A DNA stretch of 24,417 nt, taken from UHGV virus genome UHGV-0375912; one strand, given 5' to 3'. Of this stretch, positions 1-24,417 are shown in pieces. A program made the position numbers and the translations under genes. How positions within the stretch are numbered: the first letter of the stretch is position 1; each line of letters opens with the position of its first letter. The notes under the pieces are model-generated. The model did no database searches and was not told the DNA's origin. It worked only from the letters and a program-made list of their open reading frames with translations. This DNA is from a virus.

Positions 1-168
1 CCTGGTCAAAAGTTTGCTGTATCTTCCATCAGCATGCCCCTGATAGCACTGTTCCATCAGCGCTTTAAGGCGATAATAGTAGACCTTGTATCCCTGTCGG
101 CAGGCATCGAACTTAAAGGAGAATCAATGCGGAAAATACAATCTCCGTTGACCGAAGGAGATCAGTGA
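1..168 (+). CDS. 3' end of an upstream gene entering from the left edge (partial; occupies the position of the P2 early-operon gene preceding A)
   Basis: Frame 1 is open from the window edge to TGA at 166-168; function assigned only from position in the P2-type early operon. Confidence 0.3.
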   Translation, partial: PGQKFAVSSISMPLIALFHQRFKAIIVDLVSLSAGIELKGESMRKIQSPLTEGDQ

Positions 169-280
169 AGGTAATTTAAAAACGGTTCTGTGAAAGTGAC
201 ACGAACCATCGATGTTATTCAGCGATCTGTTCAAATGTTATTACCCGATCTCGATGGAAGTTATTGAGTGATCTCCTTTC

Positions 281-2221
281 ATGAAAATACGCATTCTGGC
301 AGAGCGTGACCACTATGCGCGCCTGCCGGGAATGAATGACAAGGAGCTGAAAAAGTTTGCCGCCCGTATCTCATCGCAGCTTTTCATGATGTATGAGGAA
401 CTCAGCGATGCCTGGGTGGATGCGCATGGCGAGAAAGAATCGCTGTTTACGGATGAGGCGCAGGCTCACCTCTATGGTCATGTTGCTGGCGCTGCACGTG
501 CTTTCAATATTTCCCCTCTCTACTGGAAAAAATACCGTAAAGGACAGATGACCACGAGGCAGGCATATTCTGCCATTGCCCGTCTGTTTAACGATGAGTG
601 GTGGACTCATCAGCTTAAAGGCCAGCGTATGCGCTGGCATGAAGCGTTACTGATAGCTGTCGGGGAGGTCAATAAAGACCGTTCTCCTTATGCCAGTAAA
701 CATGCCATTCGTGATGTGCGTGCGCGCCGCCAGGCAAATCTGGAATTTCTTAAATCGTGTGACCTTGAAAACAGGGAAACCGGCGAGCGCATCGACCTTA
801 TCAGTAAGGTGATGGGCAGTATTTCTAATCCTGAAATTCGCCGGATGGAGCTGATGAACACCATTGCCGGTATTGAGCGTTACGCCGCCGCAGAGGGTGA
901 TGTGGGGATGTTTATCACGCTGACCGCGCCGTCAAAGTATCACCCGGCACGTCAGGTCGGAAAAGGCGAAAGTAAAACCGTCCAGCTTAATCACGGCTGG
1001 AATGATGAGGCATTTAATCCAAAGGATGCGCAGCGATATCTCTGCCGTATCTGGAGCCTGATGCGCACGGCATTCAAGGATAATGACTTACAGGTCTACG
1101 GTTTGCGTGTCGTCGAGCCACACCACGACGGAACGCCGCACTGGCATATGATGCTTTTTTGTAATCCACGCCAGCGTAACCAGATTATTGAAATCATGCG
1201 TCGCTATGCGCTCAAAGAGGATGGCGACGAAAGAGGAGCCGCGCGAAACCGTTTTCAGGCAAAACACCTTAACCGGGGCGGTGCTGCGGGATATATCGCG
1301 AAATACATCTCAAAAAACATCGACGGCTATGCACTGGATGGTCAGCTCGATAATGATACCGGTAGGCCGCTGAAAGATACTGCGGCGGCTGTTACCGCAT
1401 GGGCATCAACGTGGCGCATCCCGCAATTTAAAACGGTTGGCCTGCCGACAATGGGAGCTTACCGTGAGCTACGTAAATTGCCTCGCGGCGTCAGCATTGC
1501 TGATGAATTTGACGAACGCGTGGAGGCTGCACGCGCCGCCGCAGACAGTGGCGATTTTGCGCTGTATATCAGCGCGCAGGGCGGGGCAAATGTCCCGCGC
1601 GATTGTCAGACTGTCAGGGTCGCCCGTAGCCCGTCGGATGACGTTAACGAATACGAGGAAGAAGTCGAGAGAGTGGTCGGCATTTACGCGCCGCATCTCG
1701 GCGCGCGTCATATTCATATCACCAGAACGACGGACTGGCGCATTGTGCCGAAAGTTCCGGTCGTTGAGCCTTTGACTTTAAAAAGCGGCATCGCCGCGCC
1801 TCGGAGTCCTGTCAATAACTGTGGAAAGCTCACCGGTGGTGATACTTCGTTACCGGCTCCCACACCTTCTGAGCACGCCGCAGCAGTGCTTAATCTGGTA
1901 GATGACGGTGTTATCGAATGGAGTGACCCGGAGGTCGTGATGGCGCTCAGGGGCGCATTAAAACACGGACTGAGAACACCAAATCGTCAGCAAAGAAACG
2001 GAAGCCCGTTAAAACCACATGAAATTGCACCATCGGCCAGACTGACCCGGTCGGAAAGAATGCAAATTACCCGTATCCGCGTTGACCTCGCTCAGAACGG
2101 TATCAGGCCGCAACGATGGGAGCTTGAGGCGCTGGCGCGTGGCGCGACCGTAAATTATGACGGGAAAAAATTCACGTATCCGGTTGCTGATGAGTGGCCG
2201 GGGTTCTCGTTACCCATTTGA
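281..2221 (+). CDS. A: Rolling-circle replication initiation endonuclease (P2 gpA-like)
   Basis: 646-codon ORF with an HUH motif (TPHWHMMLF) and paired catalytic-tyrosine motif (AGYIAKYISK); sits immediately left of the cos-proximal cargo slot as in a P2 prophage. Stop codon at 269-271 rules out an in-frame N-terminal extension. Confidence 0.85.
   Translation: MKIRILAERDHYARLPGMNDKELKKFAARISSQLFMMYEELSDAWVDAHGEKESLFTDEAQAHLYGHVAGAARAFNISPLYWKKYRKGQMTTRQAYSAIARLFNDEWWTHQLKGQRMRWHEALLIAVGEVNKDRSPYASKHAIRDVRARRQANLEFLKSCDLENRETGERIDLISKVMGSISNPEIRRMELMNTIAGIERYAAAEGDVGMFITLTAPSKYHPARQVGKGESKTVQLNHGWNDEAFNPKDAQRYLCRIWSLMRTAFKDNDLQVYGLRVVEPHHDGTPHWHMMLFCNPRQRNQIIEIMRRYALKEDGDERGAARNRFQAKHLNRGGAAGYIAKYISKNIDGYALDGQLDNDTGRPLKDTAAAVTAWASTWRIPQFKTVGLPTMGAYRELRKLPRGVSIADEFDERVEAARAAADSGDFALYISAQGGANVPRDCQTVRVARSPSDDVNEYEEEVERVVGIYAPHLGARHIHITRTTDWRIVPKVPVVEPLTLKSGIAAPRSPVNNCGKLTGGDTSLPAPTPSEHAAAVLNLVDDGVIEWSDPEVVMALRGALKHGLRTPNRQQRNGSPLKPHEIAPSARLTRSERMQITRIRVDLAQNGIRPQRWELEALARGATVNYDGKKFTYPVADEWPGFSLPI
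1796..1815 (+). other. Candidate replication origin nick region inside gene A
   Basis: Sequence GCGCCTCGGAGTCCTGTCAA matches my recollection of the P2 ori nick region, which lies within the 3' part of gene A; recollection, not verified. Confidence 0.35.
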
Positions 2222-2402
2222 GTAAAAACACAACGTGATTTGATATGGCATTGAATGGCTTATGCGGAGCAGTTATGGGGCAGCAGAAGGTCAATAGCAT
2301 GCTGAATTAGAAGGCTAAATGCTATTGAGTGACTAGCATGTCGGTAAGGACAGCCGTTTGATCCGGGTCATAAAAGGCCATCCATTTAGTCTAATAAAAT
2401 CA

Positions 2403-2431
2403 TTGCGGGTAACCTTATGTCGACGCATAAT
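2403..2431 (+). promoter_or_regulatory. Sigma70-like promoter (TTGCGG - 17 bp - CATAAT) for a short plus-strand RNA
   Basis: -35 at 2403-2408, 17-bp spacer, -10 at 2426-2431; predicted start near 2438 coincides with direct-repeat copy 1. Confidence 0.4.
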
Positions 2432-2436
2432 TCGTC

Positions 2437-2451
2437 TTGAGCGAAGTCTTG
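2437..2451. repeat. Direct repeat copy 1 (TTGAGCGAAGTCTTG)
   Basis: 15/15 identical to 2701-2715 in the same orientation. Confidence 0.9.
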
Positions 2452-2513
2452 TCAGTCTTTCATCGTATTGATGATGGGCGCAAAAAAACCACCCTGGCAG
2501 GTGGTTTTTTTGT
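2438..2513 (+). ncRNA. Candidate antitoxin-like small RNA (about 75 nt): promoter, repeat copy 1, shared terminator
   Basis: Promoter at 2403-2431, no ORF with RBS, intrinsic terminator at 2482-2512; would be complementary to the opposite-strand mRNA at the repeat and the terminator stem-loop. Confidence 0.35.
2482..2512. terminator. Bidirectional rho-independent terminator (A7-CCACC-loop-GGTGG-T7)
   Basis: GC stem CCACC/GGTGG (2489-2493 / 2500-2504) with 6-nt loop, flanked by A7 upstream and T7 downstream so a U-tract follows the hairpin on either strand; terminates gene A and the small minus-strand ORF. Confidence 0.8.
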
Positions 2514-2523
2514 TTGAAGCATA

Positions 2524-2637
2524 TTAAAGCATAATGCTGACATTGATATTACTGACGTTTACTGACAAACCACTCGGACTACCGTTTGGATAGCCAAAGA
2601 GGGCCAGAACGAGAATGCAGTAATAGCATTTCTTCAT
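2524..2637 (-). CDS. Small hydrophobic peptide (37 aa, MKKCYYCILVLALFGYPNGSPSGLSVNVSNINVSIML); candidate type I toxin
   Basis: Perfect AGGAGG Shine-Dalgarno (2647-2642), 4-nt spacer, ATG at 2637; hydrophobic N-terminal half and polar tail; stop 12 nt before the terminator hairpin. The ORF track reports a longer 88-aa frame; the SD favours the internal start. Confidence 0.5.
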   Translation of the reverse strand: MKKCYYCILVLALFGYPNGSPSGLSVNVSNINVSIML

Positions 2638-2700
2638 ATTGCCTCCTGTAAGTAGAGGGCAACTTCCACCGGTATATGCGCTTCTTAGGTGGAATGACTT

Positions 2701-2715
2701 TTGAGCGAAGTCTTG
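2701..2715. repeat. Direct repeat copy 2 (TTGAGCGAAGTCTTG), upstream of the small ORF on its coding strand
   Basis: 15/15 identical to 2437-2451. Confidence 0.9.
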
Positions 2716-3115
2716 CCCTGAAATAATGCTCTGTTTAAACGCAAAGTGATTTGGCATATCACCGAACAGAGAGCCGGAAAAACACAACATATAGTATGTC
2801 GTTGTTTCTAGGCATACATTCTATGTTGTGTAACAAGGGCTTTGCATTAAACATGTTTGAGATTTTATTGATGTAGCTCAAAGTAAAAAACAGAGACTAC
2901 GGATGATAAGGTCTTGAAAGCAATGTAAATTTTTTAAAGTTGCCAATTGCTTAAAAATGTACAGTTGCGGTATGGCGTACTTAAAAAGCTATGCATGCAA
3001 CAAGTGAATGTTTTTGCATGCGTTGGGGATGTCCGTTCAGGCGGCGTGCGGTCAGGACTGGTGCGGATCCATAGTATCTATGCAACTGCATTAAAACCGC
3101 CCCGTGAAGCGGGCG

Positions 3116-3134
3116 GGCGAGGCGGGGAAAGCAC
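3116..3134. other. cos: cos site: 19-nt P2-type cohesive end GGCGAGGCGGGGAAAGCAC
   Basis: Exact match to the P2 cohesive-end sequence as I recall it; located about 170 bp from the end of Q, as expected at the prophage old-cos-Q junction. Confidence 0.8.
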
Positions 3135-3276
3135 TGCGCGCTGGCGGTGGTGCTGATTTTATTTTTTCAGCGTCTGAGCGCGTCGTGATGGCGTTTAGAT
3201 TGTTCGCCGGGGCGTTGGTGTGTCTGCGGGCTGTTTTGTGCGGTGGTGAGCGTGTGAGGGCGTGATGGCGGGGTGT

Positions 3277-3298
3277 AAAAAAGCCGCCCGCAGGCGGC
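3277..3298 (-). terminator. Rho-independent terminator after Q (end of the P-Q late transcript)
   Basis: Minus strand reads GCCGCC-TGCG-GGCGGC followed by TTTTTT, starting 5 nt after the Q stop codon. Confidence 0.7.
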
Positions 3299-3303
3299 GA
3301 TGT

Positions 3304-4338
3304 TCAGCCGTTGTCAGTGTCCAGTGAGTAGTTTTTAAAGCGGATGACCTCCTGACCGAGCCAGCCGTTTATTTCCCGAATCCTGTCCTGTAACGGGATT
3401 AGCTCATTGCGGACAAAGACCTTTGCCACTTTCTCAATATCGCCCAGTGACCCGACGTTCTCCGGCTTGCCACCCATCAACTGAAAGGGGATGCGGTGTG
3501 CGTCCAGCAGGTCAGCGGCGCTGGCTTTTTTGATATTAAAAAAATCGTCCTTCGTCGCCACTTCACTGAGCGGGATAATTTTAATGCCGTCGGCTTTCCC
3601 CTGCGGGGCATAGAGAAACAGGTTTTTAAAGTTGTTGCGGCCTTTCGACTTCACCATGTTTTCGCGAAGCATTTCGATATCGTTGCGATCCTGCACGGCA
3701 TCGGTAACGTACATGATGTATCCGGCATGTGCGCCGTTTTCGTAATACTTTCGGCGGAACAGCGTGGCCGACTCATTCAGCCAGGCAGAATTAAGGGCGC
3801 TGAGATATTCCGGCAGGCCGTACAACTCCTGATTAATATCCGGCTCCAGCAGGTGAAACACGGAGCCGGGTGTGAAGGCTGTCGGCTCGTTGAAGGACGG
3901 CACCCACCAGTAAACATCCTCCTCCACGCCACGGCGGGTATATTTTGCCGGTGAGGTTTCCAGTCTGATGACCTTACCGGTGGTGCTGTAACGCTTTTCC
4001 AGAAACGCATTACCGAACACCAGAAAATCCAGCACAAAACGGCTGAAATCCTGCTGGGAAAGCCACGGGTGCGGGATAAACGTTGAAGCCAGAATATTAC
4101 GTTTGACGTAAATCGGTGAGCTGTGATGCACGGCAGCACGCAGGCTTTTTGCCAGACCGGTAAAGCTGACCGGCGGCTCATACCATCTGCCGTTACTGAT
4201 GCACTCGACGTAATCCAGAATGTCACGGCGGTCGAGTACCGGCACCGGCTCGCCAAAGGTGAATGCTTCCATTTTCGGGGCGCTGGCGGTGATTGTTTTT
4301 GCCGCAGGTCGCGGTGTTTTCCCTTTTTTCTTGCTCAT
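3304..4338 (-). CDS. Q: Portal protein (P2 gpQ-like)
   Basis: 344-aa ORF near-identical to the P2 Q protein as I recall it; 1-nt overlap with the P stop codon. Confidence 0.95.
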   Translation of the reverse strand: MSKKKGKTPRPAAKTITASAPKMEAFTFGEPVPVLDRRDILDYVECISNGRWYEPPVSFTGLAKSLRAAVHHSSPIYVKRNILASTFIPHPWLSQQDFSRFVLDFLVFGNAFLEKRYSTTGKVIRLETSPAKYTRRGVEEDVYWWVPSFNEPTAFTPGSVFHLLEPDINQELYGLPEYLSALNSAWLNESATLFRRKYYENGAHAGYIMYVTDAVQDRNDIEMLRENMVKSKGRNNFKNLFLYAPQGKADGIKIIPLSEVATKDDFFNIKKASAADLLDAHRIPFQLMGGKPENVGSLGDIEKVAKVFVRNELIPLQDRIREINGWLGQEVIRFKNYSLDTDNG

Positions 4339-6110
4339 CAGTAAAACTCCAGAATGGTGGATGTCAGCGGAGTGCTGATACCGGCGGTGAGTGGCTCATT
4401 TAACAGGGCGTGCATGGTTGCCCAGGCGAGGTCGGCGTGGCTGGCTTCCTCGCTGCGGCTGGCCTCATAGGTGGCGCTGCGTCCGCTGCTGGTCATGGTC
4501 TTGCGGATAGCCATAAACGAGCTGGTGATGTCGGTGGCGCTGACGTCATATTCCAGACAGCCACGGCGGATAACGTCTTTTGCCTTGAGCACCATTGCGG
4601 TTTTCATTTCCGGCGTGTAGCGGATATCGCGCGCGGCGGGATAGAACGAGCGCACGAGCTGGAACACGCCGACACCGAGGCCGGTGGCATCAATACCGAT
4701 GTATTCGACGTTGTATTTTTCGGTGAGTTTGCGGATGGATTCCGCCTGAGTGGCAAAGTCCATGCCTTTCCACTGGTGACGCTCAAGTATTCTGAATTTG
4801 CCACCGGCCACCACCGGCGGTGCCAGCACCACGCATCCGGCGCTGTCGCCACGGTGTGACGGGTCGTAACCAATCCATACCGGGCGGGAGCCGAACGGAT
4901 TCGCGGCAAACGGCGCATAGTCTTCCCATTCTTCCAGCGTGTCGACCATGCAGCGTTGCAGCTCCTCGAACGGGAACACCGACGCCTTGTCGTCAACAAA
5001 TTCACACATGAACAGGTTTTTAAAATCGTCGGCGCTGTTTTCGCGTTTAAGCTGCTCAATGTCGAACAGCGTGCAGCCACCTTTCAGGGCGTCCTCAATG
5101 GTGACAATCTGCCGCCACTGGCCGTCCGCACAGAGAAGCCCACCGGCAAGGGCGTTATGACTGACGTCGATTTCCACGCGTTCGGCGGCGCTGGCGCGTC
5201 CCCGGTTGAACAGTTCACCCGACCAGAACGGATAGGCGTCGTGCGCCAGCGTGGACGGGGTGGAGAAATAGGTCGAGCGCAGGTGACTCTGTGAGGCCAT
5301 ACCTGATGCCACCTTACGCAGTACCTGAAAATTCGGGATCCAGAAAATCTCATCGACGTACAGGTCGCCGTTATGGCTCTGCGCGGTGTTGGAGTTGGTG
5401 CCGAGAAAAATCAGTTTTGCGCCGTTATTGCCCAGGACAATCGGGTCACCGGTCAGGTCAACGTCAACCAGCCGGGCAAAGGCGATGATGTATTCGCGGA
5501 ACACATACGCCTGCGTTTTACTGGCCGACAGAAAAATCTGGTTATGACCGGTTTTCAGGGCGCGCAGCAGCGCCTCGCGGGAAAAATAAAACGTCGCGCC
5601 AATCTGGCGGGATTTCAGGATATCGCGGATGCGGTGCTCAAGCCCGGCGCGATACCAGTGCAACTGATAGTCGAAAGACTGCTCAAAGAAAATCTGCTCC
5701 AGCTTTTCGATGGCCTCGTCACTGAAAAAATTCTTTTTCGGTTTGCGACGCCCGCCTTTGTTGCGGTTAGCGACGTTCGGATTAAGGTCTGCCTCGTTGC
5801 CGGTCTGACTGTAGCGGTTGACCCGCGCCAGCCGTTCAATCTGGCGTCCCAGCAGGTCAATTTCCTTGAAGTCACCGCCGGTTTTCTGCGGTTTGATGAT
5901 GAGCTGGGTCAGCCGCGCTTCCAGACTCATTTCGACACGGCTGATGGGGGCAACGCTGTCCCAGCCGTCGCGCTGTTTCCAGCTCTGCACCGTCGGGCGT
6001 TTCATCTGCAACATGGCGGCAATCTGCGGCACGGAAAACCCCTGCCAGTACAGCAGCGCCGCCTGACGACGCGGGTCGTGTAAAAGAGTGGTGTCTGTGG
6101 TGATGGTCAT
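4338..6110 (-). CDS. P: Terminase large (ATPase) subunit (P2 gpP-like)
   Basis: ORF track gives 4338-6140; start moved to ATG at 6110 (MTITTDTTLL...) which has a GAGG RBS and matches the P2 gpP N-terminus and 590-aa length. Confidence 0.9.
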   Translation of the reverse strand: MTITTDTTLLHDPRRQAALLYWQGFSVPQIAAMLQMKRPTVQSWKQRDGWDSVAPISRVEMSLEARLTQLIIKPQKTGGDFKEIDLLGRQIERLARVNRYSQTGNEADLNPNVANRNKGGRRKPKKNFFSDEAIEKLEQIFFEQSFDYQLHWYRAGLEHRIRDILKSRQIGATFYFSREALLRALKTGHNQIFLSASKTQAYVFREYIIAFARLVDVDLTGDPIVLGNNGAKLIFLGTNSNTAQSHNGDLYVDEIFWIPNFQVLRKVASGMASQSHLRSTYFSTPSTLAHDAYPFWSGELFNRGRASAAERVEIDVSHNALAGGLLCADGQWRQIVTIEDALKGGCTLFDIEQLKRENSADDFKNLFMCEFVDDKASVFPFEELQRCMVDTLEEWEDYAPFAANPFGSRPVWIGYDPSHRGDSAGCVVLAPPVVAGGKFRILERHQWKGMDFATQAESIRKLTEKYNVEYIGIDATGLGVGVFQLVRSFYPAARDIRYTPEMKTAMVLKAKDVIRRGCLEYDVSATDITSSFMAIRKTMTSSGRSATYEASRSEEASHADLAWATMHALLNEPLTAGISTPLTSTILEFY

Positions 6111-6283
6111 GAATACCTCGCCGTGATGAATACACGGCAAGGCTACTGAGTCGCGCCCCGCGATTCGCTAAGGTGCTGTTGTGTCAGTGATAAGCCATCC
6201 GGGACTGATGGCGGAGGATGCGCATCGTCGGGAAACTGATGCCGACATGTGACTCCTCTAATCACTATTCAGGACTCCTGACA
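6111..6283. promoter_or_regulatory. Divergent late promoter region between P and O; contains CTGTTGTGTCAG (6176-6187) and dyad CCGTG-N7-CACGG (6121-6137)
   Basis: Intergenic region between divergent late operons; heptamer TTGTG(T/C)C recurs upstream of V and FI. Exact promoter elements not resolved. Confidence 0.45.
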
Positions 6284-7138
6284 ATGGCAAAAAAAGTCTC
6301 AAAATTCTTTCGTATCGGCGTTGAGGGTGACACCTGTGACGGGCGTGTCATCAGTGCGCAGGATATTCAGGAAATGGCCGAAACCTTTGACCCGCGTGTC
6401 TATGGTTGCCGCATTAACCTGGAACATCTGCGCGGCATCCTGCCTGACGGTATTTTTAAGCGTTATGGCGATGTGACCGAACTGAAGGCCGAAAAGATTG
6501 ACGATGATTCGGCGCTGAAAGGCAAATGGGCGCTGTTTGCGAAAATCACCCCGACCGATGACCTTATCGCGATGAACAAGGCCGCGCAGAAGGTTTATAC
6601 CTCAATGGAAATTCAGCCGAACTTTGCCAACACCGGCAAATGTTATCTGGTGGGGCTGGCCGTCACCGATGACCCGGCAAGCCTCGGTACGGAATACCTG
6701 GAATTCTGCCGCACGGCAAAACACAACCCCCTGAACCGCTTCAAATTAAGCCCTGAAAACCTGATTTCAGTGGCAACGCCCGTTGAGCTGGAATTTGAAG
6801 ACCTGCCTGAAACCGTGTTCACCGCTCTGACCGAAAAGGTGAAATCCATTTTTGGCCGCAAACAGGCCAGCGATGACGCCCGTCTGAATGACGTGCATGA
6901 AGCGGTGACCGCTGTCGCTGAACATGTGCAGGAAAAACTGAGCGCCACTGAGCAGCGCCTCGCTGAGATGGAAACTGCCTTTTCCGCTCTTAAGCAGGAG
7001 GTGACTGACAGGGCGGATGAAACCAGTCAGGCATTCAGCCGCCTGAAAAACAGTCTCGACAACACCGAAAGTCTGACCCAGCAGCGCCGCAGCAAGGCCA
7101 CCGGCGGTGGCGGTGACGCCCTGATGACGAACTGCTGA
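6284..7138 (+). CDS. O: Capsid scaffolding protein (P2 gpO-like)
   Basis: ORF track starts at 6218; true start taken as ATG at 6284 (MAKKVSKFFRIG...), matching the P2 gpO N-terminus and 284-aa length. Confidence 0.9.
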   Translation: MAKKVSKFFRIGVEGDTCDGRVISAQDIQEMAETFDPRVYGCRINLEHLRGILPDGIFKRYGDVTELKAEKIDDDSALKGKWALFAKITPTDDLIAMNKAAQKVYTSMEIQPNFANTGKCYLVGLAVTDDPASLGTEYLEFCRTAKHNPLNRFKLSPENLISVATPVELEFEDLPETVFTALTEKVKSIFGRKQASDDARLNDVHEAVTAVAEHVQEKLSATEQRLAEMETAFSALKQEVTDRADETSQAFSRLKNSLDNTESLTQQRRSKATGGGGDALMTNC

Positions 7139-7196
7139 CCGGCGTCAGCCAGTCCGGGAAAACCTTCACGATTAACCCTTAATTTCAGGAAAAACT

Positions 7197-8270
7197 ATGC
7201 GCCAGGAAACCCGCTTTAAATTTAATGCCTACCTGTCCCGTGTTGCCGAACTGAACGGCATCGACGCCGGTGATGTGTCGAAAAAATTCACCGTTGAACC
7301 GTCGGTCACCCAGACCCTGATGAACACCATGCAGGAGTCCTCTGACTTTCTGACCCGCATCAACATTGTGCCGGTCAGCGAAATGAAAGGGGAAAAAATT
7401 GGTATTGGTGTCACCGGCTCCATCGCCAGCACCACCGACACCGCCGGTGGCACCGAGCGTCAGCCGAAGGACTTCTCGAAGCTGGCGTCAAACAAGTACG
7501 AATGCGACCAGATTAACTTCGATTTTTATATCCGCTACAAAACGCTGGACCTGTGGGCGCGTTATCAGGATTTCCAGCTCCGTGTCCGTAACGCCATTAT
7601 CAAACGCCAGTCCCTTGATTTAATCATGGCCGGTTTTAACGGCGTGAGGCGTGCCGAAACCTCTGACCGCAGCAGTAACCCGATGCTGCAGGATGTGGCG
7701 GTCGGCTGGCTGCAGAAATACCGCAATGAAGCCCCGGCGCGCGTGATGAGCAAGGTCACTGACGAGGAAGGGCACACCACCTCTGAGGTTATCCGCGTGG
7801 GTAAGGGCGGTGATTATGCCAGCCTTGACGCACTGGTGATGGATGCGACCAACAACCTGATTGAACCTTGGTATCAGGAAGACCCTGACCTTGTGGTGAT
7901 TGTGGGGCGTCAGCTACTGGCGGACAAGTATTTCCCCATCGTCAATAAGGAGCAGGACAACAGCGAAATGCTGGCCGCTGACGTCATCATCAGCCAGAAA
8001 CGCATCGGTAACCTGCCGGCGGTACGCGTCCCGTACTTCCCGGCGGATGCGATGCTCATCACGAAGCTGGAAAACCTGTCCATCTACTACATGGATGACA
8101 GCCATCGCCGCGTGATTGAGGAAAACCCGAAACTCGACCGCGTGGAGAACTACGAGTCAATGAACATTGATTACGTGGTGGAAGACTACGCCGCCGGTTG
8201 TCTGGTGGAAAAAATCAAGGTCGGTGATTTCTCCACACCGGCTAAGGCGACCGCAGAGCCGGGAGCGTAA
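7197..8270 (+). CDS. N: Major capsid protein (P2 gpN-like)
   Basis: 357-aa ORF near-identical to P2 gpN. Confidence 0.95.
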   Translation: MRQETRFKFNAYLSRVAELNGIDAGDVSKKFTVEPSVTQTLMNTMQESSDFLTRINIVPVSEMKGEKIGIGVTGSIASTTDTAGGTERQPKDFSKLASNKYECDQINFDFYIRYKTLDLWARYQDFQLRVRNAIIKRQSLDLIMAGFNGVRRAETSDRSSNPMLQDVAVGWLQKYRNEAPARVMSKVTDEEGHTTSEVIRVGKGGDYASLDALVMDATNNLIEPWYQEDPDLVVIVGRQLLADKYFPIVNKEQDNSEMLAADVIISQKRIGNLPAVRVPYFPADAMLITKLENLSIYYMDDSHRRVIEENPKLDRVENYESMNIDYVVEDYAAGCLVEKIKVGDFSTPAKATAEPGA

Positions 8271-8273
8271 CCG

Positions 8274-9017
8274 ATGACGAGTCCCGCACAGCGCCACATG
8301 ATGCGGGTCTCGGCAGCGATGACCGCGCAGCGGGAAGCCGCCCCGCTGCGACATGCAACTGTCTATGAGCAGATGCTGGTTAAGCTCGCCGCAGACCAGC
8401 GCACACTGAAAGCGATTTATTCAAAAGAGCTTAAGGCCGCGAAAAAACGCGAACTGCTGCCGTTCTGGTTGCCGTGGGTGAACGGCGTGCTGGAGCAGGG
8501 CAAAGGTGCACAGGATGACATTCTGATGACGGTCATGCTGTGGCGTCTGGATACCGGCGATATTGCCGGTGCGCTGGAGATTGCCCGTTATGCCCTGAAG
8601 TACGGTCTGACCATGCCGGGTAAACACCGCCGCACCCCGCCGTACATGTTCACCGAGGAGGTGGCGCTTGCGGCCATGCGTGCTCACGCTGCCGGTGAGT
8701 CTGTGGATACCCGCCTGCTGACGGAGACCCTTGAACTGACCGCCACGGCTGACATGCCTGATGAAGTGCGCGCAAAGCTGCACAAAATCACCGGTCTGTT
8801 TCTGCGTGACGGTGGTGATGCCGCCGGTGCGCTGGCTCACCTGCAACGTGCGACACAGCTCGACTGTCAGGCAGGCGTCAAAAAAGAGATTGAACGACTG
8901 GAGCGGGAGCTGAAACCGAAGCCGGAGCCGCAGCCCAAAGCGGCCACCCGTACCCCGCGTAAGACCCGGAGCGTGACACCGGCAAAACGTGGACGCCCGA
9001 AAAAGAAAGCCAGTTAA
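8274..9017 (+). CDS. M: Terminase small/endonuclease subunit (P2 gpM-like)
   Basis: 247-aa ORF directly after N; basic Lys/Arg-rich C-terminal tail. Confidence 0.9.
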   Translation: MTSPAQRHMMRVSAAMTAQREAAPLRHATVYEQMLVKLAADQRTLKAIYSKELKAAKKRELLPFWLPWVNGVLEQGKGAQDDILMTVMLWRLDTGDIAGALEIARYALKYGLTMPGKHRRTPPYMFTEEVALAAMRAHAAGESVDTRLLTETLELTATADMPDEVRAKLHKITGLFLRDGGDAAGALAHLQRATQLDCQAGVKKEIERLERELKPKPEPQPKAATRTPRKTRSVTPAKRGRPKKKAS

Positions 9018-9116
9018 CAACCGAATGCGCCCCGCGCCAGGGCGGCACGCCGGTCAGTGAGGGTGAATCACCTGACGCTGTACCGGCGTCCACCGCCCGA
9101 CTTTTCAGAGGTAGTC

Positions 9117-9626
9117 ATGATGACGCTGATTATTCCGCGAAAGGAGGCTCCCGTGTCCGGTGAGGGTACGGTGGTCATCCCGCAACCGGCAGGCGACGAG
9201 CCGGTGATTAAAAACACGTTCTTTTTTCCCGATATCGACCCGAAGCGCGTCCGGGAACGTATGCGCCTTGAGCAGACCGTCGCCCCCGCCCGTCTGCGTG
9301 AGGCCATCAAGTCAGGCATGGCGGAGACGAATGCGGAGCTGTACGAGTACCGCGAACAGAAAATTGCCGCCGGTTTTACGCGTCTGGCGGACGTCCCGGC
9401 GGACGACATCGACGGTGAAAGCATCAAGGTTTTTTACTACGAGCGCGCCGTGTGTGCGATGGCGACCGCGTCGCTTTATGAGCGTTATCGCGGCGTGGAT
9501 GCCAGTGCGAAAGGCGACAAAAAGGCCGACAGCATAGACAGCACCATTGATGAGCTGTGGCGGGATATGCGCTGGGCGGTGGCGCGTATCCAGGACAAGC
9601 CGCGCTGCATCGTGAGTCAAATCTGA
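9117..9626 (+). CDS. L: Head completion/stabilisation protein (P2 gpL-like)
   Basis: ORF track starts at 9057; start taken at ATG 9117 (MMTLIIPRK...) with an AGAGG RBS 6 nt upstream; stop overlaps the X start (ATGA). Confidence 0.85.
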   Translation: MMTLIIPRKEAPVSGEGTVVIPQPAGDEPVIKNTFFFPDIDPKRVRERMRLEQTVAPARLREAIKSGMAETNAELYEYREQKIAAGFTRLADVPADDIDGESIKVFYYERAVCAMATASLYERYRGVDASAKGDKKADSIDSTIDELWRDMRWAVARIQDKPRCIVSQI

Positions 9627-9829
9627 TGAAGACCTTTGCGCTACAGGGCGACACGCTCGACGCCATTTGTGTCCGGTATTACGGGCGCACTGAGGGCGTG
9701 GTTGAGACCGTGCTCGCCGCAAATCCGGGACTGTCTGAACTGGGTGCGGTGCTGCCACACGGCACCGCCGTCGAACTGCCCGACGTTCAGACCGCGCCCG
9801 TGGCTGAAACTGTCAATCTGTGGGAGTAA
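9626..9829 (+). CDS. X: Tail protein X (P2 gpX-like)
   Basis: MKTFALQGDTLDAICVRYYGRTEGVVETVLAANPGL... 67 aa, taken from the internal start of the 9557-9829 frame. Confidence 0.9.
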   Translation: MKTFALQGDTLDAICVRYYGRTEGVVETVLAANPGLSELGAVLPHGTAVELPDVQTAPVAETVNLWE

Positions 9830-9832
9830 CGC

Positions 9833-10114
9833 ATGACAGCAGAAGAAAAAAGCGTCCTGTCGCTTTTCATGATTGGGGTGCTGATTGTTGTCGGCAAGGT
9901 GCTTGCCGGTGGTGAACCCATCACCCCGCGTCTGTTTATCGGGCGCATGTTGCTCGGTGGTTTTGTCTCGATGGTTGCCGGTGTTGTTCTGGTGCAGTTT
10001 CCTGACCTGTCACTGCCTGCGGTGTGCGGCATCGGCTCCATGCTGGGTATCGCCGGTTATCAGGTGATTGAGATTGCCATTCAGCGCCGTTTTAAGGGCA
10101 GGGGGAAACCGTAA
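9833..10114 (+). CDS. Y: Holin (P2 gpY-like)
   Basis: 93 aa with hydrophobic transmembrane segments and basic C-terminus; first gene of the lysis cassette. Confidence 0.9.
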   Translation: MTAEEKSVLSLFMIGVLIVVGKVLAGGEPITPRLFIGRMLLGGFVSMVAGVVLVQFPDLSLPAVCGIGSMLGIAGYQVIEIAIQRRFKGRGKP

Positions 10115-10611
10115 TGCCGGTAATTAACACGCACCAGAATATCGCCGCCTTTCTCGACATGCTGGCCGTGTCCGAAGGGACGGCGAATCATCCGCTGACG
10201 AAAAACCGGGGCTATGACGTGATAGTCACCGGACTGGACGGGAAGCCGGAAATTTTCACCGACTACAGTGACCACCCGTTCGCGCATGGCCGACCGACGA
10301 AGGTGTTTAACCGTCGCGGTGAAAAATCCACGGCCTCCGGTCGCTATCAGCAGCTTTACCTGTTCTGGCCGCATTACCGCAAACAGCTTGCCCTGCCGGA
10401 TTTCAGTCCGTTGTCACAGGACAGACTCGCCATTCAGTTGATCCGCGAACGCGGTGCGCTGGATGACATCCGGGCGGGGCGCATTGAGCGCGCCATTTCA
10501 CGCTGTCGCAATATCTGGGCGTCCCTGCCGGGTGCCGGTTACGGTCAGCGTGAGCATTCACTGGAAAAACTGGTCACCGTCTGGCGTACCGCCGGCGGCG
10601 TACCGGCTTAA
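10114..10611 (+). CDS. K: Endolysin (P2 gpK-like)
   Basis: 165-aa ORF overlapping the Y stop; matches P2 gpK. Confidence 0.9.
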   Translation: MPVINTHQNIAAFLDMLAVSEGTANHPLTKNRGYDVIVTGLDGKPEIFTDYSDHPFAHGRPTKVFNRRGEKSTASGRYQQLYLFWPHYRKQLALPDFSPLSQDRLAIQLIRERGALDDIRAGRIERAISRCRNIWASLPGAGYGQREHSLEKLVTVWRTAGGVPA

Positions 10612-10625
10612 ACGGAGTAAACACC

Positions 10626-11051
10626 ATGAAGAAATTATCCCTTTCACTGACGCTGAACGTGTCGCTGGCGCTGATGCTGGCACTGTCCCTGATTTACCCG
10701 CAGAGCGTGGCCGTTAATTTTGTCGCCGCCTGGGCGATTATGGCGACGGTTATCTGTGTGGTTGCCGGTGGTGTCGGCGTGTATGCCACGGAGTATGTAC
10801 TGGAACGCTACGGGCGGGAGCTGCCGCCGGAATCGCTGGCCGTGAAGATTGTCACGTCGCTGTTTTTGCAGCCGGTGCCGTGGCGCAGACGGGCGGCGGC
10901 TCTGGTAGTGATGGTGGCGACGTTTATCTCGCTGGTCGCTGCCGGGTGGATTTTTACTGCGCTGATTTATCTCGTGGCGTCGCTGTTTTTCCGGCTGATA
11001 CGCACGGCCTGCCGTCAGCGTCTTGAGGGGCGGGAACTATGTCAAAGCTGA
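10626..11051 (+). CDS. lysA: Lysis accessory membrane protein LysA
   Basis: 141 aa, multiple hydrophobic segments, position after K as in P2. Confidence 0.8.
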   Translation: MKKLSLSLTLNVSLALMLALSLIYPQSVAVNFVAAWAIMATVICVVAGGVGVYATEYVLERYGRELPPESLAVKIVTSLFLQPVPWRRRAAALVVMVATFISLVAAGWIFTALIYLVASLFFRLIRTACRQRLEGRELCQS

Positions 11052-11464
11052 TGATTGCACTGGTCGTGTTGTTATCGCTGGCGGTGGCGGGGCTGTTTCT
11101 GGCGAAGCATGAAAACGCCAGACTGCGCGCCTCACTGGACAGGGCGAACAACGTCGCCAGTGAACAGCAGGCGACTATCTCCATGCTGAAAAATCAGCTT
11201 CATGTTGCCCTCTCAAGGGCAGACAAAAACGAGCTGGCGCAGGTGGCACTGCGTCAGGAACTGGAGAACGCCGCGAAGCGTGAAGCACAGCGCGAGAAAA
11301 CCATCACGAGGTTACTCAATGAAAACGAAGATTTTCGCCGCTGGTATGGTGCTGACCTGCCTGATGCTGTGCGCCGGTTGCACCAGCGCCCCGCATGCAC
11401 CGACGCCAGTGATTGTCGCCAACGCCTGCCCGAAAGTGAGCCTTTGCCCGATGCCGGGCAGTGA
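11039..11464 (+). CDS. lysB: LysB, Rz-like inner-membrane spanin
   Basis: 141 aa, N-terminal transmembrane segment then coiled-coil-like charged region. Confidence 0.8.
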   Translation: MSKLMIALVVLLSLAVAGLFLAKHENARLRASLDRANNVASEQQATISMLKNQLHVALSRADKNELAQVALRQELENAAKREAQREKTITRLLNENEDFRRWYGADLPDAVRRLHQRPACTDASDCRQRLPESEPLPDAGQ

Positions 11465-11609
11465 TCCGCAGACGAACGGCGATTTAAGTGCCGATATCCG
11501 GCAGCTTGAGAACGCGCTGGCACGCTGTGCCAGCCAGGTAAAAATGATTAAACACTGTCAGGACGAAAACGATGCTCAAACCCGACAGCCTGCGCAGGGC
11601 GCTGACTGA
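11319..11609 (+). CDS. lysC: LysC, Rz1-like outer-membrane lipoprotein spanin, nested in the +1 frame of lysB
   Basis: 96 aa from MKTKIFAAGMVLTCLMLCAGC (lipobox LCAGC); taken from the internal start of the 11202-11609 frame. Confidence 0.75.
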   Translation: MKTKIFAAGMVLTCLMLCAGCTSAPHAPTPVIVANACPKVSLCPMPGSDPQTNGDLSADIRQLENALARCASQVKMIKHCQDENDAQTRQPAQGAD

Positions 11610-12039
11610 TGCCGTCACGGTGCTGAAAACCAGTCCAGAGATGCTTCGGATATTCGTGGATAACGGGAGTATTGCCTCCACGCTGGCGACGTCGCTGTCG
11701 TTCGAAAAGCGTTACACGCTCAATGTGATTGTGACCGACTTTACCGGTGATTTTGACCTGCTCATCGTGCCGGTGCTGGCGTGGCTGCGGGAAAATCAGC
11801 CCGACATCATGACCACCGACGAAGGCCAGAAAAAGGGCTTCACGTTTTATGCAGACATCAACAATGACAGCAGCTTTGATATCAGCATCAGTCTGATGCT
11901 GACCGAGCGCACGCTGGTCAGCGAGGTTGATGGTGCGCTGCATGTGAAGAATATCCCGGAACCCCCGCCGCCGGAGCCGGTCACCCGCCCGGTGGAGCTT
12001 TATATCAATGGCGAACTGGTGAGCAAGTGGGATGAATGA
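11572..12039 (+). CDS. R: Tail completion protein R
   Basis: 155-aa ORF matching P2 gpR. Confidence 0.9.
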   Translation: MLKPDSLRRALTDAVTVLKTSPEMLRIFVDNGSIASTLATSLSFEKRYTLNVIVTDFTGDFDLLIVPVLAWLRENQPDIMTTDEGQKKGFTFYADINNDSSFDISISLMLTERTLVSEVDGALHVKNIPEPPPPEPVTRPVELYINGELVSKWDE

Positions 12040-12484
12040 GTTTAAGCGTTTTGAAGACCGGCTGACCGGACTGATTGAATCGCTGTCACCGTCAGGGCGT
12101 CGGCGACTGAGTGCCGAACTGGCGAAACGTCTGCGTCAGAGTCAGCAGCGTCGGGTGATGGCACAGAAAGCCCCGGACGGCACACCCTACGCGCCACGTC
12201 AGCAGCAGAGCGCCAGAAAAAAGACCGGTCGCGTTAAGCGAAAAATGTTTGCGAAACTTATCACCAGTCGTTTTTTGCATATCCGCGCCAGCCCTGAACA
12301 GGCATCAATGGAGTTTTACGGCGGAAAGTCACCGAAAATCGCCAGTGTGCATCAGTTTGGTCTGTCGGAAGAAAACCGGAAGGACGGTAAGAAAATTGAT
12401 TATCCGGCGCGTCCTCTGCTCGGCTTTACCGGTGAGGATGTGCAGATGATTGAAGAGATTATCCTGGCTCACCTCGACCGTTAG
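12032..12484 (+). CDS. S: Tail completion protein S
   Basis: 150-aa ORF overlapping the R end; P2 gene order. Confidence 0.9.
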   Translation: MNEFKRFEDRLTGLIESLSPSGRRRLSAELAKRLRQSQQRRVMAQKAPDGTPYAPRQQQSARKKTGRVKRKMFAKLITSRFLHIRASPEQASMEFYGGKSPKIASVHQFGLSEENRKDGKKIDYPARPLLGFTGEDVQMIEEIILAHLDR

Positions 12485-12550
12485 TTGTGCCATTCCAGAC
12501 ACCTCATCGTCACATTGCCGCCGGTATGACCCGGCGGCATCCTTCCCGTT
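12485..12550 (+). promoter_or_regulatory. Late promoter region upstream of V; contains AGTTGTGCC (12483-12491) and a GC hairpin (12516-12540)
   Basis: Intergenic region ahead of the V-W-J-I-H-G operon; same TTGTGCC heptamer as upstream of FI. Confidence 0.4.
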
Positions 12551-13186
12551 ATGAACACTCTCGCAAATATTCAGGAACTCGCGCGCGCACTGCGCAACAT
12601 GATCCGCACCGGCATTATCGTCGAAACCGACCTTAACGCCGGTCGCTGCCGTGTGCAGACCGGCGGCATGTGCACCGACTGGCTTCAGTGGCTGACCCAT
12701 CGCGCCGGACGTTCGCGCACATGGTGGGCACCTTCCGTGGGGGAACAGGTGCTGATTCTGGCCGTGGGCGGTGAACTCGACACGGCGTTCGTTCTGCCGG
12801 GGATTTATTCCGGCGATAACCCCGCGCCGTCTGCGTCGGCGGATGCCCTGCATATCCGTTTCCCTGACGGGGCGGTGATTGAATATGAACCCGAAACCAG
12901 TGCACTCACGGTAAGCGGAATTAAAACGGCCAGCGTGACGGCTTCTGATTCTGTTACTGCCACGGTACCGGTGGTCACGGTGAAATCGTCAACCCGTGTC
13001 ACTCTGGACACACCGGAAGTGGTCTGCACTAACAAACTGACTACCGGCACGCTGGAAGTGCAGAAGGGCGGGACGATGCGCGGCAACATTGAACACACCG
13101 GCGGTGAACTCTCATCAAACGGTAAGGTACTGCATACCCACAAACACCCCGGCGACAGCGGCGGCACAACCGGGAGTCCTTTATGA
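12551..13186 (+). CDS. V: Baseplate central spike protein V
   Basis: 211-aa ORF; P2 gene order. Confidence 0.9.
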   Translation: MNTLANIQELARALRNMIRTGIIVETDLNAGRCRVQTGGMCTDWLQWLTHRAGRSRTWWAPSVGEQVLILAVGGELDTAFVLPGIYSGDNPAPSASADALHIRFPDGAVIEYEPETSALTVSGIKTASVTASDSVTATVPVVTVKSSTRVTLDTPEVVCTNKLTTGTLEVQKGGTMRGNIEHTGGELSSNGKVLHTHKHPGDSGGTTGSPL

Positions 13187-13530
13187 CAGCGCGTTATCTC
13201 GGAATGAATCGCAGTGATGGCCTGACGGTCACTGACCTTGAGCATATCAGCCAGAGTATCGGCGATATCCTGCGCACACCGGTCGGCTCACGGGTGATGC
13301 GTCGTGATTACGGCTCGTTGCTGGCGTCAATGATTGACCAGCCGCAGACTCCGGCGCTTGAGTTGCAGATTAAGGTCGCCTGTTACATGGCAGTGCTGAA
13401 ATGGGAACCCCGCGTCACCCTGTCATCCGTCACCACGGCGCGCAGTTTTGACGGGCGAATGACGGTCACGTTAACCGGTCAGCACAACGACACCGGCCAG
13501 CCACTTTCGTTAACCATCCCTGTGAGTTGA
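13183..13530 (+). CDS. W: Baseplate protein W (T4 gp25-like)
   Basis: 115-aa ORF overlapping the V stop. Confidence 0.9.
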   Translation: MTARYLGMNRSDGLTVTDLEHISQSIGDILRTPVGSRVMRRDYGSLLASMIDQPQTPALELQIKVACYMAVLKWEPRVTLSSVTTARSFDGRMTVTLTGQHNDTGQPLSLTIPVS

Positions 13531-13534
13531 AACC

Positions 13535-14443
13535 ATGCCGATTATCGACCTGAACCAGCTACCCGCACCGGATGTGGTCGAGGAGCTGGACTTTGAAACC
13601 ATTCTTGCCGAACGCAAGGCGACACTGATTTCCCTTTACCCGGAAGACCAGCAGGAGGCGGTCGCCCGTACCCTGACGCTGGAATCTGAGCCTCTCGTCA
13701 AACTGCTGGAGGAAAATGCTTATCGTGAGCTTATCTGGCGTCAGCGTGTGAATGAGGCCGCACGGGCGGTGATGCTGGCCTGTGCCGCCGGTAATGACCT
13801 TGATGTGATTGGTGCCAATTACAACACCACGCGCCTGACTATCACCCCGGCAGATGATTCGACCATCCCGCCGACACCGGCAGTGATGGAGTCTGACACC
13901 GATTATCGTCTGCGTATTCAGCAGGCGTTTGAAGGTTTAAGCGTCGCCGGGTCGGTGGGTGCCTATCAGTATCATGGCCGCAGTGCCGACGGGCGTGTCG
14001 CGGATATTTCTGTCACCAGTCCGTCTCCGGCCTGCGTCACTATCTCTGTGCTGTCACGTGAAAATAACGGTGTCGCATCCGAAGACCTGCTGGCCGTGGT
14101 GCGTAACGCCCTGAATGGCGAGGACGTCAGGCCGGTGGCCGACCGCGTGACCGTGCAGTCTGCCGCCATCGTTGAATACCAGATAAACGCCACGCTTTAC
14201 CTTTACCCTGGTCCCGAAAGCGAACCCATCCGCGCTGCCGCCGTGAAAAAACTGGAAGCGTATATCACGGCACAGCACCGGCTGGGGCGCGATATCCGTC
14301 TGTCTGCCATTTATGCCGCTTTGCATGTGGAAGGTGTGCAGCGTGTCGAACTGGCTGCACCGCTGGCTGACATCGTGCTCAACAGTACGCAGGCGTCTTT
14401 CTGTACCGAATACAGCGTCGTGACCGGAGGCTCGGATGAGTGA
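13535..14443 (+). CDS. J: Baseplate wedge protein J
   Basis: 302-aa ORF; P2 gene order. Confidence 0.9.
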   Translation: MPIIDLNQLPAPDVVEELDFETILAERKATLISLYPEDQQEAVARTLTLESEPLVKLLEENAYRELIWRQRVNEAARAVMLACAAGNDLDVIGANYNTTRLTITPADDSTIPPTPAVMESDTDYRLRIQQAFEGLSVAGSVGAYQYHGRSADGRVADISVTSPSPACVTISVLSRENNGVASEDLLAVVRNALNGEDVRPVADRVTVQSAAIVEYQINATLYLYPGPESEPIRAAAVKKLEAYITAQHRLGRDIRLSAIYAALHVEGVQRVELAAPLADIVLNSTQASFCTEYSVVTGGSDE

Positions 14444-15047
14444 TTCGCGACTGCTGCCGACCGGCTCATCACTGCTTGAAGTTGCCGCCGCAAAAGCCTG
14501 TGCGGAAATTGAAAAAACGCCGGTCAGTATTCGTGAGCTGTGGAACCCGGACACCTGCCCGGCAAATCTGCTGCCGTGGCTGGCGTGGTCATTTTCGGTT
14601 GACCGCTGGGATGATAAATGGCCGGAAGCGACAAAACGCGCTGTTATCCGCGATGCGTATTTCATTCACTGCCATAAGGGCACTATAGGCGCAATCCGGC
14701 GTGTGGTGGAGCCGCTCGGCTATCTGATTGAGGTGAGGGAGTGGTGGCAGCTCAACGAGGAGCCGGGGACGTTCCGTATCGTTGTTGGCGTGCTTGAGCA
14801 GGGTATTACCGAAGAAATGTATCAGGAGCTGGAGCGCCTAGTTGCTGATGCAAAACCGGCAAGCCGCCATCTGACGGGACTGGCTATCAGTTTAAGTACA
14901 ACCGGCAACATTTTTGCCGGTGCGGGATGCTATCACGGTGACGCCCTGACGGTTTATCCCTACACCCCGGAGGCCATTATTGTCGGAGGGGATTATTTCC
15001 CGGCCTCGGCCATTCATTTAATTGATAACCTGAGAGTAAACGCATGA
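14436..15047 (+). CDS. I: Baseplate protein I
   Basis: 203-aa ORF overlapping the J and H ends. Confidence 0.85.
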
Positions 15048-16204
15048 CAGTGAAATACTACGCCATTCTGACTAATCAGGGCGCAGCACGGCTGGCTAAC
15101 GCGACGATGCTCGGCAGTAAGCTGAATCTGACGCAAATGGCCGTTGGTGATGCGAATGGTGTCTTGCCGACACCAGACCCGGCACAGACAAAACTGATTA
15201 ACCAGAAACGCATCGCGCCGCTGAATCTTCTGAGTGTTGACCCGAACAACCAGAGCCAGATTATTGCGGAGCAAATCATCCCTGAGAACGAGGGCGGATT
15301 CTGGATCCGTGAGATTGGGCTTTATGATGATGAAGGCGTACTCATTGCGGTGGCGAACTGCCCGGAAACGTACAAACCGCAGTTGCAGGAAGGCAGTGGT
15401 CGTACCCAGACTATCCGCATGATTCTGGTTGTCACGAATACCGAAGCTATCACGCTGAAAATCGACCCGTCGGTGGTACTGGCGACCCGTAAATACGTGG
15501 ATGATGAAGTCCTGGAATTAAGGCTGTATGTGGATGACCAGATGAGAAACCACATTGCCGCACAGGATCCTCATACCCAGTATGCGCAGAAACATAATCC
15601 GACATTTACCGGAGAACCAAAAGCGCCGACGCCTGCCGCAGGAAATAACACCACGCGGATTGCGACCACTGCGTTTGTTCAGGCCGCTATTACCGCTCTG
15701 ATTAACGGTGCGCCAGCCACGCTGGACACACTGAAAGAAATTGCCGCAGCCATTAACAATGACCCGAAATTCAGTACCACCATTAACAATGCGCTGTCAG
15801 GTAAGCAGCCACTGGATGAGACGCTGACTCATTTGAGTGGAAAGGATGTAGCTGGTCTTCTCGCATACCTTGGTTTGGGAGAAGCGGCAAAACGGAATGT
15901 GGGAACAGGGGAAAATCAGATACCTGATATGTCATCATATGCATCAGGTTCAGGCTGGCGAAAAATGCCAGATGGTTCAATTGAACAGTGGGGACGAATT
16001 AGTTTTCCTGGTGAACACGGGCCTGTATCCGCCAATGTTTCATTCCCGATTCCATTTACACAGACACCGGGCATTGTAATTGTGTGCGATGGTGGTTTCG
16101 GGGGCGGGAATATGTGGGGGGCGACCAACTGGAGCACTACCGGCTTCATAGCTCACTGCAATTATGGTCTTGAAGGTGGTGCGTTTTTCGCTAAGGGCTG
16201 GTAA
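15044..16204 (+). CDS. H: Tail fibre protein H: conserved N-terminal part plus the currently expressed variable C-terminal tip
   Basis: N-terminal region resembles P2 gpH; C-terminal about 110 aa begin exactly at the 26-bp inversion site (LGLGE junction); 386 aa against 669 in P2. Confidence 0.85.
15858..15883. repeat. Inversion crossover site 1 (hix/gix-like 26-bp dyad TTCTCGCATACC-TT-GGTTTGGGAGAA) inside H
   Basis: Two 12-bp half-sites in inverted orientation around a 2-bp core; inner half-site identical, in inverse orientation, to that of site 2. Confidence 0.7.
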
Positions 16205-16647
16205 TGATGAAATATCTGTACGTAAACAACCTGGCATATCCTTACGAACTTCAGTCTCTTTATGTTGAAAAAGGTGAATGGCCTGAAGAAAAAGGTGTTG
16301 ATATAGACGAAGTAATTTTCAGGGAATATTTCTATGACACACCACCAGAAGGAAAATACAGATGTGTTGGAGAAGATGGACTGCCTGCATGGGCAGATAT
16401 TCCTCCACCAACACGTGAAGAACAAATTGCATCAGCCGAAACTAAAAAGCAGCAATTGATTAATCAGGCCAACGATTATATGAACAGTAGACAATGGGTT
16501 GGTAAAGCGGCTATTGGTCGTCTGAAAGGTGAGGAACTGGCGCAATATAATTTGTGGCTGGATTATCTGGACGCACTGGAGCTGGTCGATACTTCCAGTG
16601 CACCAGATATTGAATGGCCTACTCCTCCGGCAGTTCAGGCCAGATGA
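16204..16647 (+). CDS. G: Tail fibre assembly protein G (chaperone for the current H tip)
   Basis: 147 aa with the conserved Tfa C-terminal region (...YNLWLDYLDALELVDTSSAPDIEWP). Confidence 0.85.
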   Translation: MMKYLYVNNLAYPYELQSLYVEKGEWPEEKGVDIDEVIFREYFYDTPPEGKYRCVGEDGLPAWADIPPPTREEQIASAETKKQQLINQANDYMNSRQWVGKAAIGRLKGEELAQYNLWLDYLDALELVDTSSAPDIEWPTPPAVQAR

Positions 16648-17230
16648 CATCCGGCGCGGTGCTGGTATCTGTTGCCGTCACCGCGTCAATGTAATCCAGC
16701 ACCGTGTTAAGTCGGCTGGTTTCTGCCTGCGTCAGATTCCGTCCGGCCCGTAATTTCAGTTGAATCAGACTGATGGAAGCCATTGCAGTATCAATCAGCG
16801 ACTGGCGTTGTGCTTCTGCTGCATCTACTGCGGCGCTATGCTGTGCATCGGTATCCGTCACCCATTTCTCACCATCCCATTTATCGTATGGTGTTAACGG
16901 GGCGATAGTGGTTGTATTATCAGGGTAATCACCCGGAGCTGTGATTTCTTTTGATTCTCCTGTTTCGGTGCTAAAGACGATTTCACCGCGATGGTCTGGC
17001 ACATATTCCCATGAGTTAAAATCTGCAGAACGGCAGATTGCATAACCAGCCTTATGTGTAACTGGTGCATCTAAACAAGAACATGCCGGGATACCGACGC
17101 CAACCGTAAGATATTCAGTTGATGTGGAAATATATTCCCGCGTTTCTCCGTTGTAGTTGTAAACGGTAATGAAGCCAGCCTCTGTGGCAAATCCGTTTTC
17201 ATCCAAAGTGATTTTTTTTGTGGTCATCAT
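16619..17230 (-). CDS. Alternative tail fibre assembly protein (inverted cassette)
   Basis: 203 aa with Tfa-type C-terminus (...LNTVLDYIDAVTATDTSTAPDVIWPELPEE); 3' end overlaps the G 3' end by 29 bp, convergent. Confidence 0.8.
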   Translation of the reverse strand: MMTTKKITLDENGFATEAGFITVYNYNGETREYISTSTEYLTVGVGIPACSCLDAPVTHKAGYAICRSADFNSWEYVPDHRGEIVFSTETGESKEITAPGDYPDNTTTIAPLTPYDKWDGEKWVTDTDAQHSAAVDAAEAQRQSLIDTAMASISLIQLKLRAGRNLTQAETSRLNTVLDYIDAVTATDTSTAPDVIWPELPEE

Positions 17231-17742
17231 GCTGCCCTTACAATGTAGTTAAATGCAATGTTACGTGGCCTTGTTTCTGCTGATGTTCTTGCACTCCTGG
17301 ATAAATCAAGTGTCACACCATAGTAACTAAATGCATTACCAGTTGATGGAGCGGCATATTTAACCCCAGAACTAGAACCAACATTAAAAACTCCAGATGC
17401 TGAGGAAGCTGACCCCATAGTGTTATCAATCAGAGAACCCGTAACATTTTGCATAGCGTCAAGTTGTTCGCTTAATAAAGCGCGTCCACTATCAACATCA
17501 CGCCCGTCATCCCAGCCACGAATAAATTCACCTCGTAAATCAGGCAATTTATTTGTCGGATAAGCCTTTGCCAGTTCCGGGTATTCTTCAGCAGAAAAAA
17601 ACGCACCGTTGCATTTCAGCCAGCCTGTTGGCGGAGTGGTGGAAGGCCACGGAACAGGCACGCCAACGGGTAATGCCGAACCTTCTCCCAAACCAACGTT
17701 TAAGAAAATGCAGAGATTACGGCTAACATGATAGTCACTCAT
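17227..17742 (-). CDS. Alternative tail fibre variable tip (inverted cassette); as called, fused in frame to an inverted copy of the FI start codon and RBS
   Basis: Fibre-tip-like sequence (PVPWPSTTPPTGWLKCNGAFFSAEEYPELAKAYP...RGEFIRGWDDGRD); the variable part begins at site 2 (LNVGLGE), but the ORF starts at ATG 17742 (MSDYH) preceded by GGAG. Confidence 0.6.
   Translation of the reverse strand: MSDYHVSRNLCIFLNVGLGEGSALPVGVPVPWPSTTPPTGWLKCNGAFFSAEEYPELAKAYPTNKLPDLRGEFIRGWDDGRDVDSGRALLSEQLDAMQNVTGSLIDNTMGSASSASGVFNVGSSSGVKYAAPSTGNAFSYYGVTLDLSRSARTSAETRPRNIAFNYIVRAA
17683..17708. repeat. Inversion crossover site 2 (TTCTCCCAAACC-AA-CGTTTAAGAAAA)
   Basis: hix/gix-like 26-bp site in inverted orientation to site 1; shares 17 bp (TTGGTTTGGGAGAAG region) with it. 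Confidence 0.7.
17728..17742 (-). other. Inverted copy of the FI translation start (ATGAGTGACTATCAT = MSDYH) with GGAG RBS at 17750-17753
   Basis: Reverse complement of the plus-strand 15-mer encodes the expected P2 FI N-terminus; flipping 17728-17829 joins it in frame to the FI body at 17830. Confidence 0.6.
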
Positions 17743-17829
17743 CCGTTTAACTCCGTGGTTAATGGGTGAGTGATATTTTCAGTTGTGCCGGAGATGTCAG
17801 GCTATTTGTCCCGGTTGGCTAAGGGATGA

Positions 17830-19005
17830 CACAATTTATTCTTTGTCGCTATTAACGACGGCACCCGTGTCATTTCCACCGTATCCACTGCCATTGTTGG
17901 CATGGTCTGCACGGCCAGCGATGCGGATGCGGAAACCTTCCCCCTCAATAAACCGGTGCTGATTACCAATGTGCAGAGCGCAATTGCAAAGGCCGGTAAA
18001 AAAGGCACGCTGGCGGCATCGTTGCAGGCTATCGCCGACCAGTCAAAACCGGTCACCGTTGTTGTGCGCGTGGAGGACGGCACCGGCGACGACGAAGAAA
18101 CGAAACTTGCGCAGACCGTTTCCAATATCATCGGCACCACTGACGAAAACGGTCAGTACACCGGACTGAAAGCCCTGCTGGCGGCAGAGTCGGTAACCGG
18201 TGTTAAACCGCGTATTCTTGGTGTGCCGGGACTGGATACCAAAGAGGTGGCTGTAGCACTAGCATCCGTCTGTCAGAAGCTGCGCGCTTTCGGGTATATC
18301 AGCGCATGGGGCTGTAAGACCATTTCCGAGGTGAAAGCCTACCGCCAGAATTTCAGCCAGCGTGAGCTGATGGTCATCTGGCCGGATTTCCTCGCATGGG
18401 ATACGGTCACCAGTACCACCGCCACCGCGTATGCCACCGCTCGTGCGCTGGGGCTGCGCGCTAAAATCGACCAGGAGCAGGGCTGGCATAAAACGCTGTC
18501 CAACGTCGGGGTGAACGGTGTTACCGGCATCAGCGCATCTGTATTCTGGGATTTGCAGGAGTCCGGCACCGATGCTGACCTGCTTAACGAGTCAGGCGTC
18601 ACTACGCTGATTCGCCGCGACGGTTTCCGCTTCTGGGGTAACCGTACCTGCTCTGATGACCCACTGTTTCTCTTTGAAAACTACACCCGTACCGCGCAGG
18701 TGCTGGCCGACACGATAGCTGAGGCGCACATGTGGGCGGTGGACAAGCCCATCACCGCAACGCTGATTCGCGACATCGTTGACGGCATCAATGCCAAATT
18801 CCGTGAGCTGAAAACAAACGGCTATATCGTGGATGGCTCATGCTGGTTCAGCGAAGAATCCAACGATGCGGAAACCCTCAAGGCCGGAAAACTGTATATC
18901 GACTACGACTATACACCGGTGCCTCCTCTCGAAAACCTGACCCTGCGCCAGCGTATTACCGATAAATACCTGGCGAATCTGGTCACCTCGGTTAACAGCA
19001 ATTAA
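17830..19005 (+). CDS. FI: Tail sheath protein FI; coding body without a start codon in this orientation (first in-frame ATG at 17902)
   Basis: Stop-free frame from 17830 encodes [24 protein letters not shown] before Met 17902, matching P2 FI residues 6-29; TGA at 17827-17829 lies immediately upstream. Confidence 0.85.
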   Translation, partial: [391 protein letters not shown]

Positions 19006-19017
19006 GGAGCCTGACCG

Positions 19018-19536
19018 ATGGCAATGCCGCGCAAACTCAAGTTAATGAACGTCTTTCTGAACGGCTACAGCTATCAGGGCGTCGCGAAGTCCGTCACGCT
19101 ACCAAAACTGACCCGTAAGCTCGAAAACTATCGCGGTGCGGGGATGAACGGCAGCGCACCGGTAGACCTCGGCCTTGATGACGATGCGCTGTCAATGGAG
19201 TGGTCGCTCGGTGGCTTCCCGGATTCGGTTATCTGGGAGCTTTACGCCGCAACCGGTGTGGATGCCGTACCGATTCGTTTTGCAGGCTCTTACCAGCGCG
19301 ACGATACCGGCGAAACGGTGGCCGTCGAGGTGGTCATGCGTGGACGTCAGAAAGAAATCGACACCGGCGAGGGTAAACAGGGAGAAGACACCGAGTCGAA
19401 AATCTCCGTGGTCTGCACCTATTTCCTGCTGACGATGGACGGTAAGGAGCTGGTCGAAATTGACACCATCAACATGATTGAGAAGGTGAACGGCGTCGAC
19501 CGGCTGGAGCAACACCGCCGCAATATCGGCCTGTGA
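19018..19536 (+). CDS. FII: Tail tube protein FII
   Basis: 172-aa ORF following FI; P2 gene order. Confidence 0.9.
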   Translation: MAMPRKLKLMNVFLNGYSYQGVAKSVTLPKLTRKLENYRGAGMNGSAPVDLGLDDDALSMEWSLGGFPDSVIWELYAATGVDAVPIRFAGSYQRDDTGETVAVEVVMRGRQKEIDTGEGKQGEDTESKISVVCTYFLLTMDGKELVEIDTINMIEKVNGVDRLEQHRRNIGL

Positions 19537-19591
19537 TTTTCATCCGGTCAGCCAGGCTGACCGGTAACCCCGATTCAGAAGTGAGAAAACC

Positions 19592-19867
19592 ATGAACAAA
19601 GAAAATGTCATTACCCTGGACAATCCGGTCAAACGTGGTGAGCAGGTTATCGAACAGGTCACGCTGATGAAACCCAATGCCGGGACGCTGCGCGGTGTCA
19701 GTCTGGCTGCGGTTGCAAACTCCGAAGTCGATGCACTGATTAAAGTGCTGCCGCGCATGACGGCACCGATGCTGACCGAGCAGGAAGTCGCCGCGCTGGA
19801 ACTGCCTGACCTTGTGGCGCTGGCCGGTAAGGTGGTCGGTTTTTTGTCGCCGAACTCGGTGCAGTGA
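19592..19867 (+). CDS. E: Tail assembly chaperone E
   Basis: 91-aa ORF between FII and T. Confidence 0.85.
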   Translation: MNKENVITLDNPVKRGEQVIEQVTLMKPNAGTLRGVSLAAVANSEVDALIKVLPRMTAPMLTEQEVAALELPDLVALAGKVVGFLSPNSVQ

Positions 19868-20019
19868 CGTTCCCGAAAAATCTCTCGGTCGATGACCTGA
19901 TGGCGGATGTGGCAGTGATATTTCACTGGCCGCCATCAGAACTGTATCCCATGAGCCTGACCGAACTCATCACATGGCGCGAAAAGGCGCTCCGGCGAAG
20001 CGGAAACACGAATGAGTAA
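19592..20019 (+). CDS. E+E': E+E' frameshift product (programmed -1 frameshift, lambda G/GT-like)
   Basis: Slippery heptamer T_TTT_TTG at 19840-19846 in the E frame; the -1 frame is open from 19846 to TAA at 20017-20019, giving about 142 aa and overlapping the T start. Confidence 0.7.
19840..19846 (+). promoter_or_regulatory. -1 ribosomal frameshift slippery site TTTTTTG
   Basis: X_XXY_YYZ heptamer 6 codons before the E stop. Confidence 0.65.
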
Positions 20020-22459
20020 CAATGTAAAATTACAGGTATTGCTCAGGGCTGTTGACCAGGCATCCCGCCCGTTTAAATCCATCCGCACAGCGAGCAAATC
20101 GCTGTCGGGGGATATCCGGGAAACACAAAAATCACTGCGCGAGCTGAACGGTCAGGCGTCCCGTATTGAGGGATTTCGCAAGACCAGTGCACAGCTCGCC
20201 GTGACTGGTCATGCACTTGAAAAGGCACGGCAGGAGGCTGAAGCCCTTGCCACACAGTTTAAAAACACCGAACGTCCGACCCGTGCTCAGGCGAAAGTGC
20301 TGGAATCCGCAAAGCGTGCGGCGGAGGACTTACAGGCGAAATATAACCGCCTGACGGATTCCGTTAAACGCCAGCAGCGGGAACTGGCCGCTGTGGGAAT
20401 TAATACCCGCAATCTTGCACATGATGAGCAGGGACTGAAAAACCGTATCAGTGAAACCACCGCACAGCTTAACCGTCAGCGCGACGCGCTGGCGCGTGTC
20501 AGTGCGCAACAGGCAAAACTTAACGCAGTCAAACAGCGTTATCAGGCCGGAAAGGAACTGGCCGGAAATATGGCCTCGGTGGGCGCTGCCGGTGTGGGGA
20601 TTGCGGCGGCGGGAACGATGGCCGGAGTTAAGCTGCTGATGCCCGGTTATGAGTTTGCGCAGAAAAACTCAGAATTGCAGGCCGTGCTCGGAGTGGCAAA
20701 AGACTCCGCCGAAATGACCGCACTACGCAAACAGGCGCGCCAGCTCGGCGACAATACCGCCGCCTCGGCGGATGATGCGGCCGGTGCACAGATAATCATC
20801 GCGAAAGCGGGTGGGGATGTTGATGCCATTCAGGCGGCAACGCCGGTCACGCTGAATATGGCGCTGGCGAACCGCCGCACGATGGAAGAAAACGCCGCCC
20901 TGCTGATGGGGATGAAATCCGCCTTTCAGCTTTCAAACGATAAGGTCGCTCATATCGGGGATGTTCTCTCCATGACGATGAACAAAACCGCCGCCGATTT
21001 TGACGGCATGAGCGATGCGCTGACCTATGCCGCACCTGTGGCAAAAAATGCCGGTGTCAGCATTGAAGAAACCGCCGCAATGGTCGGGGCGCTGCATGAT
21101 GCAAAAATCACAGGCTCAATGGCGGGGACGGGAAGCCGTGCCGTGTTAAGCCGCCTGCAGGCACCGACGGGAAAAGCATGGGATGCACTCAAAGAGCTTG
21201 GCGTGAAAACCTCAGACAGCAAGGGAAACACCCGGCCAATATTTACCATTCTGAAAGAAATGCAGGCCAGTTTTGAGAAAAACCGGCTCGGTACTGCCCA
21301 GCAGGCTGAATACATGAAAACTATTTTCGGGGAGGAGGCCAGCTCAGCCGCCGCCGTGCTGATGACTGCCGCCTCAACCGGAAAGCTGGACAAACTGACC
21401 GCTGCGTTTAAAGCCTCAGACGGGAAGACCGCCGAGCTGGTAAATATCATGCAGGACAACCTAGGCGGTGACTTTAAAGAGTTTCAGTCCGCTTATGAGG
21501 CAGTGGGGACTGACCTGTTTGACCAGCAGGAAGGCGCGCTGCGTAAGCTCACGCAGACGGCCACAAAGTATGTGTTAAAACTCGACGGCTGGATCCAGAA
21601 AAACAAATCACTGGCGTCAACCATCGGCATCATTGCCGGTGGCGCGCTGGCGCTGACTGGCATCATCGGTGCCATTGGCCTCGTAGCCTGGCCGGTTATC
21701 ACCGGCATCAATGCCATCATCGCGGCAGCAGGCGCAATGGGGGCAGTCTTCACGACGGTTGGCAGTGCTGTTATGACCGCCATCGGGGCTATTAGCTGGC
21801 CGGTTGTGGCCGTGGTGGCCGCAATTGTCACCGGGGCGTTGCTTATCCGTAAATACTGGGAGCCTGTCAGCGCATTCTTTGGCGGTGTGGTTGAAGGGCT
21901 GAAAGTGGCATTTGCGCCGGTGGGGGAACTGTTCACGCCACTTAAGCCGGTGTTTGACTGGCTGGGTGAAAAGTTACAGGCCGCGTGGCAGTGGTTTAAA
22001 AACCTGATTGCTCCGGTCAAAGCCACTCAGGACACCCTGAACAGTTGCCGTGACACGGGGGGCATGTTCGGGCAGGCACTGGCTGACGCGCTGATGCTGC
22101 CGCTTAATGCGTTCAACAAACTGCGCAGCGGTATTGACTGGGTACTGGAAAAACTCGGTGTTATCAACAAAGAGTCAGACACACTTGACCAGACCGCCGC
22201 CAGAACTCAAGCCGCCACGTATGGCAGCGGTGGTTATATTCCGGCGACCAGCTCTTATGCAGGCTATCAGGCTTATCAGCCGGTCACGGCACCGGCTGGC
22301 CGCTCTTATGTGGACCAGAGTAAAAACGAATATCACATCAGCCTGACGGGTGGTACTGCGCCGGGGACACAGCTTGACCGCCAGTTACAGGATGCGCTCG
22401 AAAAATACGAGCGGGATAAACGTGCGCGCGCCCGTGCCAGCATGATGCATGACGGTTAA
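20012..22459 (+). CDS. T: Tail tape measure protein T
   Basis: 815-aa ORF with coiled-coil N-terminus and Gly/Ala-rich hydrophobic region; P2 gene order. Confidence 0.9.
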   Translation: MSNNVKLQVLLRAVDQASRPFKSIRTASKSLSGDIRETQKSLRELNGQASRIEGFRKTSAQLAVTGHALEKARQEAEALATQFKNTERPTRAQAKVLESAKRAAEDLQAKYNRLTDSVKRQQRELAAVGINTRNLAHDEQGLKNRISETTAQLNRQRDALARVSAQQAKLNAVKQRYQAGKELAGNMASVGAAGVGIAAAGTMAGVKLLMPGYEFAQKNSELQAVLGVAKDSAEMTALRKQARQLGDNTAASADDAAGAQIIIAKAGGDVDAIQAATPVTLNMALANRRTMEENAALLMGMKSAFQLSNDKVAHIGDVLSMTMNKTAADFDGMSDALTYAAPVAKNAGVSIEETAAMVGALHDAKITGSMAGTGSRAVLSRLQAPTGKAWDALKELGVKTSDSKGNTRPIFTILKEMQASFEKNRLGTAQQAEYMKTIFGEEASSAAAVLMTAASTGKLDKLTAAFKASDGKTAELVNIMQDNLGGDFKEFQSAYEAVGTDLFDQQEGALRKLTQTATKYVLKLDGWIQKNKSLASTIGIIAGGALALTGIIGAIGLVAWPVITGINAIIAAAGAMGAVFTTVGSAVMTAIGAISWPVVAVVAAIVTGALLIRKYWEPVSAFFGGVVEGLKVAFAPVGELFTPLKPVFDWLGEKLQAAWQWFKNLIAPVKATQDTLNSCRDTGGMFGQALADALMLPLNAFNKLRSGIDWVLEKLGVINKESDTLDQTAARTQAATYGSGGYIPATSSYAGYQAYQPVTAPAGRSYVDQSKNEYHISLTGGTAPGTQLDRQLQDALEKYERDKRARARASMMHDG

Positions 22460-22473
22460 GGAGGTGACGAAAA

Positions 22474-22953
22474 ATGATGCTCGCGTTAGGTATGTTTGTT
22501 TTTATGCGCCAGACGCTGCCACACCAGACCATGCAGCGTGAATCAGATTATCGCTGGCCGTCAAATTCCCGTATCGGTAAACGGGATGCCTACCAGTTTC
22601 TCGGTGTGGGTGAGGAAAACATGACGCTTGCCGGCGTGCTTTATCCCGAACTGACCGGCGGGAAGCTGACGATGACCACGCTCAGGCTGATGGCAGAGGA
22701 AGGCCGGGCGTGGCCGTTGCTGGATGGCACCGGCATGATTTACGGCATGTATGTCATCAGCAGGGTGAGTGAAACAGGGAGTATTTTCTTTGCAGACGGC
22801 ACACCCAGAAAAATTGATTTTACGCTGTCGCTCACCCGCGTTGATGAATCACTGGCCGCGCTTTATGGCGATATCGGTAAACAGGCGGAATCGCTCATCG
22901 GTAAAGCTGGCAGTATGGCGACCAGATTCACGGGTATGACGGGGGCGGGATAA
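22474..22953 (+). CDS. U: Tail protein U
   Basis: 159-aa ORF; P2 gene order. Confidence 0.9.
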   Translation: MMLALGMFVFMRQTLPHQTMQRESDYRWPSNSRIGKRDAYQFLGVGEENMTLAGVLYPELTGGKLTMTTLRLMAEEGRAWPLLDGTGMIYGMYVISRVSETGSIFFADGTPRKIDFTLSLTRVDESLAALYGDIGKQAESLIGKAGSMATRFTGMTGAG

Positions 22954-24116
22954 TGCTGGATGCACTGACATTTGATGCAGGCAGTACGCTGACGCCGGAT
23001 TACATGCTGATGCTCGACAGCAGGGATATTACCGGCAATATCAGCGACCGTCTGATGAGCATGACCCTGACGGATAACCGGGGCTTTGAGGCTGACCAGC
23101 TTGATATTGAACTGAACGATGCCGACGGGCAGGTCGGGCTGCCGGTTCGTGGCGCTGTCCTGACGGTGTATATCGGCTGGAAAGGTTTTGCCCTGGTATG
23201 CAAAGGGAAATTTACCGTTGATGAGGTTGAACACCGGGGCGCACCGGATGTGGTCACCATCCGCGCCCGGAGTGCAGATTTTCGCGGGACGCTCAATTCC
23301 CGCCGTGAAGGCTCATGGCATGACACCACGCTCGGTGCGATTGTTGAGGCGATAGCCTCCCGTAATAAGCTGGAAGCCAGTGTCGCGCCGTCACTGGCAG
23401 GAATTAAAATCCCGCACATCGACCAGTCGCAGGAGTCTGATGCGAAATTCCTGACCCGTCTTGCAGAACGCAACGGCGGTGAGGTGTCGGTAAAAATGGG
23501 AAAACTGTTGTTTCTCAAAGCGGGGCAGGGGGTGACGGCCAGCGGTAAAAAAATCCCGCAGATTACCATCACCCGCAGCGACGGCGACCGCCATCATTTT
23601 GCGATTGCTGACCGTGGAGCCTATACCGGCGTAACGGCAAAGTGGTTACACACCAAAGACCCGAAGCCACAAAAGCAGAAGGTAAAACTGAAACGCAAAA
23701 AGAAAGAGAAACACCTGCGCGCACTGGAGCACCCGAAAGCGAAACCAGTCACGCAGAAGAAAGCGCCAAAAGTACCGGAAGCGCGCGAAGGTGAATACAT
23801 GGCAGGTGAGGCTGACAACGTTTTTGCCCTGACCACGGTATATGCCACGAAAGCGCAGGCCATGCGCGCCGCTCAGGCGAAGTGGGATAAGCTGCAACGG
23901 GGTGTTGCGGAATTCTCCATCAGTCTGGCTACTGGTCGGGCAGATATTTATACGGAAACGCCGGTCAAAGTGTCAGGCTTTAAGCGCGTCATAGACGAGC
24001 AGGACTGGACAATCACTAAGGTGACACATTTTCTGAATAATAGCGGCTTCACGACGTCCTTAGAGCTTGAGGTCAGGCTTTCTGATGTGGAGTACGAAAC
24101 AGAAGATGATGAATGA
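22953..24116 (+). CDS. D: Tail protein D (late control gene D)
   Basis: 387-aa ORF overlapping the U stop (TAATG). Confidence 0.9.
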   Translation: MLDALTFDAGSTLTPDYMLMLDSRDITGNISDRLMSMTLTDNRGFEADQLDIELNDADGQVGLPVRGAVLTVYIGWKGFALVCKGKFTVDEVEHRGAPDVVTIRARSADFRGTLNSRREGSWHDTTLGAIVEAIASRNKLEASVAPSLAGIKIPHIDQSQESDAKFLTRLAERNGGEVSVKMGKLLFLKAGQGVTASGKKIPQITITRSDGDRHHFAIADRGAYTGVTAKWLHTKDPKPQKQKVKLKRKKKEKHLRALEHPKAKPVTQKKAPKVPEAREGEYMAGEADNVFALTTVYATKAQAMRAAQAKWDKLQRGVAEFSISLATGRADIYTETPVKVSGFKRVIDEQDWTITKVTHFLNNSGFTTSLELEVRLSDVEYETEDDE

Positions 24117-24135
24117 TGTTTTTTATTTTATCTGT

Positions 24136-24164
24136 TTGTTTTATAAGGATAAATTAACTAAAAT
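24136..24164 (+). promoter_or_regulatory. Candidate ogr promoter (TTGTTT - 17 bp - TAAAAT)
   Basis: AT-rich intergenic region between D and ogr; -35 at 24136-24141, -10 at 24159-24164. Confidence 0.35.
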
Positions 24165-24198
24165 GGCACCATCAACAAAACCGGAAGAGGTGCTCGCG

Positions 24199-24417
24199 AT
24201 GTTTCATTGTCCTTTATGCCAGCATGCCGCACATGCGCGTACAAGTCGCTATATCACTGACACGACAAAAGAGCGTTATCACCAGTGCCAGAACGTGAAT
24301 TGCAGCGCCACGTTCATCACTTATGAGTCGGTACAGCGATACATCGTGAAGCCGGGAGAAGTCCACGCCGTAAAACCGCACCCGTTGCCGTCAGGGCAGC
24401 AAATTATGTGGATGTAA
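24199..24417 (+). CDS. ogr: Late gene transcriptional activator Ogr (zinc-finger)
   Basis: 72 aa MFHCPLCQHAAHARTSRYITDTTKERYHQCQNVNCSATF... with Cys4 motif, near-identical to P2 Ogr; ORF track's upstream extension from 24067 rejected. Window ends at its stop codon. Confidence 0.95.
   Translation: MFHCPLCQHAAHARTSRYITDTTKERYHQCQNVNCSATFITYESVQRYIVKPGEVHAVKPHPLPSGQQIMWM

Follow-up and report, generated by a model that had tools for sequence, protein, structure and literature searches.

A predicted membrane peptide and a convergent small RNA: a probable, undescribed type I toxin–antitoxin module of P2-like prophages and enterobacterial plasmids

What does a P2-like prophage carry in its gpA–gpQ cargo slot when annotation leaves the slot blank? 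This hotspot, which lies between gpA and the portal gene gpQ, by cos, has been defined previously and is known for phage-exclusion genes (PMC9122126). In the virus genome UHGV-0375912 (24,417 nt, the whole of which is referred to as the window), the sole occupant between gpA and cos/gpQ is a segment of about 580 bp, and its flanks (Table 1) place it, as originally predicted, in the gpA–cos slot of a P2-like prophage. That prediction, made from the letters alone, had read positions 2403-2720 as the mRNA of a membrane peptide and a convergent small RNA, paired through a direct repeat and sharing one bidirectional terminator. The features named are present, but the conserved unit is larger: similarity to plasmid copies begins near 2355 and stops near 2935. 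Comparative data agree with the central claim, which is supported by the portability of the segment, selection on the ORF, conservation of the promoters, concerted change of the repeats and compensation in RNA helices. We consider it likely that the locus is a self-contained module of the type I toxin–antitoxin type, carried as cargo by mobile elements.

Table 1. Features of the module and its flanks, in window coordinates.
Feature	Position	Strand	Description
Replication endonuclease gpA	281-2221		left flank of cargo slot
Portable module	2355-2935		extent from homology of P2-type and plasmid-type copies (alignments)
Predicted antitoxin small-RNA promoter	2403-2431	+	-35 TTGCGG 2403-2408, 17-nt spacer, -10 CATAAT 2426-2431
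Direct repeat copy 1	2437-2451		5′ seed of predicted small RNA; co-varies with copy 2
Predicted antitoxin small RNA, ~75 nt	2439-2513	+	5′ seed, SL1, terminator
Bidirectional intrinsic terminator	2481-2512		common to both RNAs; A7-CCACC-CUGGCA-GGUGG-U7
Predicted toxin mRNA, ~330 nt	2482-2811	-	~174-nt 5′ leader
37-aa peptide ORF	2524-2637	-	MKKCYYCILVLALFGYPNGSPSGLSVNVSNINVSIML; stop codon included
Shine-Dalgarno AGGAGG	2642-2647	-	4 nt before ATG
Long-range leader helix H2	2656-2719	-	mRNA AGGGCAA (2719-2713):UUGCCCU (2662-2656); part of minimum-energy fold
Leader hairpin H3	2664-2694	-	UUCCACC...GGUGGAA
Direct repeat copy 2 and predicted small-RNA target	2701-2717	-	repeat 2701-2715; pairing core 2703-2717
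Leader hairpin H1	2729-2771	-	CUCUGUU...AACAGAG, inner GGUGAU/AUCACU stem
Predicted toxin-mRNA promoter	2818-2846	-	-35 TGCAAA 2846-2841, 17-nt spacer, -10 TAGAAT 2823-2818
Portal gpQ	3304-4338		right flank of cargo slot
Terminase	4338-6140		

The module is carried by 152 of 5426 complete E. coli genomes, in P2-like prophages, with MNCRE44 and KO11FL/W among the carrier strains, as well as by 3 phage records and 408 plasmid records. For 388 of the plasmid records (Klebsiella/Enterobacter), coverage is at least 80% at 73-77% identity; 12 plasmid records have at least 99% identity, 11 Salmonella records were counted separately, and megablast with 2355-2935 returned no full-length P2-type copy of high identity on plasmids. 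Citrobacter and Kluyvera contigs with the module were reached by peptide search alone. The flanking genes are different in each case compared, with one copy adjoining TraI (conjugative plasmid) and another adjoining a protelomerase (phage-plasmid). An association with ImmA/IrrE was rejected: some copies adjoin an ImmA/IrrE gene, but the window is without it, and the same-sized ORF of an Enterobacter plasmid is unrelated. A degenerate second module on the left (repeat D1) was likewise discarded, as a marginal 17-nt similarity. At the locus itself PGAP calls nothing in any of the E. coli genomes with the module (152) or on hundreds of clinical Klebsiella plasmids, and the ORF is annotated in one phage record, as a hypothetical protein. 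Searching a protein database with the peptide gave 3 near-identical entries only, because ORFs so short are seldom called, and a literature search by sequence strings found no relevant paper. A bridge to published TSS and RIL-seq data of K. pneumoniae MGH 78578 failed, the module being absent from the first 140 kb of its 176-kb plasmid pKPN3.

Collecting these copies allowed us to interrogate the ORF in a comparative set of 39 distinct copies, 22 of which were collected with the exact terminator sequence. The minus-strand frame is as described at the outset, with AGGAGG, the spacer CAAT, an ATG at 2637 and 37 codons up to a TAA that ends at 2524; the short gap between stop codon and terminator is also there, but measures 11 nt rather than 12 nt. 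All 39 copies retain an intact ORF of 37-39 codons. With a dN/dS of 0.08-0.41 and third positions the most variable (variable sites per codon position 22/13/32), it is under purifying selection, and the homologues thus bear out the expected protein-coding constraint. The window also has an in-frame upstream extension of 88 codons, which the other copies do not conserve. The predicted peptide starts with a basic N-terminus, continues as a hydrophobic helix and finishes in an uncharged C-terminus of alternating hydrophobic and polar residues. Its hydrophobic core is at residues 4-14 (KD 2.5-3.2), and the hydrophobic run extends over only 13-16 residues. AlphaFold, given the single peptide, suggests an N-terminal helix alone, at low confidence (pLDDT 60). 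Neither the peptide nor the 88-codon extended ORF has a match in Pfam, NCBIfam, PHROGs or PADLOC, consistent with the initial impression that it belongs to no recognised family.

The 15-bp direct repeat TTGAGCGAAGTCTTG (family D2 of the repeat scan) was found at both of its predicted positions. No further match to it occurs in the 24.4 kb when up to 2 mismatches are allowed (0.09 expected), and the chance of any 15-mer recurring inside a 1.1-kb stretch is estimated at about 6e-4. The single-stranded 5′ seed of the predicted small RNA reads GAGCGAAGUCUUGUC (2439-2453). In every lineage its target is found within 64-80 nt upstream of the AUG, the gap between the two measuring 64-67 nt; the predicted duplex between small RNA and leader is 15-17 nt long. 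Lineage L033 has three substitutions, each in both repeat copies, giving the natural variant GAGCAAAGCCUUACC, and L026 has one such. Inside the core there are also six single-copy differences, all T/C or G/A, which become G·U pairs only when copy 1 is read as plus-strand RNA and copy 2 as minus-strand RNA, whereas the opposite assignment gives mismatches. The small RNA of L033 is predicted to pair at -30.8 kcal/mol with its own mRNA, compared with -13 to -22 kcal/mol with the others. These concerted and strand-specific wobble changes uphold the proposed complementarity of the two RNAs over the repeat, and comparison of the copies shows the predicted pairing with the neighbouring mRNA to be selected.

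One possible alternative is that the small RNA, as others from prophages do, acts mainly in trans on host or phage genes, with the neighbouring mRNA as a secondary or sponge target. Its layout of 5′ seed, stem-loop and U-rich terminator is typical of the Hfq type, and the seed is strongly conserved. However, the seed changes jointly with the adjacent repeat copy in L033 and L026, which would be expected with the neighbouring mRNA as the selected target and is unlikely for an RNA with a fixed host target, and there are no other seed matches in the 24-kb window. We regard a mainly trans-acting role as very improbable.

Viewed as the antitoxin of a type I module, the small RNA has a predicted fold of -28.5 kcal/mol (z -3.98). 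Its seed is the best-conserved part outside the terminator. A variable stem-loop, SL1, at 2455-2479, has both sides changed in 5/7 pairs, with a covariation score reached by 0/500 shuffles. Rfam contains no family for the small RNA or the module at gathering thresholds, and at E <= 10 it gave terminator-driven sub-threshold matches only. The symmetric hairpin that was expected to terminate both ways proved to be a 100% complementary inverted repeat (CAAAAAAACCACC at 2481-2493 and GGTGGTTTTTTTG at 2500-2512; I1 of the repeat scan) with a 6-nt loop; it folds as a terminator on either strand, and the two predicted RNAs are complementary across this stem-loop. The terminator is invariant among the copies gathered by BLAST or peptide, while for copies gathered by the terminator pattern invariance holds by construction. 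A generic terminator scan did not list the hairpin, in our reading because the stem was extended through the A/T runs and the T tail was thereby lost.

The predicted promoters are supported by conservation, with hexamers kept while spacers drift. Each occupies the same alignment column in 8/8 homologues, and that of the toxin mRNA is retained even in L033, the most divergent copy. For the small-RNA promoter, which lies where the original prediction had placed it, identity is 100% in the -10, 85% in the -35 and 48% in the spacer; for the toxin-mRNA promoter the -35 reaches 100%, the -10 91% and the spacer 61%. A generic promoter scan reported neither, because each matches just 8/12 consensus positions. 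The minus-strand promoter revises one earlier claim, since it probably puts the start of the toxin mRNA near 2811, about 100 nt further upstream than the proposed start near 2715. Related loci keep the repeat-terminator-repeat layout, with co-varying repeats and conserved terminator and promoters.

The predicted toxin mRNA folds at -94.6 kcal/mol (z -3.63), and the consensus structure contains 12 pairs changed on both sides versus 4.0 ± 1.4 in shuffles. In H1, 4/7 outer pairs are changed on both sides and 97-100% of cells are paired. H2 closes around the target hairpin and H3, and 4-5 nt of its 5′ arm are shared with the small-RNA target; it co-varies among lineages (GGUGGCA:UGCCACC, GGUGACA:UGUCACC, GGUGGU:ACCACC) to an extent equalled by 55/20000 permutations. 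H3, which had been noted as an extra hairpin between repeat copy 2 and the Shine-Dalgarno sequence (TTCCACC 2664-2670, GGTGGAA 2688-2694), has 5/8 pairs changed on both sides (CCACC/GGUGG, CCGCC/GGCGG, CCGACAC/GUGACGG and others). The target is partly within a small hairpin that has covariation support, in which 2709-2712 pairs with 2696-2699 and the loop exposes GCUC.

In these models the Shine-Dalgarno sequence is largely paired in every lineage (mean unpaired probability 0.18, versus 0.41 for the whole leader), and two stretches are accessible, the target loop (0.68) and an A/U-rich linker adjoining the target (0.67). Blocking the target in silico left the accessibility of the Shine-Dalgarno unmoved, at 0.18 to 0.16. 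This result gives no support to a simple small-RNA-triggered switch, and sequestration of the Shine-Dalgarno on small-RNA binding, through a freed 3′ arm of H2, was rejected on the same values. An upstream anti-SD hairpin was also rejected as the pairing partner, being no better than shuffles, and pairing of the Shine-Dalgarno with codons 7-9 is mostly invariant and hence carries little information.

As judged from the aligned copies, selection acts on the ORF at the protein level, on the pairing of the two RNAs and on the RNA helices. Could repeats, hairpins and ORF have arisen by chance, or as scars of recombination, in non-coding filler by cos? The PGAP blank in all E. coli genomes with the module and the modest promoter matches would fit such an origin, but the locus is kept at 73-77% identity across unrelated replicons with purifying selection on its ORF, its repeats co-change and its RNA helices compensate. 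At 25% divergence, moreover, the homologous loci are not recent copies of a single sequence, and we give an origin by chance almost no credence.

A type I system joins a short hydrophobic protein (<60 aa), made from a dedicated mRNA, to an adjacent small RNA whose pairing with that mRNA is selected, and both are found here on the predicted transcripts. The likeness first drawn, to par of Enterococcus faecalis pAD1 (RNA I, the Fst mRNA, and RNA II), holds for the layout but not for repeat number, target position or the Fst hallmarks of the peptide. In par the convergent layout, common terminator and direct repeats are established (PMC7472228). Both loci have convergent genes, here with predicted promoters, and one bidirectional terminator for both RNAs with complementary terminator stem-loops. 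Both also have a direct repeat read oppositely, giving a second complementarity at the antitoxin 5′ end, a Shine-Dalgarno sequestered within the mRNA and a location on mobile elements. However, par has DRa and DRb, which cover the Shine-Dalgarno and start codon, whereas the module has a single repeat with its target far upstream of the AUG. The mRNA terminator loop UGCCAG is without the YUNR motif, which is present in the small-RNA loop CUGGCA (CUGG); the motif is missing from some par homologues (PMC7472228). Toxins of the Fst/Ldr type have a hydrophobic domain with PXXXG(C), conserve a Trp and carry charges in the C-terminal tail, while the peptide here is without PXXXG and without a charged tail, having 0 charged residues in its last 15 against 9 in Fst, and shows no similarity to Fst/Ldr. 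The hosts of par are Firmicutes, those of the module Enterobacteriaceae.

Antitoxin action at a site well ahead of the RBS is likewise established, for tisB-type stand-by sites and for timPR (PMC11228461, PMC13000454). The timPR locus of Salmonella and E. coli (TimP from the ryfA mRNA, with TimR) shares with the module a toxin of ~38-41 residues (PMC7667032, PMC11228461), an mRNA of ~300 nt with a long structured leader, and antitoxin pairing far upstream of the RBS. TimP and the peptide both begin with basic residues, followed by a signal-like hydrophobic segment; both contain a C-x-C-I motif, and both have a C-terminus that is polar and rich in N/S. The peptide may be an inner-membrane toxin, TimP-like in design. 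In K-12, timR lies upstream on the opposite strand and is divergent, whereas the small RNA here is convergent, downstream and shares the terminator; timPR is a core-chromosome locus and the module is on mobile elements. Against ryfA (Rfam RF00126) the module mRNA scores no hit, whether the cut-off is the gathering threshold or E <= 10. NCBIfam NF040796 (toxic_TimP) matches none of four family peptides at E <= 10, compared with 86.8 bits for E. coli TimP, BLASTP gave nothing, and hhalign returned 30% probability over the first 11 residues only. Assigning the peptide to Fst, Hok or TimP found no support from any model tested.

With tisB/istR-1, zorO/orzO and dinQ/agrB, enterobacterial type I systems under stand-by-site control, the module shares ~15-20 nt of complementarity in the leader, well upstream of a sequestered RBS, an accessible single-stranded stretch adjoining the target, and a trans-encoded, not fully overlapping antitoxin (PMC11228461). 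The modelled accessibilities given above are what a stand-by site with a sequestered RBS would predict. Their antitoxin genes lie divergently or in tandem, whereas the small RNA here is convergent with its target mRNA and has a common terminator with it. The toxins are unrelated. LexA/SOS control and leader activation by 5′ processing belong to the tisB/istR-1 type; tisB and dinQ are LexA-controlled, whereas 2340-2960 contains no LexA-like CTG-N10-CAG box. Finally, hok/sok of R1 would be similar in serving plasmid or prophage addiction and in its ~580 bp, stable folded toxin mRNA and small antisense RNA. The Hok/Gef domain is absent here (Pfam), an overlapping mok-like frame is not conserved, and the cis overlap of Sok with the hok leader contrasts with pairing through a separated repeat here.

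These likenesses bear on a second alternative, in which the two RNAs do form a pair, yet what the small RNA tightly controls is no toxin but a small accessory protein, located in the membrane or exported. Such a protein could, for example, act in superinfection exclusion, modulate a host membrane protein, or be a signal-peptide-bearing precursor releasing a ~15-residue C-terminal peptide. In our own reading the N-terminus is Sec-signal-like (MKK, hydrophobic core, GYP, small residues S-x-S); the short hydrophobic run and the lack of homology to known toxins would fit as well, and so would the P2 slot, from which phage-exclusion genes are known (PMC9122126). Against this, a long structured leader, a sequestered Shine-Dalgarno and a co-evolving antisense RNA are a type I toxin signature (PMC11228461), the module occurs only on elements that gain from addiction (plasmids, phage-plasmid and prophages), and TimP, of similar signal-like design, is toxic and uncleaved (PMC7667032). 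A non-toxic accessory protein is thus unlikely in our view, and the 37-residue membrane peptide and its small RNA are probably an undescribed toxin–antitoxin module.

How might such a module work? In the scheme that follows we infer the transcript ends, the toxicity of the peptide, the relative stabilities of the RNAs, the inhibitory step and the role in maintenance or phage exclusion. The minus-strand promoter would yield the ~330-nt mRNA, whose ~174-nt structured leader would hold the Shine-Dalgarno paired. The convergent promoter would yield the ~75-nt small RNA, whose first ~15-17 nt, the repeat, would pair with the other repeat copy in the leader; as both RNAs would stop at one bidirectional terminator, they would be complementary there too. 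Binding of the small RNA would keep the mRNA untranslated, by the favoured route through occlusion of the accessible A/U-rich stand-by or entry region beside the target, and alternatively or additionally through cleavage of the duplex by RNase III. Once the element is lost or transcription is halted, the less stable small RNA would decay and the peptide would be made.

A tentative extension, which we judge possible rather than likely, is that the module serves as abortive-infection or exclusion cargo of the P2 defence hotspot and, where IncF plasmids and N15-like phage-plasmids carry it, also works in addiction. An infecting phage that stops host transcription would then cause the short-lived small RNA to decay, and the peptide would kill the cell.

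The enterobacterial type I systems would gain two undescribed families, one of toxin peptides and one of antitoxin RNAs, from a locus invisible to standard annotation (PGAP). Surveys of the P2 hotspot work from annotated proteins (PMC9122126), and the slot would therefore look empty in them. The module would be a hybrid of the Gram-positive par layout with the far-upstream antitoxin targeting of tisB and timP, and a compact natural system in which to ask how translation is blocked by an RNA that binds 64-80 nt away from the start codon. Should the module exclude phages, prophage defence cargo would include a class that has been overlooked, that of RNA-regulated micro-toxins; should it stabilise plasmids, it would be relevant to how IncF plasmids for resistance and virulence persist.

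The finding is real, and the interpretation in the original prediction is essentially right; all of the features it described are present in the sequence, in place or displaced by 1-2 bases. With window 2390-2840 as query, matches came from 152 of 5426 complete E. coli genomes, as variants of 90-100% identity that all occupy the same prophage slot, from three phage records and, unexpectedly, from 408 plasmid records (388 with at least 80% query coverage, at 73-77% identity). Most of the plasmid carriers are Klebsiella conjugative IncF plasmids, with others in Enterobacter, Leclercia and Citrobacter, and the genes neighbouring the plasmid copies are unrelated between plasmids. P2-type and plasmid-type copies are homologous across window ~2355-2935. 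When only the peptide served as query, copies came up in Citrobacter freundii and in Kluyvera georgiana, and an exact-match scan for the terminator gave 62 further loci in metagenomes and viral contigs; pooling all searches yielded the comparison set of 39 distinct full-length copies. Among the most divergent copies, L033 lies on a conjugative plasmid, preceded by a TraI relaxase and a DsbA-like gene and followed by a Tn3 transposase (L033 6893-14474), and L058 adjoins a protelomerase (TelK) gene (L058 5762-6300, 6276-8132), which places it on an N15-type linear phage-plasmid. Only one annotation of the unit was found, which lists a hypothetical protein of 37 aa.

The window is a P2-like prophage, and the module lies between gpA and gpQ beside cos, the documented cargo hotspot where P2 itself has old and tin (PMC9122126), as had been proposed. 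This interval is 1082 bp without an annotated gene, and 101 complete E. coli genomes have the identical arrangement. An ImmA/IrrE-family metallopeptidase gene and an ORF of ~200 aa stand to the right of the module, in this slot, in related P2-like phages and prophages (L001 3637-4788; L008 2470-3442; L009 2468-3440), both absent from the window; an ORF of equal size next to the module on the Enterobacter plasmid (L004 3664-4149) is not homologous. Two minus-strand GC-rich terminator-like hairpins (3097-3116, 3283-3300) lie near cos, upstream of the portal gene's end, in a part of the slot common to many P2-like phages at 94-97% identity. Inverted repeats between the gpA stop and the module (TCAATAGCAT/ATGCTATTGA and TTAGAAGGCTAAATG/CATTTAGTCTAATAA, at 2291-2328 and 2307-2397) are specific to P2-type copies and may represent the terminator of gpA or belong to the boundary of the cargo. 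An imperfect direct repeat of 30 nt, 73% identical, has one copy at 2226-2255, directly after the gpA stop, and the other at 2737-2766, within leader hairpin H1; its similarity is marginal (17 nt, E 0.011), and it might mark a junction at which the cargo recombined.

The minus-strand sequence AGGAGG-CAAT-ATG starts a 37-codon ORF (2637 to 2524). The ATG and an upstream GGAGG, or close variant, are kept in all 39 distinct copies, and the ORF always has 37-39 codons and terminates just before the terminator. Peptide identity among copies is as low as ~24-35% (the L033 peptide, MNRRDCVCLFVLALISQLAVGQGSWMIYIHQISLSIQVH, exemplifies this divergence), dN/dS between pairs of copies ranges from 0.08 to 0.41, and codon positions 1/2/3 have 22/13/32 variable sites. 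Sequence comparison shows the small ORF to be a protein-coding gene. For an 88-codon extension listed for the window, conservation across copies was looked for and was absent. The copies have in common an N-terminal M-[KN]-[KR], next to it C-x-C or x-x-C, then a hydrophobic core (CILVLALFGYP) and a turn rich in G/S/Q, and finally an uncharged C-terminus of alternating hydrophobic and polar residues.

The 15-mer TTGAGCGAAGTCTTG occurs at 2437-2451 (copy 1) and 2701-2715 (copy 2), with no further site in the window even when two mismatches are allowed. We compared copy 1 with copy 2 in a table of 13 distinct combinations. L033 has three substitutions, alike in both copies (GAGCAAAGCCTTACCA), and locus L026 has a C-to-T change in both. 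All six single-copy differences in the ~17-nt core are T in copy 1 versus C in copy 2, or G versus A; these are G·U wobbles with copy 1 in a plus-strand RNA and copy 2 in a minus-strand RNA, but with the strands swapped they would be A·C or C·A mismatches. The test is not circular, because L033, L018, L026 and L058 were collected through the terminator sequence and not the repeats. For the L033 seed, the pairing energy is -30.8 kcal/mol with its own leader, compared with -13 to -22 for the other leaders, and in every lineage 64-67 nt separate the near edge of the small-RNA site from the AUG. Comparison of the copies thus shows the two repeats changing together as strands of an RNA duplex, which bears out the proposed complementarity, and shows selection for an intermolecular duplex far upstream of the ribosome-binding site.

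The predicted small-RNA promoter, TTGCGR-17-CATAAT across copies, occupies the same alignment column in all homologues (-10 100% and spacer 48% identical). With its -10 ending at 2431, the start is expected at or next to G2439, the exact beginning of the invariant repeat core. The predicted minus-strand promoter (-35 100%, -10 91%, spacer 61% identical) is retained even in L033, and its position predicts an mRNA start near 2811, a ~174-nt leader and an mRNA of ~330 nt, longer than originally proposed. Both were missed by a generic scan because each matches 8 of 12 consensus positions and the cut-off was 9; the terminator at 2481-2512 was likewise not listed. The latter is a perfect inverted repeat (2481-2493/2500-2512) that folds as a terminator on either strand. 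The comparison shows two conserved predicted promoters, called from that conservation, facing a shared terminator. The scan's sole site, minus-strand CTGACA-17-AATTAT (2427-2455), stands back-to-back with the small-RNA promoter and is retained in 8/8 aligned homologues; it may simply reflect the invariant CATAATT and the TGYCAG that follows repeat copy 1, and if active would direct antisense transcription toward gpA. Upstream of the toxin-mRNA promoter, a block at 2847-2935 is conserved between prophage and plasmid (25/69 columns invariant; motifs TTTTATTGA, CAARGTAAAAA and AATGTAAAT). It has no LexA-like box and may serve as an UP element or bind a regulator.

Positions of promoters, leader helices and flanking prophage genes in the window
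Feature	Position	Strand	Basis
Small-RNA promoter TTGCGG-17-CATAAT	2403-2431	+	prediction, conservation
Toxin-mRNA promoter TGCAAA-17-TA[G/A]AAT	2846-2818	-	prediction, conservation
Leader hairpin H1	2729-2771	-	covariation
Target hairpin, part of target in loop	stem 2709-2712 with 2696-2699	-	covariation
Leader hairpin H3 (the extra hairpin originally predicted)	2664-2694	-	covariation
Long-range helix H2	2713-2719 with 2656-2662	-	covariation
gpA replication endonuclease	281-2221	+	gene annotation
gpQ portal	3304-4338	-	gene annotation
Terminase	4338-6140	-	gene annotation

Comparison also shows that the structures of both RNAs are selected. The small RNA consists of a 5′ seed, a stem-loop and the terminator. 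Its stem-loop is 42% conserved in sequence with the stem retained: both sides change in 5/7 pairs, 87% of cells are paired versus 51-64% in slid controls, and the covariation score was reached by 0/500 shuffles. In the leader, H1, the target hairpin, H3 and a pairing of the Shine-Dalgarno with codons 7-9 jointly have 12 pairs changing on both sides; the corresponding numbers are 4.0 ± 1.4 for shuffles and 2-5 for slid controls. H2 takes the forms AGGGCAA:UUGCCCU, GGUGGCA:UGCCACC, GGUGACA:UGUCACC and GGUGGU:ACCACC by lineage, a co-variation matched by just 55/20000 permutations. In partition-function folds of 11 lineages, mean unpaired probability is 0.18 for the Shine-Dalgarno, 0.41 for the whole leader, 0.68 for the target GCUC loop and 0.67 for the A/U-rich linker 5′ of the target.

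We infer that the peptide acts as a membrane toxin, with the small RNA as antitoxin. Full-length mRNA would be translationally inert at equilibrium, and the small RNA would occlude the upstream ribosome entry or stand-by region, or mark the mRNA for RNase III; upon loss of small-RNA supply, toxin would be made. One possible switch, in which small-RNA binding frees the H2 3′ arm to pair with the Shine-Dalgarno, was rejected because blocking the target leaves Shine-Dalgarno accessibility unchanged in silico. An upstream anti-Shine-Dalgarno hairpin is without covariation support. The two RNAs would also be complementary across the terminator stem-loop, likewise in par, and read-through by either would give full antisense overlap.

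The likeness to par of pAD1 drawn originally holds for the convergent genes, the bidirectional terminator and the direct repeat read in opposite directions (PMC7472228). Unlike par, the module has a single repeat that does not cover the initiation region, its toxin-RNA loop lacks a YUNR motif, and its peptide has no Fst/Ldr hallmark. Domain search rejected a Hok identity, and the peptide, which the original prediction did not recognise as a named family, has no match in Pfam, NCBIfam, PHROGs or PADLOC. The target position resembles tisB-type stand-by control and timPR (PMC11228461, PMC13000454), and the peptide resembles TimP in design, in an N-terminal M-K-x-x-C-x-C-I motif and in an N/S-rich uncharged C-terminal half. 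Module peptides begin M-[KN]-[KR]-x-C-x-C-I-L-V-L (window 2616-2637) and E. coli K-12 TimP begins MKIRCFCIVLI (timP locus, L079 1502-1627), a similarity that could be remote homology or convergence. The TimP models NF040796 (peptide) and RF00126 (RNA) gave no match, and hhalign against TimP gave 30% probability over 11 residues only. No Rfam family matched the module and no paper in the literature searched corresponded to it. The module is best viewed as a type I toxin-antitoxin-type family not described before; its design is a hybrid, and its carriers are P2-like prophages, IncF plasmids and a phage-plasmid, all of Enterobacteriaceae.

What the first reader, a model, noticed from the sequence alone, without database searches (positions are those of the whole stretch)
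15858..17708. Gin/Hin-type invertible tail-fibre cassette with two 26-bp crossover sites but no invertase gene nearby
Seen directly: site 1 (TTCTCGCATACC-TT-GGTTTGGGAGAA, 15858-15883, inside H at the LGLGE codons) and site 2 (TTCTCCCAAACC-AA-CGTTTAAGAAAA, 17683-17708) are dyad-symmetric 26-mers with 2-bp cores, in inverted orientation, sharing 17 bp. Their half-sites resemble hix/gix half-sites (TTnTnnnAAACC). Between them lie the H variable tip + G on the plus strand and an alternative tip + assembly gene on the minus strand, the Mu G-segment / P1 C-segment arrangement. Inversion would fuse the constant part of H (to about codon 275) to the alternative tip (LGLGEGSALPVGVPVPW...). No serine-invertase-sized ORF is present on either flank; where Mu has gin, FI follows within about 120 bp. 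Inference: host range is switchable only if an invertase is supplied in trans (for example a Pin/Fin-type invertase from another prophage); otherwise the cassette is frozen.
Basis: partly seen in the sequence, partly recalled or inferred. Interest (0 to 1): 0.55.

Follow-up and report, generated by a model that had tools for sequence, protein, structure and literature searches.

The report
Decayed invertible tail-fibre switch in prophage
This is an ordinary Mu/P1-style flip-flop tail-fibre cassette in a P2-like E. coli prophage; the invertase gene, its enhancer and the start of the neighbouring tail-sheath gene were destroyed by a small deletion-plus-inversion, so the switch and the phage tail are probably dead here.

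Summary
Two 26-bp Gin/Hin-type sites (15858-15883 and 17683-17708) lie in inverted orientation around two fibre tips and two chaperone genes, and the window has no invertase gene.

The invertase is missing because the locus has decayed. Sibling prophages in public E. coli assemblies are 100% identical on both flanks. They carry a 60-aa invertase relic between site 2 and the sheath gene FI. The relic comes from an in-frame 411-bp deletion of a Gin-like gene.

Compared with those siblings, the window has three changes:
- It lost 170 bp: the relic and the enhancer-homologous 5' part of the gene.
- It carries 123 bp inverted: the invertase tail, the pF late promoter, the FI ribosome site and FI codons 1-5.
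- It lost 21 bp: FI codons 6-12.

The "alternative tip" ORF therefore starts with FI's MSDYH, and the tail operon has lost its promoter.

Relic-bearing siblings occur in both orientations, on two flank haplotypes. The rearranged junction was found in no other sequence searched, so an assembly error is not excluded. This is a known kind of system and of low interest.

The parts
15044..15869 (+). Constant N-terminal part of tail-fibre gene H, codons 1 to about 275, up to the crossover core.
   Evidence: Pfam Phage_tail_fib covers residues 1-150. Frame continuity was checked by an in-silico flip.
15858..15883 (+). Crossover site 1 (gix/hix-like 26-mer), TTCTCGCATACC-TT-GGTTTGGGAGAA, with the core TT at 15870-15871, inside H at the LGLGE codons.
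   Evidence: The inversion boundary seen in MNCRE44 falls within 15870-15884.
15870..16204 (+). Variable tip A of H, currently fused to the constant part (Gp53-like_C domain).
   Evidence: The resulting 386-aa H protein is found with exactly this sequence on 25 public contigs.
16204..16647 (+). Tail-fibre assembly chaperone for tip A (P2 G-like, Caudo_TAP).
16619..17230 (-). Tail-fibre assembly chaperone for tip B (Caudo_TAP). It converges on G and overlaps it by 29 nt.
   Evidence: About 95% DNA identity to HK97/HK106 tfa.
17227..17696 (-). Alternative tip B (Collar domain), promoterless in the ancestral arrangement and fused to the H constant part after inversion.
   Evidence: The flipped 431-aa H protein is found with exactly this sequence on 24 public contigs.
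17683..17708 (+). Crossover site 2, TTCTCCCAAACC-AA-CGTTTAAGAAAA, with the core AA at 17695-17696. It is positionally homologous to Mu gixR.
17709..17727 (+). Last 19 nt of ancestral sequence to the right of site 2. Novel junction 1 lies at 17727|17728. In siblings, 170 bp follow here: the invertase-relic promoter, the enhancer-homologous 5' part of the gene, and most of the relic.
   Evidence: BLAST against L004. Enhancer position from the P1 annotation and the alignment.
17728..17850 (-). A 123-bp segment inverted relative to every relative. Read on the minus strand it holds: the last 49 nt of the invertase gene (17850-17802); the pF activator-site homologue (about 17836-17811); the F-operon transcription start (17768-17766); the FI ribosome site; and FI codons 1-5, MSDYH (17742-17728). 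It now heads the 171-aa fusion ORF 17742-17227.
   Evidence: 100% identical, in reverse orientation, to L004 7855-7977. P2 feature mapping. tblastn of the invertase tail.
17851..19005 (+). Decapitated tail-sheath gene FI, starting at codon 13. Codons 6-12 are deleted and codons 1-5 are inverted away. Novel junction 2 lies at 17850|17851. The first in-frame ATG/GTG/TTG is at 17902 (original Met30), with no promoter or ribosome site of its own.

Best explanation
The locus is the remnant of a Din-family (Gin/Cin/Pin/Hin-type) tail-fibre inversion switch of a P2-like (Peduovirus) prophage. This prophage sits between cpxP and fieF in E. coli ST131-like genomes.

How the intact system works. A Gin-like serine invertase is encoded just right of site 2. 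Helped by a Fis-bound enhancer lying in nt ~19-90 of its own gene, it exchanges strands at the 2-bp cores of two inverted 26-bp sites. This flips 1.83 kb. The constant part of H then becomes fused either to tip A (with chaperone G) or to tip B (with its own chaperone).

Step 1 of decay, shown by comparison. A 411-bp in-frame deletion between two copies of GCTGATTTTTGA reduced the invertase to a 60-aa relic. The relic keeps the first 95 nt of the gene. By homology to the annotated P1 cin enhancer, I infer that it therefore keeps the enhancer. Such prophages are common and are found in both orientations, so I infer that they are still flipped by related invertases encoded elsewhere in the cell.

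Step 2 of decay, shown only in this window. A rearrangement equivalent to one small inversion (293 or 144 bp) plus one contiguous 191-bp deletion had these effects:
- It removed the relic and the enhancer-homologous stretch.
- It inverted the pF late promoter together with the FI ribosome site and FI codons 1-5.
- It deleted FI codons 6-12.

Inferred consequences. The two crossover sites and both tips are intact, but the cassette has neither invertase nor enhancer in cis, so it is effectively frozen in the tip-A orientation. The F operon (sheath, tube, tape measure, U, D) has lost its promoter, and the sheath gene has lost its start. pF now points into tip B and its chaperone, creating a 171-aa MSDYH::tip-B fusion ORF that is most likely an accidental by-product. 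With ISEc12 also in gene A, this is a defective prophage.
For: Sites and cassette content.

Full-length invertase at this position in relatives: EA2 and phage pro483 carry a 197-aa invertase between site 2 and FI. It is Gin-like (PDB 3UJ3, E=1.2e-94 over residues 1-182). Mu gixR plus the gin 5' end aligns with site 2 plus the invertase 5' end.

The relic: siblings L004-L009 share the window's exact H protein and carry the 60-aa relic. The exact relic protein is seen on 434 contigs.

The rearrangement in the window: the window is 100% identical to L004 over 10044-17727 and 17851-21013. The only differences are L004 7685-7854 missing, 7855-7977 inverted and 7978-7998 missing. Against MNCRE44 there is 1 mismatch over 294-15884 and none over 17851-24417.

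Content of the inverted piece: it contains the region that the P2 record annotates as the pF activator site, the F-operon start and the FI start.

The enhancer: the P1 record annotates it at nt 19-90 of cin. The first 95 nt of cin, gin, the EA2 invertase and the relic align at 87% mean identity. The Hin enhancer lies about 100 bp from hixL, and wild-type Hin is essentially Fis-dependent in vivo (PMC3798978; PMC4513852).

Both orientations among relic-bearing prophages: 6 loci are unflipped and 8 are flipped. Breakpoints fall inside the shared 15-mer, and orientation is mixed within two flank haplotypes.

Availability of invertases in trans: near-full-length invertase homologues occur in 2037 of 5426 complete E. 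coli genomes.

Specificity of the sites: P2, which has no cassette, has no such site in H-G-Z-FI.
Against: - The rearranged junction occurs in no other sequence searched: complete E. coli genomes, phage records, GTDB representatives, viral and metagenome contigs, and the exact-protein index.
- Both novel junctions are blunt, with no microhomology.
- A second odd inversion junction sits at window 106/107, inside ISEc12. An assembly or sequence artefact therefore cannot be excluded without reads.
- Enhancer function in this family of P2-like prophages is inferred from homology to P1, Mu and Hin. It was not tested.
- Loss of FI function is inferred from the sequence. A downstream restart at Met30, fed by read-through transcription, is not formally excluded.
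- The 411-bp deletion lies between direct repeats and could in principle recur. That would weaken the argument for flipping in trans.
Confidence: 0.82

Rival explanations
1. One reading: the cassette is an intact, invertase-less switch. It would flip, and change host range, whenever a Pin/Fin/Gin-type invertase is supplied in trans.
For: Both 26-bp sites are intact with compatible cores. Sibling prophages with a dead invertase exist in both orientations. Invertase homologues are common in E. coli. Cross-action of prophage invertases is documented in the literature cited in PMC4272514 (Kutsukake 2006, Fin and Hin).
Against: This copy has lost the enhancer-homologous stretch that all flipping siblings retain, and wild-type invertases are essentially dependent on Fis and the enhancer. 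pF and the FI start are inverted or deleted, and gene A is interrupted, so no tailed particle whose host range could change is expected.
Confidence: 0.1
2. The deletion-inversion-deletion is an assembly or sequence artefact. The real genome would have the common sibling arrangement, with the 60-aa relic and an intact pF and FI.
For: The junction is unique among all collections searched. Both flanks are 100% identical to siblings. The junctions are blunt. Another unexplained head-to-head junction lies at 106/107 within the first 293 nt.
Against: There are no repeats at the breakpoints that could mislead an assembler. A 123-bp inversion with flanking losses is not a typical graph artefact. The change can be described as a simple inversion plus one contiguous 191-bp deletion, which real mutations can produce. 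This cannot be tested without reads.
Confidence: 0.12
3. The shared 15-17 bp is only coding homology (the LGLGE motif) between two fibre tips, not a recombination site.
For: The repeat lies in coding sequence on both strands and encodes the same peptide, GLGE.
Against: The inversion breakpoints in natural variants fall exactly within it. The full 26-mers match the Din consensus at 25 of 26 positions, with 0.03 hits expected by chance. Site 2 aligns with Mu gixR. P2 H-G, which has no cassette, has no such site.
Confidence: 0.01
4. The 123-bp inversion is a second, programmed switch that redirects the pF late promoter.
For: After the inversion, pF, a ribosome site and an ATG head an open 171-aa ORF plus a chaperone gene.
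Against: No inverted repeats flank the segment, and it is accompanied by 170-bp and 21-bp losses. None of 14 sibling loci, and none of the collections searched, shows this state.
Confidence: 0.01

Closest known systems
Phage Mu G segment with Gin, and phage P1 C segment with Cin
   Same: Two inverted 26-bp sites with a 2-bp core. A constant fibre N-terminus is fused alternately to two tips, each with its own chaperone, on opposite strands. The invertase gene lies immediately outside one site and carries the enhancer in its 5' end. Site 2 plus the invertase 5' end aligns with Mu gixR plus gin. The sibling invertase matches Gin at E=1e-94.
   Different: The host phage is P2-like. The cassette is 1.83 kb, against about 3 kb in Mu and 4.2 kb in P1. 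In this window the invertase and the enhancer are deleted.
Invertible fibre cassettes of P2-like E. coli prophages (for example phage pro483 and the EPEC E2348/69 P2-like prophages) and the Fels-2 Fin invertase
   Same: Same gene order: I, H, tfa, tfa', tip', invertase, FI. Inversion in P2-like prophages has been shown experimentally (PMC4272514).
   Different: Those elements have a full 197-aa invertase and an intact FI. This one has neither.
Sibling prophage of E. coli MNCRE44 (NZ_CP010876.1) and of many draft ST131-like assemblies
   Same: Essentially identical sequence: 1 mismatch in 15.6 kb and none in 6.6 kb. Same two sites and the same two tips.
   Different: The siblings keep the 60-aa relic (annotated as a pseudogene), the enhancer homologue, pF and a 396-aa FI. 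MNCRE44 has the cassette in the opposite orientation.
The e14 P segment with Pin in E. coli K-12
   Same: A Din-type cassette in a defective prophage. pinE is a plausible source of invertase in trans (about 80% DNA identity to the sibling invertase).
   Different: e14 keeps its invertase and still phase-varies (PMC4272514).

Membership tests
Din-family (Gin/Hin/Cin/Pin) DNA inversion system | Two roughly 26-bp imperfectly dyad-symmetric sites in inverted orientation, with identical 2-bp cores. | tested here: met
   15858-15883 and 17683-17708 each have 1 mismatch to the consensus, with 0.03 hits expected by chance. The cores are TT/AA. Natural inversion breakpoints fall inside the sites.
Din-family (Gin/Hin/Cin/Pin) DNA inversion system | A small serine invertase (about 190 aa, catalytic Ser9/10, C-terminal HTH) encoded next to the segment. 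| tested here: not met
   Only the last 15 codons remain, inverted, at 17849-17805. Siblings have a 60-aa relic. More distant relatives have the full 197-aa Gin-like gene.
Din-family (Gin/Hin/Cin/Pin) DNA inversion system | A Fis-dependent recombinational enhancer in cis, natively inside the 5' end of the invertase gene. | tested here: not met
   The homologue of the annotated P1 enhancer (nt 19-90 of cin) lies wholly within the 170 bp missing from the window. Enhancer activity itself was not testable.
Din-family (Gin/Hin/Cin/Pin) DNA inversion system | The segment is found in both orientations. | tested here: met
   Met for siblings: 6 loci unflipped and 8 flipped, all with the relic. For this copy, with its deletions, only one sequence exists, so this is not testable.
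Phage tail-fibre host-range cassette (Mu S/S'-U/U' type) | A constant fibre N-terminus outside the segment, and two alternative C-terminal tips, each followed by its own assembly chaperone, on opposite strands. | tested here: met
   Pfam finds Phage_tail_fib, Gp53-like_C, Collar and two Caudo_TAP domains. The in-frame fusion after a flip was checked.
P2-like (Peduovirus) prophage, functional | An intact late tail operon (pF, FI, FII, E, T, U, D) and replication gene A. | tested here: not met
   pF and FI codons 1-5 are inverted and FI codons 6-12 are deleted. Gene A is joined to ISEc12 at codon ~117.

The most novel reading that the evidence does not exclude
The rearrangement is real and has rewired the Ogr-dependent late promoter pF so that a defective prophage expresses a free receptor-binding tip (the 171-aa MSDYH::Collar-domain fusion) together with its chaperone. 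That product could then have been co-opted, for example as a receptor-masking or exclusion factor. Separately, the sibling data suggest that orphan cassettes lacking a working invertase keep phase-varying in natural E. coli populations, through invertases of other prophages acting on a retained enhancer.
Probability: 0.04. Interest if true: 0.45.

Novelty: new member of a known kind. Interest (0 to 1): 0.2.

Why it matters
It matters little beyond annotation. The work shows that 'cassette without invertase' here is ordinary prophage decay, not a new trans-dependent design. It also shows that the apparent start of the alternative-tip ORF is a displaced piece of the sheath gene.

The one point of wider use comes from the siblings. 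Prophages with a dead 60-aa invertase relic that still holds the enhancer occur in both orientations, on mixed haplotypes. That is a population-level illustration that Din invertases act across prophages. It means the orientation of such cassettes cannot be predicted from the local gene content alone.

Tried and rejected
- Looked for the window's novel junction elsewhere and found nothing. I searched complete E. coli genomes, phage records, GTDB representatives, viral contigs and metagenome contigs. I also searched the exact-protein index with the 171-aa fusion. The 367-aa FI' protein gave only a contig-edge hit, which is uninformative.
- Looked for microhomology or inverted repeats at the four ancestral breakpoints by eye, using the sequences. 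None was found. The breakpoints also do not resemble Din half-sites, so an aberrant invertase reaction is not supported.
- First guessed that the 646-aa ORF at 281-2221 was a defence gene at the P2 old/tin hotspot. Pfam shows it is replication protein A, truncated by ISEc12.
- Tried to read older enhancer papers and a review (PMC400844, PMC147151, PMC4384473). None is held. I used the curated P1 GenBank annotation instead.
- Tried to place the two Fis sites by motif from my memory of the hin sequence. It was not reliable enough, so I dropped it in favour of positional homology.
- H199 (NZ_CM148374.1) looked like the same IS insertion in gene A, but it is a different prophage and a different insertion point.
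Full report
**1. Setting**

The window is the late region of a P2-like (Peduovirus) prophage. The gene order is: A (281-2221), Q and P on the minus strand, O N M L X, the lysis genes, R S V W J I, H (15044-16204), G (16204-16647), the inverted cassette, then FI, FII, E, T, U, D and ogr. In E. coli MNCRE44 the same prophage sits between cpxP and fieF. Apart from the features discussed below, that copy is identical to the window: 1 mismatch over window 294-15884 and none over 17851-24417.

**2. The observation**

Both 26-mers are at the stated coordinates, and they form the top inverted repeat of the region. I wrote a Din-type consensus from memory. It hits only these two places in the window, each with one mismatch, against 0.03 hits expected by chance. 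The same consensus gives no hit in the H-G-Z/fun-FI region of phage P2, which has no cassette. It gives the same two hits in MNCRE44.

Pfam confirms what lies between the sites:
- Tip A (Gp53-like_C) and a Caudo_TAP chaperone on the plus strand.
- Tip B (Collar domain) and a second Caudo_TAP chaperone on the minus strand.

An in-silico flip at the TT/AA cores keeps H in frame and yields a 431-aa fibre.

**3. What relatives show**

Nearly all related prophages have a 'recombinase family protein' or 'DNA invertase' gene between site 2 and FI. The 197-aa protein of strain EA2 matches Mu Gin (PDB 3UJ3) at E=1.2e-94 over residues 1-182. Mu gixR and the start of gin align with site 2 and the start of this gene, with the same spacing. 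The system is therefore a Din-family inversion switch by descent.

**4. First step of decay, shared with many genomes**

The closest relatives carry exactly the window's 386-aa H protein. Between site 2 and FI they have only a 183-bp ORF. Comparison with EA2 shows an in-frame 411-bp deletion between two copies of GCTGATTTTTGA. It leaves a 60-aa relic: the N-terminal 30 residues joined to the C-terminal 30. This exact relic protein is recorded on 434 contigs. RefSeq annotates it as a pseudogene in MNCRE44.

**5. Second step of decay, seen only in this window**

Against L004 the window is 100% identical over 10044-17727 and 17851-21013. The differences are:
- L004 7685-7854 (170 bp) is missing.
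- L004 7855-7977 (123 bp) is present but inverted, as window 17728-17850.
- L004 7978-7998 (21 bp) is missing.

The same picture appears against EA2 and pro483. The change is equivalent to one small inversion (293 or 144 bp) followed by one contiguous 191-bp deletion next to an inversion endpoint. Neither novel junction shows microhomology, and neither resembles a Din half-site.

**6. What the rearranged pieces are**

The P2 GenBank record annotates the pF activator-binding site, the F-operon transcription start and the FI start within the stretch homologous to the inverted piece. Mapped through the alignment, these fall in the window as follows:
- pF activator site: about 17836-17811.
- F-operon transcription start: 17768-17766.
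- FI codons 1-5 (MSDYH): 17742-17728, all on the minus strand.
- Last 49 nt of the invertase gene: 17850-17802. tblastn recovers its final 15 residues there.

This has two consequences. The minus-strand 'alternative tip' ORF (17742-17227) begins with FI's MSDYH. And FI now starts at codon 13 (17851) with no promoter, ribosome site or start codon; the first in-frame start is the original Met30, at 17902. From established knowledge of contractile sheaths, the terminal arms of each subunit interlock with neighbouring subunits, so a sheath protein lacking 29 residues is unlikely to work even if it is made. That step is inference.

**7. The enhancer**

The curated P1 record places the 'enhancer of Cin-mediated C-segment inversion' at nt 19-90 of cin. 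The first 95 nt of cin, gin, the EA2 invertase and the relic align without gaps at 87% mean identity, and the relic is collinear up to nt 95.

In Hin the enhancer lies about 100 bp from hixL and has two Fis sites 47 bp apart, and wild-type Hin is essentially Fis-dependent in vivo (PMC3798978; PMC4513852). Kahmann et al. 1985, cited there, place the Mu element 'within the invertase gene'.

The relic-bearing siblings therefore keep the enhancer homologue, and the window's 170-bp loss removes it entirely. Enhancer activity in this lineage is inferred, not shown.

**8. Does the cassette flip without its own invertase?**

MNCRE44 differs from L004 by two SNPs in 11 kb and by inversion of exactly the 1.83-kb segment. 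The boundaries fall inside the shared TTGGTTTGGGAGAAG.

| Measure | Window orientation | Flipped orientation |
|---|---|---|
| Exact H protein | 386 aa | 431 aa |
| Contigs carrying it | 25 | 24 |
| Index blocks listing it | 63 | 62 |
| Relic-bearing loci read | 6 | 8 |

A block of five linked SNPs in the left flank defines two haplotypes, and both haplotypes contain both orientations. At least two inversions must therefore have occurred after the relic formed, unless the 411-bp deletion recurred. Near-full-length invertase homologues, including pinE, occur in 2037 of 5426 complete E. coli genomes. Inversion in P2-like prophages and cross-action of prophage invertases are already in the literature (PMC4272514).

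For this copy it is unlikely, because the enhancer is gone. It is also biologically moot, because the tail operon and gene A are broken.

**9. Caveat on reality**

The novel junction was not found in complete E. coli genomes, phage records, GTDB representatives, viral contigs, metagenome contigs or the exact-protein index.

The first 293 nt of the window are ISEc12 sequence joined to gene A at codon ~117. They contain another blunt head-to-head junction at 106/107. Two such junctions in a sequence otherwise identical to public genomes make an assembly or sequence artefact a live possibility; I put it at about 12%. Even then a relic ORF and an enhancer would be present.

**10. Verdict**

The kind of system is well known. 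The exact cassette sequence is common in public E. coli genomes. What is peculiar to this window is further decay. I rate interest low (0.2).

Noticed in passing
window 1-293, joined to gene A at 294: The window starts inside an IS21-family ISEc12 element that abuts replication gene A at about codon 117, so gene A lacks its 5' third here. Within the IS piece, 1-107 is an antisense istB fragment (codons ~120-156). It is joined head-to-head at 106/107 to the sense istB 3' end plus the IS terminus. This is an unexplained blunt inversion junction.
   Followed up: partly
L023 5819-8296 (GCA_050880625.1, JBNZBO010000014.1): After a flipped cassette, this contig continues with a complete H-I-J gene set on the minus strand instead of the relic and FI. 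This could be invertase-mediated recombination between crossover sites of two P2-like prophages (a large inversion), or an assembly chimera.
   Followed up: no
window about 16567-17701: Tip B and its chaperone are about 95% identical in DNA to the side-tail-fibre (stf) and tfa genes of the lambdoid phages HK97 and HK106. This is an example of receptor-binding modules being exchanged between unrelated phage types.
   Followed up: no
L008 7169-7738: A sibling with the same H protein and the same 60-aa relic carries a different alternative tip (189 aa, no Collar-domain hit). The silent tip has therefore been swapped while the rest stayed the same.
   Followed up: no
window 17227-17742 (minus strand): The rearrangement creates a 171-aa ORF with FI's ribosome site and first five codons, 15 codons spanning site 2, and the Collar-domain tip. 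It lies directly downstream of the inverted pF promoter and is followed by the tip-B chaperone gene. It is probably accidental, and its expression was not tested.
   Followed up: partly
L001 4323-4340 and 4738-4755; L004 7804-7815: The widespread 60-aa invertase relic arose by deletion between two 12-nt direct repeats (GCTGATTTTTGA) inside the invertase gene. The deletion ends just past the enhancer-homologous stretch. This may be why relic-bearing cassettes can still be flipped in trans.
   Followed up: partly

Follow-up and report, generated by a model that had tools for sequence, protein, structure and literature searches.

The DNA analyzed here, referred to as the window, is a stretch of 24,417 nt that its sequence identifies as the late region of a P2-like (Peduovirus) E. 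coli prophage. From position 294 to position 24417 it is at least 99.99% identical to the MNCRE44 prophage located between cpxP and fieF, except for the flip of one segment and a deletion-inversion-deletion. The features discussed below are listed in Table 1.

Table 1. Positions of the genes, recombination sites and expression signals discussed in the text, counted from the first nucleotide of the window.
Feature	Position	Strand	Remarks
End of IS21-like (ISEc12-type) element	1..293		Interrupts replication gene A; break at 293/294
Fibre gene H	15044..16204	+	N-terminal/shaft part (constant) followed by tip A with a gp53-like C domain; 386 aa
Crossover site 1	15858..15883		cix/gix/pix-like, 26 bp; within H, encodes ...LGLGE
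Tail-fibre assembly chaperone A	16204..16647	+	TfaP-like, partner of tip A; Pfam Caudo_TAP 3e-33; 62% identity to e14 TfaP
Tail-fibre assembly chaperone B	16619..17230	-	TfaE-like; Pfam Caudo_TAP 1.4e-32; 87% identity to e14 TfaE
171-aa ORF	17227..17742	-	Five FI codons, seven linker codons, crossover-site codons, silent tip B (Collar-type, StfE-like)
Crossover site 2	17683..17708		In opposite orientation to site 1
Native linker outside the segment	17709..17727	-	Follows ATGATGCCA start of silent ORF, precedes invertase gene in relatives
Inverted 123-bp fragment	17728..17850	-	pF late promoter, 5′UTR, SD, first five FI codons
FI codons	17742-17728		Within inverted fragment
ATG	17742		Within inverted fragment
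SD	17754-17751		Within inverted fragment
Transcription start	about 17768-17766		Inside inverted fragment; P2 AF063097 annotation aligned
Activator/Ogr site	about 17839-17811		Inside inverted fragment; P2 AF063097 annotation aligned
Last 15 codons of lost invertase gene	17849-17805		Within inverted fragment; tblastn with invertase
FI (tail sheath) remnant	17851..19005	+	From codon 13; no promoter, no SD; first start Met30 (17902)
ogr, late-gene activator	24199..24417	+	Intact, 72 aa

The fibre gene H encodes a protein with the P2-type Pfam Phage_tail_fib N-terminal domain (2e-62) and a Gp53-like_C domain, and records of exactly this protein come from at least 24 public contigs. Behind its constant part lie two modules, each consisting of a tip and a chaperone, arranged tail to tail so that the two Caudo_TAP genes converge. 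The best inverted repeat of the region has the two crossover sites as its arms, 1797 nt apart. Each site shows a single mismatch on its best strand to the Gin/Cin/Pin/Hin consensus, compared with a chance expectation of 0.02 in the consensus search. MNCRE44 carries the segment in flipped form (99.95% identity), while contigs L010-L015 have it in the orientation of the window; H consequently reads as 386 aa with a gp53-like tip in the window versus 431 aa with a Collar tip in MNCRE44. We identify the segment as an invertible tail-fibre segment of the e14-P/Mu-G type, that is, of the Pin/Gin/Cin/Hin type.

An adjacent serine invertase (PF00239) was not found in the window, where tblastn with the EA2 invertase and PinE returned only the last 15 codons of such a gene. 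The gene is intact in EA2 and reduced to a remnant of 36-60 codons in the nearest relatives. Hin-type systems depend on a Fis-dependent cis enhancer located about 100 bp from one crossover site (PMC3798978). In the window, the DNA equivalent to the enhancer region, where the invertase gene would begin, is missing from 19 nt past site 2 onward. For this reason enhancer function has probably been lost, and flipping of the segment is probably now frozen. Were the segment to flip, it would merely swap tip B for tip A behind the FI leader and give a 127-aa gp53-like ORF, a prediction based on the 124-aa ORF annotated in MNCRE44; FI would not be repaired by it.

On the minus strand of the segment, a continuous ORF of 171 aa (MSDYHVSRNLCIFLNVGLGE...NYIVRAA) is preceded by GGAG and an 8-nt spacer before its ATG, and its TGA shares an ATGA with the start of the 203-aa ORF for chaperone B. 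A previous reading of this DNA from its sequence only (hereafter, the sequence-only reading) had described the ORF, its initiation signals and the overlap, all of which are present. Its anatomy of the ORF as FI start, linker, site 2 and alternative tip, followed by the chaperone, is likewise supported by the sequence features and by alignments with relatives. The linker it described exists, although not at the length of 34 nt that it gave: it measures 19 nt when counted as far as the 26-bp crossover site and 31 nt when counted as far as the exact repeat core of 15 nt. The phage tail-collar domain (Pfam Collar, PF07484; 8e-15) was the sole domain match of the ORF, and a cluster of 168-aa "phage tail proteins" matched 97% of its length at 100% identity (E = 5e-106); these two matches show that its coding content is real. 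Solved fibre tips also match it, including the T4 gp37 tip (2xgf, 6e-16). The Pfam search revealed none of the sheath domains Gp18_domIII_N, Phage_sheath_1 and Phage_sheath_1C in the ORF. An AlphaFold2 monomer model had a mean pLDDT of 44 and was unusable, as expected for a tip that is a subunit of an intertwined trimer, and no solved structure was found for the chaperone. RNA folding of the fused and the native 5′ regions was unremarkable (z about -0.1 to -0.25), and a scan for promoters and terminators gave nothing exceeding shuffled expectation. As its domain, the architecture of the segment and the likeness to e14 indicate, the 171-aa ORF is the currently unused tip cassette of the fibre inversion system.

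Comparison with relatives indicates that the stand-alone form of the silent cassette is ordinary, since an ORF is found at the same place in them too. There, the silent module has its start at an ATG that happens to lie in the short linker just past site 2, giving (M)MPVSRNLCIFLNVGLGE...; the protein begins MPVSRNLCIF, has 168 aa, is annotated as a small "phage tail protein" and is 100% identical to the 171-aa product from V6 (VSRN) to the end. This canonical cassette (P0001; L010-L015 and MNCRE44-type prophages) has the same downstream chaperone as that of the window, but it starts as (M)MP from an ATG without a spaced SD, and upstream of it lie a resolvase remnant and then a correctly oriented pF-FI. 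Across 29 homologues, the leader upstream of VGLGE varies (MPFARYFCIFIN, MVIKK, MFKN, MSASPVVKTGEEAKYHLIQKNISK) and conservation starts at the crossover-site codons. This variability indicates that the leader is incidental and not a conserved feature of the protein. Up to position 17727, the linker of the window is 100% identical to and collinear with those of MNCRE44 and L010-L015.

Beyond this point, the window departs from its relatives. The canonical order after site 2, shared by MNCRE44, L010, L011, L012 and L015, consists of the 19-nt linker, 170 nt containing a PinE-like invertase remnant of 36-60 codons, 123 bp with the FI promoter, 5′UTR, SD and codons 1-5, a further 21 nt, and the rest of an intact FI of 396 aa. 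Read in reverse, the fragment at 17728-17850 matches the nearest relatives at 100% identity over their pF promoter, their RBS and the opening 15 nt of their FI, which bears out the identification of an FI start made in the sequence-only reading. Relative to phage P2, its identity is 97.9% over 95 nt; the distal half of the activator site differs from that of P2, yet equals that of relatives having an intact FI. On the two sides of the fragment, 170 nt (the invertase remnant) and 21 nt (FI codons 6-12, HGVQVLE) are deleted, so that of the original 314 bp only the central 123 bp is left, in inverted form. In this arrangement the complete Ogr-dependent pF, the FI SD and the five FI codons of the fragment face the silent tip, and the codons are in frame with it.

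Of the four breakpoints, three coincide with codon boundaries, and both joints are blunt. Microhomology at the two joints is 0 nt, the parental sequences sharing no dinucleotide there; an inverted-repeat search of the region found no inverted repeats flanking the 123-bp fragment, and no pseudo-crossover site at the four parental breakpoints scored beyond background. These three results argue that the fragment is not the orientation of a switch. The earlier wording "in the present orientation" is thus misleading, because the piece with the FI start is not part of the invertible segment and has no recombination sites at its ends. We also considered how the rearrangement arose. An origin mediated by the invertase was rejected, given that no breakpoint has a crossover-like site beyond background and that no dinucleotide is shared at the joints, and an origin by microhomology or template switching found no support.

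The fusion was found nowhere else. Both exact junctions are absent from genome_contigs (one genome per species) and from metagenome_contigs, and junction 1 is absent from viral_contigs. A megablast search with 17640-17960 against all complete E. coli genomes gave no hit with at least 80% coverage among 4,867 matching places, and an exact look-up among 153 billion gene positions showed that the 171-aa fusion protein is not on record. In contrast, the surrounding DNA is well represented. Contigs L010, L011, L012 and L015 are 100% identical to the window over 15044-17727 and 17851-19100, segment orientation included; they have the 123 bp in canonical orientation, retain the 170 nt and the 21 nt that the window lacks, and encode a resolvase remnant of 60 aa as well as the intact FI. 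The hybrid 646-aa ORF formed where the IS element cuts gene A is on record in 24 contigs, none of which yields the fusion product. A look-up of the 367-aa FI remnant returned only a Logan contig of 1.4 kb whose first nucleotide directly precedes the ATG, an uninformative truncation at the contig edge. Since the hybrid of IS and gene A was recorded in 24 contigs and the fusion in none, the lineage is natural and repeatedly sampled, and the FI rearrangement is private to this sequence.

The same results bear on the possibility that the deletion-inversion-deletion is an artefact of assembly, consensus building or sequence handling on a canonical prophage, in which case the fusion ORF would exist in no cell. 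Junctions missing from every collection searched, complete identity of everything else to several public contigs, and a complex event with blunt joints and no microhomology would all fit such an origin. On the other hand, there is no repeat structure able to mislead an assembler, an internal inversion of 123 bp is atypical of misassembly, and the same sequence carries an independently documented natural lesion in the form of the IS in gene A. Weighing these points, we consider an artefact unlikely, although it is the alternative that survives best.

The rearrangement also affected the sheath gene. FI has lost its promoter, its RBS/SD and its first 12 codons, and FII-E-T-U-D lie downstream of it without pF. 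The remnant retains all sheath domains (Pfam), its frame is closed upstream by the TGA at 17827-17829, and Met30 has no SD. In contractile sheaths, terminal arms link the subunits. With the sheath lost and the FII-E-T-U-D operon without a promoter, the prophage would be unable to make tails, and with gene A interrupted by the IS it would not replicate. With FI beheaded, gene A cut and the invertase gone, this is a defective, dying prophage; its lesions appear to be recent, because the remaining late genes show no difference from their counterparts in the relatives.

Together, these results suggest that the 171-aa ORF is most likely the ordinary silent cassette of a Pin-type segment, to which a unique and irreversible rearrangement in a decaying prophage has accidentally joined the FI promoter and start. 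The exchange of the 314 bp between the linker and FI codon 13 has placed the Ogr-dependent pF, the FI 5′UTR, the Shine-Dalgarno sequence and FI codons 1-5 in frame ahead of the silent tip, and the same event has removed the invertase remnant, including the region of the Hin-type enhancer, and decapitated FI. Transcription from the region of the FI late promoter is plausible, because the activator site and the transcription start of P2 align inside the inverted piece. Given Ogr, P4 delta, or Ogr supplied by a P2-like phage that shares or enters the cell, transcription would start at about 17767 on the minus strand. The resulting bicistronic mRNA would encode MSDYH-tip B, which lacks a shaft, together with chaperone B; it would be translated from the sheath gene's own start region and would converge with the pV-H operon, which also depends on Ogr. 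In the absence of any activator the fusion operon would be silent, and since pF needs Ogr or delta, this is the state expected in a lysogen. Lacking the N-terminal attachment domain of H, the product of tip B could not join the baseplate and would be a free tip only, presumably a trimer.

Considering that the product cannot join the baseplate and that the prophage can neither make tails nor replicate, the fusion is most likely a recent, irreversible and selectively neutral scar of prophage decay, and neither a switch state nor an evolved gene. This agrees with the fallback offered in the sequence-only reading, a mere by-product of the rearrangement, which is supported by the uniqueness of the fusion and by relatives that are 100% identical but canonical. 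Three observations point in another direction. An in-frame fusion of an intact strong promoter and RBS to an intact tip-chaperone pair could in principle be selected; the homologous stand-alone tip ORF of e14 has reported anti-phage activity; and neither of the mechanisms considered accounts for a rearrangement with blunt joints, no microhomology and three of four breakpoints at codon boundaries.

The first two of these observations touch on the idea that the fusion has been captured for a function, as a module of free tip and chaperone, inducible by Ogr or delta, that interferes with other phages. It could do so by masking a receptor, as claimed for StfE2 of e14, or by poisoning the assembly of fibres or tails of an incoming P2-like phage in a manner similar to that of Tai. 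A complete pF, SD and start are fused in frame and ogr is intact, as such a module would require, and both routes have precedents. StfE2, the ORF on the silent side of e14 after P inversion, has a gp53-like tip and, when produced, blocks the adsorption of T2 according to Kirigo et al. (PMC12529663), while interference with tail assembly by resident elements is a known defence strategy (PMC11364771). The idea of a receptor-blocking stand-alone tip is therefore not new. However, StfE, the e14 homologue of the Collar-type tip found in the window, was "not effective and sometimes deleterious" (PMC12529663). Furthermore, pF fires only late in the lytic programme of P2-type phages, the free tip differs from the tip on the phage's own fibre, and the single occurrence of the fusion, with zero divergence from its canonical relatives, leaves neither time for selection nor any sign of it. 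A PADLOC scan of the tip, H and both chaperones against defence HMMs gave no match. Functional capture is thus very improbable in our judgment. Equally improbable is the role as a receptor blocker or superinfection-exclusion factor that the sequence-only reading had put forward for the 171-aa ORF, to which the sequence lends no support. A still slimmer chance attaches to a scenario in which the resident prophage may flood the cell with free tip when a P2-like phage or P4 activates late promoters, to the harm of the invader or its progeny; the routes here would be the poisoning of fibre assembly, or receptor masking after lysis as claimed for StfE2.

The weakest alternative takes the 123-bp piece for a second, reversible promoter switch of the fimS kind, which would point pF now at the sheath operon and now at the silent fibre cassette; its sole support is that a promoter-bearing fragment is inverted beside a known invertible segment, and it is essentially refuted already and close to incredible, given that flanking inverted repeats, crossover-like sites at the breakpoints and an invertase in the window are all absent, that the loss of 170 and 21 nt means that flipping back would give an FI without codons 6-12, and that none of the more than 2,200 E. 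coli genomes carrying the region spans these junctions.

What is unusual at this locus is the capture of a late promoter and start by a silent cassette, the silent stand-alone tip ORF itself being ordinary. If the junctions are real, the fusion in the decaying prophage is a clean natural case of promoter capture, in which the sheath gene, an essential structural gene, is irreversibly destroyed while a normally promoterless fibre-tip cassette gains a strong, phage-inducible promoter. It would also provide a convenient natural construct bearing on the claim that stand-alone tips of the Pin type block adsorption. Its practical importance is small, because it was seen once, the prophage has two other disabling lesions, and this type of tip is reported to be inactive.

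Several known systems share parts of this arrangement. The likeness to pF and FI of P2 extends over the activator-binding site, the transcription start, the 5′UTR, the SD and codons 1-5; in contrast to P2, the copy in the window is inverted and detached from FI, and the ORF behind it includes only 5 of the 396 FI codons and no sheath domain. With the G segment of Mu and the C segment of P1 (Gin/Cin), the window has in common a 26-bp inverted crossover site inside a fibre gene. In Mu and P1, inversion swaps alternative sets of tip and chaperone, of which only the one attached to the constant part is in use. In these phages the silent set lacks its own promoter and start and the invertase gene is adjacent, whereas in the window the silent set has gained a late promoter and a start and the invertase has been lost. 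The likeness to Tai systems and to exclusion proteins that mask receptors is conceptual, in that a structural-type protein of a resident element could interfere with another phage (PMC11364771); the tip in the window differs from them in showing no homology and no PADLOC match.

The closest parallel is the P segment of e14 in E. coli K-12 (stfP-tfaP / tfaE-stfE, PinE). The two segments agree in their crossover core (TTGGTTTGGGAGAAGG), in the distance of 1797 nt separating the arms and in the tail-to-tail layout of tip and Tfa genes (PMC12529663; K-12 annotation). Identity amounts to 59% between tip B and StfE and to 87% between chaperone B and TfaE. In both segments the silent ORF begins immediately beyond the invertase-proximal site and continues across it into the tip, with the Tfa gene next. 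The two differ in that the host element of the window is a P2-type myovirus prophage and in that the adjacent invertase is gone from it. They differ also at the very start of the silent ORF: ORFs of the StfE/StfE2 type have a native leader (MPVSRN / MPFACY) and diverge from the invertase gene, whereas in the window this leader has been replaced by the FI leader MSDYH and the DNA upstream of it is pF.

The first 21 residues of the 171-aa ORF (window 17679-17742, minus strand; ..SRNLCIFLNVGLGEGSA/LP) comprise a basic residue, a hydrophobic stretch of about 10 residues and a small-x-small motif, a composition that faintly resembles a Sec signal. Linker and crossover-site DNA together code for this leader, which is not conserved among homologues. 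Downstream, the convergent genes for the two chaperones share 29 nt at their 3′ ends (window 16619-16647). Late transcription from pV, the promoter of the tail-fibre operon, and from the relocated sheath promoter pF would be convergent, with collision across 16204-17768.

Other joins at the crossover site were seen among the tip proteins. In P0036, encoded on an ENA contig of 1796 nt, the invertase N-terminus (PF00239) is joined to a Collar-type tip at the VGLGE codons of the crossover site; it is another aberrant fusion at this site. Four tip-bearing ORFs of about 250 aa (P0018, P0020, P0026 and P0075) have Collar as their sole domain yet are named "integrase" in NCBI sources, probably an annotation carry-over from the adjacent recombinase.

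The sheath gene FI also carries a lesion in a metagenomic scaffold (L013; ENA ERZ28609962 scaffold_2, at about 8172-8271) that differs from the one in the window, the prophage being otherwise identical. The stretch corresponding to window 18024-18318 has been lost or replaced there, and the FI call is 211 aa long; this makes a second independent event on the sheath gene in this prophage lineage.

The replication gene A is interrupted by the end of a multi-copy insertion sequence, leaving a hybrid ORF in place of the 758-aa product of the MNCRE44 prophage. Because exactly this hybrid ORF occurs in 24 public contigs, the IS-bearing lineage is widespread.

Features at the insertion in replication gene A
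Feature	Window position	Remark
IS21-like element end (ISEc12-type, IstB side)	1-293; junction 293/294	in P2 replication gene A
Hybrid ORF left by the insertion	281-2221	646 aa

Where relatives retain an intact invertase gene, its final 15 codons and stop overlap the activator-binding site of pF (window 17805-17849, minus strand; L002 4632-4680), and the invertase gene thus lies directly on the sheath promoter. The nearest relatives keep just its first 36 or so codons (L010 7721-7903, L001 3150-3257), a remnant that is annotated as an ORF of 60 aa and matches PF00239 weakly. In Hin-type systems the cis enhancer is located in this same stretch; the retention of this piece alone may be non-accidental.

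The invertible segment (window 15867-17696) lies in the opposite orientation in MNCRE44 (L003 19760-21589), the two prophages being otherwise at least 99.99% identical. Since both lack a functional cognate invertase, the flip implies either an invertase supplied in trans or an inversion that predated invertase loss. The former has a parallel in PinQ, PinR and PinE, reported to act on e14.

Follow-up and report, generated by a model that had tools for sequence, protein, structure and literature searches.

Invertible segments of the Gin/Cin/Pin/Hin family (Mu G, P1 C, e14 P) are among the closest described counterparts of the locus analyzed here, which lies in a window of 24,417 nucleotides from the virus genome UHGV-0375912. 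Window positions 15867-17699 form a canonical member of this family, with two inverted 26-bp sites, alternative fiber C-termini together with their chaperones, and both orientations present in near-identical prophages. In the P2-like variant pro483 the invertase sits between the fiber cassette and the tail sheath gene FI. The lesion that we describe at the start of FI, however, has neither the sites of these systems nor flanking inverted repeats, is non-conservative and removed the remainder of the invertase gene. It adjoins the tail-fiber invertible system and is not part of it.

Two other systems resemble the lesion in part. As in the fimS/FimBE switch of Escherichia coli type 1 fimbriae, a promoter segment in the range of about 100-300 bp points opposite to the operon that it normally drives. 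Unlike fimS, the FI segment has no bounding inverted repeats and no dedicated recombinase, sequence was lost at both of its edges, it includes coding sequence and it occurs in a single orientation in the databases. Cryptic P2-like prophages of E. coli, inactivated by insertion sequences or deletions, keep most of their late genes intact and are disabled by a small number of lesions; in the window, ISEc12 in gene A and the missing promoter and start of FI play this part. The FI lesion differs from theirs: it combines an inversion with deletions on its flanks and is not simply a deletion, a frameshift or an IS insertion.

Short-range template switching, finally, is related to the quasipalindrome-associated template switching of E. 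coli and to FoSTeS/MMBIR. In the four-point model (Löytynoja and Goldman; Walker et al. 2021, PMC7954356), a switch of the type 1-3-2-4 removes what lies between points 1 and 4 and puts the internal 3-2 segment in its place, reverse-complemented. The FI lesion is alike in that three ordered ancestral fragments explain the descendant at 100%, in its irreversible 1-3-2-4 order and in a template located within a few hundred nucleotides. It is unlike typical events in size, with 123 bp copied and 314 bp replaced, both more than is usual, and in the lack of switch-point microhomology or of a pre-existing quasipalindrome at its junctions.

Composition and occurrence of the inverted block

The P2-like prophage of E. 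coli ST131 strain MNCRE44 (NZ_CP010876.1; L005 coordinates) served as reference. The window matched it at 99.99-100% identity except for the flipped canonical invertible segment, an ISEc12 insertion at the left end and the FI lesion; outside the rearrangements only 3 substitutions were found in 24 kb. At FI, the MNCRE44-type sequence has 314 bp that comprise an invertase pseudogene remnant, the late promoter PF, the ribosome-binding site (RBS) and FI codons 1-12; in their place the window has only the inner 123 bp of this stretch, reverse-complemented. This inverted block (17728-17850, minus strand) consists of the invertase 3' end, the PF promoter with its leader and FI codons 1-5, all in reverse complement, and matched the reverse complement of L005 20791-20913 at 100% identity (E = 5e-59). 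The MNCRE44 match sets the extent of the inversion at 123 bp instead of the 102 bp (17728-17829) given in a preliminary description of this DNA.

On the left, 19 bp between crossover site 2 and junction J1 at 17727/17728 (17709-17727, plus strand) kept the ancestral orientation, as seen from the MNCRE44 match. Window 17682-17727 equals L005 20575-20620 at 100%, and past J1 the ancestor reads tggcatcatcc… where the window reads atgatagtcac…. On the right, window 17851-24417 equals L005 20935-27501 at 100% identity. L005 20575-20620, the reverse complement of 20791-20913 and 20935-27501, joined in this order, reproduced window 17682-24417 base for base. The sequence lost amounts to 170 bp of the invertase remnant on one side and to 21 bp on the FI side, corresponding to codons 6-12 (HGVQVLE). 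Because of these losses at its two sides the event was neither conservative nor reversible, and FI cannot be regained by turning the segment round again. J1 and J2 are blunt, each with 0 bp of microhomology. An imperfect 11-nt inverted pair (17753-17763 / 17851-17861) abuts J2 and is within chance, 19 such pairs being present in 600 bp; an ATCAT-like motif near three of the four breakpoints was judged not meaningful.

The ancestral junction was present in 362 of 5,426 complete E. coli genomes and the window's junction in none of them by megablast; the best matches in this set covered exactly 17728-17850 and nothing across its edges. Megablast against the INPHARED phages did not find the window's arrangement, nor did searches for the exact junction patterns in IMG/VR, GTDB representative genomes and JGI metagenomes; the IS/gene A junction likewise had no match in metagenomes. 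The 367-aa truncated FI had an exact protein match in only one Logan contig of 1,408 bp, which starts at window 17901, is 100% identical to the window and ends short of the FI junctions, so that it is uninformative on the lesion. Judged by these sequence comparisons, the arrangement is derived, the ancestral form being that of the 362 E. coli genomes, pro483 and Wphi.

A singleton in every collection searched may also reflect a rearrangement that is absent from the organism and arose in sequencing, assembly, amplification or cloning, for instance as displacement-amplification chimeras carried into the consensus. We regard this as rather unlikely, yet as an explanation that deserves real weight. 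It would accommodate the blunt junctions and the occurrence of two formally identical oddities (see below for the second) in one 24-kb window that is otherwise near-identical to a finished genome. Each event would, however, require two chimeric junctions 100-123 bp apart, whereas the usual chimera has a single one. The very high quality of the consensus, which differs from MNCRE44 at 0 positions in 6,567 bp and at 1 in 15,591 bp, argues against a low-coverage region. Furthermore, no repeated sequence was found at either FI junction, so that repeat collapse or a mis-join in the assembly graph does not apply, and with it falls the repeat-induced assembly artifact that had been listed as one of three possible causes.

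Tail sheath gene, late promoter and fusion reading frame

Reading of the sequence confirmed that the FI frame is open from 17830, directly behind a TGA at 17827-17829, and contains no ATG, GTG or TTG ahead of the ATG at 17902. As had been noted, 17728-17742 reads ATGAGTGACTATCAT (MSDYH) in reverse complement. These are FI codons 1-5 (ATG AGT GAC TAT CAT), which now lie on the minus strand, where they open a 171-aa fusion ORF. The FI RBS is the minus-strand GGAG at 17754-17751, with a spacing of 8 nt to the inverted ATG, and is invariant in MNCRE44, pro483 and Wphi. The FI N-terminus given in the preliminary description proved correct when checked against the FI starts of phage Wphi, MNCRE44 and pro483, and its core observation stands: the FI start region, with the first five codons and the GGAG RBS within 17728-17754, is inverted relative to the FI body.

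The residues HNLFFVA (17830-17850), previously read as FI sequence, are on the other hand a spurious plus-strand reading of the reverse complement of the invertase gene 3' end (…SSATKNKLCH…). A divergent FI N-terminus was considered as a source of these residues and ruled out, 17830-17850 being 100% reverse complementary to the invertase 3' end; the stretch should be annotated as invertase-derived antisense sequence. The FI body starts only at codon 13 (ATT AAC GAC…) and occupies 17851-19005 on the plus strand, with junction J2 at 17850/17851. The proposal that a flip would restore a 396-aa FI was in error, since codons 6-12 are gone and inversion of 17728-17829 yields a chimera; in a sequence reconstruction, re-inverting the actual 123 bp gave MSDYH-INDG…, 7 residues too short.

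Pfam recognized the sheath domains PF22671, PF04984 and PF17482 in the 367-aa FI ORF. The earliest in-frame ATG of the FI body, at 17902 (Met30), lacks a Shine-Dalgarno sequence. Compared with an intact P2-type FI, the window thus keeps the sheath domains and lacks the native N-terminus, start codon and RBS on the sense strand as well as a sense-oriented PF late promoter upstream. FI residues 4-30 aligned as conserved with the pyocin sheath PA0622 (PDB 3J9Q). A working form of the sheath protein presumably cannot be made; the N-terminal arm, which is conserved in the sheath of R-pyocins, would be missing. The tail sheath gene FI of the window is a pseudogene.

The late promoters of P2 that depend on Ogr carry a TGT-N12-ACA-like element some 55 bp ahead of the transcription start, and PF drives FI, FII, E, E', T, U and D (PMC3931495). 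No perfect TGT-N12-ACA box was found in the whole window; real Ogr boxes were recovered once one mismatch was allowed. The Ogr box of PF, TGTGTCATCCCTTAGCCA (TGT-N12-CCA), lies at 17816-17833 on the minus strand and points leftwards, away from FI. It fits the consensus element at 5 of 6 positions, shares its form with the PP/PO box at window 6180 (TGTGTCAGTGATAAGCCA) and aligns with TGTTTCATCCACTGACCA upstream of FI in the functional phage Wphi; the promoter is a predicted one, identified from sequence. It is this box (17833-17816 in the minus-strand direction), and not the heptamer TTGTGCC at 17783-17789, that represents the late-promoter element, and the right-hand boundary formerly proposed for the inversion would have split it. 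Comparison with related FI upstream regions, which had been suggested as a check, supported the inversion: pro483 and Wphi carry PF, RBS and ATG in sense orientation. A scan for sigma-70 promoters and terminators revealed nothing relevant near the lesion. The FI-FII-E-E'-T-U-D tail operon appears to have lost its promoter.

On the minus strand, the displaced FI start is now joined to the silent tail-fiber cassette. The 171-aa fusion ORF (17227-17742, minus strand) consists of MSDYH followed by the silent alternative tail-fiber C-terminal cassette, which is Sv'-like with a tail collar domain (PF07484 Collar, E = 8e-15). The counterpart in LD27-1 starts MMPVSRNLCIF…, and the fusion ORF of the window starts MSDYHVSRNLCIF…, in frame and downstream of PF and the FI RBS. 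The tail-fiber assembly gene of the same cassette follows at 16619-17230 on the minus strand (PF02413 Caudo_TAP, E = 1.4e-32); its start overlaps the stop of the fusion ORF, so that transcripts from the inverted PF would include it as well. No exact match to the 171-aa fusion protein is on record. The in-frame fusion is probably a by-product without function. It is very improbable, in our estimate, that the change is, instead of neutral decay, an adaptive rewiring in which the inverted PF, the FI RBS and the MSDYH start would drive the silent receptor-binding cassette and its chaperone. If it were, the defective prophage could release a free tail-fiber tip once a late activator is provided by P4 or by a superinfecting P2-like phage, and the tip could for example block receptors or serve as a decoy.

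The neighboring invertible segment and its invertase

The crossover sites of the canonical invertible segment are both outside the FI lesion. Site 1 (TTCTCGCATACCTTGGTTTGGGAGAA) lies at 15858-15883 inside gene H. Site 2 (TTCTCCCAAACCAACGTTTAAGAAAA), at 17683-17708, is intact and ends 19 bp before the lesion; it has one of the two highest scores for site likeness in the ancestral locus. MNCRE44 L005 18760-20592, when reverse-complemented, matches window 15867-17699 exactly, and the two ends share an 18-bp overlap. The tail-fiber segment has thus flipped with respect to MNCRE44, and an invertase acted in this prophage lineage, possibly in trans. In pro483 a 197-aa protein with Resolvase and HTH_7 domains is encoded between site 2 and FI, and in MNCRE44 and LD27-1 the invertase is already a 60-codon remnant. 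The window has no invertase gene; only its last 49 bp (16 codons and the stop; 17802-17850, minus strand) are left, inverted. The remnant ORF of MNCRE44 ends …SSATKNKLCHPLANRDK before its stop.

The proximity of a Gin/Pin-type segment immediately to the left, with site 2 only 19 bp from J1, and the evidence for past invertase activity would suit phase variation of sheath expression, in which a recombinase reversibly flips the FI promoter and start. Still, we hold such a switch to be highly improbable. J1 lies outside site 2, and no inverted repeats or inverted crossover sites of about 26 bp, at whose central dinucleotide serine invertases make their exchange, bound the block at its edges, which are the junctions 17727/17728 and 17850/17851. 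When the four ancestral breakpoints were scored as invertase sites they fell at percentiles 0.06-0.96 of the background, none above the 99th, with the true sites scoring highest; invertase pseudo-sites at the breakpoints were rejected on these scores. Given the 170 bp and 21 bp missing, recombination was not of the conservative, reversible kind, and native FI is encoded in neither orientation of the DNA as it stands. The window lacks a cognate invertase gene, of which the closest relative has only a remnant, leaving an enzyme acting in trans as a possible source. Both orientations would be expected among related genomes, but the ancestral one was found in 362 of the 5,426 and the window's in 0. 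The first of the causes offered in the preliminary description, an aberrant or phase-varying outcome of the Gin-type system, is disfavored on all these grounds.

Proposed template switching or breakage, and a second rearrangement

The cause that fared best among those originally put forward is an inactivation scar in a defective prophage. We tentatively favor, as the leading candidate but by no means an assured one, the view that a P2-like prophage in decay underwent a genuine and irreversible structural mutation, produced in one complex event that was most likely a 1-3-2-4 template switch. The ancestor would have had the order tail-fiber invertible segment, site 2, invertase pseudogene remnant, PF late promoter, RBS and FI. 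Synthesis would have run to ancestral position 20620, jumped to the opposite strand at 20913, copied back to 20791 and returned to the original template at 20935. As a result PF, the FI RBS, the ATG and codons 1-5 face leftwards, with FI codons 6-12 and the invertase remnant deleted. The points follow in the order 1 (20620) < 3 (20791) < 2 (20913) < 4 (20935), which is the 1-3-2-4 type. L→1, the reverse complement of 2→3, and 4→R account for the whole of the descendant, and the alternate template is nearby, the 2→3 source lying inside the replaced 314-bp region. Microhomology at the switch points amounts to 0 bp, where mechanistic models usually expect a few bases; the descriptive model does not require it.

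A rearrangement of the same formal type, in the order 3-2-1-4, was found at window 1-293 in the ISEc12 copy that interrupts gene A. Here 2,022 bp were deleted and the inverted filler is 102 bp long, with a 2-bp overlap at each junction, and the event adjoins a 28-bp homology between the IS ends. This second rearrangement points to a prophage that is accumulating lesions. Two further observations speak against the favored explanation: the FI arrangement is a singleton in all collections searched, and two rare complex events in 24 kb with only 3 other substitutions are unusual.

The same irreversible scar, with the same consequences, could have arisen by breakage and rejoining, which we consider unlikely. 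Double-strand breaks might have excised a fragment, its surroundings being resected (170 bp and 21 bp) and the 123-bp piece re-ligated backwards; RecBCD/LigA-dependent alternative end-joining or gyrase-mediated illegitimate recombination could be the agents. Alternatively, an inversion between breakpoints a and c would have been followed by one deletion. The blunt junctions without microhomology suit ligation better than primed template switching, and this route is also in keeping with the presence of four breakpoints in the ancestor and the loss of sequence to either side of the inverted piece. It requires, however, several simultaneous breaks in 314 bp or two independent events, E. coli is not known to have a Ku/LigD end-joining pathway, and the ISEc12 event, with its 2-bp overlaps and adjoining homology, looks more templated. 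The final sequence alone does not separate template switching from breakage and rejoining.

Together, the FI lesion and the ISEc12 in replication gene A would leave the prophage unable to make tailed particles, and it should be classed as defective, gene A being IS-interrupted as well. The practical value lies in a corrected annotation, with FI as a pseudogene, a tail operon without promoter and a defective prophage. If the rearrangement is real, one bacterial prophage carries two clean inverted templated replacements on the 100-bp scale, a class of event that is well described in primate genomes and seldom noted as a route of prophage inactivation. Next to a genuine invertase system, such an event can be mistaken for a programmed invertible promoter. 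The immediate ancestor may have had either the 60-codon remnant or a full-length invertase; in the latter case the left deletion would be several hundred bp longer.

Composition of the window and its MNCRE44 counterpart

The window covers the late region of a P2-like (Peduovirus) prophage, with genes for portal/terminase, capsid, lysis and baseplate, the tail fibre gene H (15044-16204) and a tail-fibre assembly gene (16204-16647). These are followed on the minus strand by a second assembly gene (16619-17230), the chaperone of the silent cassette, and by that silent alternative fibre C-terminal cassette itself (17227-17742), and then by FI FII E T U D ogr. In related phages such as pro483 and in many E. 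coli prophages, a plus-strand serine DNA invertase gene (Resolvase + HTH_7) lies between the silent cassette and FI, the tail sheath gene. The closest reference was the MNCRE44 prophage of E. coli ST131 (NZ_CP010876.1, locus L005), to which the window is almost identical. Window 294-15884 matched L005 3187-18777 with 1 mismatch and 15867-17699 matched the reverse complement of 18760-20592 with 2 mismatches, while 17682-17727, 17728-17850 and 17851-24417 were 100% identical to 20575-20620, the reverse complement of 20791-20913 (123 bp) and 20935-27501, respectively. Joining the latter three pieces rebuilt window 17682-24417 exactly.

Boundaries of the FI lesion and position of the PF promoter

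In place of the 314 bp of L005 20621-20934, the window has only their inner 123 bp, in reverse complement; 170 bp of invertase remnant to the left and 21 bp of FI to the right are lost. The inverted block comprises the 3'-terminal 49 bp of the invertase gene, a 59-bp intergenic leader, FI codons 1-5 and the late promoter PF. FI picks up at 17851 with codon 13 (ATT AAC GAC…), codons 6-12 (HGVQVLE, 21 bp) being absent. The invertase was already defective in the reference: in MNCRE44 and LD27-1 it is an internally deleted, in-frame 60-codon mini-ORF (L005 20657-20839; L002 4465-4650), which originated from the full-length gene, as present in pro483 (L001 3293-3886), by a deletion between two CTGATTTTTGA direct repeats.

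The preliminary description had read the FI start as inverted from the window sequence, and its observations were borne out: the TGA at 17827-17829, a frame open from 17830 without start codon until the ATG at 17902, MSDYH on the minus strand (17742-17728) and GGAG 8 nt upstream of the inverted ATG are all present, and the FI N-terminus that it gave agrees with that of Wphi FI. The extent of the inversion, however, had to be corrected from 102 bp to 123 bp, 17728-17850. The HNLFFVA stretch (17830-17850), taken for divergent FI, is the invertase 3' end (…SSATKNKLCHPLANRDK*) in reverse complement. Flipping 102 bp would yield a chimaera rather than the 396-aa FI proposed, and flipping the true 123 bp gives MSDYH-INDG…, seven residues short. 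The full length of 396 aa was reached because 21 invertase-derived bases stand in place of the 21 lost FI bases, which is a coincidence.

The Ogr-dependent late promoters of P2 number four and share the consensus TGT-N12-ACA; one of them, PF, transcribes FI FII E E' T U D (PMC3931495). A late-promoter element had been proposed in the heptamer at 17783-17789. We found the PF Ogr box, TGTGTCATCCCTTAGCCA, elsewhere, at 17833-17816 on the minus strand within the inverted block, where a boundary at 17829 would split it. Its form, TGT-N12-CCA, is that of the PP/PO box at 6180 (TGTGTCAGTGATAAGCCA), and in Wphi, a functional phage, the sequence aligned with it upstream of FI is TGTTTCATCCACTGACCA. The box sits within the C-terminal coding sequence of the invertase. 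The perfect consensus was found 0 times in the whole 24.4-kb window, with about 6 occurrences expected by chance; the late-promoter boxes are one-mismatch variants (6180-6197, 12486-12503, 17816-17833), those of PP/PO and PF being TGT-N12-CCA and the PV-region candidate ending in ACC.

Origin of the lesion

A phase-variable sheath gene was rejected, and a reversible switch of the FI start region is very improbable. No inverted repeats were found bounding the 17728-17850 block, bases were lost on both sides, and the invertase gene is gone from the window. The left junction (17727/17728) lies 19 bp beyond site 2 (17683-17708), a crossover site of the neighbouring invertible segment; the four ancestral breakpoints ranked at percentiles 0.06-0.96 of background in their likeness to invertase sites, whereas the two genuine sites scored top. 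Of 5,426 complete E. coli genomes, 362 have the MNCRE44-type junction and none has those of the window. The best E. coli matches to a 241-bp junction-spanning query spanned exactly 17728-17850 and ended at both edges, and the window junctions were not found in INPHARED phages, IMG/VR, GTDB representatives or JGI metagenomes. The adjoining segment, 15867-17699, with its crossover sites at 15858-15883 and 17683-17708, is a canonical Gin/Pin-type invertible segment in the orientation opposite to MNCRE44; at each end the matches overlap by the same 18 bp of crossover sequence. Both prophages lack a functional invertase gene of their own, so the inversion was either catalysed in trans or preceded the loss of the invertase.

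The lesion is real as a sequence feature and ordinary in kind. Replacement of a region 1-4 by the reverse complement of its internal 3-2 segment is the outcome of an irreversible "1-3-2-4" short-range template switch (PMC7954356), and a genuine scar of this type is our leading, tentative explanation. The nascent strand would depart from its template at point 1, the opposite strand would serve as template from point 2 back to point 3, and synthesis would resume on the original template at point 4. The main argument against a primed switch is the lack of microhomology (0 bp) at the two FI junctions, both of them blunt. Such junctions leave room for breakage and rejoining, by excision, resection and backwards re-ligation or by inversion followed by deletion, which we consider distinctly less likely.

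A second event affects the left end. An ISEc12 (IS21-family) copy, whose end makes up window 1-293, has inserted at about codon 117 of replication gene A; the gene resumes at 294 and is intact in MNCRE44. The copy is scrambled: 1-107 is istB interior, 106-207 corresponds in reverse complement to 102 bp close to the opposite IS end, and 206-293 is the terminal 88 bp, with 2,022 bp missing and a 2-bp overlap at each junction, one of which adjoins a 28-bp homology common to both IS ends. This arrangement was absent from complete E. coli genomes. Formally, it is of the same kind as the FI lesion. Two such events alongside only three substitutions relative to MNCRE44 are unusual, and fit either a decaying element gathering structural lesions or an artefact-generating process. 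Neither FI junction, however, lies within repeated sequence, the rest of the consensus is flawless, and each event would require two junctions about 100 bp apart; an artefact is a minority possibility, somewhat ahead of breakage and rejoining. The locus is a unique, irreversible inactivating rearrangement beside a genuine invertible segment, or possibly an artefact.

Observed and predicted consequences for FI and the silent cassette

PF, the ribosome-binding site, ATG and MSDYH now face leftwards. MSDYH is fused in frame to the silent cassette, and together they form a 171-aa ORF (17227-17742, minus strand; MSDYHVSRNLCIFLNVGLGEGS…) with a tail-collar domain, whose counterpart in LD27-1 begins MMPVSRNLCIF…; the chaperone gene of the cassette is next, with overlapping stop and start codons. 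The fusion protein had no database record. Being in frame had a one-in-three chance of arising by accident and the fusion is probably inert; an adaptive rewiring of PF onto the cassette, one form of a real scar, seems most unlikely.

P2 late transcription needs replication and Ogr. The FI-D operon would be left without a promoter of its own. FI translated from Met30 would have no Shine-Dalgarno sequence and, from its alignment with the R-pyocin sheath PA0622 (starting at residue 4), would lack conserved residues; the sheath N-terminal arm is reportedly part of an inter-subunit mesh (Ge et al. 2015). Because gene A is interrupted in addition to the FI lesion, the prophage should be incapable of replication or tail building.

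A Logan contig from SRR13867090 (1,408 bp) is 100% identical to window 17901-19308 and does not cover the junctions. It begins one base ahead of FI Met30, so that its gene call equals the truncated 367-aa FI product, and the contig break is probably due to a second P2-like prophage in the sample.
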